Of a stretch of 64,000 nt of DNA, positions 1 to 64,000 are shown one piece after another. The position numbers were made by a program, and so were the translations under genes. The notes beneath the pieces were generated by a model, which was not told where the DNA came from, ran no database searches, and saw nothing but the letters and a program-made list of their open reading frames with translations. How positions within the stretch are numbered: position 1 is the first letter of the stretch; each line of letters opens with the position of its first letter. The stretch spans positions 7,192,001 to 7,256,000 of the forward strand of contig CM074514.1 of the NCBI GenBank assembly GCA_037379345.1. Direction: 5' to 3'. This DNA comes from Perna viridis (lineage: Eukaryota).

Positions 1-1036
1 GGGTATGATATGTGATGTGCATGAAGAAATATAATCCAAAGTAGATGATCTAAATGAAGGGTTTTACATCTTTTGATGTAAGTTTAGAAAAAAAAGTTTT
101 GCATCATATGTAGTTGTGCATGAAAGAACCCAAGTACTATCAGAGGACACCTAAGTGAAATAATCCATATTAATGGCTTTACATGTTTAAACCTTGCTAG
201 CATAACTCCTCCTAAACTGCTCAAGTGATTTTGATGTTATTTAAAAAAATGTTGGGTATCATGTACATGTAAATATGCATGAAGGAATATCATTACTGTT
301 GGAAGACTCCAAATGGAAATAAATCCAAATTAAAGGTTTTACATTTGGGTCCATTAATTGGATTTGAAGCAGGGGGTATTCTCTTTGTGAGCTTGTACCC
401 AGTATTTCTACTTTAATTAAACTTTACTATACATCTCAACTTAACTAAACATTTTGTTTCTGTTAAAGATACATGTACATGTTTGAAAATACATAGTAGA
501 GATCCTTACTCAGGCTGAATTGGTTTATACCTGTGTATGCAACCAACATACCCTGGGTAGATGTAACTTTATTTTCAATAATTTTACCCTGGGTATCATG
601 TTTTGTCTTATGCATACCCTTGTTTTAATGAAATATGTAATCTTACGACAGAAAATACCTCTCAGTCCTTGCAAAACCTCATAATTATGATTGGAACTTC
701 TCTATACAATTCAACCATTCCAAAAATTCTGTGTAGATGTTTGAACCACTGATATTGTTGATATCAGCAATATTACAAAATCATTGAACAGAAAGGAGAA
801 CAATGGGGCCTTAAAACATTTTTGGGGTCCATTGAGAAATTTCACTTTTATTTCTAGATAGGAAACAGTTTCAGATCAGATAGTCTTAGTTGGTCTTTCA
901 GTTGTTGCCTTTTTTTATATATAAAATGAATATTTTTCAAGAGTTATTGATTTGGTTAATTTAAGAGGGATATGAATGTATAGTTTTCTCAAAAAGTTTC
1001 CTTACGCATTGTAGCCTTCCACTTTCTGTTTTTCAG

Positions 1037-1119
1037 TGTAATGATGTCCAAGGGAATGGAGATTATGCAGCCAATGATACAATATTATATTCTGGACCAG
1101 GACATTTTGAACAAAATAG
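1037..1119 (+). CDS. Putative internal exon of an unknown gene (shared exon upstream of the alternative terminal-exon array)
   Basis: ctgtttttcag acceptor, open frame CNDVQGNGDYAANDTILYSGPGHFEQN(R), ends AG|gtttgt; 83 nt, leaving phase 2. Confidence 0.5.
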
Positions 1120-2169
1120 GTTTGTTGAATTCTTAAGGAGAAACTTTGTGTTTATTTATCTACCATAGACCAAAGAGTAACAACCACAGGATTCAAGTTG
1201 CAATTTGTCCTGTTGTCATAAACAACTGAAACTTTATATGAAAAAAGTAATTTTTTTGCATAAAATTCTTAAAATTCGTGTTAAGATCCTAAAATTTTTT
1301 TTTTAGTTCCTAACCCTACAACTGAACACAAAAATTAAATGGAAGAAAGTTATATAAATGTGACCAATAGTACCATTAAAAAGTGTTCCTCATGATTAAG
1401 GTAAAGTTTCTGTATACACCAAAGAGAGGAAATATTAAGAATTCAGTAATATTATTAAAATGTACATGTATGTATTGGAACATTTTAATATACAATTGAT
1501 GATAGTTTTGTGCAATTTGTTTTACCTGCTAATTTAAATGCATACTAAGTTTTGTTATGTTTTTTTGCATGACCTCACTGTTTGCTAGTATTTGGTATTG
1601 TATCACATAAAATTTTTTAAACAATTCTAAATCAAAACCCAACAACTTTCCTAAGTACATGTATTTCATTGCAAAATTTATTGTTCAGCCTATTTTCTTC
1701 TTAGAACAGTATTTTAGAGCATTGAATAAGATGGTAATGTGGTTGTTTAATTTGGAGAGTGCACCTTCTTTGATATTATTTAGAATGGCAGTGGGCCGTT
1801 CTTTAATATTCTGTGTGTAAAAAATACAAAAAAAATTATTTCGATGGAACATTTTCAGCTGGAATGTTGTAAATGACTCATGGGCCCCTCAAGTGATATT
1901 ATTGAGATTTTTTAATGGAGAAAATTCATTGATATCATAATATTTTGATTTAGAATGGGATTGGAATCATCTATATATTGTATTATTTGGGTTATAAATT
2001 TGGAATTAACAGCAATGTGGTTTGAACATTTCTTTTCAACCTACATGTATTATATATCAAATAGCACTGTTAGAAATACAAATTATTAACTTAAAAAAAA
2101 CTAATTTTTAATTTAAGAGTACAAGAAGTGTTAAGTGAAATTTAGGGATAAAGAATAGTAGTTCCAATA

Positions 2170-2330
2170 GAATTGGTCAGGTATTTTTTAGGGGATGTTG
2201 CCTGAATAGGTCAGGTATTTATTAGGGGATGTTGTCTGAATAGGTCAGGTATTTTTTAGGGGATGTTGCCTGAATTAATCAGGTATTTATTAGGGGATGT
2301 TGCCTGAATTAATCAGGTAATTATTGCCTG
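2170..2330. repeat. Tandem repeat, ~32-bp unit (gaataggtcaggtatttattaggggatgttgcct), ~4-5 copies
   Basis: Directly visible repetition. Confidence 0.9.
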
Positions 2331-2550
2331 ATAAAATCTTCTTTTTATCTCTCTTATGCTATGGTGAATTGCATCTTAGTAATTGTGTGGAGTATAACAT
2401 TAACATGATAGTTTTCTAAGAAGATAGGTGTAAAATTAAAAGATAAATTTAAATTTGCTAGTTACTGCCAGTATATTTATAAATAAGTTTATATATAATA
2501 TATCATTATGACCATTGTTTACGATACTTGTTTTGTTATCATTTTTTTAG

Positions 2551-2728
2551 AAAAGATTCAATGGTGAAAGAACCATTCAGTAATCAAGAGGGTGTGGTTT
2601 TCAAGGAGGTGGTTCATGACCCCAATTATTATTATCGAGTCATGGCAGATCAGGGAAAAGCTCCACTGCATGTTAACCCAATATATCGTGTAATGTATCC
2701 AGGAGCTGTTCTGACCAATGTACGTTAA
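2551..2728 (+). CDS. Putative alternative terminal exon A (58 aa after the split codon; ...NPIYRVMYPG...)
   Basis: atttttttag acceptor, phase 2, open to TAA. Confidence 0.55.
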
Positions 2729-4438
2729 GCCATTGCATGCATTAAAAATTTCATTTATTTACAACTTTTCAAAATTATCCATAGACTAACCTTGCTGAGG
2801 AGAGAAAATGGAATCATTCATACTCAGTATGTGGACTGCAGTATTTAACACCCAAGTGGTTGCCCAAGGATTTGTTGATAATTGATCTTCAGCTTTTGGG
2901 TGACTGGATGTAAACCATTTTATTTACATGATGTGCATGGTGTGTCTATGGTTAAATTTGCTTCATTGTATGGTTTCACGGTCACTTATTTATAAAGGGC
3001 AACAGGACATTTTTCATTGTATATTTATAGCTTCACTTGCACTTTAATTAGTCAGTGTTGTTTGTTTTTGCTCAGCTAAGTCATAGTAAATTTTCACAGC
3101 TTTTAAGCATGACTATTTGCCAACTGCTAATTACCAACTTGATCTTTGAATTCAAAAATAATGTTTTCTCAAATTAAGGAAATCATGGTGTTTTTTTTTC
3201 TTTTCTAATATTCTTTGTGCATTATCCAGTATATATTTGAAATGAATTGAATTATGCTTGATATGTGCGTACAAAGGCAGTTGTTATGATATTTTTCCAC
3301 AGTTTCATAATATCCTGAAAATGTTTACTAAAAATGTTTTGAATATAATTTGATAAGCATATGGTTATTGAATCAGCTGCATCGTTAGTGTAATTAATTT
3401 TCAAATTGATTTCAACTCTCAGATTCTTACAGTTTTTCAGTCATTACCAAACTAAAACTAATGACATTAGATAAAAACTTTTATCAGCTCACTCAGATTT
3501 TGTTCCCTATAATTTCTCTTTATTTGAGACAGCATGAGTTTAAGCTGGTTTTATTGTTTTGGACTAATTTGAGATTTTTGAGTGAACAAATGAAACAAAA
3601 CTTTCTGGTTCAGCAGAAATATAGAATAATATATCACTGAAAAAAAAACAGCCTTGAATAGTTTTGTTTTATATTGTGTTTGTTTTCAATGTAAGTTATG
3701 CTACTTGATAAAGTAATTTATACCCCAGAACCTGGTATGAAATAGAGTAAGTAACCAGGCTACAAAAATTAATCTGTTTCCTAATTTTTCACATTTGATG
3801 TACAGTTTATTGGAATAAATTATGGGAAGATATAATTTAAGTTTACAGTTCTTGAGTAAGGTTTTTGAAACATTATATTATTTTATTACTATAAATAAAA
3901 AAACTATAACCATATAATGTGCTAGAATTTCTTTACAACAAACAGTGGCATAGCCAGGTCCAAATCAATGTGGAAGCCTTTCATGGCAAGTAAAAGTGTG
4001 GGAGCAATTTATATTAGTTTGTTTCTATTACAAACATGTTGATGTCTTGCTTCTTGAAATACATTCTAGCTACATGTACTCCAATGACAAAAAATCCAAA
4101 TAAAATGATGTTTTGTAGGAAACTACATAATTCACATTTAATATGAACAATTTAACAAAAAAAGTGATATTTATAGGGTTTTAAGGTGTTTTTTTTGCAC
4201 TGTATATAGAAACCTCGCACTACTAAGCTATCTCTGCTGTATTATCTACAATAAATAGCTCTTTATAATTTCCTGAAGTTTTAACAACTGCTACAGAATC
4301 TAGTTCACTGTTAATGCTACTAATCACTTAAGTTTCCTAAAAATTAATGCACACTGCATTTTTGCTGCCTGCAAACTTTGTTTAGTTCAGCTCTGAGCAC
4401 TGATGTGGCTACCATTATTTACGATTCTGCAATTTCAG

Positions 4439-4664
4439 GGCAGGCATTAAAAGATTCCGACTGCATGAAGATGGTTTTAACATTCGATACCGTAACCGTG
4501 CCCATTATGAACCTCATTGCGACAAACTTTATTCAGTTATGTACCCTCTTAAAGAAAATTCTGATTACACTGTTGATGAAAACAGGAATAGTCGTAGGAT
4601 TAATTTAATGTCAGATAAATATGACATTATGAAAACTGTCAACGGGGATGTTTTTAAACGATAG
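4439..4664 (+). CDS. Putative alternative terminal exon B (74 aa; AGIKRFRLHEDG...DKLYSVMYPLK...DVFKR*)
   Basis: aatttcag acceptor, phase 2, 75 codons to TAG; absent from the ORF track because no early start codon lies in this frame. Confidence 0.55.
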
Positions 4665-4796
4665 TAGCAGTTCCAGTGGACTATATTCTGTGTTAATGTA
4701 TGTCTTGAAGTTTTTGGTGGCTTTTGGTTATAATTAACAGAATAGCTTAAAATAGTTGAACCTGACTAACTTATCCTTCAACCTAAATCTTTTCAG

Positions 4797-4944
4797 AGAA
4801 GATAAAAAAAGTTTTGATATGGGCCTGAAGACTAAACCAGAAAGAAAACCAGTACTGAAAACTCCTAAGCCTTTACCAGACTCAATAAGGAATATAGATA
4901 GAGACTCAGTTTATAAAATTTTACATCCTTATGAATTTAAATAA
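4797..4944 (+). CDS. Putative alternative terminal exon C (48 aa; ...DSVYKILHPYEFK*)
   Basis: ctgactaac branch-point-like motif, tcttttcag acceptor, phase 2, open to TAA. Confidence 0.55.
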
Positions 4945-5578
4945 TAACTTTTTTATGAATGTAGCTCATTACACAACATGTCTTGTATATTGTCTTTACT
5001 TTAAGTCTTTGTCTTACTTTGGTGATCATTTTTTATTCAAAACAATAACCTACTGGAGGAAATATTTTTCAAGCATGGAAATATTTGGTGCTATGCATAA
5101 TTTATAATTACTCTGTAGAATGATATACATGTAGCTAGACAGAGTAGTTAAATATTAGGAAGCTTGACTGTTTGCCAACTTTGCTCAGTATTATTTCTAA
5201 CAGGTTTAAAAATATGTGATATTTTTAAATATTCTTTGATAGGAGTCAACTACAATGGCGTATTTTAGCGGAAAAATTTCAAAGTCTTAGTTTGATTAGG
5301 TTATGTTTTCAATTTTTCATTGGTACATTATTTAAGCATTTGTGGGATTTTTTTCTGTTATTTTGTAGTAATTTTTGTGTAGTTATATACTAGTCATATT
5401 TGTCATATTTAACCATATCAGTATTATTCTTAGGAGATTATGGTTGAATGTCTTTTTTCAGCCAGTGACACTAATACTTTAAACTTGGGTAGCATTAGTA
5501 GAACTTAGTCTAGTATGAATTATTCCCCTTCGTCCAAAGCAATGGTTTAATGGGATATCAACCTTATTTCCCTTGCAG

Positions 5579-5723
5579 ATCTGTAAACGGGGAGATGCAC
5601 AGAATTTATCATAGGAGGGCAAACAACAACCCAGAAGATAAAGTGTCTCCTTTGATTCACCCCAAGGAGCTTCTGCCTAATCGTAAACAACTACCTCCGC
5701 GAAAACCACACCTTAAAGTTTAA
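5579..5723 (+). CDS. Putative alternative terminal exon D (47 aa; SVNGEMHRIYHRR...PLIHPKELL...HLKV*)
   Basis: ttatttcccttgcag acceptor, phase 2, open to TAA. Confidence 0.5.
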
Positions 5724-6096
5724 TGAAGAATGACACTACTTTAACAATATTAATGTAACATAATGTAAATAAGTTTTAATGATATAAATATTAACGACTT
5801 CTGATGTGTTCAGCTATCTAGATGGTTACCCATAGCTGTTTTATTTGATTTCAATATTTGTTTAGTTGCAATGGTTAGAAAATTTACTGTATTAAACCAG
5901 TCTTTATTTCACTTGATTTCTCCATTTCTTCTTAGACCATAACAACATTATTGATAAAATGCAGAATTTTTTTGATATGTGAAAAAAAAACCAAATACAT
6001 AACCAATAAAATACTGCAGATTTTTTAATGTAAATTGCAACTATAGGATTCATAAACTCAATATATCATAAATGACATCAAAATTATGAATTCTAG

Positions 6097-6298
6097 GACT
6101 AACTACCATTGGTTAGGAATATCAAGGGAGCGAAAACAATATGATCACAGTCGTAATGGCCCAATAATGGCTGGTACGTGGTGTGACCTCAAGCGGGAGC
6201 TTAATGGTATAGGACAGTGTCTCCCATTGGCTGGAAAAGGACAATCAATCACCATGAGAGAATTACAACAAACTCGTTTCATAACACCTAGGTCATGA
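6097..6298 (+). CDS. Putative alternative terminal exon E (66 aa; TNYHWLGISRERK...ITPRS*)
   Basis: ttctag acceptor with a weak pyrimidine tract, phase 2, open to TGA. Confidence 0.4.
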
Positions 6299-7234
6299 TT
6301 TGGCAAGTTCTAGTATTTTGGGTTCAAAGGTCGTGTTTCATTCATGTAGCATGTATTTGTCTTCAGTTCTTGATCATTTGGTGCAAACATTCTCAATCAG
6401 TTTTGTTTTTGAAAAATTGAAAATTGTTAGTTTTGGTTCATCTTGATAATGGAAAAACAAATTTTTGATATGAATTTTTGGATAACAGTATGTAGCCAAG
6501 AAATATAAAACTTCACCATGACCTAGTTGACACGTTTCTATTGAATTCATTTTTTCTTCGTTAGATCATTATTGCAAAATATTTTTGTAATGCACAAGAA
6601 TTAGATATATATTTTTATCAGTATTGGTGGTTTTTGCTGCAATATTTGTCTGTTACACATGTATTGTTTTTGAAGTTCCACAATGTTTGTCTGTTTTTTT
6701 ATGATAGAAGTAGTATTTATTAAATCAGTATTACTGTGATACATATGCATATATATAGGCATATTATGATATGCATTTTTTTACTATTTTCCTTTGCCAG
6801 TTTGTTCACTTGTAATCATTAGATGGTTCAAGATGATCATGATATATTTTAAGCCAGTTCACCTTAGCCAATCATAGAAAAGTTTAAATTAGAAGTCAAA
6901 TAATATTCAAAAGATTCATTGAATTATCTTTTATCTTTAAGGCTGGTAATTTTGTCAATTTTTTTTCCAGTTTTATTTGCAAGAAATATGTAACATTTTA
7001 TGAAGATTTTTAGTTTTATTTGCCAAAGAAAAATAAAGAAACATGCAAATGCAAACTTTTTCTAACAAGTAAATCAAGGCTCATCTCCTGAGTGATATAT
7101 AGTGTGTTTTTGTTATTGTTATCATTTTTCTTTATACATTTGTTATCTTTTGCTCAATGTTTACTTACACCAAGAAGCATATTGTGATAATTGCTTATTA
7201 AACACCTTCCTGCAAGTCTTAATTTGATTTGATG

Positions 7235-7650
7235 TTAATCTGGTCCAACCAGTGTTGCCCACCAACTTACTCCAATGAGGTTCTAACCTGGTCCAACCAA
7301 TGTTACCCACTAATTAACCTCAATGGGCTCTAACCTGGTGCAACCAATATTACCCACCAACTTACCCAGTTGGGTTATAACCTGGTCCAACCAATGTCTC
7401 CCACCCATTAACCTGAATGGGCTCTAACCTGGTGCAACCAATGTAACCCACCATCTTACTCCAGTTGGGTTCTAACCTGGTCCAACAAATGTTATCCACT
7501 TACCTCAGTGAGGTTCTAACCTGGTCCAACCAATGTTACTCACCAACATACCCAATGGGGTTCTAATCTGGTCTAACCAATTTTACCCACCCAATTACCT
7601 CAATGGGGTTATAATATGGTCCAATCAATGTCAACACACAACTTAATCCA
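7235..7650. repeat. Tandem repeat, ~41-bp unit (ctaacctggtccaaccaatgttacccaccaacttacccaatgggtt), ~10 diverged copies; 2 more copies at ~7944-8040
   Basis: Directly visible; resembles the subterminal repeat arrays of large DNA transposons. Confidence 0.9.
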
Positions 7651-9269
7651 TGTCCGACAACTTATTACAGTTGTTCTAAGGTACAGACCATTTTCTACCG
7701 GAGGAGACCTGGGATTTTATTTTGAGTTAAGTTATTTTTTTCCTGCAAGAGCAAAAATAATAGTTTTTTTTAGCTGATGCTGGGGTTAAAAAAGCAAGTT
7801 CAAAAACTACACTGTTAAGTAAAGGGGTAATATTGAATCGATTTTGTTGTCCATGGCTGAGTTAAAAAAATGCTTAAATTTGAATATTATTTATTTTTTC
7901 AAAATAATCCCAGTCCCCTCCTTCAGTATCAAATTAGTTCGTGCCTAACCTTGTCCAATCAATGTCGCCAAACAACTTACCTCAGTCCGATTCTATTCCG
8001 GTCCAACCAATGTCACTCACCCACTTACCCCAGTGGAGTTCCAGGAGATGAAACTATCATTTGTTGGAAGATTAGGCAAAAATGAGCAAATGATAAGTCT
8101 GGAATTTTTAAAATAAATTCTGAACCTGCCCATGTACACCTCTTTGTATCAGCTTTGCATCGTTGCTAGAACAAAATAACTTGAACCTCCTCACCATTCA
8201 GCCTCGGTTATCTTACGTCAACTATTTTTCGACCAAACATCCCTCAATCAGTTTACTCATTATGCCCCCCACCCCATCCCCGCAAACGAAGTTTTGGAAG
8301 TATATAAATTTCACCCTGTCCGTTTATCTGTTCGAACTATTTCCTTAGCATCTTGTAGTATTAGTAGGAAACATCGTTGGATGTAATGTAACCGTATGGA
8401 AATATGTACTGTCATGAATTTCTGTTTGAAAAAAAATGTAGAAATGCCTGTTTGAACTTCAGCAAAACTTAGTCTCTTGTGTTGTCTGAAGCTCCTGCTC
8501 ATCCTCTTGTAGGATTGTTATGAAATTAAATGGTGTGTTAAATTTACCATATTGGGATGTGCATATTGCCAGGAATGAATGTTTAAAGTAAATTTGCAGT
8601 TGCAATACCAAAGAAAAAACAAAAACAAAAAAATAAACAGTAGTGATTGTAGTTTGGAGTTGGAAGTTTTAGAAATGGCAGCGAGATAGTGCGTCATAAG
8701 TGCAAAGTATATTCCCAATACAAATTGCATCCAATATGAATCACATGTCCACATTTTTCTTCAAATGTAAAGGGTTCAACAAGCTGCAACATAGTCCCGT
8801 TTAGGGTAATGTTTAGGTTTTTCTCAAACTTTCTATTATGCTAAGCCAACTCTTACTCCCCAGTAGACTATAAATCAGTTCGATCAATAATAAGGAGACT
8901 AAACACAGAGCTGAGTGACTCGATTGATTCAAAATGGACTACAAGGTATCCAGATTTCCAGATCATTCGGGGTCCCGTTGACAGATTTTATTGTAGCCAA
9001 TAGTGTCATCTGAATTGATAGTACATTCCCTATTACTGGAAGGAAATATTCCACAAAGAAATCTGCTTATTTTATGAATTTAATGGACTGAAATACCACA
9101 CGACTGAATTGGATGTCCACTTGAAGGTATTTAAAAACGCTTCGATTAAAGCCTGTCGTAGAAGTTTTTTCGGAAAAAAAACACACTCTAGAAGCCCTGT
9201 TTGTCGCAGGAGCCCCCGCGTCATTTGTTAGTAGCAAATCAAATGTGTAAGACACTAATGATGCCCCCG

Positions 9270-10026
9270 CTTGCTAGATTTGCCAAATTAAGAACATGTT
9301 TATTTTTGTATGAAGACATGGTTTGCAGATTCAGAAAGGTTATGTACTGTTGGTTGATGCAGTAAGATATTTGGTATGTCAAGTTAAGCACTGCAAAAAT
9401 ACTTGCAGTGAGAAAAAGAGGACTGATGGACCGACTGACGGACACATAAAAACGTTAATACCCCAAATAAAAAATCCCTAACATTGTTGGATTGGGATAT
9501 ATTTCTGACAAAAATTACAAAGTCCAACTATCACCCAGTTCCGTAATATGCCACAAAAATCATGATCCTATGACCTTGCACACCATCATTATGTGTAGAA
9601 ACATCCTGCAAAAATATTTTAGACGTAGTTAAACTACAGTAGGAGATAGCGGACAAGTCATATAGCCATATTTCTGATGAAAACGACTAAGTAAAACTAT
9701 CACCAATTTCCGTAATATTTCATGAAAATCAAAATCCTTTGGCCCTGCACACCTTCATCATGTGTAGAAAATCCCGTAAAATATTTAGATGCAGTTCAAA
9801 AACTGTACCAAGAGATAGCCGGACAAGCTACGATCCATATATTTCTGAGTAAAATGGCTAAGCGTAACTATCACTAATTCCGTAATACCTGTAAAATATT
9901 TTAGATTTAGTTCAAAAATTATACGAGGCGATAGCCAGACAAGCCATATTCATGTGGAATCCGGACGGACAGACAGACACGAGTAAATTAATATGCCCCC
10001 GACTGTTTGTCGCGGTGGCATAAAAA
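9270..10026 (+). repeat. Non-autonomous interspersed repeat with three internal ~160-bp units and a ggacggacagac...atgccccc...ggcataaaaa end
   Basis: Repeated aactatcacc...ttccgtaata...aaatattt(t)aga...gatagc blocks; terminal GACA/GACG microsatellite and GC hairpin typical of bivalve Helentron/HINE-like elements. Confidence 0.55.
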
Positions 10027-11090
10027 ACGGGGTTCAAGGTCAACATCAAAGGCTCAAAATAGAGTAACAATTTCTCAATTTATTCGAACCTGACAAAATG
10101 TGAACATAGTTTTACCTAGGCATTTCTGCGAAGACTAAAACAGTCAAGTGCTATATTTATTTTTTTAATTGTCAAAATATACCGACGCTTGAAAAACCCA
10201 AGAAATTCGGAAATTTGAAGAAAACAAATGCAGTAACTATCGACAGTTTGTGTTTAAGTTTTGTATTTTTCATTTGAAATACAATCAATGGTATAAGATA
10301 TTTGGTGGAAAGTTCAAATGGAATGCTAAAAAAACAGCATCAAGTGTAACCACAAAATCCCACCTTCAGATTACATGTTAAAACAGAAACCAATACGGTC
10401 CGTTTATGTTTTCTAGTTTTACTCTAATTTAAAAAAAAATCTGATCTGCTATCAAAGCCTTTCACATAAAACATAATGTGATATACTTCTGCTCAGATGA
10501 ATTTAAAAAAGAATTAAATGTAGTGGTGATGATTTACATTCAATTATTTTTGTGTGATAAAACATACAAACGTACCATAAAATTCTTACAAAAACACATT
10601 CAATTCTCTCCATGGAACACCTTAAAATACACGTCATAAACAAAATGAGATATCCACTTAAAGAACGCTCGCATTTACTGACTGAAAGCTAGCTCAGAAC
10701 TTATAAAGGAATGAAAATACCATCAATATTACCAGCATTAGAAATAATCGGTCACTGGAATTCCGGTGGACTGGATTTGGAGTAGTAAAGGGAGTCCATT
10801 GCGTTTTGAGGAGGGACTTATAAATTTTGTGGGGTCAAAATATTTATTGTCAGCTTTACTTTTCCATGTTTTTCAATTGGTAGAATATAATTTGAGAATG
10901 TATTTATAGATCAGTTGAAAGGTTTCGTGAGGTTTCATAACAATCTCTTGTGCAGAGGGTATATTAGTATTCCTACTTGCGAATAAGTCAAGAGAAGATA
11001 GGTTTCTTGATTAAAATCATATCGACGTCCGCTCTGTGAAGTAGAAAAGAAACAGAAAAAATAGTGTCATGAAGGGTTTTCAAGACTTAA

Positions 11091-11592
11091 ATGTTTTGTT
11101 TGTTTGTTTGTTGGGGTTTAACGCCCGAGCAGCAATATTTCAGCTATATTCAGGCGATGAAAATGAAGTGGATGATAAAATGAACATGAAATGATGAAAT
11201 GAAAAATGGGATGGGACACAAGGATAATGGGGTCATGAAATTTTGATTGTCACTGGAAATTGGGAGAGGTGGGTAGGGTCGGGCAATTTAGCCTCCTGTG
11301 GCGGGGAGAATACCACAGTAGGGTTCTTTGACATGCGAGGAACGTGGCATCTTTCCCAACACGGTGCACCACTATGGTTTGCGGTCAGGTTTTCCGTATT
11401 ATAGCCTGACAACCCCAGCATGTAACACGCCAGGGGTACCCCATTCCACCACCTGGGGCACACAACCCAGTTGCTCTGTGGGCAGAGCGCCCTAGCCCCC
11501 GGCTAGGGTTCTGAGCACTATTTAGTCGCCTTTTACGACAAGCTTAGTGCTGCTGCAGGCCTATTCTTTTGACACCCGGACCTACATGGGTC
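11091..11592 (-). mobile_element. SINE-like non-autonomous non-LTR element, copy 1
   Basis: Near-identical to 43960-44474; (CAAA)n tail; TSD tcaagacttaa at 11080-11090 and 11593-11603. Confidence 0.9.
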
Positions 11593-12166
11593 TCAAGACT
11601 TAATGTAGTAAATGCGTATAGAAATCAGTACCGGAATTCTATATTCTGAAAAGAAGCTGGTTTCATGAAGCAAGGTTCTACCTAGGCCCATATAACCGTA
11701 AAACTTCAGACTATATTTGACGACGAAAAAAAGTATGAGCATGTGTGCTATAAAAACAACCTAAAATGCATTTTTCTCTTGCCTTAGGTTAATGCTTTCC
11801 AAAATTTAGTTTAAAAAATCATAAAATTGGTGCATTTACATACTTTGAACGGCTGCAGCAATTCTGACCAATCGTCAAATTTTACTTGGGATAAGGGAAG
11901 ACAGCAATTAGAAATTTTGAGTGCTTTCGGATACACAGAAAGACCCGACTTTGTATATATAATGTCAGGATTGAAGTACACACGTTTTTGCTGGTATACT
12001 TTAAGATTATGTTTTGACTCCACTTTTCCAAATGTAACGGGTTCAACTATATTTCCTTGTTTATGTTCATAAAGAAAATTCAAACATCACTTAATTCAAA
12101 TTTATCCTTTATTAGTACATAAATTGATATCAGTTAAATTCAGAATGCACAATTTTCCAGGTTTAT

Positions 12167-12589
12167 TTAGAGCGAAGAATCATTACTTTGATTGTTTCCC
12201 TCACGTAATATAGACCTTCTTTTCAATTTCCGAACATGCTTGACTATCTTGTAAATGAATGTAAAAATACACACAGAAATCACAGAAAACATCCCGAAGA
12301 TCAGCGAAAATGTAGCTATTTTCATGGCTTTAACATCGGAAAAAGAAACGTATATCAGTGTTAAACTCAGAGAAACATTTTGTGTGGCTATCTCTATTGC
12401 AATTGTCCGGGAATGGACATGTGACATGCAAGCTAGCTGGGTTCCTCCATAACTGACGACCAAACCAATGCCCGGCAACATGACGGCTAAGACTACCATC
12501 CTCCAGTCCGATTTCATCATGTCGGGATATAAGTATAGGTTTAAACTTACAATGATGAGAATAACCAGAAATCCCAGCAGTCCTCCAAG
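12167..12589 (-). CDS. SLC10-family sodium/bile acid symporter, coding exon 3
   Basis: tttacag|CTT acceptor; RTIAIEIATQN motif (SLC10 RTxxxExGxQN); TM helices; stop codon. Confidence 0.92.
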   Translation of the reverse strand, partial: LGGLLGFLVILIIVSLNLYLYPDMMKSDWRMVVLAVMLPGIGLVVSYGGTQLACMSHVHSRTIAIEIATQNVSLSLTLIYVSFSDVKAMKIATFSLIFGMFSVISVCIFTFIYKIVKHVRKLKRRSILREGNNQSNDSSL

Positions 12590-14639
12590 CTGTAAATACA
12601 ATAAGCAACCAGTTTAAATTTTCATCGTAATACCCCGTTACCTGGCTCCTACGACAAGCAATTCTGAGTTCCATATATATTGTCGTGTATATTGGGAAGG
12701 TTTGTCCCTCAAAATTAATGAAAATGAAAAACTAAAATTAACATAGATTTTTAAAAAGGTATCTAAGGAAACTTCGTATCTTTTGTGGTCACTTTACGGT
12801 CGTCCTACATTTTTTTTGTAAATAAATTCTGATCCGGTGTTATTTTTTTGTATTTTTATATTTGTTTTTGCATGTAAATAAGGAAAATACTTTTAACACC
12901 GTAAGAACAACGCACAACAAATCGTACAATCAATTGACGAAAACAAAAAACAAAAGAACCAATAAAATGGCCAAGCTCTGTCTAAAAATCAGTGTAATGG
13001 TAAGCTATGAGTTGAAAGACTGCTGCAATATTACAATGAAGGAAAGGAAAGTTTACAAGGAGAAATCAAAATTGTATTGTTAAATAAGATCCTTGGAATT
13101 ATTTACTTTAGAAAAATATACTTGTACTTATAAGTACATTTTTCCCATATGATATTTAAACATTACATAATATCCGGTATAAAAACTATGTGTAAAACAT
13201 TTAAGTAACTTTCTGAATGCTAAGTAAACATCCCGGATACCAGCTGATATCCTAAATACCCTGGATAACTTGTTACATAAAAAAACCCTATCCGAATCAT
13301 AAACAAATTGCATTGTTAACCTTTTTTACCCCACAATAATCAAGCACCATATTTGAAATAATGCCCCTAAAGGTACTCTAACAATGTAAGCGGTTGGATT
13401 TCTATTCCTACATACCACAACCACTTCCGAGCGCCATATAGACCCTTTTGTGCTAACTGTAGACTACTCGTTGAACATGCGTAGAACATGCTCAACACAC
13501 ACTTCCGCAAGGAAAATTCTTTTGTTCCACCCAAGCCCTACCACTCGGAAGTGTATACTGAGTATGCTCATTATCTTACCACAAATGTTTCTATCGCAAA
13601 CTGTTCATTCCGGCGTTCTTTGCAATCGGCAGAATTATAGTAAAACATTTAAAACATTGTACAGTTTCTATACTCTAATACGGGAGAATGTGACTAAAGG
13701 GAAGAAAAACAAATAAGCTACTTGCTGAGAAAATCCAGCAATCCTGGACTTTGTAAAAGTATTTTAAATGAACTTCGCATTTGCTTTTCAGCATTTTGGA
13801 TGGGTACATTCGGTTTATAAAATTGCGGATTTTAATTTGCGAAACGAAAATATTAAATTTGATCAACGAATTGCCTTTACCAACTTTAAGTTCGTTTTGT
13901 CAAACAATACTGTATTCCATGAAATTAGTGACCTAATTCATAATAGCTGGTCACTTTGATAACTGTCTATATTACAAATGTTTTCTAGGTATTTAACAAC
14001 AATTTAGGATTTGTATCGCTTGATTTCCGATGGGTTAAACTTCTCTTATATAAATAAAAGACTAAAAATATTTTAAAACACATGTTTAGCTTTTTCATAT
14101 TTACGGTGGTTTTCAACATGCTCGATGCTAGAGGTAAGGATGGCATCAGTCAGTAAGTAGCTTGAAAGACAACCTCAAGCACTACTGGAGTACTTCAAGG
14201 AAACCCTTCCAGATACTTGAATGTCTAATCATGATGGAGTGATAAAATATCATGATAAAATATCTGCAGATAAACTTTGACATTATTTTTTTCCAGTGAA
14301 AAGAATTTCTATAAGGATACTAAAGGATGTTCGATTCTTATAAATCTACGGATGTTTAAGTTGATAATGCAGATATACAGATAATATGTCTAGGATTTTT
14401 AATCAAATAAAATCAAAATGAAGATATGTCCCTTTATTTTGACTGGAATAATTTGAATTGAGAAGTGTGGACCGATCCTTATTAATGAAGTCATTATAAT
14501 CAAGGAAACCAAGATTTTAGCGAAAATAAAGAGAATGTGATCCAAGGACAAAGACCAGACATGGAAAAAATAACCAAAATAATACGCACACTCAAAGTAA
14601 CAAATGTAAATAAGCAACTCGAATTCTACTAAAGAACTG

Positions 14640-15320
14640 AGAGTATGGGCAAGGTGCATCGGTAGGGTAAGCGTCTTTGCTTTTCTAGAAACACCGCCGA
14701 GTTGCTAATAAAAGTCAAGTCCAAGGTAGCCGAAAGAGGAAAGGAAAGTTATGATACGTTGAACAAGTCAGTTTTCATGATGCAGCAGGATAAACCGTAA
14801 CGATCAACGAGTTCATGATGACGAACATAAAAATTCTGTTATGATGACTTCAATCTTATAGCAGCAAGCCCTGTTCCTAATTGTAAGAAGTCTAGCGCGG
14901 TACAAATAGTTTGCATAGTAACGACAAGCTCTGGCATAACGTATGAGTTGTGATATGAAAACTCCATACGCAGGTGCTGAAGGGATGTTGCCACAGATGA
15001 AAGGAAAGTTGACAATACGCAATGAAAAGTCATCACGTTTGTCGTATAGTTCGGTCAACAATTTTTCTTAATTATCGATCTTTAAATGTACGTCAAGATA
15101 TGAGGCTGACTTCACAGTGTCTGTAGTATTCTTTATCTCAAGTTCTTTGAGGAAGATGCGATGTATAAAATCTACGTAACTATAATTGTTTAACGGTAAT
15201 ACGTCATTTATATGGCGGAAACTGAGATTTATCTAGCTACATGATGTTCCTTCTTATGGATCAGATCAGCTATAAAGTTAGCCTCATAATAGTAAAGGAA
15301 TAAGTCAGCAATTAGAGAAA
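14640..15320 (-). mobile_element. Penelope-like retroelement, decayed RT fragment, in SLC10 intron
   Basis: IADLFLYYYE, FRHIND (from FRYIDD), SASYLD and LYDKRDDF...SAPAYGVFISQLIRYARAC motifs. Confidence 0.85.
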
Positions 15321-15617
15321 ATAAACTATCATGTCCAGATAAGAAATAAACAATCAAATTAAAGTATTTAGTCAAAAAATGTCATATCTTGAAATATATC
15401 TTCTTATCTCGTTTATTATGGTAGATCTACTATAACATATTAATATTACAAAAAAACCCTTTACAGGTTACATACAATACCATTGAAACAAATTACAACG
15501 AATCATAAGTTATTTTATGACAAATAAAATAGTTTGCAAACATGTATGTATTTGACCAACATGAACCACATGATTTTTTGTAAAATGGCACTAGATTCAC
15601 GGAAGAGAATATTTTAC

Positions 15618-15822
15618 CTTTACGATGATGCCAGCAACCTTTGGCAGTTTACGTGAAATGATCATTCCAATAGCAACAGGGACGATAGTAATAACCAGAC
15701 CAATAATTATCTTGATGTATGGTATCTTGAGATCATCAGTTACGAAACCTCTAGTGTATATCCAAAGATTCAATGGCATCATACCGATAGCCAGGGCTGT
15801 TGCTAGCCAAGTCATACAGATG
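15618..15822 (-). CDS. SLC10-family symporter, coding exon 2
   Basis: ttttag|C acceptor and AAG|gtaaaa donor; SICMT...ALAIGMMPLNLWIYT...IPY motif. Confidence 0.92.
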
Positions 15823-16258
15823 CTAAAAAACATATGAACAGTAATGTTATAAGTGTCCTTCGCTATAAAATACAGTGAGGCAAGGAAATCGTCAATCCCT
15901 CCGGCTCAACCTGATTAACTGAAACCGCCTGACGAGTCTCAATCAAAGTTCTTAAATGTTCCTTTACACTGCTTTTCCGTGAACGTTTAATAATTTGTCT
16001 GATAATGGCTGATATAGTTGCGACTGATGTTTCATTTTCAAAATAACATACCGTTCATATAGTACTTATGTAGTGTAAACAATGTTTCTTTTTTTTTAAA
16101 TTCTTTTGCAACTATAATTGTTATTGACAAGTGCATTGTATATTTTGAGATTTGAACTGACTTATACTTTTTGCATCTTGAGCTATAGTCATTACTTCCA
16201 AATGCAAGTCGAATTAGCGATCAGGGTTGATCATACAGTGCATTCATTTCAAAATTAC

Positions 16259-16650
16259 CTCAATACCACATCTCCATCGCACCAAAAGGTAATCAGATTC
16301 GATAAAGTACCACCTGGGCATGTTGTCAACAGTAAAGCTCCCAGTGCATCATAAGATGATAAACGCAGGACGTGTACCAAACTAAAAGTGAGCAAAGGAT
16401 ACACCACGAACTGGATTAGCATTCCGAGTAAAATGGGGACGGGTTTCTTTATTTGGTCTAATATCGTTCTTGGTTCTATAGTACATCCGAGGGAGAGCAT
16501 TATAATAAAAATGACAGCTATAAGCAAGATTTCCCATATTTTTTTTATTATAGCTTTTACCGGATCTGGCAATATTACATCATCGAATGTATCACTTGTG
16601 TTGGCAAAGGAATACGAAACTTTCAGTTCACTCTCTGTTGTTTGGTCCAT
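16259..16650 (-). CDS. SLC10-family symporter, coding exon 1 (spliced CDS 1020 nt, 339 aa)
   Basis: MLSLGC, QFVVYPL and CPGGTLSNLITFWCDGDVVLS motifs; AG|gtaatt donor; phases join in frame; an acceptor at 16663-16664 implies an upstream 5' UTR exon. Confidence 0.92.
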
Positions 16651-17017
16651 TAAGGCTTAGATCTGAAAAAAATGCCATTGATGCCGAGAGTTAGTCGAGA
16701 CTTACACTGGTAGAATTGAATGGTTGTGCACGAAAAAGGAAGACAAGCTTTAACTGGATTGAGAACAAAATCCGTTTTTCATTTAAGCTGATGTTTATAT
16801 CTTCACACTAAGATTAGATGATAAAGAAAGATAAGGAATGCCACTGTAATATTTCCTCTGTCTATTTGTCTAGCATCTTATTCAGAATGCACCACCACGT
16901 GATTGAGGTTTTTAGACAAGAAAGTACAACGGCTATTCCTTATTGAATTAATTTTTGTATGTCCAAACATCTACCAGGTGTATATAACTATCGGGATTGA
17001 TGTCTAAAATAAAAGTA

Positions 17018-17792
17018 AGGGACCGGGCAAAATTTATCGACACATAGGACCAGTGCAAATAGCAGTAGGACAGACACTTTTTTGATATAATGCTTTTGTT
17101 GGGACACCACTTTTTTTACTGATAATATCCATAGGACACACGTTTTTTTGTTTTTTTTTACGAACAAATACTTTGATTTATTATTTTTTTATTAACTTGT
17201 TATGAAACAAACTATTATAACAAAAATAGTCTACAAAATATAAATGCAGTAAAAATACAACTATTTAACATAATTCATTGTAATTGGAATAACTATATCA
17301 GTGGCGGATCCAGAGTTTTAGGTATGGGGGGGGGGCAAAAATGTTTTCTAACAGGATGACCGGTAAGGATCACGAAGTGTTCTGAATTTGCAAGAGGGTT
17401 TGGGGCATGGCCCCCAGAAAATTTTGAAATATTAAAACCTTAAATCCTGCATTCTGAGGGTATCTTGAAAAATTTTTCAACAATTTTTAAAAATTGCAAT
17501 TTTCCAAGGGGGACCCGGGCCCCTCGCCCCCCTTGGATCCTCAACTGCATATGTAGCTTCATATCAATATCTCATTTGTAAGATCTTTAATACACTGTAT
17601 GTGTTAATATAATATTTTCAAATAAATACTTCATATGAAAACCATGATAGGACACCAACTTTTTTCTTACCAAGTTGACATAGGACATAATTTTTTTCCA
17701 AGTCAGATAGCCATAGGGTGGCAACTTTTATTCAGGCTCTTATGGTTTTTTTTTGCACCGGTCTTATGGGCGATAAATTTTGACCGGTCCCT
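17018..17792. mobile_element. MITE with ~45-bp TIRs (agggaccgggcaaaatttatcg.../...cgataaattttgaccggtccct)
   Basis: Inverted repeats visible; degenerate TTAA-like flanks, possibly Kolobok-type. Confidence 0.8.
17299..17547. mobile_element. Small MITE nested in the previous one (cagtggcggatcca...tggatcctcaactg)
   Basis: Short imperfect TIRs; G/C runs. Confidence 0.65.
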
Positions 17793-18149
17793 AAATTAAA
17801 AATTAAGTAATTCAAGTCGATAAAGAAACAGGGCTCTTTAGGCGACTGATATCTTAAAACAAATCACAAAAGCCTAAGTACAGATTCGTATAAGTAATTA
17901 TAGACACATGTATACACTAAGAGCATGCATTTATAGCTTAGTTAGGCATTATACAATACAAACATAATAAAGCATACAGACATAAACAAATAAAACAAAA
18001 CATTAACACACAGCATAAATAAAGAACTATGCATATTATAGCACACAAAAGCAAAAATAAGCAACATTTGAAAGAAACAACATAAAGCAGTAAAAGCAGT
18101 TGTAGTAGGCATAGTATACATGAGCTGTTTCGGTAAATTTTCTGCATGT

Positions 18150-18500
18150 TTTTCATTCAATCTGCTCTCTGAAAGTTTGTATTCTTATAAAAAATATACC
18201 ACCAAACGAAAAGTCTATCCTAAGTAAATACTACCGCTGGGAAAGAGAAGAAAACTTGATACGTAGACTAGGTACTGCAATACCCTACGGATGCAATGAC
18301 AACATCAAAAATATAGGAAATATTTCAAGTCAATATAACAATAACGTTATTGTAATAAATATGTTCGGCAATAGTTAAAGATGGATAAGAGTCATGGCTT
18401 TTGTCACTATGTATATTTCCATCACCTTAGACGCATGGTGTCTCGATAGATGACCTTCTCCCTTTCATACAAGACTCTCTTGGACTTTACTTTACTCTAT
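18150..18500 (+). mobile_element. Penelope-like GIY-YIG endonuclease fragment
   Basis: Translates as YRWEREENLIRRLGTAIPYGCNDNI, typical of the C-terminal part of the Penelope endonuclease. Confidence 0.6.
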
Positions 18501-20275
18501 ACCTATCACTTCACTGCAGAAGTGATGTGTTCTCCATGACGTAGTTTTCTTTTTCTCTACGCCGGAAGTGACATTTTATGAGCAATTCGGTGGCTGTTTC
18601 TAGAAAAAAATGCAGAGGATTACCCTACATGTGTATCCGGTCCATGCTCTAAAATTTAGTCGAGTTTGCGTTGCTTATTTTGCCTTTGTACCTTTACATC
18701 TTGATGGTTGTGACCTAGGATGTGAACTAACTATTGTATTCTTCTTAAAATTTAATACCCTCCCTTTGGATTCACAAATTACAAAGCCGTGTTTGTTCGA
18801 TTGGTCAAATATTTCCGTTCTTAAATACACGAAATATCTGCCATAAGACGTTAAACATCAATCAATCAATGCTGCGGATGACAGTGCATTGATCATCAAA
18901 TACTGAGTTACCTACCTTTTATTTTAGATTTTACACACAATACTCGTCCAAATTGTATATTTTATTATTAATTATCCAACATAAGTTAGACTGGTCCTGT
19001 TAGATGAAGAAGGTAACATTGGATTAGGAAAGAGTAACAGAATTTCTAAATGAGTGACTATCGATTCAAAATTTAAATTCAACTTCAAATTTTATTATAA
19101 TTCAATCATTGTCCCTCAAGGGGTACATTCAACATTAATATTCATCGGATGATAAGACACAACACATCATAGAGACACGCTGTATGATATAAGACGAGCT
19201 AATTAACAATTTACATTTTCCTAATTTAATAATGTTTTGTGCGATATTGCGGTATATATTTAAAAATACCACGCCAGTTGAAAACATCTGTTTTTGTACA
19301 AAAAAGGAACCTGCAAAAAACAAATCGACAAGTTGACAAATTCGAACTGATAGACAATTCGTACCATCTGTTACCATGGAGAAGGTTGAAACATTATCTT
19401 GATAATTGATTGCCATTGGAACAGTGATGCTGTCTGAAACCATTGATAATGCCCGCAGGTAAGGGCGTTATCAGTGTTGAGGGTAATGTCACGTCCCAAA
19501 GGCAGTCAATTTATCGATAATGTCATCTATATAAGAAAATATTGTTTATTTAATTGAAGAATCTAAAGAGGGCATTATCACATAATGCCCTTCTGACATT
19601 TAAACGCACATTAATAAATATCACATGACCGTGTTTTAACTAAAAAAGATCATCTTTTCTTCTCTGATATGAAATAAATGATAAACGAAATTTCATCATT
19701 AATGAAAGATTGTTTTTTTTAAATGTTCATTTTGATACCAGCCACGTTATTAATGACGCTAATAGATGGTTTCTTAAATGATGGATAATAATAAAATTGT
19801 TAAAATCTAAGCAGTAGTCAAAGGGAAAGTCCGTATAACAAATGAAAAAAATCATGGTAAAAATCGAAAAGTAAGAAACCAATGCAATGTTCCTTACTTG
19901 GTGCAGGCATTTTCAAAATATAAGGTGGGTTAAACCAGGTTTTATAGCACGCTAAACCTCCCGCTTCCATAAGGTTAATTATTTCCGGTATATTTCAACC
20001 CAAGTGAGCAGCATAAAATTGTCACCAGTCGAAATAGGTAAAACCAGTAGTCAAAACAGAACAGAAGATGTGAACAATTAGTGAAAATAAAAATAAGTAA
20101 GTACAATAAAAATGAGTAAGTCTTGAATTTTGTATGCAAGGACTGCCAACATTTTAAAATACATATTCAAGGTATGCCAACTAACAAAATACAATTGCTA
20201 TTTTAAATGCAGGTAAAAAAGTAAATTTACAGTACAATAGAGCGACAATAGAGAAAACTTTATTTGAAAAACCTC

Positions 20276-20427
20276 ACTACAGAAAGGTACTACACACTCT
20301 CAATGAGGGACTATAAAAATAACACTTTAATGAGGAAACACCATGGGGCTTTAAAAATAACCCTTTAATGAGGAAACTTCAGTGAGGGACTATAAGATGT
20401 ATGTGACATAAATGAGGGTATGATATC
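20276..20427 (+). repeat. Polinton A left TIR
   Basis: actacag...ggtactacacac...aatgagggactataaaaata...gatgtatgtgacat...gagggtatgatatc matches the reverse complement of 31516-31671. Confidence 0.9.
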
Positions 20428-20529
20428 TTTTTTTTTTATAATTTCGAATATACATGACTATTTCTGTCATCAGTTCTTTAAGACAATAAAGTATCACCCC
20501 CAAATGATGTATGTTGTCATCATTACTGG

Positions 20530-20795
20530 ACCTTGTATTGACGATTTTGAAGTGTTTCACAAGATCAGTATTTCCACTTTTAATCAAGGCCAGCTTAAAT
20601 TGTGGAATATAAGAAACTAGTGCGTTAATCAAATGGTCAAGAAGACATCCTTTCCTGATTCTCTCAGAAATAATCCCAAACGGTTCATCTTCCGTCGCTC
20701 GCGACAATACACATCTGACTCTGAGATGACGTTTCCATCTTTTTTGTAAATTCATCTCTGGCTTCTTGTAAGATTTTCTTTTCGTACTTGTCCAT
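20530..20795 (-). pseudogene. Polinton A accessory gene, possible CARD/death-fold protein (frameshifted)
   Basis: MDKYEKKILQEARDEFTKKME... joined by frameshift to ...KGCLLDHLINALVSYIPQFKLALIKSGNTDLVKHF. Confidence 0.35.
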
Positions 20796-22620
20796 AGTTG
20801 TTTTTGGCAAATCAAAGCATTTATTGACAAATGATACAATGCATAAGAAAAAGATTCATTTATACACACACTAATTATTATGCTTCATTTCAACTAACGG
20901 TATGTGTATATGAACGTAGCCGAGATGATCAACTATTTTTGGAAGAGGGGGTTTAATTGTAAATGTAAATGTAATCCATCAATTACACAATCGCAGTAGA
21001 TGCACTCAACGATGAAAACTGAGGAGTCTAACATAGTAGCAGTCATTCGTAAAAAAATAACGATGAATAAAGTAACCTACTACAATACAATAACATCTTC
21101 ACAGGTATAAAAAGGATTTATTAATTTGTAGTAGTGTAAGATAATAGAAATGGACAACACAAGACGATGACCTCCAAGTTTGAAAGACATAATTAACTCT
21201 GTTGAAACATTGGATGAACTGAAAAAAAGTCTATCGATAATGAATTATTAAATCATTCTTGGGTTCAACAGAATGAAATTATTTCTACTGTTACTAATAC
21301 CTTTTTCGATGTACCATCTTTAACTTTATGGGCTATAGAAAACAACGTATTAAGTCAAGATGCTGTTGTTAATACACTAAACTTTATTTTAACGTGTTAA
21401 TGGTGCAGTATCAAATTTAATCTGCTAAGCGAAATACTCTGGCACGAGGAAATTCACCTTTTGTTGGATGAACTAGTCACCAATAACGAAAATGTATATT
21501 GTGATATCCAGATTAAACAAATCTCGAACAATGATAATATATAGAACGTATCCCATTGATAGTAACATACCGTTCAACGGCAGTCTTCCCAGACATCGGT
21601 TTAATGCAGGAAGAGGTCGTTTTCAATGATGGATATGTACAGAACTCTTCCGACATAAATGAAGCAGAGTTACCAACGCACGACTTTCCGTCTCAATCGA
21701 GGAAAGGTGATGCTGGAGAAATCCCGACACGATGATGATTCTATATATCTTAAAAAAGTGGGGAAGACATTTGCAAAAACCTTGGCAGTAGAAACGATAT
21801 ATAAAATGAAATTCACCAATGTATGGAAATGTCAAAAGCTGAAACACTTTTAACACAGATACATGGAATGTTCCAAGATGTGTTAACAAAAGCTCGCGAA
21901 GACGATGGTGATCTAGACCACGTCATTATTAATCACCCAGCACTAAATAATCCCATCGGCTTACCTCTTCAGAAATGGTCGAATCTGAACGCCAACACTG
22001 TCATGGAAAACATTGAAAGAATATTGAATATTAACAAAAACTTAGCCTTTAGCGACCAGGCCCTGGTTACTATAGGAAATATAAGGAAGTGTTCCCCGTG
22101 ATTCCAGTAGGGTTCATATCACCAGGTTGACGGGTCCACAAAATGCACTAGCCATTAAACGGTCTGTGGTGTATTTAGGTTACAGACCACCAATTCAACC
22201 AATGAGCATTTGGAACGTACGCAAAAATAGTCCTACGCAGAAATTACCCCTGTTCCTCATAGTGCTGTGAAAAAAGTTCTCATCTCATTTAAAAAATTTA
22301 AACAGTTTCTGAAAGGAAAAACATTTGCTTCTTGTGATGTGAAGCCTAATCTCCATAATGATTTCTAAATATACCCCTATCTTGTGAAAACACTGGGATT
22401 TCCCATGCTATTTATAGACACTTCACTTCCGGTGACCAGTACTGCACTGCAAGTCTGCTAACACCACATGCCATTCAGAAGATTGTGAGCTGACATATGT
22501 AGAATCATGCTGATATATAGTTCTCTGCAGGTTAAAGTTAAGGTAAAGTCCAGAGAAGCCATTGAATATTGTGAAATTAGCATAGAAGCCTATGGGAAGT
22601 GGAATTAGTGGTTTCTAGCC

Positions 22621-23442
22621 TTTAGCGCAAAAATTGTAACGTTAACGTCGCTAACATTCCATTATGTTCTTATGACGTTATATTGTATGGGCTCACATAT
22701 TGATATACAAATATAGATTGAGATAAACGAACATAAAACACAACGCATTGGTTACTTTGCAACCCCAAACCTATACGATCATAGATATTTGTGGTGCCAT
22801 GTACTTCAAGTGCTCGACGAGAAACTACCGAGAAACAGATAGAACATTGCCATCGTAGACGAGCTAATTACCGGAAATAATGGTTTCACACGTGTTGCAA
22901 TCATTAGAAACTCTACAGGACGAACGTCACGTCCTGTCGTGAAGCTGTATCTACTGAAGATTCCAACTAACATGGACCGTGATGATTCTACAACGACTGA
23001 TGACGATGATATACCATCCAAACGAGAGGCTGCTATCCGAGCGAGGGAATAGATCAAGAAATGGACAATGGGTGAATTGAGTTAATTCATATTATAATCT
23101 ATAATGAAAATTTAATTCAGTGTATAAGTACAAGTGAACATTTTCAATATTTTATTACGTTTACTGATGGACAATAATTCTTTTCATTTTCACATTTGAG
23201 ATTTTTATACATATTGTTTTAAAGTGATGTTAACATTTTCATATTACATTTCACATTTTTGCCTGCCCGGAGAATGTCGTGAATTTAGCGCGAAAATTGT
23301 AACGTTAACGTCGCTAACATTCCATTATGTTCTTATGACGTTATATTGTATGGGCAGACATATTGAGATAGATTGAGATAAACGAACATAAAACACAACG
23401 CATTGGATACTTTGCAACCCCAAACCTATACGATCATAGACA
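22621..23442 (+). mobile_element. Internally deleted BEL/Pao LTR element inside polB
   Basis: Direct repeats 22621-22787 and 23275-23442 (TGTC...GACA); PBS-like tggtgccatg at 22792; C-terminal remnant DEKLPRNR*NIAIVDELITG...RPVVKLYLL. Confidence 0.85.
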
Positions 23443-24914
23443 TGGTCCTTATTGAAAGTATCCAATGACGATCATCTCAGCTTGGCTTCAGCCATTGAGA
23501 GTGTTTTGTTGAAACTTAGTAAAATTGTACACTTGGTCGAATGAAAGAGGATAACAGAAAACGACGAATCATGGATGAATTACACGATAAAAGTGATAAA
23601 ACATAGAAAGACGACAAAACGTTTTTTACAGGCACGTGGGAGATCGTTCCATGGAAAGATATAGCAAACGCATGGCCGACACTTTATGCAGAGAAACCGA
23701 TGTTCCGACCGACAGACCCAACAACCTATCGGACATAAAAACGTTCGAAGATCTGTAGGATAACATTATGGTGTAATCCTCATAGTTTGGAAACAAATTT
23801 TGCCTTGTTGTCAACAATTCTTCGAGACAAAATCAATACCTATACATCACAACAACAGACGACTCGGTCGGACATTTCGGACATTTCGATGAAATCGGAA
23901 GCATCAATGGATTCTTTGGCTGTGGATATTTTTGCGAGACATGTCTAAAACCTTACAAAAAGATAATTTCCAAATTTATTTAATACAAAAGAATATCAGA
24001 CTTACATTGGCCTGTATCCGGATCCGGCATTTGACAGATGCGATTTCATGGAAACGGGAGACAGAAAAGACCTCCAATAGTACGACACCAAACAAGACGA
24101 GATTTTCGATTTCTTACGACAAATGTACGAATATTGCGCCTCGGACGTAGACATCCTACGTAGAGGTTACTCAACAGCTGTTGATGGAAGTCACTTCTAA
24201 AATTGGATCGACGGCCGTGGATCCTTTCGATTATGTGATCATTGCCTTGGTGTGTCAGGGAATCTATCGCCATTTGTTTCTTGAAGAGACGTACGGAACG
24301 AAGGTACTGGATCTTGAAACGGAAAAGTGGATCAATTGCCAAACGATATTCGATGGCGAATGAAACGTTCTGCCGCCCAACAAAGTATGGACACAATCGT
24401 CGTCGGTGGACGTTGGAAGGTAAAAGGTCGGGAAACGTGTTTTCGAGTCCCACAGGCATCGTCCCTTCTGAAGGTTACAAAACCCGTGATAATATCACCA
24501 TATAGAAAATCAAGCAGAGAAGAACCTACGAATATGTCACGCCCTGAACGCCGGGGAACACCGTTGTCCCCGGAACTAAGTACAGGCTAGACGGATTCGA
24601 TGAGGCCACCAAGACGGTCTACGAGTTCCTGGGTGTGTTTTTTTTTAACTTATGAATATGTATATAATATATGATAAACTTATATATATAATTTGATCCG
24701 ATGGAGCAGTGTAGCGGACTGAGTCGTCACACTCTGAGACGTTTGTATAATATTGAATTGTTGTGACGTGTATCGTTAATTTGATCCTCTATCCTACATG
24801 ATAACACCTAGATGAGCTGTCCCGTACAACCATACATCGTGTACAAAGTTACAGCTCTAGGTTAGTCTTACGAGGAGGAATGACCCGTCTGACGAAAGCT
24901 ATATTTTTTATATA

Positions 24915-25017
24915 GCCTAGCTGGCCGAGTGGTCTAGGGCTTTGGACTTAGTGCAGGCGGTGTTGCCATAGATGTCATAGTGATAGTTCCGCGGAGGGAA
25001 CGACCAAAAATTTGCTT
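24915..25017 (+). mobile_element. tRNA-derived SINE head fragment
   Basis: A-box-like tggccgagtggt; interrupts the polB region. Confidence 0.4.
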
Positions 25018-26715
25018 CACAACCCTAGAGACAGTTTCTATGGAGGACGCACAAATGCCATCAAGCTTTTTTACGAGGTCAAAGAACCCGGAGAAACCAT
25101 AGAATATTACAACGATACGAGGTGAGCTTCTTTTTATAAATGCATCCAGTTGTAATTCAATGTAAAAAATGTGTCATCTTTGTTTGAACAAGTATGCGAA
25201 ATATCCGATAGGACACCCAACCATCATAACGTCTGATTTCAAACATATATCAGAGTACAATGGGTATAGCAAAATTGAGTATCAAGGCACCTCGTCAACT
25301 GTATCATCACGTGCTGCCTTATTTATCGAACGAAAAATAGAAATTTTCACCCTGCATAACGTGTGCAGATAGGGAAAACGAAAGTGAATGTCGATATAGT
25401 GACAACGAAAGAATATTTACCGGGACCTGGTGTACTCCGGAAATCCAACTAGCCTGTTCAAAAGGATACGAAATCGTTAAGATTTACCAAATTCATCACT
25501 TTGAGGAATCGAGTATCTATGACAGTGTTACAAAACCAGGAGTTCTGTTCATGGAATACGTCGATATATTTTTGAGACTAAAGCAAGAGGCTTTTGGCTT
25601 TCCTTCCAAGTGTCAAACAAAAGAAAAAAATGAACTATATAGCTAACTATGCAAGAAATGAAGGGATACAACTTGATTTCGATTTGATTAAAAAAAAATC
25701 CGGATCTGTGTAGTCTGGCTAGGATCTGCTTAAATAGTTTTTGGGAAATCTGGTCAACGCTTGAATATGAAAAAAGTCCTCCTTTCTATATGAACATGAA
25801 GTAGACACGTTTTTCCAATTACTTTCAGACTCTGGAAAGGATGTTCAAGATTTCCATATCGTCAGTAATGAAATCATATAGTTGGAATATTTCGATGATT
25901 CGGCTTTTTTACCTTTTGACTTTAAAACTAACGTATTCATTGCCAGCTTTACGACTCTCGAAATAGCTCAAAGGAATTATTTTATGTAGATACCGATTCA
26001 ATAATATTTCACGATGTAAACAAACAAATTACACAGCGTCTACCGGTGGGCAATCATCTTAGAGAAATAACTAGCGAGATATCCTAAAGGAGAAGGACAT
26101 ATAACGACAGTCGTCTGGCCCTAAATCTTACGCTTACAGAACGGCTTCAGGTAAAGAAGTATGTAAGGTAAGAAGGTTTACCTTAAATTGGACAAACTGT
26201 AACAAAAAACAAAAAAAAAGATAAGAGTAAGGTAAGAGGGTTTACCCTTAATTGGAAAAATTGTAACAAAAACGCCTGAGAAACTATCAATCCACGAAAA
26301 ATATCAAGAATCTCTAGAAAAAAGAAAACTATGCGACAAGATAGAGGAAAGGGAATTTAAAATGGTTTACACGAAGGTTGTTAGACGACCTTACATCTGT
26401 GCCTTTTGGATATTGACATAAAAACTAGAAACCCTCAAAAATATACATTTATTAATACAGCATATAATTTGATCAATTTTGTCTATTTTGAAAAAGCATT
26501 CCGATGTATGTAACCAAAAAAAATCTTATTGTCAAGCGTTCAATTACAATTACCTGAACAAAAAGATAATCTTTGTTTTTTTATTTATTTCAAAAACAAA
26601 CAAATTGAAATAGAAAAATTAAAATTTTATCCAACGAATTTGTTTCTTCCTTCTTTTTATGGGTTCTTTGTCTAGTATACCGGGTAGTTCTCCTTTCTTC
26701 TTTCGATCTTTCTAA

Positions 26716-26988
26716 TCAACAGTTTCTTTTTTTCTGACTTTTATTAGTAGTTTTGTCGCCTAATCGTATAACAGTGGGTTTGTATGGTTTTAATGCTTTG
26801 GCATATGTCTGTTTATTTGGAAACAAACCCTTGCATATATTTAGAGCAATTTCTGAAATAACTTCCATCTGTTCTTTCGAAAGTGTCGATAGCTTTGCAT
26901 TGTTGTTTGATACAAACGTTTTAAGAGTAATGCATATGTCCTCATCTGACGAATCATTCTGTAAATTTGTGATAAATTCATATTGCAC
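26716..26988 (-). pseudogene. Conserved small Polinton virion/core protein
   Basis: VISEIALNICKG...KALKPYK...IRLG...KK pattern of the ORF that usually follows the ATPase in alpha-type Polintons. Confidence 0.6.
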
Positions 26989-26997
26989 AAGCGTCTT

Positions 26998-27658
26998 TTA
27001 AATGGGTTTGTATACAATACAAGTATCTCCCGGAAAAATTTCCTTTCTTAGCTTGTATTGACGTTCCTCTTGTCGTTTTCATGGAGAAATTTTCGCAAGT
27101 AAATATCCATATTTGTAATGAGTGGCCTTCGTTTAAGTCTCCATAAAGTATTGCGTCTGTCTAGGTAGGGTCTGAGATGCAAACGTCACTATCTGTCTTG
27201 TGTCTCGCGGATTGCGAAATAATACAAAAATGGCAATGTTTAAAGAAATACTTTTCGAGTATTTGTCGACTGGATAGAGTGATTGTGAAATCACTAAGCA
27301 TGAAATATTCCTTTCATGTGATGTGACTGAAAAGATGCAACAGTTCTTCCGACTGTACTGTTTTACTTATTAAATCATCCAGTATTAATAAAGAATGTTT
27401 CTTGTGTTCTGAAAACTCCTCCAATCTGTCTTTGTGAAAGATGGGATTTTTAAAAATGTTTCATTTCATCAAACATTTTTTTTTATATTCTGGATACGCA
27501 TACAGAATTTCACAAGGAGCCACAGTAATCATTTTCGAGGCATTCACGATGAGTCTCTTGGTAAACATAGATTTTCCCGATTTTGTTGGTACAATAACAG
27601 CAATGGTCGTTGGAGATGAAAATGGCGATACGGTTTTCTCTGAATCACCCTCCATCAT
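26998..27658 (-). pseudogene. Packaging ATPase (FtsK/A32-like), Polinton A
   Basis: Degenerate Walker A VPTKSGKS, Walker B LLILDDL, SHERN, FRNPRD, C-terminal LRKEIFPGD..IVY. Confidence 0.88.
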
Positions 27659-27689
27659 AATATGTGTTTCATTAATTAAATGGTTATTT

Positions 27690-28180
27690 TACTTCTTACA
27701 TGCCGTTTTATGTCTTCCCCAAAGCATTTAAGTATAACATAATGAAAGAGTCATTGATATGCAGGTTGTTGCCAAACAGTTCATATACGACATTCAAAGG
27801 CACGAAAAAACAAATTCGCATCAGTATGAAAAACAAACACATATTGTCCACATATATCAGATGTTGATGACTGTATTTTTTTTATATACGCAAATATTTT
27901 TTTACTATTTCCCGTAATAATTTTTTGTATTGTTTCTTCGTAAAATAAGGCGGTATCTCCAAGACTGTCGTGGTACTCTGAGGACGTTTAATAATAATAA
28001 AGACAAAATGCAAATTAAATGTTCTCCTGGGTTGGGTATTGAGTCTGTGTTAACAATATATATTTGTGGATAACGTCTTTGAATAACTTTAGGTAATGTG
28101 TTTATAGCACATATTTCAACAAAAATATTTCTCAAACATTGGAACGAGGAAATAGCATTCTTCAGTTGAAAATTTTGATG
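27690..28180 (-). pseudogene. Adenain-like cysteine protease, Polinton A
   Basis: YIVNTDSIPNPGEH and IQSSTSDICGQY motifs. Confidence 0.85.
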
Positions 28181-28189
28181 TCTCTTGCT

Positions 28190-29430
28190 TCATTGCATGT
28201 CAGAATGGCTCGGGATTGGTAATAACACATTTTATAACATCGGTTGTTGCTTGATTGAATCTCATTTCCATCCTCGTTTAACCATGCTTGGCGAAATCTT
28301 CGAAATCTTCCTCGAAATCAGAAGGAATCAGTAAAAATGCAAGAAAAGTGAAACCTTTGCCAAAATCACTCCTTGATATGGTAAGACCTGCATCTTTATT
28401 CCATTTTTCGCATATAAAGTCTGACGTATGCCGCTGTATAATTTCTGGATGCTCCGAAATCCAATTTTTGAGGAGATCCATAAATATCTACACCATTTAC
28501 TTTCAAACTAACTTCGGATAAATTAAAATGTTGAAAATTAATTGGCAGTGTAATTTCCATTTGCTGTTTTCTGTGAAATTAATCCAAACAGGACTTTCGA
28601 CGGTAGAGATTTGGGATACATAGAATCCCAGTAGAATTCAATAGAGCCCTTGGGTATAATGTTCTGTGTAACATTGCTTCTATCTATAACGTATATTGCT
28701 GGGGTTTCTTTTATCTGTTGGCTATGATTCAGAATGACCTCTGGATCGAGTTTTATTCTCGCCGTTTTGAGTGCTACATCTAAAATTCTCACTTTACAAC
28801 TAGGATTGCTTTCCCCAAACATTAATACGAAACTGGATCTAAAAAGTTATATGAAAATATCTACTCCATTGATAAGATATTTGTCGAGATTCAAAACATC
28901 TGCCATGAGATTTCTTTCTAACTCCAATGTTCTAGATTCTTTTGTAAATTCGTATCGGTTAACGAATCCTGAATTTGCAGATACTGAATTCATCTTTCGT
29001 GAACAAGTGACTTTGCAATTGAGATTTCTGTTCGTCCGAACCAGCACATAACATAACCTGTAAATTTGCCTTCCATGAAAATTGTATGCGTTGGCAGAGA
29101 CCAGTTTATTGTTCATGTACACATAAACCTGAGAAATCTTGGCCTGTAAATGTAAATTTACTATTCCAACCTTCTCTTTTACAGCCAAATTACTCCCATC
29201 ACCTTTCACAATCTGTAGCTTCACATATAGGCGACTTTTCCACAAATCAATATATCGTTCCCAGTACAAGAAACTACAATTTCTGTAGGCGATGATTTAT
29301 TTATAATCGAAAATATAGGACGCTCTTTTGTATAAATTTCTTTATTTACTGCCACTTGATTTGGAGCAAACATCGAAAGTTCCATCGGTTGTCCAATTCG
29401 TTTGTTATCCTCATTTAAAAAAGCCATCAC
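28190..29430 (-). pseudogene. Double jelly-roll major capsid protein, Polinton A
   Basis: ELSMF.P.Q, YIDLWKSRLYVKLQI, LINGVDI, LPSKVLFGL...ANGNYTAN, ISRSDFGKGFT motifs across frameshifted ORFs. Confidence 0.88.
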
Positions 29431-29439
29431 TTTTTCTTT

Positions 29440-29800
29440 TTCTTACTCGGTGGCTGATTCTAAATGTTATAGTAGTAATCTGGGTTTAGAGTTCTCTTGT
29501 TAAGCTTCCTTACTATTTTTCTAATAGTTTGTTCTTCGATGTTGAACCTTTCCCAAACCGCTTTTTTATGGATTTTGTCGCTTTTTTCTTTTTTATACGT
29601 TTTTCACACGAGGTTCATTTTTTCCCTTTCCTCCTTATATTCTGATTTTGTCCTTTCTTCTGCAGCAGCCACTGGAGTCACTAAATCTGTATGCAGTTCA
29701 TCATTTTCTTTAATAACATGTGAATTTACGGAAATAAGATAGGATCCTCGGTAACGTCCATTGAGACCACGTCCAATTTGATGCCGTTCATGTTTTTTTC
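29440..29800 (-). pseudogene. Small basic Polinton core-like protein
   Basis: QIGRG...LVTPVAAAEERTKSE followed by a Lys/Arg-rich tail. Confidence 0.45.
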
Positions 29801-30125
29801 TTACATACTGATAAAGACTGTATATTTTTTGCTTTAATTGGTATATAATATGGGTAGTTTTATACTATGTTATTTTGTTCTATATCACTTAGATACACTC
29901 TCCTTAACAAAGACCTCGCACCCTATAAATGTATCCTGGCATATTTCTAAACATACAAATAGTTCACTTTTTGTCATCCCAATCTGTTGTGGTAAATTCC
30001 GTAACAGATACTACCTAATATCCTTCAAATTGTATTTCCTTCTTTTTAATCCTAAAGTCGTCAGGAGTATTATTTAGATAAAAATTATTTCCGTCATCCG
30101 AAGACCAAACCATTCTGAAACTCAT
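29800..30125 (-). pseudogene. Minor capsid (penton) protein, Polinton A
   Basis: MSFRMVWSSDDGNNFYLNNTPDDFRIK...FEGY*VVSVTE then ELFVCLEICQDTFIG. Confidence 0.7.
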
Positions 30126-30149
30126 GTTGTATAATAATGAACATATTAA

Positions 30150-31200
30150 TTGATGTACTCATTATTTTATCAATTTCACCGAATTCTTTGGTACTTACAA
30201 ATTATTTTTTTTTCTGGCCAACCCGTCCATTTTACTGATACTTCCGGTTGTTTTCTATGCAGATGTCTTCTTTTTATAACCTTTTCCACTTTGTATACAA
30301 CGTCATCTGATGTCATGTAACTCATATCTGTAAAATGTTTTTTTGACCAAGAATCTTTCTGTTGATATATGTCTTGATTATCTCTTTTAAATATTTTTCT
30401 TAAAGTATTCCATAGTCCATTTTTCTTGAAATCCCATTTCAAAATTGTGAAATGTGAAATTCTAACAAAATCTTCAATCTTATACTTAAATACAGATTTG
30501 TGTTTCTTTGTTTTGTTGTTGTTTTTTTTCGTATTCAATGACAACTGTTGATTTTTCCTATTCTTCGATCTCTTTTCCCTGACTAAATATTGAATATAAC
30601 GAATTTTGTCTTCATTCTTTTTGTGACGGAAGCCGGTGCGATGTTACCAAATGATTGATGTGCTGTATAGTTATAAATATGAAATGAATCCTGCAGAACA
30701 CTCCAGCGTTATTCGTATAGAATATGTGTATTCTTGATCATATATATTTTCGTTGCTGATTTAAATTCTCCTTCAAATCTGATGCTTTGCGGCTTCCTGT
30801 TATGGTTTTTGAATATGTTTTTAAATGCTTTGGCCACCATTTCACTCTTTTTATTTTTTAATGGGCACACAGTTTCATATCTCGAAAATATGTCAATTAA
30901 ATCTAATAAGAATTTCACTGCGTCGTTGTGTTGTGAAACATTTTCCATCGATGCAAGATCTCCGTCCCACATAGAGTCGTTACCTTCAACTATTACTCTG
31001 CTCCTTTTAAATTTCTTTCTTCTTGATTTGTGTAAACCATAAGTTTTTTTTATATAAAATGTTTAACAAAGCAACGACCAATATTAAACTTTCCTTAACT
31101 ATCTGGTATAATTTGTCAGGACCAGCAAATGTTCCATGATTGCAGGAATTGGTCCGTATTTCTGATAAATATTTTTCTTTGTTTCTTAGATACTCCAGCC
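30150..31200 (-). pseudogene. Retroviral-like integrase with C-terminal chromodomain, Polinton A
   Basis: FAGPDKLY, WDGDLASM...IDIFSRY...PLKNK...KP.SIR..GEF; VYKVEKVIKRR...VKWTGWP. Confidence 0.9.
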
Positions 31201-31515
31201 ATATTTCATTAATAATAATAATAATAATATCATTCATTCAAAGATAGGGTAGTTCAGATATATTTAGTCTACAATTTATAATAACTTTAATAACATTTAC
31301 ATTAATTAATTACTTTCTGATGATCGTTCATTTCAATTATTGTCTCTCAATGAGAGATCGTATCATAATATTAGGTTTATATAGATACCCCTCATTACTA
31401 TATTAGTCCCTCGTTGAGAAAATATGTTGTTATAGTATCTGTTTATGAATTCTCTCATATATTTTTTTGTTTAATTGTCCATCATTTAGAGTTATATAGG
31501 AGTACTTCATTTATG

Positions 31516-31671
31516 GATATCATACCCTCAATAATGTCACATACATCTTATACTACCTCATTGAGGTTTCCTCATTGAAGGGGTATTTTTATAGTCCCTC
31601 ATTGGTGTTTCCTCTTTAAAGTATTGTTTTTATGGCCCCTTGTTGAGGGTGTGTAGTACCCTATATGTAGT
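31516..31671 (-). repeat. Polinton A right TIR
   Basis: Reverse complement of the left TIR, diverged. Confidence 0.9.
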
Positions 31672-33396
31672 ATCCTCAGGCACACAGGTGTACAAAAGTG
31701 AAACTTTTTACTTGAATATCAAGAGTATTTCAACAAAACTTCTTTGAAGTTGAAATTAATCAAAATAAGACTAACCATAATCACTAAACTTGACTAAAAC
31801 TTAAATTTCTAACATAAACTTTGTATTTATAATAAATGGCAAAGGGAACTGTACAAAATTGATTAACCAATACTTCTTTGGCTCGTGTCGTTCAATTATG
31901 TTCCTTTTCCAAAGAAAATGTGTGGTAATTAACATTTCAATTGATCTCTAAATACTGGAGCTGAAATGAAATTTTACGACGACAATAATTGATAAAACGA
32001 TGATAATAAATCTACATTCCCGGTCTTGTATTATTTGTGACTTGGAACTTTGTATAAGTTCAACATTGTAATACCCCGTAGTATTTTTAACTGTTTCTAT
32101 TATGTTATAATTACTATATGTCTCTGATATAAGTTTGGCCAATAAATCTACGAGATAATCATATTTTAACTTTTTCCTTCAGTCATTTTATAAAAAAAGG
32201 TAGTTTTTTTTCTTTCTGCTCTCTTCCGATATTTAAATAATCTCACATTATCACAATAACAGCTCAGTTAAGTTACTTTTGTGTCCATGTGTTATACTAT
32301 ACAATTTGTCAATGTCCATATTTGTAAGATTTACCATGACAGCATATTTGTGTGCCCTATTGTCCAGTGATGCATCATCAGCAATTAGTCTACATAATAA
32401 CAACTCACCATATCCATTCTAATTATACATAAAACTGTCATCAGATATATGATTTACAAATTAAAAATAGAATAAGAAATAAAAAATGCCATAACAGAAC
32501 TCTGCATGTTGAACATTGGCGTTTATAATGTCCTCGTTTATTTGTTGCTTTCTCTTTTTCAGAAAGCTCTAAAACCACGAAAGAAGTTTAACTTTGATAT
32601 ATTTAAAATATAACAATCAGACATATTATCTGTTTTGTATAGAACAGGTTAAAAAAAAATTAGCAGGTATTCTAATACCGATAGTCCAAACCTGGACATT
32701 CCATAACAGGAGTTCAAAAATGGGTTTTAGTGTCATTGTATTGTTGGCGCCTCTGTTTACGAATGATTTAAATCAAAGCCCCGATGGCGTTGAACCTCGT
32801 AAGTCATGAGATATTCATAGGTTTTATAAAAACTTTATAATCCGCTGTTTCTCGTTCTCCAGAAAGATTAATTACTTACAACGGGATCAGCGCTTTCACT
32901 ACTAGTAGCACTACACATCCACACAATACTGATGATTTAAAATTTTAATTTAAATTTCGTTTTCTTTTTTTTCTTTTTTGTTTCGTATCATTTCGTTATA
33001 ATTTTGTTTCTCAATGTGTAATCTTAAAACCTAGTTTTAGTTTTAAACGTAGCCAATCTCGTGGAATCCATATATGGATACCAAAGGCATTAATAAAATA
33101 TAAACTTCTATTTATGTATTTGAATTTTCCTTTGACAATGAATCATGTAAATATAATTTTCATCGTATGCTGTGAAAACGGGCAATGTATTTATACGAAG
33201 TAATCAATTTGATTCATTTGAATATTCATCCGCCAGATCTCTTTCGCGGTGGAAGTACTTTTAAGGCGGTTATCAACCGGAAGTCGTTTTGATTGACATC
33301 AGATGGGTTTAGACTCAGAAGTCACGTGACTTCCGAGTAAAAACGGTACACATATACCACTGAATACGAGGAACTGCTTTTACCTTGGTCACTGTA

Positions 33397-33526
33397 NNNN
33401 NNNNNNNNNNNNNNNNNNNNNNNNNNNNNNNNNNNNNNNNNNNNNNNNNNNNNNNNNNNNNNNNNNNNNNNNNNNNNNNNNNNNNNNNNNNNNNNNNNNN
33501 NNNNNNNNNNNNNNNNNNNNNNNNNN
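33397..33526. other. Assembly gap (130 N)
   Basis: N run. Confidence 1.
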
Positions 33527-33712
33527 AGCAATTTACTTGGACTACCCACTCATTTTCTCAGGAAATGACCTCAAATTAACAAATACAGGCGTTAGAAAAA
33601 CCATGAATCCGGCGTTGGAACTGCAAAACCTGCTTTAGGGGCTAGTCACCTTGATACAAATTTATTCTCATGTTGATATGAGCCCTCAAATTAAATGTTC
33701 ACATAAATGATA

Positions 33713-33965
33713 AAGCAGGGTTGTGTATTGTCTCATGTACTGTTTGATATTTTTATAAATAGTTTAGTACTGAAATAAAAGCATTGGATATTGGAATCGA
33801 TAATAGATGGTGAAAAATAAGTATCCTTTTATATGCTGACGATATTAAGTCAATTGCAGAAAATGGAAGTGATCTACAAATGTTGTTAAATATTCTTCAT
33901 AAATCGTGTAGTAATAAATTACTAAACATAAATTTGGAAAAGATTAATATTGCACATTTTAAAAA
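33713..33965 (+). mobile_element. LINE (CR1/L2-like) reverse transcriptase fragment
   Basis: KQGCVLS..LF.IFIN and ISILLYADDI...DLQMLL...IN.EK. Confidence 0.85.
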
Positions 33966-36958
33966 TCAAGAGACTTATCAGAAATTTACAAGAAAAGGGG
34001 TCCCTCAACCTGGGTTTATTAGGTGATAAAAATATAATCTTACTCTTATCTCTGCACCTTAATTATATCTAACTGTCGAGTCCTGCTTTATTTAAGGCGA
34101 AACTTACATTAGTCTCCTTAAGAATGCACCAAATGTTTAGCATAAAAAGTCATACATCAAGAGTAAACTGCTCATCGTTTCATATACATGTATCATATAA
34201 AATGAATAGATCAATCAAATAAGCTCTCCAAATGCAACACGCTGAAAAGAGTAACAGATGCTGACTTGTACTCTACCAATATTGATTTTTAAAGGAAGGC
34301 CATAACGCTCATTTCCTTTTTCGTGTTTTAATAAAGCTTTGTCGAGCGTAGCATGATACAAAAGGCATTATGCTGAACATAGGGGCTTACATTTTGGACA
34401 CAACAACGGGCTTGGACACAATATTACACACTATATACAAGATCATTTAAACCTAAAAAGAAGGTTGGCGTTGATTTATGAATCCAACCACTTTTTGGAA
34501 TTAGGGACCAAAGAGGATACAAAGAAGTTTTCAAGCTGCTTATCAAATATTTTACCTTTAATCCCTATACCTATGAAAATAATCAAAATTAGACAAACAA
34601 ACCTTTATAAATTATACTGCCTTCTAGCACGTTCCAAGGAAAAATGAGAAAAAAATAGATAAGTATTATTAATAAATGAGGACGGTATATTTAACCACAA
34701 CAACCACGTCATGATGTTGTATTGTAAGTAAGAGAATAAAAAAATCTAAAACTGCTTCTGAAAATAAAAATAAAAACAAGTATAAGTTTTCCAAAAAAAA
34801 AAAAAAAGCTTGCGCATCGATATAATTTCTATTTCTTTTTAGTGTAAGATTTTGATTTTAACAATGACTGGATGTTTGTGTTCGGTCATTAATGAAATAA
34901 ATCATATACATGTATTTGGCTTTCACAATTTGAGATAATTTATTATTTCAAATTTTCTGTTGATTAGGAATTACGTGCTTACTTATTAATTGATAGTATT
35001 CATAAGTGTACCGCCGGTTTGAGTTATTGAGTATTGTACCTCAAAGTAGTGGTAATGTACTGTTTTGTGCATAAACGAATGGTCGCACTTTCTATGCCGT
35101 GATGCCTTTGTACTACCCTTAATTTTTATATATCAAACACACAAGACATGCAAAGCATCAAAAGAATAGCAAAATAAAACACACATAAAACACGTTCTAC
35201 ACAAGATTGGGAAAAAATTAAAATTGCTAAGAATAAAAGTATGGAAAATGGTGAGTATTGTGCGTCTATTGAAAAAAGGACACAAACGTCTTGAAAAAAT
35301 GGTTAATTTAGGAAATTAGTGAAAAAAGAACAAAAAACCAAAAACAAAAAACAAAAAAACAAAAAAACACTGGTTTACGCCAATTCACGAATATGCAAAA
35401 ATCAAGACAATATCATGGCCCTTTGGGTGCGACACTAAAATGTCACTCTGTTAGTCTTTTCTAGCTTTCGCAACAAATTTTATAAAGGTCGTTCCCCACA
35501 GTGTGGGGGGGGGGAGGGGTATCTTACTGTAATACTTATTATTATTATTATTTTTCTTCTTATAATTGATTTGGATAGAAATGTATGCGACACTTTGTTA
35601 CGTCAATTAAGCCTATATTTCTGATTCACTAGGACTATGCGTTAAGGACTGGCATGGAATTAACATGTTAGGTCTCACTAACCAGTTCCGGGTCAAATGG
35701 CTACCCGCCTATATAGTACCAAAACACACTGAACCTAGACATATGCATTGTAATTGCATTATTTGTGTTTATTATGATTAAAAGTAGTCAAAATAAAGCT
35801 GAGAATGTGTACTTCAAAATCATATATGTAATTAACTACAAAAGTGTATGAATATTGTTTACATGTGTGAGTAATTTGCCTCCATGCTGTCAATTAGCAG
35901 AACAGGTAAAAATGAAGATTTTCAGTAGTATTTATTCAAATAAATTTTGTGAAGAATTTCTACAATCATCGTACCATTTGCATAATGATTTTGGAAGCCT
36001 TATTTTCCAAGCTTTGCAACGGTATGCAACTTTAAGATGTCATTTGTCCTGGGAATTCACAGTGAAACTTTGAAAATTACTTTTTTAACATGTAAAGTAA
36101 TGGAAACGTTAGAAGTGGTTAGTGAGACCTGAACGGGCTTTGAATTATCTTCCCTAACACTGATTTGTCGTTCTGGTGCCAATAGAAAAAAAACGTTGTA
36201 GATAGAGACAATCTGAAAAGTGCATAATGTGTGTCTTGTACTTGGCCAACAATAATGTCCTGTCCGTCAATGCAATCAAACTAAGACTAAGACTAAGACT
36301 ATTTTTTTGGATAATCAATATTCCTAGAATGAGTTATCTAACTTCTAACCAATCAGTTTCCGTCAACTTTTGTAGTTCGAAAACCGTCAGGCTTAGACTT
36401 TCACCATTCATCCTAGATGATACATGGTGCTTCCAAAATGCGTTCTATTATTACATAAACTGTTTCTCAATTAAATGAAACTCAAAACTATGTTTTTGTG
36501 GAATTATTAAAGACAAATATTTGATATTGGAGACTCGATTGGTTTTTAACGAATTTATTTTGTGATGCATTTAAAAAATTTTTTTACATCCCTTTAAATA
36601 TTACTATCATTAGTAAAGAATGTTTTTGATGAAATTGACTTCAATGTTTAACTAAAAAAATGTACTAAAATAATTGTTCCCTTAAGTATTGGAAGTAGTT
36701 TTCAATTCTATTGACTTCACATTTTATGATACAAGTAGTAATGTCGGTTTGGTAGTGACTTATGATTTAACTGTGTTATCACTTCCTGTTCATCTTCGGC
36801 GATTGTAGTTGCATTACCAACGGGCAGTTGCATAACTACTGCAATCATCTTCAAACTCCTTTTCGGACACCGACAAAAATTTCAAATTTCAGAAACTTAA
36901 TTACAGCGAAACAGATCATTTTATCTTTTAATGTAAACTTCCCGTTTTACTTCAAGCC

Positions 36959-37015
36959 AAAAAACAAACAAACAAACAAACAAACAAACAAAACAACAAA
37001 AAAAAACAAAACAAC

Positions 37016-37046
<31 letters not shown>

Positions 37047-37048
37047 AC
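36959..37048. repeat. (CAAA)n/(CAAAA)n microsatellite
   Basis: Directly visible. Confidence 0.9.
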
Positions 37049-40000
37049 ACGCATAGGCATGCGTATCATACCCGTCGAACGAATCCCCCCCTTGAAAACC
37101 AATAAGCACTATTAAACTCGCAATTCAGATTCAAGTCTGACTATTAAAGTCAAGATTTTAATTGAGTTGATCCATAAGTGCATGAACTGGTACTCACTGC
37201 CCACGTTTTTATTGGAGTTCATGTCAAGTGGTTTGTTAAGCTCGGTCATATCGGTAAAATGATTTAGTAATGCCGATTATTTCCGGTGCAGATTTCGTCC
37301 GGCATTGATTTACTTTTATATATCACATTACGATTTCCGGTCGATTGCCGAAGCGCAAAACCTTATTTTGGGAAAACATTTCATTCATCAATTTTAAGAA
37401 CGTATTCGAAAATCTTGCTTACATTAAATCATAAAGGTGTGAAGGGAATACTGTCACACCTAAGATCCTATCACTTCTGTTGCAAGTTCAGCGGAGGAGT
37501 TTCAATTACAATTGCAAAAAAAATATAAGACGTTCAACAAGATTTGACATCTCAAATTAATACTCATTGTTAAATATACCAGGACCTTTATTCTACCATT
37601 ACTTAAGATATGCTGTAATAAGCAGCTGCTAGTCTACTCCTTCTTCAGAGCAACATATTACTAGCATCGGCCCATGTTTATCACAAACCATCATTGTTTG
37701 GGGAAAATTTGTCTCATTGGGAAAAAATTAAGCCATATTTTTTATCAATTTAGATCGAAGATCGGAATTGATATAGTAGTCGCCAGAGCCTTTATATTTA
37801 TAAAGCCTGATAGCATCTGCAAATTATCCTATACTACCGCAGTTAAATAGTCCCCTTGGCATACCCCATTTAGGTTCAATGCAGATAGGTCATTTTTTAA
37901 GGTATTTCTATTATATCAAATTCAATTCTACGTTATTCACGCCAATAAACAAACCAAATAAACAATTTTTACTGTGAACTTAATATGCTGTTTAGTGATC
38001 CAATTAAAAATAGTTGACATCTAACCTCTTATCGGTACCTGTTTATTTCTAAGCAACCCGTCTTTCACTGTCAACATATTCAAGGTGTCTATTTATTAAG
38101 TAGACGCATAATAAACTTTAATGTTTATCTGGAAATGAAAACCCTGTGAGGCTATTAATATTCATTGATCATAGAAATGAAATAAAAAGAGGAATGTCGA
38201 AGTTGTCACATCAGATATATTCATGCAGGTCCTAGCGGATCCAAATATTTACGAAAAGGGGGAAAATAGAGGAAGGGGTTCCATGCTATCATTTGCCACT
38301 CATTTTTGGGCCAAGTGTTGTACAAAAGGGTAGCATAAATCCCGAAACCATTCAAACGTATCGCTCACTGTATCTTGTATTTTTATTATGATTACCGCCA
38401 CGTGACATCAGAAGCCCGGAGGTGACAATTAAAAATGAAACATTGCTTAGATGATAGCACAGGAATTTTGATAATGCATTTCCCGGGATGGTGTCGGTCT
38501 GTTGTCTAGTGATATTGCTTTTTGTAATAATCATTCTGTTCGGCTTTTTGGTCATGTGTGAAGATAATAGCGGTGCGGGTGTTCCAGGGCATTAAAAGTA
38601 CATAGCTAGTATCTGCACCAGACATAGTTGTTGGAAGTATATTTTAAGACTTTGGCGTTTATGTTTAGGTACGTGTGTCTGGGACTAGGCGCCTAAGACA
38701 CTAAGCACTTTAAATGACACATAGATGTCTATGCGGTAACTTGTTGCACCTGAACTATAAGCTTTTCAACTGAGAAATATAGCTAGTTGAGAGGGGCATG
38801 TATCCAAGGAGATTAATTATATCAATGATTGTGGCGGCTGAATTTTGAATAATTTGTCAGACAGTTTCGACCTGGAGGTCGATAAATTGAATTTTGTTTT
38901 GAAAATTTAGAAACTGGGAAAAGCCAAAAGAGTAGTTTGTTGTTCAATTACCCAGTATATCGGAGAGTGTTATGTTCATTCATTTAAGTGTTTCATATAA
39001 ACCGACATCAAACCTGAATATATTACGCAAACTGGCGCACTGCTACGATGCGTTATAGATTTGGTGTGTGTTTCTGGTAATGACCTTCGTAATCTGAATG
39101 GTGAATTTAAGAATTAATCAAAGAGTTCTATATCAACCATTTACAACAATAAGCTTATGTTTAGATACATTTGAATTCGATCTGTATTTCCTTTCATCAC
39201 GCCCAATTTTTGCAATTTGACTGTTATTTGCGGCGTGAAAATTCAAACGATCGATATAAATTGATTCAGTACATGAGTACTTTGATTTCAAATTGGGAAC
39301 TACCTCCAGGGTAAAAAAACTTATTCGGCAGTAATTTAATGCAAACAATATCACTGAGTCAAGTGTAGAATTATTATAATATATATTTTAAAGGTTCTTT
39401 AAAGCTTTTAATCAAAAATAAAGTTAAATATGTAAGCTATAAAGTACATAGCATACTGAAACATACAAGCATTACATGATACATTTGAAGGTACAAATGT
39501 CAGTGATTAGTTTTATTTTTTCATAACTTTCATTAGTATTACTATCATTTGTCTGTATATGTTAAAGAAGGGTAATTATGTAACTTTTGCATTAAACAAC
39601 TATATTAGGGGTCATTATAGAATACTGTTTAAACTTTAAAATGAGAATTGACCATTTTCTATGATAATGGGAAACTATTCTTGTAGCTCAAAACCCTTTT
39701 TGTTGTATAGATTGCTTATAATTTTAAACAGTAAAATTTTAGTTTAACATGATTATGGATTGTTATAGTTGAGGTTCACTTTTAAGCTTGTAAAAAGCAA
39801 GTGTATGGAGTTTTAACCCCCACACGCCTTAAAATATTGAAGTAAAATTATTTAAACTCCCCTCACCAGATTTTTAAATCATATTAGTTTTTGGTGAACA
39901 GAAAATTCTGTAATTCAAACACACTTTACACACATTAAAGGAAATCTGAAGTAATCCCTAATTCATAAGCTTAGAAGATGATGTTGGAATAAAATATACT

Positions 40001-41399
40001 GTATTTACTCATTTGCATTACATTATGAATAATAAATAAAGTTACAAAAATGTATATTGTTGTATTATTGTTTTTTTTAATCCATGTTTAATAGTATATC
40101 ATTAATGCCTTACATATTTGAAAATTTTGACTTTTTTTGCTATGTTGATTTGCTTAAAACTTTGAAGTAAAAGTATACAGATGTAAAAGAAATTGAAAAT
40201 TATGTCGATCTTTAAAAAATTGGTTAAAAAATAGGACTTTCTCAAATACAAAAACAGTGCCAGGAAACGGCTAGATTGTAGGATTTTGCACCAAATACCC
40301 CAGAGCTTCCCAGACCCCCGGCCGTGAAGGTCGTGCCCCGAGTCAACGTACCCCCCCCCCTTGAACATTCCTGGCTACGGGCATGCGTATGATATGTTTT
40401 AAAAGAGGTGTGTTATAGCGATCTTTGGCTCGCTTATGATATTGCCCAGGGTACCAGTTTATGCAGCTGGCAATGAATATTCATAAATATTGTGGCGTGC
40501 TAATGTGTAAGACCTATATAGACTTGTAACGCGCCTCAGTGCCTGAATTGGAAACTGGACAAAGCTAACCGATCATGTCATGTAAACTTCCCGTTCTCGA
40601 ACAAGCAAGAAACACACGTAGAACACGTGTATGATACTTAAGAGGTCCATTTTCATCTAGTATGAAGCTAGAACTATGACGCTATGGCGGTAAACACGGC
40701 GAGGATCTGCAGCATTACGTGGGATACATACATATTTATGCAAATCATATGCGAATATTAAATACTGGAATTACGAGTGCAAGAAGTCGCTAACAATATT
40801 GCGGCTTAAAAAGGTGCTTTAGTTTTCGAGTTTAATGGGCCTAGAGGGTATACGGCTATATTATATGTCAATAGAAAGTTAAATTAATGTACTCTTTGGA
40901 TATTATTCTTTTCAAACTGTAAAGTGGTAGAGTTTTTCTGCTATTATGCATTACTTACAGGAGAAGTCAAAGATCAGTCGACCCCAATACACTTTAATTT
41001 GATAAGTAATTTAAGTTTAATCGTTCATTGTAGGCATTGGGAATTGGGTAACATGTAAAGATCACATGTATAGAATTTAAAAAATGTTTTGAAAAAATTG
41101 TTGCATTTTAGTGCATTTTCAATGATTAAGAGATAATAAAACACCAAGAATTTTACAATGTATATCTACATAACGTTATATTTAAAAGCAATGTCTCACA
41201 AGTCAGGGGAGCTCGTCATAACCCAGAGCTTTACCTCATATTGCGTTTCTTACTACGTTGTCAACTTCATATAGTTATTTTACAATCAAGAAAATCATCA
41301 ACGACGAGGTTTTCACTACTAACCACATTTGCATTAGATGTACAATTCAAATTACATGTCAGACATTTTCAACATTACTTTTAATTTATTAATAAGGAA

Positions 41400-41650
41400 A
41401 TCCGGGTCCGAATTGATGATGCCGTTTTCAAGACGAACATCCATAGAAATATTTTGTCATACATTTCCGACACCTATTTATCCAATCTTTCTCCAAAATT
41501 CTCTTGGGTTGTCTTCTAAATTGACTATATCCTCTTGAATTTTGTACCAGTGACGGCGCTCGGCACTCTGACAAGCCTTGTCAAAAAGCTTACTAGCTTG
41601 TATAAATTCCTTGTGTAATTTGTTTCTACAGCCTTTGGCTTTAATTCGTC
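41400..41650 (-). mobile_element. LINE ORF2 linker fragment
   Basis: FDKACQSAERRHWYKIQEDIVNLEDNPREFWRKIG (NP+EFW motif between endonuclease and RT). Confidence 0.6.
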
Positions 41651-42110
41651 GCCTTTCGGTATTTCAGACGTTATTCAACATAACCTTCGAATCATCGATT
41701 GTTGCAATTTTGATTGTCTCCTCTAAATTTGAATTAGGCTTAATGTGAAATAAGCAGGATTGACGAAAAGTAATTGTTCGTATTTTTACAAGATTCTACC
41801 AAGTCATAGCATTTTTAATCAGTGTGTAGCTCTTAGCTGCGTTGATGAATAAAAAAACTGGAGTGAGAACCACGAACACTACCATCCAACTTTCAAGTTC
41901 AGGTATATTAATTTATTACAAAATTTGTCAACATGTTTTCTTGCTTGTCAATATTTATAAGATTTAAATTTAATGTCCTGTATATGAATGATTATATTTC
42001 TTACATTGTGTTAGTACGGTTATGGTTGTTAGAAATGCTTGCTCATACAAACTGTCATCCTCCCAAATCGGGGTTTTGAATCCACCTTCGCTCCCTCAAA
42101 CGTCATCAGT

Positions 42111-42407
42111 GAAGATGTCTTCCAGAAAAAGGTTGAAGAGCAGAGTCAGGAAGCTCTGAAATGGAAGGACTTACCCATCGGGGTAATCTGCAAGATTATG
42201 GAGGTGATAGAGGTGGATGGAAAGTTTGGTAAGTCAAAGATCCTCACCTTGAAGGGCAGACAAGGAGAGAGCACCAAAGTATGGGCTTGCCCTACGCTCA
42301 ACAAAGAAAAAGATCCCTTGCAAGGAGCATACGTTCAGAGCACGGGATTCAAAGTGAGCAAAAAGTCCAAACAGGAATACCTCTCCTACGACCTGGTGAG
42401 GAAGTAA
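42111..42407 (+). CDS. Polinton B small accessory protein (beta-rich, possibly OB-fold)
   Basis: LKWKDLPIG...KFGKSKILTL...KVWA; probable ATG at 42115 is out of frame. Confidence 0.5.
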   Translation, partial: EDVFQKKVEEQSQEALKWKDLPIGVICKIMEVIEVDGKFGKSKILTLKGRQGESTKVWACPTLNKEKDPLQGAYVQSTGFKVSKKSKQEYLSYDLVRK

Positions 42408-42570
42408 AAAATATAACCGAGGGCTAGGGGTATGAGGTTCGAAATTTCCCAATCCAAATTACTGGATGGGGAAATTTTGTTTTTGGTCACATGAGACTTT
42501 GATCTGGAGGATTCTGGAATGAGCGGGGAGCGAGGCGTAGTCGAGCGAGGCGCGTTTGGAAGAATCCTCC

Positions 42571-43071
42571 CTATGGCGCATGCGTAGTAAGGTCTTCACT
42601 AAAAGTGGTGGTGGAAGGTTTTCGCAGCTGCTGCTTTTCGTCGTAGTAGAAGCCAAGACATTTCAAAACCCCTGCAAATTCATATTCACCGTTATCATCA
42701 TCCTCCAGGGCTTTGCTCACTGCATCTTTGATCTTGGATTGGTAGGATCTGACGATACTCACGGTATCTTCATACTTTTTACGCTTTTTGCGGATGCGCT
42801 TGACTAGCATCGTCAATACCACCATCGCAATGGAATTCATGACAGCTAGTGAGCTTAACGAAATGCATGCCACAGCGCCAATCCCCGTGGCGGCGGTGCT
42901 GAGGGTGTCGGTGGTGCAAATGGCGTTGAGTACGGCACATGCACCCAGAGCAAAAGACACCGCTTTATCCACTCGTTCATAGGTTTTTGCTAGTTGGACA
43001 TACTTATGCATTTTGGATTTGAGCTCTCGCTCGATCGATTCAATCCTAGCTTCCCTATAGGATTGCTTCAC
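42571..43071 (-). CDS. Polinton B two-TM membrane protein
   Basis: YR..RI..IE.EL, hydrophobic hairpin, KKRKKY, VSKALED...EF; pattern conserved in beta-type Polintons. Confidence 0.7.
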   Translation of the reverse strand: MKQSYREARIESIERELKSKMHKYVQLAKTYERVDKAVSFALGACAVLNAICTTDTLSTAATGIGAVACISLSSLAVMNSIAMVVLTMLVKRIRKKRKKYEDTVSIVRSYQSKIKDAVSKALEDDDNGEYEFAGVLKCLGFYYDEKQQLRKPSTTTFSEDLTTHAP

Positions 43072-43089
43072 AGAGTCAAGGTTTCACGC

Positions 43090-43410
43090 AGCACACTTTT
43101 CCACCCTTCTTGAGGTACTATCCAGAACCCACAGCCTTTTGGATGGCTGCACTATCCAAACCGCTCAATGTACCCACGCCAAAAGCAGGTAGCTCGGTTT
43201 TGGCTAGCACGGGTAGCGCAGCAGAGGCGAGACCTGCGAGCATGGGGAGGAATCCACCTTCTTTCTGCATGTTATGCCTCACCTGCTTCGGACTTGGAGG
43301 GTTGGGTTGAAGCGAGTCAAGATCTGGCTATCGTTCCCAGAGACGATGAAGGAAAACCCATGCTTGGGTTCGGTATTGGTGATGATTTTCAGCAAAAGTG
43401 AAGCGTCCAT
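43090..43410 (-). pseudogene. Deletion chimera: penton N-terminus joined to an amphipathic core protein
   Basis: MDASLLLKIITNTEPKHGFSFIVSGNDSQILTRFNP then QVRHNMQKEGGFLPMLAGLASAALPVLAK...GSG*YLKKGG. Confidence 0.7.
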
Positions 43411-43424
43411 TTATCTAACCTTAC

Positions 43425-44638
43425 TCAGAAGACGACGCTCATCTTCTGGCCATCTAATTCGAATTGGAGGATTCGATCGGAGATGACCAGGGCGAAGGCT
43501 TGGGTATTGGCAGGGATCTGGATATCCACCGTCGACTCTTTCAACCGCTCGGACTGATGGCTCATGTCAATGACGAATAGGGGATAAAGATCGATGAAGT
43601 CAGAGGGATTGATACCGCCATTGCTCAGCAGACTTTCCATGCTTTAGAATTTTTTGCGGAATTCGGCAGCCTCCTTGTAGACCCTGGCGATGCCGGGGTC
43701 GTTGAGGTGGTCGATCTGCGGAGAGTCGGTAGCTGATGCAACGAAAGAGATACATGGCACCGTTATGGACTAGCGATACAAGATCGACCTCGCCATAAAC
43801 GGTACCATCATTCTTATGAAGTCGGCCTTCATCAAGAGATAGCTTTCGGCGGGATTGAGTCATATACAACGAGTACATGCTAACTGCATTAAAAATTCAT
43901 GTCATATATTAATATTAGGGGGGGGGGGGTGTTACAGATGCAGCCTGTCCTGTGGTATATGTTTGTTTGTTTGTTTGTTGAACTCCGAGCAGCAATATTT
44001 CAGCTATATTCAGACGATGAACATGAAATTGATGATAAAATGAACATGAAATGATGATGAAATGAAAAAGGGATGGGACACAAGGATAATGGGGTCGACA
44101 AATTTTGAGTGCCACTGGAAATAGGGAGGGGTGGGTAGGGTCGGGCAATTTAGCCTCCTGTGGCAGAAGCTATGGTTCCTACTCCGGGAGAATACCACAG
44201 TAGGGTTCTTTAACGTGCGAGGAATGTGGCATCTTTCCCAACACGGTGCACCACTATGGTTTGCGGTCAGGTTTTCCGTATTATAGCCTGACAACCCCAG
44301 CATGTAACACGCCAGGGGTACCCCATTTAACCACCTGGGGCACACATCCCAGTTGCTCTGTGGGCAAAGCGCCCTAACCCCGGCTAGGGTTCTGAGCACT
44401 ATTTATTCGCCTTTATTTACGACAAGCTTAGCGCTGCTGTAGGCCTATTCTTTTAACACCCGGACCTGCACGGGGCTGGATGGAGGAAGAGATCCTGGGT
44501 CTCGATATTGATGCGTATCACTGCGCCGGCATTATTTAGCTGCGCCCCGGCTTGAGGTTCGTATTCATGAACCTGATACTCCTGGAGACTTTCATCAAAA
44601 GTCAGTCCTTCGGTGATAGTGAGCATATCGGCCATCAT
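43425..44638 (-). pseudogene. Major capsid protein, Polinton B (deleted; interrupted by SINE)
   Basis: DESLQEYQVHEYEPQAGAQLN...IRINIETQDLFLHP|AESYL..EGRL.K.DGT and C-terminal LYPLFVID.SHQSERLK...QAFALVISDR. Confidence 0.88.
43960..44474 (-). mobile_element. SINE-like element, copy 2, inserted in the MCP gene
   Basis: Matches 11091-11592 plus ~20 extra internal bp; TSD ggcgggat (43848-43855) / ggctggat (44474-44481). Confidence 0.9.
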
Positions 44639-44649
44639 ATATTTATCTA

Positions 44650-44985
44650 TAGCGCTGGACGAAGTCGTGGATGGTGTGATGCCCCCGCCCGAGATAAGAT
44701 TATTGAGACGGGTCTGCTGCTGCGAAGTCCTCTTGGACTTGGTGGATGGTGCTGGAGGAGTCTTCTTGCGGGTCACTCGACGGACGTTGTGGTCCACCGC
44801 CTTGGTCGCACCTTTCTCAACGCCTTTCAGGGCTGCATTGGAGGCGGCGCTCACAGCTTTGGTACTCAACGTCTTGGCGGTGGAGGAGGTAAGCACCCGC
44901 CCCGCAAGATTGGTGATGGTATCGAAAGGCCTCGCCCGCCAACGGCATACCTTCGGCGATAACCGTGATTCACTACTAAAGGCAT
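44650..44985 (-). pseudogene. Amphipathic basic core protein, Polinton B
   Basis: MPLVVNHGYRRRYAVGGRGL[fs]DTITNLAGRVLTSSTAKTLSTKAVSAASNAALKG. Confidence 0.6.
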
Positions 44986-44996
44986 CGTAAGTTTAT

Positions 44997-45830
44997 TTAG
45001 AGGAGCTTTCGATGCAGCTTCTCGTACTCATGCCTGCTGATATGACCGGACTTCCTCATGACGTCGAGGATGGCCACAATTTCGTTGCGTACCCCATTAT
45101 TTCCAGCCGGGTAGGCGGCAGCGCAAAGATCGAGACGGTCCAGCAATTGGTGGAAGCACGTGGGGAGGAAGACGGTCGATCCTCCACTCCCATACTTATC
45201 CTGCTTATAGAGGTACGAGACGATCTCCTTCCATTTCCTGCTTTTGCTGGCCTTCGGGGTCTGTGAGAGTGAAGAGTTGCCTCGATACATGGCATGGGAT
45301 GCCCGTAGGATATCACCATACGTATGCAGATCCTCCACCTCGAATTCTCCGGGATGCTTTATGACAATGAGCTCCCATTGACCGGGGGTACCCTTATAGC
45401 GCTCGCCATCGACGAAGATATCGTCTCCATCGAAGGTGACTGGCAGACTTCAAATCATAATGGCACCGTCTTCCACTCACAATCCAAAGGTATGGTCGGC
45501 CTGGGGAGTCATACTGAGCTGAAGATAGTGGGTTGCTCGCGGACCGAGGTTGGTTCGCAGTGCTTGATCGATGGGTAGTGGGTCGTCGTCGTCCTCGGCG
45601 GTAGGCACCGGGACGGGTAGAGCGAGTGGGATATCTTCGATCATTTTGGTGATTTGGGAGGCGGTATCCTTTTGCGTCTCAACCACGAGCTTGAATATCT
45701 TGGAGAGGTCGCAGCTGAGTCCGATCCTATCTAGGCGGCGCTGCACATCGCTAGCCTGGATGCTGCGCTTGGTCTCCTGCAAGTCCCTATCAAGCGCTTG
45801 AGCAGATCGTACTCCCCCACCATCCTCACT
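44997..45830 (-). pseudogene. Conserved Polinton hypothetical protein (frameshifted)
   Basis: DLSKIFK.VVETQK...DHTFGL and GSG.TVFLP...LLDRLDL.....AGNNGVRNEIVAILD. Confidence 0.75.
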
Positions 45831-45839
45831 TTTACGCCC

Positions 45840-46177
45840 GACCAGAGGGTGGTGAATTTGGGTATGTATATAGTCTCCTTGTGGATACGGTGCAAAGCTT
45901 TGCCGCGGGCAATCTTAGCACCACACCGGTAGCATGCCTCAGGGAAAAGCTTCGAGTGCCTCTTACATTTATCACTGCCCGATATGGATGGGTACATGCA
46001 CTGATGGCCGCGGACGGTCTTAATGCAGCACTGGGGTCCTGGCGGTTGATTAGGTTTATGGCGGGAGTGGGAATTATAGGTTCTTCCTTCGAAATCCTGC
46101 TCATCGAGGCGCTGAGCGTACCTTTTGACACCGCATCTACTGCAGCCATACCCCAGGATTTCGTAGTGAATAAGCAC
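45840..46177 (-). pseudogene. Cys/His zinc-finger-like accessory ORF
   Basis: CSRC, CCIKTVRGHQC-x9-CKRH and CYRC clusters. Confidence 0.45.
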
Positions 46178-46189
46178 ACGCTCCTACTG

Positions 46190-46479
46190 GTGCTGGCTTG
46201 CTCGAAGAGGCAGATGAAATTACCATTCTCATGGATGGATTGCCGCGGCAGTTTGAAGTAATTTTGGCAGAGGTCCACGTTACTATGGCGACCACACACG
46301 TAGTAGTCTTCGCACTTGTTCTGCTCGCTTAGCATCAAGTCGTCGAAGACCATGAGGTTTTTGCGGGTGGGGTCGAGCTCTCGAGGATCGGGCACGTCAC
46401 TCATCTGTCCGAAGAAGAAAGGTTCGATACCGCTGGAAGGGTGGCTTCATCACATCCACTACGTCGACTAAAGAGTGGG
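46190..46479 (-). pseudogene. Packaging ATPase, Polinton B, C-terminal part (continues at 53380-53477)
   Basis: VPDPRELDPTRKNLMVFDDL (Walker B), GRHSNVD, QNYFKLPRQSI.EN. Confidence 0.9.
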
Positions 46480-47028
46480 TGTTTAGAAGACAATTATATT
46501 TTTTGACTTCAATTTTCATATGTTTTTAGATAACGTTTTTTTTTAATTAGTTTTATTTCTTTTCACTTTTAATTTTCATTGATAATTTTACATAGAAATC
46601 GAATTGTAACCTTGATCTAGTTAAGATAAGATAGTCGTTGTTTGTCTGGTCATCCAGTACTTGGAACTAATTAATTATTTTGATAGCGGTCAGCTGTTTA
46701 ACATATTTAATGATCTGTATCAGACAGACAATGAGAAGGTAAAAGTTCAAATTGGTAATTTGGGGAGTTACATTTAGGTTAATTGGGTTTATTTGTTCAG
46801 ATTCGGCACATAATTATGGTCAGTTAGAAGTCAGAGTTCGATCGGTAAACATTGTATTCAAATATGTGAATGTATATATTATGTAAATAAACGTAGGATT
46901 AGAAAGATCGTTTTTAATCGAAATCATGGTCGTAGACAAAAGTTATAGTGCTCGTCGTCTAGCTTCCCAATTACATAATTGAACAAACAATCGTTAAATC
47001 GCTTCCACTGCGCAATCACTCTGCTCCA
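46480..47028 (+). repeat. 5' LTR
   Basis: Direct repeat of 52831-53379; 5 mismatches seen by eye. Confidence 0.97.
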
Positions 47029-47033
47029 TTTTC

Positions 47034-47051
47034 TGGTAGCAGAGCGTGGTT
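47034..47051 (+). promoter_or_regulatory. Primer binding site for initiator tRNA-Met (TGGTAGCAGAGCGTGGTT)
   Basis: Complementary to the 3' end of metazoan tRNA-iMet (...CTCTGCTACCA). Confidence 0.9.
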
Positions 47052-47141
47052 AATATGGACAAAACGGACTTATCGAAATCGTATCGAAATTATAATTCAT
47101 AATCGGAATTAATATTGACATTTAGTGATCGTTAATCGAAA

Positions 47142-50100
47142 ATGAGCAATTGGGAGCTAGATCTTAGAAACGAAAAAATGGAAGAGACAATGATCGACTA
47201 ACAAAACGAAAAAATCGAGGATATTAAAAAGGACAAGGCAAAAGCTAAATCGGCCTTCACAAAATTGAGATATAACCTTCTCCAGTTAATCGATGAACCG
47301 GGCGAAATTCCAGATCGTGATATCATCAAAGAAATAAGACAAAAACTAACAGATGCAGAAGAAAATGCTATGAACATTATGCAATTATTATATGACGAAT
47401 ATAAGAAGAGAAACGAAATATTAAATGTACGGAAAACAGCTAATGAACTAGAACAAATGGAATCAGAATTTTCTGAAGCGATAAATGAATGTCAAAACTT
47501 TTTGATAAGTACAAAAGACAGTTCTAGTGTTCCATCGCGTGCATCGAACTATAGAGAAGAAATAGATAGACAAAATGTTCCAGTTACCGACGATAGTGGC
47601 GATAGACGTGAAATTAAAGATGACATTGGACAATTACCAGATCGGATTAATCGTGACATACCAGTTGAAGTTCAAAGTGACAATCGTATCGAAATCGGAA
47701 ATGACATGTGGAAGCAGTTGAAACGAATTGCGATTCCAATATTTTCGGGTGACAAACGAAGTTATGAAGCATGGAGGGCCGCCTTCATGTCGTGTGTGGA
47801 CAAAGCGCCGGCTACACCTGAATATAAACTTTTACAGTTAAGACAATACTTATCAGGAGAAGCATTAAAAGTGGTTGAAAATCTTGGATATTCGGAATCA
47901 GCGTACGTGGCTGCAAAAGACAGATTGGAGCGTAAATATGGAGGTAAACGACGACAGATCGCACGTTATATAGAAGAGTTAGAAACTTTCAAACCAATTC
48001 GAGTGGGAAATTCAAGAGACATTGACAAATTCGCAGATTTAATTGACGTAACTGTTGTGAATCTAAGGGATGCCGGTCGTAGTGAAGAACTTGGTAATGG
48101 ATCGTTATACAATAAATTACAGCAAAAGTTACCCGAGTCTATGCTTGCGCAGTACCATAGATGGGTATTCGAGAAACGGAGACCGGAATCAGTCGAATCG
48201 TTAAGGGAGTGGATAATTCAGGAAGCGGAATTCCAAACTATCGCGAGCGAAACTATCCGAGGATTAGACAACTTGTACAACAATGACGTCAGGCGTCCGA
48301 GACCGGGTACAAACAGAACTTTCGTCAGTAACACTGAAAACACAGATAGAAATGCTCGTAGACGACTATGTAAAGTATGTAATGAGCCGCATGGTGTGTG
48401 GAACTGCGAAATGTTCAAAAGAATGGATTTGCAAAAAAGGTGGAATGTTGCAAAGGAGCATAAACTTTGCTATCGTTGTTTAGGAGATAATCACCTCGGA
48501 CAAAGGTGTCCAAGAAGTAGAACGTGTGGAATCGATGGTTGTAGGGAGCTTCATAATAGAATGTTACATTATGAAAGGATTAACAATTTTAATCAACGCA
48601 GGCGAGTGGACAGTAACAATGTGCACAGACATTCAGAAATATTCAAAAGTGTTACAGAGCCGAACACTGAAGGGGAGCGTCAAAACAGAACGATGATCGC
48701 TAAAGACCGAGAAAAGGTAAATAATGTAATTTTAAGAACTGTACCAGTAATTGTCAGAAGTGGTAATCGAAAGTTGAAAGTGAACGCACTACTCGATGAT
48801 GCTAGTACAAAGACTTATATTAATTCGGATGTAGCCGCAGAGTTAGGTCTCCATGGACAGTTACAAACTATGACAGTAAATGTTTTAAATGATGAATGTG
48901 AATCGTTTGAAACAATGCCAGTTGAATTCGAAATTGAAAGTGTGAATGGCAGAACAAGAAATCGAATCGTAGCTTTCACGACAAACAAGGTGACCGGGAA
49001 TATGAAACCCATAGATTGGCGACAGCACAGTTCTAAGTGGGAACATTTGAAAGGCATACAGTTTCCGGACATAGGTTCGAAGCCTAAAGTTGATATGTTA
49101 ATTGGTTTGGATTATGCCGATTTACATTATTCGTACAAGGATATTCGTGGTAAACCAGGCGAGCCGATAGCAAGATTAACTCCCCTTGGATGGACATGTA
49201 TTGGGAATCCAGACACTGATGACAATCTGACACATTAAAATTACACATACTTCGTCGGAAGTATCAATGAATCAAATGAATACGATTTATTGTTAAAGAA
49301 ATTCTGGGACATTGGACACGTCAAACCTATCGATAAGAATGAGATGTTAAGTGCCGAAGATAAACAAGCTGTCAAAATCGTTGAACAATCAATGTGTTTC
49401 AAAGATGGTCGCTATGAAGTAGCCTTGCCTTGGAAGAGTGACCCTGCTAATTTACCGGACAATTATAATATGGCTTATCGCAGACTTGAGAATACTGAGA
49501 AGAGGTTAATTAAGGATGCGACTGTGAAGAACGATTACGTTAAAACTATTGAAAAGTATCTTGACAAAGGTTACGTCCGTAAAGTGCCAGCTGAAGAAGA
49601 GGTGCCGAAATCGGGAAAATGGTATTTACCGCACTTTCCAGTTGTAAGACCAGACAAGGAAACTACAAAGACAAGGATCGTATTCGACGCGTCTGCAAAG
49701 TGTGAAAATGCATCGTTAAATAGTGTCATTCATCAAGGTCTAAAATTACAGAGGGATTTATTTGGTGTTCTATTGCGATTTAGAAAGAATCCAGTTGCGT
49801 TAGTTTGTGATATTGCTGAAATGTATCTGAGGATAAATATAGCTCCGGTTGATAGGCCATTTCACAGGTTTTTGTGGCGCTCAATGGAATTAAATCGAGA
49901 ACCGGATGAATATGAATTCAATAGTGTTGTCTTCGGAGTTAATTCTTCGCCATTTCAGGCCCAATATGTTGTGCAGAAGCATGCTGAGTGCATGAAAGCG
50001 TCGCATCCGCGAGCTGCGGAAACAGTACTTCATTCGACTTACATGGATGATAGCATGGATTCAGTAATGAATGAACATGAGGGAATATTATTGTATAATC

Positions 50101-52655
50101 AATTGTCTGATTTATGGTGGAAAGCTGGAATGTACGCACGCAAATGGTTATCAAATTCAGAGGCAGTGTTAGATTTTATTCCGAAGGAAGATCGCGCGTC
50201 CGACGTTAATCTTGATGATGGTAGTTTGCCTACTGTGAAAACCTTGGGAATTATGTGGAAAGCGAATGTAGATTTATTCACATTCAAAGCGAATCCTCCA
50301 GGCGAGGACTTTGTGTACAGAAAGCGAAATTTCTTGAGAAAAGTGGCTATGTTATTCGATCCTCTTGGATTTATTTCGCCGTATATAGTGAGAGCTAAAA
50401 TGTTGCTTCAAGAAATGTGGTTAACTGGATATAATTGGGATAATTTACTAGATGAAAATTTAATATGTAAAGCAAAATCTTGGTTTAAAGAGCTAAATGA
50501 TTTGAATCAAATCAAAGTTCAAAGGTGTTTACAAGTTGTGGATCAAAATGAGGAAATTATTCATACTAATATTCATACATTCGTTGATTCGTCTGAAGAA
50601 GGATATGGTGCCGTTTCGTATATGAGAATCGAGTATATGAGTGGATTAATTTCGACAAGGATTATTGCATCGAAATCGAAAGTTGCACCAATTATTGCAG
50701 TTAGTATTCCGAGATTAGAGTTGATGGCTGCTGTTTTAGGATTAAAACTTGCACTTTCCATGGCGGAGCCGCTTAGAATACCGACGGAACAACTTGTGTT
50801 TTGGTCAGATTCTATGGATGTTTTATGGTGGATACGTGGTCGAAGCAGAGACTTCAAGCCGTTTATCGCGAACCGCATTGGAGAGATACACATGGCTTCG
50901 AGTCCAACACAGTGGCGCTACGTACCAACGAAAGAAAACCCCGCGGATCTGGTATCGAGAGGCAGGACTGTTATTCAGCTGAAATCGGACATTATATGGT
51001 GGGAAGGTCCAGACTTTCTATCAAAACAAGAATGTGACTGGCCTGAATGTCGTATTAACAAAGGACTATCGTGCGACAAAGAAGTTAAAAGCGCTAAATC
51101 GGGTGCTAAATTAGAGACTGTCAAGGACAGTGAAATATTTACAATGAAAATTGTGTTTGTATCGGAGAAGGATTGGTGTTTAAATCCAGAACATTATTCG
51201 AGCTGGTTGAGACTCATTCGTGTTCGTTCATGGGTTAACAGATTCGTTGAAAATTGTAGACTTACGCGTGACTTGCGTAGAAAAGGTGGACTTAGTGTAG
51301 ATGAAATTGAAGAGGCAGATACTCAAATCGTGCGCGACGCGCAGAGATGTGAATTTCTAGAGGATTATAATTCAATTATGAAAGAAAAACAGTTACCGTC
51401 GGGCAGTAAACTTCTAAGTTTAAAACCGAAAATCGATGAATATGGACTACTTAGATGTGACGGGCGTCTTGAACATGCAGATTTCTTGCCGTATGACACT
51501 AGGTATCCTATAATACTTCCGAGGAAAAATCGCGTGACAAGACTAATCGTGAAATACTACCACGACAAAGGTAGACATGTGTGCGGGACAAATCAAATAT
51601 TATCCATGATGTCATCTAAATATTGGATTATATCCGCCAGAGAGGAAATACGTGAGTGTGAAAATGAGTGTTATACGTGTCGTAAGAGAAAGGCGAAAAC
51701 AGCAGAGCAAGTAATGGCTCCTTTACCGGACATTCGTTTCAGAACGCCATTACATGCATTTGCGCGTATCGCAGTGGACTATGGTGGTCCGTTTATAACA
51801 GTGCAAGGTCGAGGAAAGAGACGTGAAAAGAGATATTTGTGTTTATTTACGTGCTTGGCATCGAGAGCCGTGCACTTGGAAGTTGCTTTTGGACTAGATA
51901 CTGACTCTTTTCTTAATGCGTTTTATAGAATGGCCAGTAGACGTGGAATGCCACAAGAAGTTGTTTCGGACAATGGAACAAACTTTATCGGTGCAAACAA
52001 GGAATTACAGGAACTAGTTTCACTATTAGATAAAGACAAAATATGTGACAATACGTCGAATAGAGGTGTGAAGTGGCATTTCAATCCTCCTCTCGCGCCT
52101 CACTTTGGAGGCGTACATGAAACGATGATAAAAGCCGCAAAGAACGCAATTTATTCCATATTAGGAAATGCGGACATTACTGACGAAGAGTTGTTAACTG
52201 CATTTATCGGTGCCGAAGCAGTCATTAATTCGCGTCCGCTTACATACCAGTCGGCAGATTCCAGAGATGACTTACCGTTAACGCCTAACCATTTCCTACA
52301 TGGACAAATCGGAGGAGCGTTTGCACCAGAGACCGTTGATACAACTGACTTTAACCCACGTAAACGATGGCGTCGAATCCAGGAATTAGTTAGACATTTC
52401 TGGCAAAGATGGATTAAAGAGTGGCTACCAGTACTAAATAGAAGACATAAATGGACTGAAACTGAAAAGGACTTGAAACCCAATGACATTGTGCTTGTAA
52501 TGAATCCCAATCTTCCACGAGGACATTGGCCGTTAGGCAGAATCATCGAGGTGTACTCAGGAAAGGACAATCATGTTCGAGTCGCCAAAATTAGACTTGG
52601 ACAAACTGTTTTAGTACGACCAATTACCAAACTGTGCCCGTTGGAAGTTAATTGA
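47142..52655 (+). pseudogene. BEL gag-pol polyprotein, single frame with two in-frame TAA stops (47199, 49236)
   Basis: Three Cys/His knuckles; protease ALLDDAS; RT YMDD; RNase H FVDSS/IPRLEL; integrase HHCC, VDYGGP, SDNGTNF, GGVHE; all segments in the same frame. Confidence 0.96.
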
Positions 52656-52817
52656 CTTAAATTTAACGTGCAATAACTATCAAGAAGCAGTGACTTTAAT
52701 TTTCTCCGTTTACATGGACTATCGCTATAGTTATGAATTATAGACTATCGAATATTTTCATTTATTTCGTTTTATTTTTTTATTTTTTTTGTTGTTGTTG
52801 ATTGGCTATGCTCAATC

Positions 52818-52830
52818 AAGAAGGGGAGAA
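52818..52830 (+). promoter_or_regulatory. Polypurine tract aagaaggggagaa
   Basis: Abuts the 3' LTR. Confidence 0.9.
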
Positions 52831-53379
52831 TGTTTAGAAGACAATTATATTTTTTGACTTCAATTTTCATATGTTTTTAGATAACGTTTTTTTTTAATTA
52901 GTTTTATTTCTTTTCACTTTTAATTTTCATTGATAATTTTACATAGAAATCGAATTGTAACCTTAATCTAGTTAATATAAGATAGTCGTTGTTTGTCTGG
53001 TCATCCAGTACTTGGAACTAATTAATTATTTTGATAGCGGTCAGCTGTTTAACATATTTAATGATCTGTATCAGACAGACAATGAGAATGTAAAAGTTCA
53101 AATTGGTAATTTGGGGAGTTACATTTAGGTTAATTGGGTTTATTTGTTCAGATTCGGCACATAATTATGGTCAGTTAGAAGTCAGAGTTCGATCGGTAAA
53201 CATTATATTCAAATATGTGAATGTATATATTATGTAAATAAACGTAGGATTAGAAAGATCGTTTTTAATCGAAATCATGGTCGTAGACAAAAGTTATAGT
53301 GGTCGTCGTCTAGCTTCCCAATTACATAATTGAACAAACAATCGTTAAATCGCTTCCACTGCGCAATCACTCTGCTCCA
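52831..53379 (+). repeat. 3' LTR
   Basis: Direct repeat of the 5' LTR. Confidence 0.97.
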
Positions 53380-53477
53380 GTGGGGATAGCGATCCTTGAT
53401 GGAGAGAAGGTCGCGGATATCGTCTTTCGAAAACCCTTTCTCCAACGCCCGCCGCAGTAGCTGGTAGATGGGCTGCT

Positions 53478-54494
53478 GACGGTACCCCGAAATCTTGGTC
53501 GAGACCTGTCAATCGAGTCGATGAGGCTGCCTATCACCACGATCTTTGCTATGCCAAGCACAGGGATACGGCCGATCTGCGATAAGACGATGCTAGCCTC
53601 CCTCGATACCATCCCCAATCCCACTGCACGTGAGCGCTTTGAGCGTGGTATCAGACCCATCATCGGTACCAAAGCACGATTTGGGCTGGGTGGGGGGAAA
53701 AAAGTACGATGGTCGGATGAGCTAGCCGAAGAGCTGCATAAGCCAGTCCGACGTAAATTTCAGAAACGTCGCGTGGTGGTAGGTGGGGTGGATTACACCT
53801 GGGCTGCCGATCCCTTAGATATGAGCTCCTTCTCCCGCGATAACCGAGGCTTCAAGTATCTCTTGAATTTTATAATCGTGAGGTGAAGGATCTGCTCCTG
53901 AAGCACGATGTCGACCTCTATTCAACCGAGAACGAAGAGAAGTCAAGCCTGGTAGAGCGCTGGAATCGCACCATGAAGGAGAGGATGTTCAAGTACTTCT
54001 CGGCCAATTTCACGCGCACCTATCATCCCGTCCTGAACGATCTCGTCCGCCAGTATAATACCACCAAGCATCGATCTATCAAGATGACCCCTAAGGCTGC
54101 CAGCCAGAAAGAGCATGAGACCAAGGTCTTCTGGAATCTTTACTGAGACCTCCCACCCATGCAGCCGCAGCGATTCGACGTGGGCGATAAGGTCCGGATC
54201 ACCAGGAAGAAGGACACCTTCGAGAAGGGATATACTCCGCGCTGAACTGAGGTCTTTACCATCGCCCAGGCCTTGAGTACTCAACCGCCCACCTATCGTC
54301 TCAAAGACTATGAGGATGAGGAATTCCTGGGATCCTTTTAGGAGCCCGAGCTCCAGCGCACTGACCAGGATATCTATCGCATCGAGAAAGTCTTGCGCCG
54401 GCGGACCCGGGGAGGGGTGAAGGAAATCTACGTCAAGTGGAGAGGCTACCCCAAAGAATTCAACTCCTGGATCAAGGAGTCAGACTTGCAATGA
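53478..54494 (+). pseudogene. PLA2 domain joined to integrase and chromodomain, Polinton B
   Basis: PVNRVDEAAYHHDLCY (parvovirus-type PLA2); KARFGLG; ELAEELHKP; TWAAD; VERWNRTMK; IYRIEKVL...YVKWRGYP..FNSWI. Confidence 0.92.
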
Positions 54495-54499
54495 TCCCA

Positions 54500-55001
54500 A
54501 GCAAGCTTTCAGGTCTCGATCAAGGGAGACCGGAAAGTTTTTGACTATGTATGCTTCAGTTCGACAAAGACCCTTAATGCGTCCAGATCCGCCAGCAGGC
54601 GATCGTAAAGGGCTTTGGTGATAGGTTCGTTGTCGATCTGGGGAAGTGGGAGATTTAGCAGGTGATACTTTTGCATGTCTAGGTCCGCATTCACCTTGTC
54701 ACCGATGGTCGAGACGCAATCTGACTTATCGACTCATCTTCTACGGCGATTAGCTTTTCGGTAAGGTCTTTGATCGATACGTCATACTCCCTCTGCATCC
54801 GCTTGATGGTCATCTGGATCTGCTTACATTCCGAATCTAGCTCGTCGATGTCTTTCATACCATCTTTCAACTGTTGGTTGACCCATCGCTTTGTCACGGC
54901 GTCTGAGCTGTCTCGGGGCAAACCGAGGCTGGTGATCCGATTATCGTTCATATCGTGATCCTGAAGCATTCGCCAGATTCGTGAGATCCAAACTTATGCA
55001 T
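54500..55001 (-). pseudogene. Fibre/spike-like protein remnant with coiled coil
   Basis: Two copies of the DM...I..L..P....D/EA.TK motif: DMNDNRITSLGLPRDSSDAVTK and DMQKYHLLNLPLPQIDNEPITK. Confidence 0.55.
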
Positions 55002-55392
55002 TTATCTATATCCGAAGATCACCTCCTCGAGCTTCTGACCTTCCGATAGGAGCTTCAGTACGTGCAAGCAAAAGTGCCCGCAGACTACGTCTCCTCGCCG
55101 CTGCAGCTCATCGGTATTATATCGAATCTCCGGCCGCAGATAGTTGACCATCTCATCGGGTGGGAGTAGGCCGTAAGGGTCGAAGTAGACTGAGTCCTCC
55201 ACGCTTATGCCAGCACGTCCAGTGCGTGGCGGGGCCATCGCGTACTCGGTGGGTTGGGGTCGGGTGGTAGAGCATCGCGCATGAATACTCCTCTGAATCG
55301 AGGGATGCGTAGGGCCGTGGCAGCTTCCTCGAGCTCTACGTTGGAGAAGGGCTTGTGGTGAGGAGGATGCCGTGCACGCGTATGCTGCTCAT
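55002..55392 (-). pseudogene. Adenain-like protease, Polinton B
   Basis: PFSNVEL...FRGVFMRD.LP, THWTCW, YFDPYG, LQ....VCGHFCL. Confidence 0.9.
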
Positions 55393-55470
55393 TTATCTAG
55401 GGAGGGATGGGCATCTACACCCGTCAGAGTCTACTAAATGTAGGAGAAGAGAGATGGGCATCCGCACCAG

Positions 55471-57700
55471 TCAGAGTCTGTCAAGTGGAGGGAGGGGGGG
55501 AGGGGTGAGGGCGACCACCTCAGCCGTGGGTGATTCGGTAGTGTCCGTGGCGAGGGTGCTGATGCCGTCTGGGTGGATGTGGCGCTTATCGTACTTGGCC
55601 GAGAGATCTACATGTATCTTGTTGTTCTGCTCGGCGTAGATCTGGTGGGATAACATTCATCGGTCGGTGGATCTCCTGCTGGGTGTCGAGGCATCGTTTG
55701 TAGTCCTCGAAGGCGATGCTGCGCTTGATGACGCTCTTGGTGACGCCCTTCGCCTTCTTGTTGGATTTACCGTCGTCCATCTTGAAGGCGTATAGCTTCA
55801 CTCGGAGCCCCATGAATTCGGTCATGGCCTTGCCGCCGCATTCGTCCTTGAACATTCCGCTGATCTTCTTATTCACGCCGGGGGATGCTCCGTCGGGTAG
55901 TTGGATGTATCGAATTTTTCCTGAACGTGTGGCGCGATATCATGTCAGTGTTGGTGAAAAGCAGGCGGGCTTTGTTGCCGTACGTCTTCTTCACGAAATC
56001 GTAGTGGAAGTCGTACTTCAGGAGCTTCGAAATATCCAAGATGCACGATCCAGGTAGACGGGCTTATCGAACTTCAGCTTGGTCTTCTTCATATGGACGG
56101 CTGCCAGATTCTCGGTGAAGATTACTTGAGATTTCGATAGTGGAGAGCATATTTTTCACGCTTGTCTAGATGAGGTACGAGCTTGCGCACCTTGCTGATC
56201 TCCACGTTCTCGGGCGCGAGAGGGTAGTCATTATGGGCGTCGTGAAGATCCTGCGGGTATTGAGGACGCATTCTACCATGGCGCCATGTTCGTGGTCGTC
56301 GGGATACTTAAGAATCTCGTCGACCTCCTCCGGCTCCATCCACTCGAAATCTCCCGCGGGAAGGGGCTGCGCCATCGCCCAACCGTAGAGGTTGTTGGCA
56401 TAGAGATAGGTGAGATATTTGGTGGGCTGGGAGCTAACGTAGTCGGCCATGTAGGGATTGGTAGCCTTGCCGTGGCCTCCTCTGGTTGCCCTCTCGAACA
56501 CCATCAGCATATCCGGATCGGAGAGCAGCTCCAATCTGACCCCGGTGGTTTTGAGGGCGGCGTCGTAGGCTAGCCCGGGGAACGTGAAGATGTGGGCAGG
56601 ATCGAGCATTCCCAAACCGCCTTGAATTTATCGGGCGTAAGATTCTTGGCTAGATTTTCCAGCGAGTTGGGCACGAATTTGCACAAGTGCTTCGGAAGCT
56701 GGAAGCCGCGATATTTCCCGGTGACATGGTAGTGATCCCGTACCTTATCCCATCCCAATTTATCCCCGCAAATGTAGCAGTTCGAGCTTGATGTGAAGCT
56801 ATGCTTATCCTCGTCGCTCATCACCATCGGCTTCTTCTCCTAGCATATCTTGCTGATCGTCTGCACTTCCTTCTCCATGTATTGGACGAACTGTTTTGGC
56901 CGCATCCTCCCCGCAGTAGACGACCGATTCCTTGTATTCGCCGTGGGCATACATCACGCGATAGCAGAAACCTGATGTCCGTTGCCGTCGGTAGGCCTTC
57001 GTGTAGGACTTGGTTGGGTCGGGCTGGCAAGTGTCGAGCTTCTCCGTGAAGCATTCAAAGTCCGCATAGATTACGAATGGGACTCTCATCAGCTTCTTGT
57101 GATTATGGAAGGTTATGATGGATCCTTCTTCCGGCATCTCGATCCTGATGGCATCCTTCTGACTGCAATATTCCATATGCTCGTCCAGGATATCCTGCCT
57201 GGAAAAGTGGCGCAAGCATCTACGGCAGATGCCTCTCGAATTTATCGATTGCTTTGAGGGAGACCGGGATTGATGCCTTTGAATTTTAGCTCGTCCTCCC
57301 ATTTCGCGTATTGGTTCGCCCGGTTGGTATTCTTCTGATCCACCTCCTCGTGATGCAGGGCTGAGAGAATCGCCCACTGGAAGCTGTGATCGTCCTCTTT
57401 TTCCACATTGATGATCGTCTTCTTTTTCGCAAGTGCTGATGGGGTTGGTATGAAGGAACCCCCCTTGAGTGGCTTGAATTGGTCGAGATGGATTTCTAGC
57501 TTATCGATGCTGCTTTAAGTCCATCCACTCCCTTCGTCCATATAACTAGCCATACTTTCCCTGATCTTCCCCATCATGGAGACGATCTCCAATTCGAGGT
57601 TGTCAGATTCCACGATCATTGTCGTTCGTGATCTGAAGGGAGTGGTGATGTAGATATTCTCTCCGGTCACGAAGGAGCACTAAATGCACCTTTAAACCCT
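55471..57700 (-). pseudogene. Protein-primed PolB, Polinton B (with EndoVII-like insert)
   Basis: EGSGW, FQWAILSALH, FVIYADFE (exoI), CYIC...VRDH.H.TGKYRG, YLYANNLYGWAM (motif A), LFTNTD, GMFKDE, DKR...DGI.TLA. Confidence 0.92.
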
Positions 57701-60214
57701 TCTTTCGGGTGAGAGCATCTGAGATGGCGGTGGAGATGGTGCTCGACTTACCTTGAGAAACTTGTGCCTTTATTATTTATCCACCCTCTCGCAAATATTA
57801 TATTTGGTGCATTATTGCAGGCTATCAAGTTTGACACCACCCACCCACTGATTCAAACAAAAAAAAATCAAGTGATTGGTTACAAACTTTTTTATTGTTT
57901 GGACTTATATGATATTTTATAGGTACCTTGACTCCATTTCTAACATTCGCCTGTTTTCTCCGATTCCATCCCCTTAATCGAAAACAGTATGGACAACTTG
58001 AATGGTAGACTATCATCGTCGTCAAATGGAAAGCGATACAATATCATTAACTCACTTAGACACTTCGGCATTTCTGGAGAACCAGAATTGACACGAAAGT
58101 AATTTCGGTAAAGTTTGTTCGCAGTGTAGTCTATTGTTACTACTGTAATGTTTGCATCTTTCATCCTCGTTCTGAATCAATCGAGCGATACAGTACCTGG
58201 GTTGAATGAGGTTCGGGATCTGAATACGATAAATACCCCTGTCAAATAAGTAATCTTTTAACTCCGTTGAAGTAAGATTAATTATGTTATAAAATTCATT
58301 AGAATCAATTATTTTGTTATGAAAAAACAATATTCATCGGGATACCAGAGGACAGGCTATTACACTGGTTCCTGTATACTGAAGATCTTTCGTTTACTTC
58401 GAAAACTGGGGTCCTGCATCTTTTATTGTTCCATTTACACATTTCTCATTTACAATATTATTTATATAACCTTTTGGACATACTGAAATACATGTAGATT
58501 GTAATTGATGGCTTTGTGATACCGATATATCTGTATACTGTTTCAGTTTTCTTGGAGACATTGTAGTTTTGACAGCAGTCTTTTACTCCTCACAAAGTTC
58601 TTCACAATAACAGTACCGAAATGGCTTGTTGGAGCAACTATCATGTACAATACGTAGGTCGTCTTGAAGTATGTTGGGTCTATCAGTCGTTTTGAAAATA
58701 TTCGTTTCTGTAGATATTTCTGGGTGTTGTTTTTCCGCGGATAAAATAATTTGGCTCGTTATTTTCATTTGGTCCTCTCTCTGTCTTTTCCTGGTCGGTT
58801 GGTTGTAGTTTAATTCCTGATGCTCTCTTACTCACTATTCTCCTTGAAAATCCTTTGCAATTATTCAGTTTGTTATGTCTCATAACAACCGTCCCAACAA
58901 CACTGTTGTAATCTTATGACTGCATTGCAAGAAATTGAAGGAAACGATACAAAAAACTTAAACAAGTAACTGAACCCTCATTTCTAAAGTCTTTTTTAAG
59001 TGTCTGAGGTAACAGTGACTTAGAGTCAGGTCCTTCAGATTAAATAAAATGCGAACTTGATCAGCAAACAAACATTATAACTATGTCTCGCTACAAGAAA
59101 AAAAATCCCACTTTTTTCAGTTTAAGACTATTTCGACGCTGTTTTGTCACCTCGAACGAAACTGATAGAAAGACAATAACGCTCTTTGACATTTGGCAAT
59201 GGAGTTACTCACAGATCAATAGCCGAGCATTGTACCTATGGAATGGACGAATGTGTGTATTACTCCAGGTGTCATTTCCATGTAGTAAATCCTGTAATAA
59301 TAAATTACATTGTATTTGCAATGGAACACCAGTAGTCTGTAGAGGTTGTGTTACCCACCTAAGACAAATAAGGTAGCGCTCGTATTAAATTTACTCTTTA
59401 CTTGTTGATATTCCACCTCCATTCCACTTTTAAATAGCCGCTTTATTTTCATACGCAGAATATATAAAAAAAAACTAATTGAGCGTGAAAACTAAGTCAT
59501 TTTTGTGTATTGCATCGACGTTGCGTACGTTTCGTACATTGTTAGTGTCACATTCGATTGAACCGGAGCTTGTTACGCAAACTGATATATTGCTATTAGA
59601 ATGTGGATTTATCAAAGGCAATATAGATATTAAAATGTTCGAAAATGGTTGTTGTTTTAGATCTTTGAAAGATGCCGTTAATTATAGAGGGAAAGCATTA
59701 TTCGATCACAAGAACGTCCAGTTCGATTTTTTTTATCATGTTGACAATATTCTCTATGATTATTTTATTCCAATGTAAAGTCAGATAAATGTTAAATTAC
59801 TCGACAAATGTTAAGTCCTGCATCTGTGCTTGGAGAATGATTAAAAGTAACACGCTCGTCGCAACCAGACAGTTAAGTTATGGATTTCCTGTATAGCATC
59901 ATATAATTGATAAATCTCATCAATATTGTCATATGAATTGAATAGAACCATACATTTATTACTTTACTTCCTATCTACAGAGATTTGATATGGAATAACA
60001 GTAGCATATGTACAAGAATAAAACAAAAACAATTGAAACGAAAAAAAATAACCTACACATACTATATGTTTTCCATACCAAAGTGCACAATTTCTTAATA
60101 ATCAAATATAATGTGGGTTTATCCATATATCTCAAAATGTATGTGGATATTTATTTTGGTGTTCGGCGTAGGTCCACCTGTATGGCAAGCCAAAGTGGAC
60201 AAAAAGCCCTATTT

Positions 60215-60550
60215 CTTTATATCAAAAAATGATTTTTCTAATATTAAAAAATAATTTTTAATATCAAAAATTCATTTCTTAAAATTTGAAAAATAAATTT
60301 ATAATATTAAAAAAATAAAAGAATGATTTTTTTTTATATCAGAAATTGATTTTTTAATATAAGAAATGAATTTTTGATATTACAAAATCAATTTCTAATA
60401 TTTAAAAATCAGTTTCTAATATTAGAAAATCATTATTTAATATATATGTAAATAAATTCTTCTATCAATTTTAGTATTAAAAAACTATATTTTAATATTA
60501 AAAATCCAATTTTTAATATTGAAAATGAATTTTTAATATTGAAAATTAAA
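60215..60550. repeat. AT-rich ~21-bp tandem array (aaaatgatttttctaatatta-like)
   Basis: Directly visible degenerate repetition. Confidence 0.75.
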
Positions 60551-61359
60551 ACTTTGTTATTAGTTTGACGCGTGTAAACATTTTCAATATTTAAAAAAAT
60601 CGAATAATTGTACAATGACTTGGTGAATATTAATAGGATAATTACTTGGAAAGAGTGAATAACCAAAATATTATTACGTGTGTCGAAGAACGCCTAAATT
60701 TAACGGGTGCGCGGAACTTACGAGTGAAATCCTCAAAAGCATTCTTGGCGCGAGTGATCATACCGTAAATCATACATTGTGTATTTTTATTTATCATTAT
60801 TTTTTTTTTATTTTATAAGTTCCACCGTAATTGTCACTTCAGTCCTAGCTTCAATGTCCACATCGTTTGTGCAATACGAAAAAACAACCTATACTCTGGG
60901 CAGGGAGTGTATATAAAGTCCCTGACTCAGGGTCACCTTAAACCAGAGATTAAATAAAACTGATGTTTTAATGTTTTATTAGTCCCAGCTTAAATCGTGA
61001 CATTGAGATATTTTTGAGATAACAACAAAAGAAAAAAAGACTGACCTTACGCAAATATAATGCATATTCTCCAAATCAGGGCAGATGCAAAGTGACTTGA
61101 TGAGCATTTGTTTTAAACAAATGGATTTTAACAAATACATATGTTATATTTAAAAAAAAGAATAAAAAACAATAACGCCTCCTCCCTTAGAAGTCGGATT
61201 TTAAATAAACTGAGCCACAAGATCCTAAATATAAATAAATATAAATGAAATAAAACAAGTTATATTTAGAGTCGGCATGAAACATAAGCTCTTTTGAACT
61301 AGTCTAATCCCGGAAATTCCAACACTCATTTTCCTACATCGATTTTCTAAATTTCCATC

Positions 61360-61422
61360 ATGGCGGCCACTGGAGTACTGCCGTTTGTTAGGGGTGTTGA
61401 TTTTACTCGTAATGACTTTCAG
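61360..61422 (+). CDS. FLII: Flightless-I homolog, coding exon 1 (gene continues beyond the window)
   Basis: [21 protein letters not shown]|gtaaag, nearly identical to the vertebrate FLII N-terminus [21 protein letters not shown]. Confidence 0.93.
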
Positions 61423-62249
61423 GTAAAGTTTTTACAATATATTTATAATATTTACATAGCTTCACATACAGAAAATATTTTCACTCAAAAAAAATAGGTA
61501 ATAGTCATGGTCTACCTATTTTCAACTGAGTTAGGACCGAGGGGTCGCTTCCTTCTAGATTTTGTACATGTAACATGTTATGATGTATCAAATATCTTCA
61601 TATGATTTATAATGGACTATCATATCATGATTTATAGGACAGTTCTTCGTGATGTAATCACTAACCTGTAATTTGGTTTTGGTTGGCAAAAAATCCATTT
61701 AGTAGCATGGGGCATCAACTTTAAATCATCATAACTTTTTAAAAAAATTTTAAGATGATAGAAAAATTCTTTTTGTTCCCTTTACTGCCAAAAAAAAAAC
61801 TCTTTTTATCCATGGAATTTTTAAATGATTATTCAGTAATTAGACTGTGTGCATAAATTTATAAAAATAATTTTATTATTAAAAAATAAAATATAATATA
61901 AAATAATTTTATATGAAAATGAGGTTTACATGTAAAAATCATTTCAAATTTATTTTTTCAAGTAAAATATCTATACATTCACATACAAATTATGAAATAT
62001 TTTATCTAATTGAAACATTTAACAGAAATTGGATATAAATTAACAAAGTTATTAAGTTTTGAAAATTGGGATTCTGATCATGAAATTGTCATTTGTTTAT
62101 TTAGTTATTTATTTGCCAACCAATATGACACTTACTGATATGCAAATTAGTAAATATGATACCACTAATGAGATTGGTGAACTTTCCTATTGTTTGTGGT
62201 AAATTTCATGAATAACATTGGATCAATCCTTTTGTCACAAGATTTACAT

Positions 62250-62650
62250 CATCTTCAGCAGGCTATGAATTACTTTCAATCTAGAAACTGCAACATTACT
62301 ACTACAAGAAAAGAATAAACTGGAAAAGTTGGAAAGAAAATTCCTGAAACAGGTTCAGACAGATATGCAGCAATAGCAACAGTGTATGCTCTTTTTGTAA
62401 CCATTCTAATTACGGCCCAGGAAGAATTCACTCATTACGTTCTTCTACATATCCAACCAACCAGAATGTTTAGAATATGAATTCGCATTATGTCAACTAG
62501 ACATAGTTGAAAAGAGAAACAGTTGGTTCATTCAAGTCAGATACCTGGATGTACTACAGAATGAGCTGCCAACAGCATTCAAGCTAATGGAATGTTTAAG
62601 CTAAACCATGTTAAAGACAAGATGGTTGATGAATACTGGGGGAAGAAATT
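62250..62650 (+). mobile_element. Decayed LINE post-RT fragment in FLII intron 1
   Basis: KLEKLERKFLKQVQ...ATVYAL...NSWFIQVR...LPTA. Confidence 0.5.
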
Positions 62651-64000
62651 TTGATCTGAGAAAAAGGAAAATAGATTTTTTTAAGTATCTCATTCTCACA
62701 ATTTAAAAAAAACTCATCCCAATAACCACACATCTGGTCATTTACAGAAAAACATCATTCAAGACATAAGGCATAATCTATAATTCGGTGTATAGGAAGA
62801 GTGAATAGGAATAGTCTTGAATAGGAAGAAATCATTCTTAAACCCTAGAATATTTTATCACATTGATATGAAGTTGTATCTTATTATGGACATGTTGTCT
62901 AATAAATGAACAAATAAAATAAGTTTAATCCTGTAATTCCATTTTCTTCACTTGCAAATGTACATGTACATGTAGAATTAGTAATTGTAATAGAATATAG
63001 TGAGTGATCAGATTATCATTGAGAACTTGTTTCTTAGTAGCATGTTTCTAGTCTCATTCCTAAAAAAAAGAAGATAATTCATGTAAATCGTCTCTGTTCT
63101 GTCATTATGATGAGTGCACTGGTATTGTTGGTGATACATTATGGGACAAATCAACCTGCACAGACATACATTGTTTAGTGGGCATTATTTTCAAATTGAT
63201 AGTTATACAATATAGTAATTGATAAATGAATAACTGTATCTTGAAGTGGCAGTCCATTGTCCAGTAGGTTTCCATGGTTTTTTAATAAGTTATTACCCTT
63301 TGCTTGCCCTTATCAAAACAAAGTGTCACTTCATACCCCCTTACACACAAAAACTGTGATCTAAACCTGTCAATTAACAATTTTCTTGTTTTACCATTGT
63401 AAACAATACAGGGGCCACTCATTGACCTAATAAATTAAATAGTTAATCAAAGAACACAAAATGTTCTTTACCTTTTATGATTAATTACTTTGATTTTGAA
63501 CTCAACTTGCATATCCTTCATTCAAATAGGTTCTGCCAGTTTTATTCATTATCCGAGTTATCAAAACAGGTGAAATATTCACTGAATTGCTTGGAACTGA
63601 TGAAAATTAAGTGTACTTGATAACTTCTCCCAATTTAAGATTCCTCTTGGCTTCTAAAAAATTGTAATAAAATTTAACATTTTTAAAGTAAAATGGGATT
63701 TTATAAAATAGATACCTACCATCATAAATTAAAGGTCCCTCCCAGCCTCCCCTTCATCCCCTGTTATTTTTTTGTATTGCTTCTTGCTTACTTTTGAAAT
63801 TAAATGGAGGAATAAAGGGTACATGGCTACTATAAGATCCTCCCATTGGATGATATTTTTAGATAAGGGACTCCGCCTGCTTGACTTGCGCAGATGGACT
63901 TACTCAGAATTTATGATGGTAATGTATTTATTGTAATAAAATTGCCATCATTTTGGTTGTTTATTACCTGGAAGTGGTAGAGTTATCTCTCTTCAGTCAA

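Follow-up and report, generated by a model that had tools for sequence, protein, structure and literature searches.

A Perna viridis gene with one constant head, alternative tails, four of five sharing a short motif, and a predicted long-range RNA duplex between two tail exons

The balancer of Dscam1 exon 6, Ubs6.1-Dbs6.40, acts through pairing that represses proximal exons and promotes distal ones (excerpted text of PMC8791459). The pairing connects over a long range the first exon of a tandem cluster with an element near its 3' end, is conserved across a long evolutionary distance, and cooperates with a docking site-selector system. Its downstream arm is intronic; the upstream one lies across the intron-exon boundary, where it masks the acceptor. 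In Drosophila PGRP-LC, CG42235, and Pip, the 3' variable regions have tandem duplicated cassettes for alternative C-termini, which are chosen through RNA pairing; in the excerpted text of PMC6191721, docking and selector elements are placed in introns and the cassettes are whole domains, and the text of the paper has no occurrence of 'mollus'. Literature on such pairing control was found for insects, chelicerates, and mammals, and none was found for molluscs. Substitutions derived from tandem exon duplication, that is, ancient homologous alternative exons, some of them C-terminal, with a likeness shrunk to a motif, are collected in a human catalogue that, in its excerpted part, does not contain the gene described here (PMC8373072). 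Microtubule inner proteins are small and mostly unstructured, with short helices or loops and conserved aromatic residues and proline, and carry the short tubulin-binding modules Mn, SNYG, NWE, PYG, GFG, and ELLEn (excerpted text of PMC10973386). In 8SNB, a structure of the sea urchin sperm doublet microtubule, chain 1o is 142 aa long, is present as four chains, and is labelled 'Meiosis-specific nuclear structural protein 1'.

The locus described here forms the 3' half of a small gene of molluscs in which one constant head is spliced onto alternative tails A–E. It lies in a window (the whole stretch of DNA analysed) of 64,000 nt from P. viridis contig CM074514.1. The first variable exon is predicted to pair over a long distance with a distal element, as in Dscam1, and the cassettes are in tandem at the 3' end and encode alternative C-termini as in PGRP-LC, CG42235, and Pip. 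As in tandem-duplication cases, exons A–D are homologous (E is not) and are used as alternatives. Unlike in Dscam1, the cluster is 3'-terminal, both arms fall entirely inside the coding parts of alternative exons, and the pairing is predicted. In contrast to the three Drosophila genes, the tails are of 45–75 residues, have low-confidence structure, and have a common nine-residue motif, and the array differs from cases in the excerpted part of PMC8373072 by including the frame-shifting cassette A and the non-homologous tail E. Nothing was found in the literature on this gene, including searches with 12 gene and protein identifiers. The explanation preferred for the locus as a whole, with a probability of about 0.55, is a swappable-tail gene for doublet-microtubule proteins, in which exons A–D would come from duplication and an A–D duplex would bias splicing to exon E.

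Constant exon 2 (1037..1119; all features are on the + strand) is homologous to Mytilus exon 2 and ends in ...YSGPGHFEQN-R. Its phase-2 donor (1119/1120) is common to all alternative exons and is used in GT..AG joints in four of four runs. Contigs of all four runs have a loose end before 1034 that reads into exon 1; this exon, with the conserved N-terminal helix, is upstream of the window and is known from the 30-nt loose end and from homologs. Six GT..AG joints among exons of the gene were present in contigs of the four runs, which belong to four studies; RNA origin of the runs is a guess, not recorded, and the joints demonstrate splicing. Assembled reads link donor 1119 to exons A, C, D, and E, and separate annotated isoforms in other molluscs also indicate alternative use of the tails. 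Exon A (2551..2719) is a 169-nt cassette, phase 2 in and phase 0 out, with the joint 1119->2551 in three of four runs; its tail contains HDPN..YR and the motif, and the exon has 80% identity to Mytilus. A 42-nt mini exon of phase 2 (2785..2826) was joined as 1119->2785 in one of four runs and matches in length and position an optional 14-codon exon of Mytilus models; for its donor at 2826 there is only a prediction. The coding part of exon B to the stop (4439..4664) was placed according to acceptor phase and frame and to homologous isoforms annotated in Mytilus, oysters, scallops, clams, and Aplysia, and is present in the homologous loci L001–L003. No joints to acceptor 4439 or from the mini-exon donor are listed in the contigs, but contigs drop rare forms, and the lack of a joint does not speak against its use. 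Exon C (coding part to stop 4797..4944) is joined to 1119 in two and to 2719 in three of four runs. Exon D (coding part to stop 5579..5723), with the conserved end LPPRKPHLKV, has the joint 1119->5579 in three of four runs and is followed by AATAAA at 6005..6010, a candidate poly(A) signal for which contigs stopping at 5990 in two of four runs are a weak hint. Exon E (coding part to stop 6097..6301) encodes the motif-free YDHSRNGP tail, has the most distal acceptor of the array, and is joined as 1119->6097 in all four runs. The 3' UTR behind it (6302..7222, with ATTAAA at 7197) was delimited by contig ends, as contigs starting at 6094 stop at 7210–7222 in three runs and at 7052 in the fourth. 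The protein products are about 105–145 aa long.

The original prediction of cassette exons holds for exon A alone, since exons B–E carry stop codons and are alternative last exons. Inclusion of exon A puts the following exon out of frame; acceptor 4797, which also serves exon A, then adds two residues and a stop. Because B–E end in stops and A shifts the frame of the next exon, a protein of mussel or oyster type carries at most one copy of the motif. In annotated Mytilus models, the tails that follow A are codon-compatible with a reading, shifted by one base, of B, C, D, E, and the mini exon (4/4, 7/7, 12/12, 12/12, and 14/14, respectively). Two E-type tails of other Mytilus species fit in 11/12, and one tail matched nothing; oyster tails after A fit C, B, and D (4/4, 2/2, and 2/2), matches that are short and weak. 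Exon A of clam-like loci has its own stop. In Gigantopelta models, exon A is joined in frame to C, D, or E, and mutual exclusion of tails is therefore not universal. The A-B-C-D-E array is in the same order in two further species besides that of the window; exon 2 precedes it in L001 and L003, and A–E is kept in L002. Tails of these types occur in mussels, oysters, scallops, clams, and snails.

Of the motif copies predicted, IYRVMYP (2681), LYSVMYP (4527), and VYKILHP (4909) were all found on the + strand, and a six-frame search of the window gave no further match to [ILV]Yx[VI][ML][YH]P. Each motif frame opens at a phase-2 AG acceptor and continues the exon that ends at 1119. The complete copies are NPIYRVMYP in exon A (2675..2701), DKLYSVMYP in exon B (4521–4547), and DSVYKILHP in exon C (4903–4929). 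In exon D, LIHP proved to be part of a degenerate copy, DKVSPLIHP (5637–5663), in register with homologs, and MHRIYH is not the motif. This copy has S in the window for the Y or F of most homologs, and clam exon D has N at position 8. The strict pattern is too narrow, with matches in 14/24, 0/20, 5/8, 0/4, and 0/16 distinct homologous entries of A, B, C, D, and E, respectively. A relaxed pattern, composed after inspection of the data, matched 21/24, 17/20, 8/8, 4/4, and 0/16; one A entry is a truncated form, and in two B entries the anchor was mis-picked. Conservation centres on the core [DN]-x-hydrophobic-[YF]-x-hydrophobic-hydrophobic-[YHQ]-P. In a pattern-independent chance test, a matrix from 14 A-type 9-mers recognized the same register in 7/7 B sequences (p<=0.0025), 6/7 C sequences (p<=0.0065; one 0.061), 4/5 D sequences (p<=0.02; D of the window 0.12), and 0/12 E sequences. 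B and C of the window scored above all 558 control peptides, and D was equalled or exceeded by 55 of them. Neither a frequency as in controls nor a lack of conservation, the two outcomes named beforehand as contradicting the motif, was observed. No motif was found in the examined sequences of cnidarian, sponge, and sea urchin relatives sharing the head.

The sequence around the motif, regarded in the original prediction as dissimilar, is not wholly so: hhalign gives an alignment of 32 columns for A with B (probability 85%, E 6e-6) and of 18 columns for C with D (46%, E 2e-4). The ancient paralogy proposed for all cassettes is supported for A–D by profile comparisons and the cross-trained matrix, but does not extend to exon E, which has no detectable paralogy. 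Cassette-only profiles beat column shuffles in 60/60 cases for A-B, A-C, and C-D and in 59/60 for A-D, B-C, and B-D, always in motif register; for A-E and C-E, 43/60 and 7/60 shuffles, respectively, scored equally high. Similarity in the A-D, B-C, and B-D pairs is borderline (E 0.03–0.11). Because A-B and C-D align beyond the motif, tandem duplication is the likely origin of exons A–D. If instead two or more unrelated exon lineages (A/B and C/D) had converged on a single binding site, the alignment of pairs between them over 10–15 columns only (E 0.005–0.11) would be accounted for, but this is very unlikely given that acceptor phase, tandem position, and motif register are all the same, that homology is clear within A-B and within C-D, and that a protein of the annelid Owenia with an A-like tail also aligns with B through the motif. 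No DNA-level repeat linking the exons was found in the window. A likeness of exon E to the cnidarian C-terminus was rejected as inflated by one sequence common to both alignments; with this sequence taken out of E it is weak (E 0.013, 1/80 shuffles), and against cnidarians alone there is none.

Neither RNA complementarity nor a mechanism of exon exclusion was part of the original prediction. A 20-nt coding stretch of exon A (2594..2613, coding VVFKEVV) is complementary to the end of exon D (5690..5709, coding LPPRKPH) 3 kb away. No other long-range pair in this region of the window is as stable as the predicted duplex (-38.7 kcal/mol), and 0/40 dinucleotide shuffles reach so low an energy. The arms are mutual best partners in the window, L001, and L003, i.e., in three of three species, so that a conserved predicted pairing of the first variable exon with a distal element is found as in Dscam1. 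Three species share the order and phase of the exons, the motif, and the 20-nt complementarity. The core has 18, 20, and 20 pairs of 20 positions in the window, L001, and L003, and, compared with the window, a pair is retained or newly formed at each of the five variable core positions. Core changes are one-sided, with no two-sided compensatory change in the core across the three species; one G-C to A-U change, mismatched in L003, is just outside it. When the arms were recoded with peptides preserved, the natural duplex energy was better in 5000/5000 trials in each of the three species. Fourfold and sixfold codons are identical across the species at 6/9 positions in the arms and 5/45 elsewhere (Fisher p=0.001), a test not fully independent since the arms were first chosen in the window; with all invariant residues counted, p=0.052. 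The best DNA match between the window and L003 is the D arm and that between the window and L001 is the A arm. In four of five further molluscs the peptides permit 18–19/20 pairs, and in the Pomacea-type D tail this compatibility is lost (13/20). Very probably, judged from these comparisons, the arms pair in pre-mRNA. That the complementarity is a relic or accident, such as an old inverted duplication, kept as both peptides are needed, is most improbable: the peptides by themselves permit 18–19/20 pairs, and the comparison has three DNA sequences only and a core without two-sided covariation, but no recoding with fixed peptides pairs as strongly in any species, and silent sites are far more conserved in the arms than elsewhere. 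Two other inverted repeats, flanking exon B (4293-4322/4662-4691) and over the mini-exon acceptor, were rejected, as 23/40 and 28/40 shuffles matched them, respectively.

In the proposed mechanism, A–D pairing would hide the start of exon A and loop out 2–3.3 kb containing the end of exon A and the acceptors of B, C, and D, and the exon E acceptor would be left 216–478 nt behind the stem. For these reasons stem formation would, with a fair degree of likelihood, favour exon E, and its absence would let A–D be chosen. Masking of an acceptor and an intronic arm, as in Dscam1, are not found, since the A arm begins 34–43 nt inside exon A, leaving its acceptor uncovered, and the D arm is coding. The uncovered acceptor also suits a real duplex acting after splicing or at 3'-end formation, on translation, stability, or poly(A) choice behind D. 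Transcripts joining A to C (three of four runs) can continue through D as 3' UTR and then hold both arms, unspliced contigs span 4797 to 5606 and 5577 to 5990 or 6123, and AATAAA is 300 nt behind the D arm. Such a later action is nevertheless unlikely, as the duplex persists in clam-like loci where A has its own stop, and the geometry agrees with the Dscam1 balancer; moreover, ribosomes in translation would unwind an arm in coding sequence. If splicing control through the stem is true, the gene would be a compact (5 kb) example, from a mollusc, of alternative last exons controlled by long-range RNA pairing with both arms coding. Its protein sequence would be conserved partly for RNA pairing, and caution would be needed in reading conservation as protein function.

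The constant head occurs in sponge, cnidarians, an annelid, molluscs, and sea urchin. Among 177,635 PDB sequences, 8SNB_1o was the top match of each of five family profiles (E 4.9e-4 to 3.3e-7), and the next match had E of at least 0.13 across the five and 0.24 for the best profile; the cnidarian profile likewise had 8SNB_1o as its top match (E 1.9e-7). The alignment is at the extreme N-terminus of both proteins and covers about 30 residues of a charged helix (bias 8–14 bits), with YH-x-EALR-[KR]-QR-x-I-[DE]-R at the same position, and degrades beyond. A single-sequence search gave E 0.17. The N-terminal helix is homologous and full-length homology was not found; the remainder of 8SNB_1o resembles the cnidarian relatives in being charged and helical, and it has no match to tails A–E. 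A tail-only profile retrieved neither 8SNB_1o at E<=10 nor any axonemal protein. Matches of the head to PDCD5 and SLMAP (E>=0.13) and of the tail profile to uS17 (E 0.05) were rejected as chance. MNS1/TPH proteins have a long TPH coiled-coil domain of about 500 aa; membership in this family was rejected according to the length of the products and to Pfam, where no family was found at cut-off for exons or isoforms, including sets of 3, 21, and 11 proteins. The MNS1 label on 8SNB_1o and on a Porites record looks like a database name only. The GPGx[YF] of exon 2 resembles sperm-tail PG-rich repeats but is present in 39/151 proteins only, and the full PGPGxY in none of the 151.

The gene products probably belong to cilia, where they would be attached to the doublet microtubules, and the N-terminal helix would probably anchor the protein on axonemal doublet microtubules like the related sea urchin chain. 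Because the constant head matches 8SNB_1o, an axonemal role is more likely than that of generic adaptors or decoys given in the original prediction. Cytoplasmic adaptors or decoys, whose motif would bind a common non-ciliary partner and whose sperm likeness would be a shared small helix, are quite unlikely. They would suit a conserved motif that is short and hydrophobic and sits in tails of low confidence that are probably disordered, an exon E without the motif that could serve as a decoy, and the shortness of the 8SNB match; yet no Pfam or solved-structure match points to an adaptor, and the only significant match of the family is a doublet-microtubule chain, aligned N-terminus to N-terminus.

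The predicted structure has a confident helix at 3–29 and a low-confidence remainder with a short helix over the motif, as expected of a protein folding on a scaffold. Under the axonemal reading, the motif might tentatively be viewed as a short helix-plus-proline docking on tubulin or a neighbouring axonemal protein; tails A–D, each with its own flanks, would then compete for a single site, which E would leave unoccupied. The family resembles microtubule inner proteins in general character, and its motif fits none of five published patterns tested (excerpted text of PMC10973386). In 151 family proteins, Mn was found in 14, SNYG in 1, NWE in 0, GFG in 1, and [PG]YG in 20, so these signatures are not conserved; the first 12 [PG]YG matches listed are all GYG of Mytilus-type exon 2. 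It is conceivable, with the odds somewhat against it, that molluscs have an axonemal family from one gene, with tails carrying an undescribed microtubule-docking motif and a coding-exon RNA stem as a switch for cell-type-specific cilia. The same guarded reading has VVF[KE]EVV and LPPRKPH held near-antisense in mussel-like and clam-like bivalves, and probably some snails. If true, the cilium parts list would gain a candidate docking motif and a so far uncharacterised family of animal proteins, and splicing would be suggested as a means to specialise gill, larval, and sperm axonemes.

In structure searches with Foldseek and VIA-align, the mollusc model was without a match and the cnidarian model retrieved generic helices only; 8SNB_1o was missing from these listings, which excludes nothing. 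The head had no named match in the ESM Atlas, where three unnamed clusters were recognized, two of them mostly Mollusca and one Rotifera.

The base composition of the window is that of AT-rich animal DNA. Five alternative C-terminal exons with phase-2 acceptors at 2551 (A), 4439 (B), 4797 (C), 5579 (D), and 6097 (E) each continue the frame of a constant exon ending at donor 1119. An uncharacterised Mytilus californianus protein is 80% identical to exon A. Splice joints were read from contigs of four runs of four studies, the runs being recorded only as probable RNA. GT..AG joints from donor 1119 lead to A in three, C in two, D in three, and E in all four of the runs, and to a mini exon at 2785 in one; another GT..AG joint, from the donor of A at 2719 to C, is present in three of four. 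Stop codons terminate exons B–E, and exon A is 169 nt long, so that the next exon is read out of frame into an immediate stop; the mussel- or oyster-type protein is thus a 60-residue head with one tail. Tails annotated behind A in Mytilus correspond to shifted-frame readings of B, C, D, E, and the mini exon, and one tail tested fitted none of them. The Gigantopelta models are an exception: there C, D, or E follows A in frame. A minisatellite (34-nt unit, 4.6 copies, 2170–2325) lies in the intron preceding exon A, and another (47-nt unit, 8.4 copies, 7236–7650) directly past the 3' end of the gene.

The original prediction had placed a shared motif in exons A, B, and C; IYRVMYP, LYSVMYP, and VYKILHP were confirmed there as the sole matches to its pattern in six frames of the 64 kb. 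For exon D, LIHP proved to be part of its copy (DKVSPLIHP), and MHRIYH falls outside the motif. All copies sit in frames opened by phase-2 acceptors that continue the exon ending at 1119. Because the relaxed conserved core, [DN]-x-hydrophobic-[YF]-x-hydrophobic-hydrophobic-[YHQ]-P, was fitted after seeing the data, a matrix was trained on A only; it picked the same register in 7/7 B, 6/7 C, 4/5 D, and 0/12 E sequences. Tail-only profiles aligned over 32 columns for A and B (E 6e-6) and 18 columns for C and D (E 2e-4). The remaining pairs within A–D aligned through the motif alone (E 0.005–0.11), and convergence between an A/B and a C/D pair is a possible explanation. The real score was reached by none of 60 column shuffles for A–B, A–C, and C–D, by one of 60 each for A–D, B–C, and B–D, and by 43/60 and 7/60 in comparisons with E. 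The original interpretation is partly supported, namely in its paralogy of exons A–D, by profile similarity in the motif register. The simplest history is one 3' exon tandemly duplicated and then diverged, a known class of event (PMC8373072, in the part available).

In sequence searches, the head with A–E-type tails was found in mussels, oysters, scallops, clams, and snails, and the same head with an A-type tail in one chiton and the annelid Owenia. Cnidarians and one sponge have the same head and unrelated C-termini. In the cnidarian relatives the head is followed by a long helix, and their C-terminus is conserved (LRxQEKxLRDxxLxMG) and recurs in two unnamed records; they match no Pfam family at cut-off and form an unnamed family in their own right. 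A metagenome scan yielded three genomic contigs (L001–L003; 3 confirmed among 73 pattern matches). By their peptides all look clam-like, L001 and L002 from one species and L003 from another. The order exon 2, A, B, C, D, E is kept in L001 and L003, and A–E are present in L002. Exon A has its own stop in the clam-like loci.

A repeat search revealed that 2576–2614 in exon A is complementary to 5689–5727 at the end of D. This pair was stronger than the best pair in 40/40 shuffles of the region, and the same two stretches are mutual best partners in L001 and L003. In fixed register, 18/20 core positions (2594–2613 with 5690–5709) pair in the window and 20/20 in each of L001 and L003. Five core positions vary among the three species, by shift to wobble pairs or gain of a pair, and there is no two-sided change. 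When codons were resampled with both peptides fixed (usage table of 1199 local codons), equally strong pairing arose in 0/5000 trials per species; under a cruder null with longer windows, 1, 10, and 0 of 3000 trials were as strong. Silent sites at four- and six-fold codons are conserved at 6/9 in the arms vs 5/45 elsewhere (p=0.001; all residues p=0.052), in three species of which the window, where the arms were first chosen, is not independent. Judged from protein data only, 18–19/20 pairs are possible for Mytilus, two oysters, and Gigantopelta, and only 13/20 for the Pomacea-type peptides.

The predicted stem begins 34–43 nt inside exon A and closes a loop of 2.0–3.3 kb that includes the remainder of A together with the B, C, and D acceptors; the E acceptor lies 216–478 nt beyond it. 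Such a stem would counter the advantage of early acceptors and favour E. The main rival explanation is that the duplex, both arms of which are coding, acts in mature mRNA or on poly(A) choice. For control of splicing, the Dscam1 balancer comes closest as a precedent: the first variable exon pairs with a distal intronic element, proximal exons being repressed and distal ones promoted (PMC8791459, in the part available). The A–D arms, by contrast, are both coding. The 3' variable regions of Drosophila PGRP-LC are likewise governed by RNA pairing (accessible text of PMC6191721).

Other long-range pairs were observed in the clam-like loci. In both, an intronic element lying 140–160 nt ahead of the D acceptor can pair with the 3' UTR of E (L001:4494–4523 with 5361–5388, -36.7 kcal/mol; L003:4171–4195 with 5932–5958, -30.0 kcal/mol), with 17-nt perfect cores and similar left arms; this pair is absent among the top pairs of the window. 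In L003, 685–710 in the intron after exon 2 has two candidate partners, 4778–4804 before E (-32.2) and 4060–4082 before D (-24.5), in what may be a docking-site/selector-like pattern. The D-side stretch is conserved at L001:4424–4455 (83% over 35 nt, E 0.007). L003:1893–1917, in the intron behind A, is a second partner of the exon A arm (-31.2 kcal/mol) and could compete with the D arm.

No Pfam family fits the gene products. AlphaFold2 gave a confident helix at residues 3–29; everything else was modelled with low confidence, including a short helix where the motif lies. The top match of six profiles was PDB 8SNB chain 1o (E 4.9e-4 to 1.9e-7), over about 30 residues from N-terminus to N-terminus. 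8SNB is the doublet microtubule of sea urchin sperm (accessible parts of PMC10973386, PMC12551952, and PMC13066092); the available text of PMC11779644 and PMC10994176 has nothing further on this chain. Its MNS1 label is unsupported by length or Pfam. Because a tail profile search did not retrieve the chain and the tails match 0/5 microtubule-inner-protein patterns published in the accessible part of PMC10973386, the case for an axonemal role, which we consider probable, comes from one short homology. Docking of the motif on tubulin is a more tentative guess by analogy.

No paper naming any of 12 gene or protein ids was found, and topic searches likewise gave nothing on the gene. There is precedent for every ingredient; neither their combination nor a duplex between two coding exons of a mollusc 3' array turned up in the literature searched.

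Elsewhere in the window, GC-richer stretches (24000–31100, 42000–47000, 53000–57500) have broken ORFs that look, by eye, like fragments of the DNA polymerase, integrase, ATPase, and capsid genes of Polinton/Maverick-type elements; no Pfam match at E<=0.001 was obtained for 11 ORFs in or near these stretches. The minus strand at 12170–16656 carries exons of an SLC10-type gene for a sodium/bile-acid symporter (Pfam SBF, E 7e-17 and 8e-11). A Pao/BEL-type LTR retrotransposon with two long ORFs (DUF1759, RT, Peptidase_A17, integrase, DUF5641) occupies 47202–52652 on the plus strand.

What the first reader, a model, noticed from the sequence alone, without database searches (positions are those of the whole stretch)
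43408..55399. Repeated TAGATAAAT(G) element before Polinton B virion genes
Seen on the minus strand: TAGATAAATG, including the start codon, at 43408-43417 (penton), 54999-55008 (fibre-like) and 55390-55399 (protease); TAGATAAAT just before the MCP start (44641-44649); a weaker TAAATAAAC before the core gene (~44991). Established: TAAATG overlapping the start codon is the poxvirus late-promoter core. Inference: a dedicated late promoter or initiator, possibly read by a helper large DNA virus as in virophages, or a stop-restart signal.
Basis: partly seen in the sequence, partly recalled or inferred. Interest (0 to 1): 0.7.

Follow-up and report, generated by a model that had tools for sequence, protein, structure and literature searches.

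The report
Virus-style start signal in animal Polinton
A short DNA motif sits right on the start codons of four virion genes of a decayed virus-like transposon (Polinton); it is likely the spot where transcription begins, and with hairpins at gene ends it suggests these animal elements may borrow the transcription machinery of a larger virus.

Summary
Observation confirmed. TAGATAAAT lies within 15 nt before 4 of 5 homology-verified gene starts of a decayed beta Polinton (~42.0-57.9 kb) and before 0 of 309 other ATGs (p=1e-8); the fifth has TAAATAAA. It keeps close to the ATG (7, 7, 7, 11 nt) but not to the upstream stop (inside it, 8 nt or 121 nt after), so stop-restart is unlikely. 'Virion-specific/late' cannot be shown: every non-virion start is lost or uncertain here. 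The exact word precedes 0 of 28 starts in related beta elements, but these carry an equivalent start signal before nearly all genes, virion or not: TAAA running into ATG (13 of 13 in L003) and an AT-rich box near -27 (10 of 12 in L001). The window copy lacks that AT-rich core (0 of 5), so it is not a poxvirus-type late promoter as defined. Long hairpins mark 10 of 35 gene ends, against 6 of 275 host windows. Best reading: a transcription initiator, likely read by a helper large DNA virus as in virophages; host Pol II with very short leaders is the main rival. No transcript data; not found described in 10 literature searches.

The parts
55390..55399 (-). TAGATAAATG on the protease start codon (ATG 55392), 121 nt after the pPolB stop
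54999..55008 (-). TAGATAAATG on the fibre-like gene start (ATG 55001), overlapping the protease 3' end
44641..44649 (-). TAGATAAAT holding the last codons and stop of the core gene, 11 nt from motif start to the MCP ATG (44638)
43408..43417 (-). TAGATAAATG on the penton start (ATG 43410), 8 nt after the MCP stop
44991..44999 (-). Weak copy TAAATAAAC, overlapping the stop of the 290-aa-type gene, 14 nt before the core ATG (44985); holds a canonical AATAAA
54506..54537 (.). 11-bp hairpin between the convergent integrase and fibre-like 3' ends, followed by a T run on +
42442..42477 (.). 14-bp hairpin between the convergent SSB-like and 2TM genes (z about -3.6)
55520..57870 (-). Broken beta-type pPolB (endonuclease VII insert); 5' end lost at the host junction
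55002..55392 (-). Broken adenain-like protease gene
54545..55001 (-). Broken fibre-like / coiled-coil gene (label weakly supported)
53461..54494 (+). PLA2-like 3' part and broken integrase; 5' end of the PLA2-like gene deleted
46480..53379 (+). BEL/Pao LTR retrotransposon inserted in the ATPase gene (549-nt LTRs 99% identical, 5-bp target duplication); not part of the motif system
46123..46475 (-). A32-type packaging ATPase remnant; start lost
44997..45823 (-). Broken conserved ~290-aa Polinton gene; start uncertain
44643..44985 (-). Broken basic core (cupiennin-like) gene
43425..44638 (-). Double jelly-roll MCP remnant, internally deleted and interrupted by a SINE-like repeat (43960-44477)
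43082..43410 (-). Penton 5' end joined by a deletion to part of the pX/GasderminX-like gene
42571..43080 (-). Two-transmembrane gene, 5' end deleted
42033..42407 (+). SSB-like gene (label recalled, no family hit); start uncertain, TAGAAATG lies near it

Best explanation
TAGATAAAT(G) sits on or just before the start codons of four virion genes of a decayed beta Polinton and is likely the initiator at which each gene's RNA would begin, likely read by the RNA polymerase of a helper large DNA virus rather than by host Pol II. Shown: fixed position on the ATG, independence from the upstream stop, equivalent TAAA/A-run-into-ATG signals before virion and non-virion genes of related beta elements, an AT-rich box near -27 in those relatives, and long hairpins at gene-block ends. 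Inferred: RNA would start in the AAA run (a leader could be added by polymerase slippage, as in poxviruses and yeast linear plasmids); neighbouring genes of the compact window lineage would give nested RNAs that end together at the hairpins; the polymerase would come from a co-infecting nucleocytoplasmic virus, since no RNA polymerase gene was seen in the element or its relatives. My split: about 0.65 that it is a transcription-start element, about 0.4 that a helper-virus polymerase reads it.
For: 4 of 5 starts against 0 of 309 other ATGs. Motif-to-ATG 7, 7, 7, 11 (weak copy 14) nt, but motif-to-stop -6, -6, +8, +121 (weak copy -2). L003: TAAA runs into ATG at 13 of 13 starts (3.0 in shuffles), including all 4 divergent starts; L001: 5 of 12 (1.4 in shuffles), and a TAAAA-type box starting at -30..-25 in 10 of 12 (0.9 in shuffles); these patterns were defined after looking at the sequences. 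AT-rich -29..-16 segment in 9 of 12 (L001) and 12 of 13 (L003), the geometry of the vaccinia intermediate promoter (core -26..-13, 12-bp spacer, TAAA at -1..+3; PMC12917281 passages). With TATA-to-start spacing of 25-30 nt (PMC5294985) a Pol II start would fall on or next to the ATG. Stems of 10 bp or more at 12 of 37 gene ends (10 distinct of 35) against 0 of 75 coding windows and 6 of 275 host windows, p=5e-7; virophages share late promoter and hairpin rule with their helper, and Mimiviridae, Iridoviridae and pithoviruses end transcripts at hairpins (PMC11814242 passages). No AATAAA/ATTAAA/GATAAA at 7 of 7 ends not followed by a same-strand start. Close core homologues end YR (5) or YK (12) of 20, compatible with TA[G/A]ATAA at the same place. 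An alpha-type relative (L005) has a Pol II-like TCAKT before 6 of 12 starts, the beta elements before 1 of 30.
Against: No transcript, start-site or helper-virus data. The window copies lack the AT-rich core that poxvirus post-replicative promoters need (0 of 5). The exact word precedes 0 of 28 starts in L001-L003 and appears by codon chance inside the L003/L004 protease. No DNA of close relatives was reachable; the loci found are 27-58% identical in MCP to the window fragments, three independent beta lineages at most. A runs before ATG are also the usual invertebrate translation context (recalled). A(A/T)TAAA does lie near 8 of 15 L003 ends (AT-rich; several are the next gene's start signal), and none of the five motif-bearing window junctions has a 10-bp stem; 0 of 9 window ends reach z<=-2 in 90-nt windows. 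Coral polintovirus hallmark genes are expressed in ordinary RNA-seq (PMC11131425 abstract). 96 protease C-termini, mostly of distant homologues, show no common signature.
Confidence: 0.4

Rival explanations
1. Host Pol II core promoter with a very short leader: TA is the start dinucleotide, the A run is the preferred translation context, and in relatives TATAAAA near -27 is an ordinary TATA box.
For: Polintons integrate in the nucleus; L001 boxes read TATAAAAA/CATAAAAA; the alpha-type L005 has TCAKT within 27 nt of the ATG in 6 of 12 genes against 18 of 433 other ATGs, so short-leader Pol II-like promoters occur in Polintons; coral elements are expressed without a known helper.
Against: The box is fixed about 27 nt from the ATG, leaving little or no leader at 25-30 nt spacing; the window genes have no box at all; no canonical poly(A) signal at 7 of 7 informative ends but hairpins at many.
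Confidence: 0.25
2. A translation signal on polycistronic RNA (stop-restart or ribosome re-entry site), packing stop, A-rich context and start into ten bases.
For: The word holds TAG and TAA; two copies overlap the upstream gene's end; all five copies are at tandem junctions without an AT core or long hairpin; 7 of 10 close proteases and 17 of 20 core proteins end at this spot.
Against: Two exact copies overlap no stop (8 and 121 nt downstream); equivalent signals precede all 4 divergent starts of L003, which have no upstream ORF on their strand.
Confidence: 0.17
3. Poly(A) signal (GATAAA/AATAAA) of the upstream gene that abuts the next start through compaction.
For: All five copies are also at 3' ends of same-strand genes; the weak copy and the predicted YK variant hold AATAAA.
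Against: Four of five are the non-canonical GATAAA; spacing is fixed to the ATG; 0 of 4 convergent ends in the window and 0 of 3 such ends in relatives carry a hexamer.
Confidence: 0.1
4. Splice or trans-splice acceptor (TAG|ATAAATG) joining a common leader to each late gene, as in the adenovirus major late unit.
For: YAG 4 nt before the ATG; the protease copy follows a pyrimidine tract (0.71) and a CTGAC.
Against: Pyrimidine content before the other three is ordinary (0.41-0.59, background 0.51) with competing AGs; the G is not implied in 12 of 20 core homologues (YK); relatives have no AG there.
Confidence: 0.05
5. Chance plus codon constraints at gene junctions.
For: No enrichment over the whole window; repeated 9-mers are common in simulations; the same word arises inside a protease frame in L003/L004.
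Against: Positional p=1e-8 and 0 of 200,000 look-elsewhere draws; two copies are non-coding.
Confidence: 0.03

Closest known systems
Virophage promoters read by the helper giant virus (mavirus/EMALE TCTA with CroV; Sputnik and Guarani with the Mimivirus late promoter and hairpin rule; Gezel-14T/PgVV with the PgV early motif)
   Same: Small integrating or parasitic dsDNA virus without its own RNA polymerase; one lineage-specific short motif before many genes, replication genes included; hairpins at ends.
   Different: Animal host; different word; no helper virus known, so no shared motif can be shown.
Poxvirus intermediate/late promoter (AT-rich core, spacer, TAAA(T) initiator)
   Same: TAAAT(G) overlapping the start codon; L003 and L001 show the two-part layout at matching spacing.
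   Different: The window copies have a GC-average upstream region (0 of 5 with core) and an extra conserved TAGA; L001 often has CAAA instead of TAAA.
Yeast linear plasmid (pGKL) promoters and terminators
   Same: Protein-primed linear DNA element, TAAAN initiator with slippage leader, stem-loop 3' ends near stop codons (PMC6211774 passages).
   Different: pGKL elements encode their own polymerase and capping enzyme and have an upstream conserved sequence; they have no capsid or integrase.
Beta adintoviruses / Polintons (Starrett et al. 2021) and entomopoxvirus-associated PLVs (Barth et al. 2024)
   Same: Gene set and beta-type pPolB; the entomopoxvirus elements show that animal PLVs can accompany a poxvirus.
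   Different: Neither text describes promoters or start motifs ('promoter' 0 times in Barth; the single 'TATA' hit in Starrett is unrelated).

Membership tests
Beta Polinton / adintovirus | Divergent (non-PF03175) pPolB | tested here: met
   Window pPolB pieces match L003/L004 pPolB (endonuclease VII insert, no PF03175 hit), not the PF03175-type L005 enzyme
Beta Polinton / adintovirus | Integrase, DJR capsid, penton, ATPase, protease, GasderminX/pX-like and cupiennin-like genes | tested here: met
   All present as broken remnants; a PLA2-like gene, typical of alpha modules in Starrett, is also present
Beta Polinton / adintovirus | Terminal inverted repeats and target-site duplication | tested here: not met
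   No inverted match between the element ends; the ends are truncated
Poxvirus post-replicative promoter | TAAA(T) initiator at or overlapping the start codon | tested here: met
   4 of 5 window starts, 13 of 13 in L003, 5 of 12 in L001
Poxvirus post-replicative promoter | AT-rich core about one helical turn upstream | tested here: not met
   Window 0 of 5 (mean AT 0.43 against 0.49 for the element); met in L001 9 of 12 and L003 12 of 13
Poxvirus post-replicative promoter | Transcription starts in the A run, with non-templated poly(A) leader | not testable with these tools
   Needs 5' end mapping
Virophage-type helper-read promoter | One motif before many genes of an element lacking RNA polymerase | tested here: met
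   no polymerase subunit among the ORFs scanned
Virophage-type helper-read promoter | Same motif is the promoter of a co-infecting large DNA virus | not testable with these tools
Virophage-type helper-read promoter | Hairpin at transcript 3' ends | tested here: inconclusive
   Enriched (10 of 35 ends against 6 of 275 host windows) but absent from most ends and from all five motif junctions
Virophage-type helper-read promoter | Expression depends on helper infection | not testable with these tools
   No expression data
Termination-reinitiation (stop-restart) site | Stop and start overlapping or adjacent in a fixed register | tested here: not met
   Motif-to-stop distance -6, -6, -2, +8, +121
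3' splice acceptor | Pyrimidine tract before YAG, no competing AG | tested here: not met
   1 of 4 copies has a tract; all 4 have another AG within 17 nt

The most novel reading that the evidence does not exclude
Beta Polintons of animals are virophages: their genes carry initiator and hairpin signals for the RNA polymerase of a large DNA virus, each lineage tuned to its own helper, while alpha Polintons use host Pol II initiators. TAGATAAAT(G) would then be the promoter fingerprint of an as yet unknown large DNA virus of marine invertebrates, likely bivalves, and a way to find it.
Probability: 0.3. Interest if true: 0.85.

Novelty: new variant of a known kind. Interest (0 to 1): 0.58.

Why it matters
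How animal Polintons express their genes, and whether they are autonomous nuclear viruses or parasites of larger viruses, is open; helper dependence is shown for virophages and some protist PLVs and suggested for entomopoxvirus-associated elements. A defined start motif plus end hairpins makes the question testable from 5'/3' end data and a reporter, and gives a short word with which to look for the helper. If host Pol II reads it, it is still an unusual near-leaderless promoter. The copy in this window is dead, so the interest lies in the family, not the locus.

Tried and rejected
Whole-window motif counts are uninformative. tblastn of a pPolB piece against phages and of the MCP homologue against phages and plasmids gave nothing. 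Rfam gave no match in 40-60 kb; no tRNA genes. The genome-contig scan gave 6 loci: L004 has the same MCP as L003 and was not counted separately; L006 was only listed; L005 is alpha-type and served as contrast. Starts left out of the counts: integrase of L001 and L003 and protease of L003 (no ATG of their own in the homologous frame), opposite-strand shadow ORFs and an RT-like insert in L001; in the window, genes whose 5' end is lost or uncertain (pPolB, ATPase, PLA2-integrase, 290-aa gene, pX-like, 2TM, SSB-like). Near-copies at 57783, 57248 and 45975 lie inside reading frames and are not starts. C-termini of 96 proteases, mostly distant, show no motif signature. A TATA-box reading of TAGATAAA was rejected because a start 25-30 nt downstream would skip the conserved N-termini. 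Supplements: the Starrett archive was cut at 4 million characters before its sequence files, so its maps were not seen and may bear on conservation; the nematode and vertebrate supplements held no ATAAATG or 'promoter'; the coral supplement was only listed. The original hairpin-rule paper was not held; a review was used. The Atlas gave no usable hit for 45832-46182.
Full report
1. Observation. Counting alone does not make the case: matches with one mismatch are at chance level over the window (10 against 10.0), and some 9-mer reaches four copies in 42-65% of simulations. Position does. The five starts are confirmed by homologues (protease P0039, core P0258, MCP P0001, penton and fibre-like genes of L001/L005). 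TAGATAAA lies within 15 nt of 4 of these 5 and of 0 of 309 other ATGs in the element (p=1.3e-8); random sets of five ATG contexts never shared an 8-mer four times in 200,000 draws.

2. The element. It is a decayed beta Polinton at about 42.0-57.9 kb (GC 51% against about 33% around it): pPolB, protease and fibre-like gene on minus; PLA2-like remnant and integrase on plus; then on minus ATPase, a 290-aa-type gene, core, MCP, penton, pX/GasderminX-like and 2TM genes; an SSB-like gene on plus. The Polinton genes are frameshifted, truncated or both. A BEL/Pao LTR retrotransposon (46480-53379) sits in the ATPase and a SINE-like repeat (43960-44477) in the MCP. No terminal repeats remain. The closest named MCPs are from Mytilus (80-89% over the surviving pieces), so the host is likely a bivalve (inference). 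All non-virion starts are lost or uncertain, so virion specificity cannot be tested here.

3. What the motif is tied to. Distance from motif to ATG is 7, 7, 7 and 11 nt (weak copy 14); distance to the upstream stop is -6, -6, +8, +121 (weak copy -2). It follows the start, not the stop. Only one of four copies has a pyrimidine tract and all have a competing AG, so it is a poor splice acceptor. The four convergent 3' ends of the window have no AATAAA, ATTAAA or GATAAA. Protein ends give indirect conservation in the close clade: of 20 core homologues the five closest end YR, 12 end YK, one DK, one is extended, one is a fragment, compatible with TA[G/A]ATAA and with the window's weak variant; 7 of 10 close proteases end at the residue before the motif and 3 run on to a final K. 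This is also what ordinary protein conservation would give, and 96 proteases, mostly distant, show no signature.

4. Relatives with DNA. One scan gave six loci. But the beta relatives carry a start-linked signal before nearly every gene: in L003 TAAA runs into the ATG at 13 of 13 starts (shuffles 3.0), including four divergent starts and the ATPase, SSB-like and pPolB genes; ATAAA(A)TG, the core of the window motif, is at 10 of 13 against 12 of 535 other ATGs; L001 has a TAAAA-type box at -30..-25 in 10 of 12 (shuffles 0.9) and an A run before the ATG in 10 of 12. These patterns were defined after inspection. The -29..-16 segment is AT-rich in 9 of 12 and 12 of 13 starts but in 0 of 5 window starts. 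The alpha-type L005 instead has TCAKT (the arthropod Pol II initiator, recalled) before 6 of 12 starts against 18 of 433, and the beta elements before 1 of 30; this is a single alpha element.

5. Gene ends. The two strongest hairpins inside the window element are exactly at its two convergent junctions (42442-42477, 54506-54537). Stems of at least 10 bp lie at 12 of 37 gene ends over window, L001 and L003 (10 distinct of 35), against 0 of 75 coding windows and 6 of 275 host non-coding windows (p=5e-7). Against: most ends have none, the five motif junctions have none (9 bp at two), folding z-scores of the window ends in 90-nt windows do not reach -2, and A(A/T)TAAA is near 8 of 15 ends in the AT-rich L003.

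6. Mechanism. Eukaryotic ribosomes rarely start internally, so each tightly packed gene needs its own 5' end (established knowledge). A word fixed on the ATG, present at divergent starts in relatives, is most simply the initiator. Which polymerase reads it is inferred. For a viral one: the two-part layout of L001/L003 matches the vaccinia intermediate promoter (core -26..-13, 12-bp spacer, TAAA -1..+3; PMC12917281, passages); TAAAT/TAAAN initiators with slippage leaders and stem-loop ends are used by poxviruses and pGKL plasmids (PMC6211774, passages); virophages share promoter and hairpin rule with their helpers, and hairpin ends are also used by iridoviruses (PMC11814242, PMC8547959, PMC6510173, bioRxiv 2022.07.28.501842, bioRxiv 2025.10.09.676808, passages); a Pol II start 25-30 nt after the L001 box would leave almost no leader (PMC5294985, passages and section on Iridoviridae). 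For host Pol II: nuclear integration, TATA-like boxes, the A-rich invertebrate start context, L005, and expression of coral elements (PMC11131425, abstract and passages). The window lineage fails the poxvirus core test, so it is not filed as a poxvirus-type promoter; it would be a one-element variant for some other polymerase. I put 0.40 on initiator plus helper polymerase, 0.25 on host Pol II, 0.17 on a translation signal, 0.10 on a poly(A) signal, 0.05 on a splice acceptor and 0.03 on chance.

7. Novelty. Ten full-text searches and term searches in five Polinton papers (PMC8502044, PMC11296320, PMC8097293, PMC11131425, PMC10748475) and one 2026 preprint found no description of start or end signals in animal Polintons; subscription journals and some supplements were not covered. 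Helper-read promoters are known for virophages, PLVs and transpovirons (also PMC11788076, passages), so this is a new variant of a known kind. Conservation in close relatives at DNA level and any match to a helper virus stayed unchecked, as viral and metagenome contigs were not available.

8. Verdict. Real motif, start-linked, probably a transcription initiator; not shown to be late or virion-specific; helper reading plausible but unproven. Interest 0.58; 0.85 if the virophage reading (probability 0.3) holds.

Noticed in passing
L003:9165-9210; L004:8820-8865; L001:3230-3330 (-); window 53690-53720: The integrase frame has no ATG of its own and overlaps the end of the PLA2-like gene. In L003/L004 a slippery A AAA AAC in the right codon phase is followed by a strong hairpin (z -4.1), a candidate -1 ribosomal frameshift giving a PLA2-integrase fusion; L001 shows a different offset and no hairpin.
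   Followed up: partly
window 20286-31660: A second, older decayed Polinton with alpha-type pPolB pieces (23967-25784), integrase, MCP-, protease- and ATPase-like frames and terminal inverted repeats (20286-20427 / 31516-31660); it has no TAGATAAAT(G).
   Followed up: partly
window 46480-53379: Young BEL/Pao LTR retrotransposon with long gag and pol ORFs, 549-nt LTRs 99% identical, primer-binding site and 5-bp target duplication, nested in the Polinton ATPase.
   Followed up: partly
window 43960-44477 and 11097-11593: SINE-like repeat of about 500 nt, two copies 88% identical, with a (CAAA)n tail; no Rfam or tRNA match.
   Followed up: partly
L005 gene starts (2863, 3471, 6422, 7426, 11676, 12778): TCA[G/T]T, often TAGTCATTTG, within 27 nt of the ATG in 6 of 12 genes of an alpha-type Polinton, against 18 of 433 other ATGs.
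   Followed up: partly
L003:3916-4030; L004:3565-3680: The protease frame also starts without an ATG right after the pX-like gene, another possible fusion.
   Followed up: no
L001-L006: Polinton contigs, two with terminal inverted repeats, sit inside bacterial metagenome-assembled genomes of GTDB, most likely as eukaryote- or virus-derived contamination.
   Followed up: no
window 55405-55500: Short direct duplication (ACTCTGAC...GATGCCCATC) with pyrimidine tracts in the spacer between pPolB and protease.
   Followed up: no
window 7178-8030, 2170-2339, 60215-60561: Host tandem repeats of 47, 34 and 21 nt; a run of 130 N at 33397-33526.
   Followed up: no

Follow-up and report, generated by a model that had tools for sequence, protein, structure and literature searches.

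Complementarity of a BEL/Pao U5 end to the 5' half of its tRNA-iMet primer in Perna viridis: a candidate two-armed primer contact

Introduction

Pairing between a primer tRNA and the genomic RNA outside the primer binding site (PBS) has been described for a number of retroviruses and retrotransposons. The 5' nucleotides of tRNA-Lys3 pair with a U5 stem-loop in FIV (excerpt of PMC3230847), Ty3 has U3 sequences that pair with the D arm of tRNA-iMet (excerpts of PMC5371799 and PMC11381356), and the Ty1 boxes lie outside a 10-nt PBS, with a proposed extra box (2.1) that was seen in vitro and was unconfirmed in particles (excerpt of PMC3592414). A second tRNA site was described for Gypsy (excerpt of PMC1635307). 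The profile of the Belpaoviridae names tRNA-Arg or tRNA-Gly as primers, says that replication is poorly understood and is silent on any extra primer contact (PMC8742986). We found no report of an extended primer contact in BEL/Pao in the literature covered (mostly open, main texts only), in line with the first-pass annotation of this DNA, which knew of none; PMC3118150 held no occurrence of tRNA or PBS.

We examined a BEL/Pao element within a 64,000-nt stretch of a Perna viridis contig (hereafter the window), where the end of the U5 region is antisense to the 5' half of the tRNA that also matches the PBS.

Results

The element spans 46480-53379 (6900 bp, plus strand) and, judged from its sequence, is a BEL/Pao LTR retrotransposon (Belpaoviridae), as the first-pass annotation had proposed and as the domain search supports: DUF1759, Peptidase_A17 and DUF5641 scored above the curated cut-off, RVT_1 and rve under it, and the integrase comes last. 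It is flanked on both sides by a 5-bp target-site duplication, GTGGG (46475..46479 and 53380..53384). The 5' LTR (46480..47028, 549 bp, TG...CA) matches the 3' LTR (52831..53379) at 544/549 positions, the pair differing at 5. The Gag-protease part of the polyprotein (47202..49238, with DUF1759) is closed in the present copy by a single in-frame stop that interrupts the reading frame; the part with RT, Peptidase_A17, integrase and DUF5641 follows (49239..52655), and a polypurine tract (52818..52830) precedes the 3' LTR, all on the plus strand. Against the ranges for the Belpaoviridae (LTR 0.2-1.2 kb, length 4.2-10 kb, polypurine tract, target-site duplication), the 549-bp LTRs, the 6900-bp length, the tract and the 5-bp duplication all conform. 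The 18-nt PBS complements tRNA-iMet and not the tRNA-Arg or tRNA-Gly of the ICTV profile; the iMet primer is a trait of the clade and no reason to exclude the element from the Belpaoviridae.

The family is young and multi-copy: a search of the host genome with the LTR gave 40 scored matches at 88-100% identity among 54 candidates. The flanks were joined without the element (window 46434-53379) in contigs of 3/4 public sequencing runs, which suggests that the insertion is polymorphic or that the flanking repeat has further copies, and agrees with an element inserted recently and still polymorphic. Broken ORFs surround it (window 44000-46474 and 53385-56000); by their motifs these look similar to a Polinton/Maverick-type element (integrase, packaging ATPase, protease, capsid, DNA polymerase B), a likeness that Pfam and PHROGs, with no meaningful match to the ORF fragments, did not confirm.

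The first-pass annotation had placed the feature at 47000..47051, with a copy at 53351-53376, and had read the U5 end as antisense to nt 1-23 of tRNA-iMet with a 3-nt interruption; positions and reading both proved correct. The D-arm box CGCTTCCACTGCGC (47000..47013, plus strand) is 14 nt antisense to nt 10-23 of the host tRNA-iMet and forms the predicted toehold. It is followed by a 3-nt insert, AAT (47014..47016, plus strand), which lies opposite the tRNA nt 9/10 step and has the PBS 3' end as its predicted partner in the hairpin state, and then by the acceptor-strand box CACTCTGCT (47017..47025, plus strand), 9 nt antisense to tRNA nt 1-9, the last 7 nt of which double as an inverted repeat of the PBS (the switch strand). 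The LTR-terminal CCA (47026..47028, plus strand) ends the 5' LTR and, with the TTTTC spacer between LTR and PBS (47029..47033, plus strand), makes up the 8-nt gap (47026..47033, plus strand) that separates the two tRNA-complementary arms and is the predicted tip of the hairpin in free RNA. The PBS (47034..47051, plus strand) is complementary at 18/18 positions to the host tRNA-iMet 3' end. The box in the 3' LTR is identical (53351-53376). AATAAA at 46886..46891 (plus strand) is the likely polyadenylation signal; the box lies about 110 nt further downstream and is assigned to U5 on this basis, the R/U5 border position being itself inferred. Nucleotides of the tRNA are numbered sequentially along the gene, apart from A58, given in standard numbering.

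The gapped box pattern taken from the window had 47 matches in the host genome, 28 with the 3-nt insert and 19 ungapped. The 19 ungapped matches are tRNA-Met(CAT) genes, 18 of them in one tandem array and 1 separate; ARAGORN called tRNA-Met(CAT) at the match in 3/3 loci tested out of the 19, and 13 of the 19 were compared and are identical across the gene. These genes bear out the 5' sequence of tRNA-iMet that the first-pass annotation had given, and the PBS is the exact complement of their last 18 nt once CCA is added. Two complementary arms, an exact PBS and the host tRNA are thus observed directly. The iMet genes share their array with two Lys(TTT) genes per 1091-bp unit (L018-L030, L372, L381-L387), and further tRNA tandem arrays of the host carry Thr(CGT) with Gly(CCC) (~682 bp), Leu(TAG) (~1087 bp) and Leu(AAG) (~700 bp).

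Outside the PBS, too, the element matches its own primer in antisense more extensively than chance would give. A 14-mer antisense run is expected at ~7e-6 in 100 nt of the same composition and arose in 0/400 shuffles; 9600 shuffles gave no run longer than 12 nt, a length reached once. The 13-nt core had 57 matches in 723 Mb, which by position and context are 35 LTRs of the family, 19 tRNA genes, 2 variant tRNA copies and 1 unrelated place, and the reversed control had 0. The 700 nt upstream and 300 nt downstream contained no other antisense run to tRNA-iMet of at least 8 nt. Since the two strands of the acceptor stem pair with each other, CTCTGCT is a complement of the tRNA 5' strand as well as of the PBS; these 7 nt are therefore not independent evidence of a tRNA contact, and the 14-nt D-arm box is. 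This ambiguity of the acceptor part is what could be said for a chance resemblance, an explanation that was rejected on the genome count with its reversed control and on the shuffle test, that a second family repeating the box (see below) also speaks against, and that we regard as negligible. A Pol III A-box on the antisense strand was likewise considered and rejected, as the insert breaks the first positions of that box (judged by eye).

The box is also present in solo LTRs of the family, and its match to nt 1-23 has the span of a 5' tRNA fragment, so it could be a site where 5' tRNA-iMet fragments regulate the element RNA or read-through LTR transcripts. The element would gain little from keeping a silencing site, and the 3-nt insert breaks the match; we consider this role very improbable.

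The D-arm run ends at nt 10, one base before G9, and the PBS ends one base before A58. Human tRNA-iMet carries m1G9, t6A37 and m1A58, and m1G9 interferes with pairing and reverse transcription (excerpt of PMC7293042); we assume by analogy that the host tRNA-iMet is modified in the same way. The stops beside modified bases would then point to mature tRNA as the source or the partner of the box, and the pattern does not separate function from accident.

Folding predicted the PBS-masking CTCTGCT/AGCAGAG hairpin that had been proposed from the letters. The PBS was predicted to be paired with U5 at nt 1-3 and 5-10 (probability 0.87-1.0) and with the insert region at nt 14-18 (0.39-0.5); the 3-nt "bulge" therefore has a predicted partner in free RNA. 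The 47016 T/C variant (C in 11/28 insertions) is predicted to keep this pair with the PBS, turning G-U into G-C, and the full 15-bp hairpin is then the best predicted structure. Mean unpaired probability was 0.54 for the D-arm box and 0.15 for the PBS, which is mostly paired. The predicted cost of opening the PBS (13.5 kcal/mol) was the highest of 24 representatives, and net annealing to the PBS only was about neutral here (+1.6 kcal/mol) vs -6.1 kcal/mol in a copy of the sister family with the same PBS, whereas the two-armed complex was at about -36 kcal/mol before the cost of loop closure, with G9 left unpaired. These energies were computed for unmodified RNA and ignore tertiary structure and nucleocapsid. 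If the hairpin masks the PBS and two-armed binding is favored, as predicted, the tRNA therefore likely needs both of its ends gripping before copying. The hairpin was modestly better than shuffles (z -1.9 to -2.5 in short windows, -0.55 at 141 nt), 10/100 upstream shuffles masked an equal number of PBS bases, and the C/G-rich U5 of both D-arm-box families raises the PBS opening cost by itself. The first-pass annotation had offered two-armed pairing or the hairpin; both receive support from the predictions, and the "either/or" does not stand, as a single switch with two states is the better description.

The 5' arm alone was predicted to bind more strongly than the PBS (-40 to -43.5 vs -34.5 kcal/mol), which would also suit a function at another step: one tRNA could bridge two genomic RNAs or two tRNAs could sit on one RNA, either way aiding packaging or dimer formation, or the nascent minus strand, as a repeat of the tRNA 5' sequence, could fold back onto the primer and promote strand transfer. 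Dimers bridged by tRNA were proposed for Ty3, and work in vivo did not support a PBS role in Ty3 dimerization or packaging (both from excerpts of PMC11381356). Initiation explains the adjacency of box and PBS, as well as the hairpin, more simply, and we hold a function at another step to be improbable.

Relatives were sought by a metagenome scan, from which the best 80 of 224 confirmed stretches were retained, representing 69 loci. An iMet-type PBS lay near the Gag match in 48/69 of these best-80 loci, the remaining 21/69 had no other recognizable primer site, and within this set every BEL relative with a recognizable PBS was iMet-primed. The wide BEL/Pao clade (L191-L258) carries the 18-nt tRNA-iMet PBS in three sequence variants. 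When all 69 loci (best 80 of 224) were scanned for a D-arm box with at most 2 mismatches, only L251 and L252, which are one family, contained it. At least 100 nt upstream of the PBS was available for 22 representatives (L208 and L212 forming one cluster; loci excluded for shorter upstream sequence include L192, L215, L249, L255 and L256), and in 21/22 of these, again from the best 80 of 224, antisense runs in the 100 nt before the PBS were only 4-7 nt long; the metagenome loci may share few hosts and be non-independent, and the Perna viridis tRNA was applied to all. The sister family, in the same genome as the window family, has an identical PBS and has neither the D-arm box nor the hairpin. 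The box is therefore no clade-wide requirement of iMet priming. Lack of the match in related Met-primed families was part of what the first-pass annotation had said would count against the contact, and that part largely holds for the 21/22 representatives and the sister family. Whole-U5 duplex energies against the tRNA were also tried; they were noisy, flagging L207 and L230 at p 0.02-0.03 without a long run, and exact runs were used instead.

In the L251/L252 family a box of 15 nt is antisense to nt 10-24 (L251:401-415, L252:206-220; chance ~9e-6 for L251) and in L251 lies 66 nt before the PBS; the D-arm runs of this family and of the window family both end at nt 10. The Gag-PR of L251/L252 is 44-47% identical to that of the window family, and outside the box and the surroundings of the PBS the LTRs of the two do not align. 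The PBS opening cost of L251 was the second-highest among the 24 representatives. A 7-of-8 copy of the tRNA 3' end follows the box, then a short stem-loop, then the PBS. A PBS-blocking strand appeared in one fold of L251 and was rejected, since 24/60 shuffles were as good and it was absent in a longer window. The window and L251 families are not sisters in the best trees; a single clade for the two was not rejected (AU p 0.058 with a degraded sister copy, 0.47 without it). Long retention of the box or two gains of it would each favor use, and repeated neutral capture is possible too.

In the sister family, which is older, U5 contains a 10-nt run, about 27 nt before the PBS, that is antisense to tRNA nt 37-46 (L184:1040-1049; also in L176 and the related copies G000 C15, C6 and C3). 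This run is directed at the 3' side of the anticodon stem and the variable loop and ends one base before the t6A37 position. Chance would give such a run at 7e-4 for one family and at ~0.02 over 24. Sixteen sister copies were examined by eye, with queries that included the box; 11 reach the LTR end, and 8/11 match 9 or 10 of the 10 positions. That the box of the sister family targets a different part of the tRNA is a further point for a function at another step. The LTR ends in AACA in the sister family and in 17/24 representatives, and in TCCA in both D-arm-box families; the window family LTR starts with TGTT yet ends with TCCA, and its end therefore looks derived or replaced.

Among 20 stretches around BEL Gag matches, a TGG-type PBS was missing from most of those with an LTR pair, and one belonged to the iMet-primed sister family. 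Several young BEL families of the host genome with near-identical LTRs (L091, L092, L105, L106, L095-L098, L099, L100) have no TGG-type tRNA PBS after the 5' LTR, and self-priming is possible for BEL families of this sort. Twenty candidates were considered as further iMet PBS sites; the first four proved to be copies of the window family, none of the rest had an 18-nt match, and 14 looked by eye like chance 11-12-mers. L223-L225 carry two more copies of the PBS 3' half immediately downstream of the PBS, at +18 and +31. Neither two box-plus-PBS patterns nor the protein queries matched any viral contig; in prokaryote genome contigs 3 loci matched, and neither of the 2 checked had an iMet-like PBS. 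Gypsy elements served as controls, with an LTR pair in 11/20 stretches and a host tRNA for two families only. No box was found in the Leu-primed family (longest antisense run 6 nt, with ~250/1000 shuffles as long) or in the Thr-primed family (longest run 5 nt, for a tRNA that matches the PBS at 16/18).

Selection was assessed in 39 LTRs from 28 insertions, after 3/42 LTRs, truncated or partly fetched, were dropped. Across the 23 pairing positions, shared pair-breaking variants numbered 1 observed vs 1.9 expected (P 0.43, in a test of little power) and singletons 11 observed vs 7.8 expected; selection on the box was not detectable in this sample with so weak a test. The D-box variant common to 4 insertions is a C>T change that leaves a G-U pair. 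One tandem insertion (L266, L267, L273; G000 C11) consists of two elements with a common middle LTR, and an identical pair-breaking change, at 47022 in the acceptor-strand box, is present in 3/3 of its LTRs. The change therefore passed through replication, and perfect pairing is not essential.

Lack of a selection signal among copies is what would be expected if the box were a tolerated relic, a piece of mature tRNA that an RT template switch put in the U5 end of an element that founded the family by luck, with the pairing unused. The box has its end precisely at tRNA nt 1 and its break at G9, a pattern expected if the copying of a modified tRNA had stalled; the LTR end looks replaced (TCCA vs AACA in the 17/24 representatives); the box is absent from most relatives, and recurrent capture could explain L251 too. 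Set against this, a neutral insert by which the PBS is buried ~7 kcal/mol deeper than in the sister family would be expected to carry a cost if the tRNA made no use of it, the copies of this young multi-copy family, 88-100% identical, retain the box, and a 23-nt perfect complement beside a bound primer is unlikely to remain unpaired. We judge the relic, the main rival to the reading preferred below, unlikely, with a real share of the weight.

Discussion

The reading we prefer, at a probability of roughly 0.55, is that the window family makes a family-specific two-armed contact with its primer that opens a hairpin-masked PBS. The order of events would be as follows. The D arm of tRNA-iMet would dock first on the exposed 14-nt box; the acceptor strand would then be swapped into the hairpin, by strand exchange between two near-identical helices (the U5/PBS stem and the tRNA acceptor stem), and the tRNA 3' end would settle on the freed PBS. 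The resulting complex would resemble a padlock, in which 8 template nt separate the tRNA 3' end, at 47034, from the 5' end opposite it, at 47025, and in which the anticodon arm is free to remain folded. RT would copy the spacer and the LTR-terminal CCA, meet the primer's own 5' end and pause at about +8. As to origin, RT may have copied mature tRNA into the U5 end, the insert being retained later because the hairpin had made the element dependent on it.

A fuller version, which we put forward tentatively and would ourselves bet against, is a toehold-gated PBS: a hairpin that mimics the acceptor stem and is opened only by intact tRNA-iMet, through D-arm docking and four-way strand exchange, ending in the padlock with its +8 pause. 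Related families would reach for different parts of the tRNA, with boxes ending one base before m1G9, t6A37 and m1A58 (as placed in human tRNA), as if RT repeatedly copied pieces of the primer into U5 and some were selected. If this is true, the toehold lock would give the element a way to verify the whole primer and would also exclude 3' tRNA fragments from the PBS, and RT copying of tRNA would be a route by which primer contacts arise. The relatives with the same PBS and either no box or another box are natural controls.

The candidate contact is long, exact and adjacent to the PBS, in contrast to the short and disputed contacts in a few yeast elements and retroviruses. Two arrangements of tRNA priming do not apply. 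Half-tRNA priming, as in copia and Ty5 (a PBS directly after the LTR, complementary to a 3' end within the anticodon region of the tRNA), is excluded because the PBS matches the true 3' end and the 5' box lies inside the LTR; and the Ty3-type bipartite PBS (a short 5' PBS with T-arm and D-arm boxes in U3) differs from the full 18-nt PBS found here.

Like the Belpaoviridae in general, the element has LTRs, an 18-nt PBS, a polypurine tract and one gag-pol frame (PR-RT-RH-IN) within 6.9 kb; unlike the family profile, the clade found here uses tRNA-iMet (PMC8742986). The HIV-1 and HIV-2 contacts (A-rich loop, PAS) and the MLV U5-PBS contact also place U5 against the primer outside the PBS, and in MLV the complementary residues are concealed until nucleocapsid exposes them, a likeness to the masking predicted here; the parts of the primer engaged in those viruses are the anticodon loop and the T arm and not nt 1-23 (excerpts of PMC3185550 and PMC11181671). 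Ty1, with boxes 0, 1 and 2.1, likewise has extra tRNA-iMet complementarity near the PBS, but its PBS is 10 nt long and its boxes lie downstream of it (excerpt of PMC3592414). Ty3 shares the tRNA-iMet primer, a D arm complementary to RNA outside the PBS and a 5' PBS that tends to be paired within the RNA, and differs in having an 8-nt 5' PBS and a 12+11 nt contact in U3 some 4800 nt distant (excerpts of PMC5371799 and PMC11381356); in the window family the PBS has all 18 nt, and the second arm, which takes in the acceptor 5' strand, is in U5, 8 nt upstream. As in FIV, the 5' end of the primer is complementary to U5 (excerpt of PMC3230847), but FIV is a retrovirus with another tRNA, and in the window family the complementarity extends over 23 nt, takes in the whole D arm and uses a U5 strand that is also an inverted repeat of the PBS.
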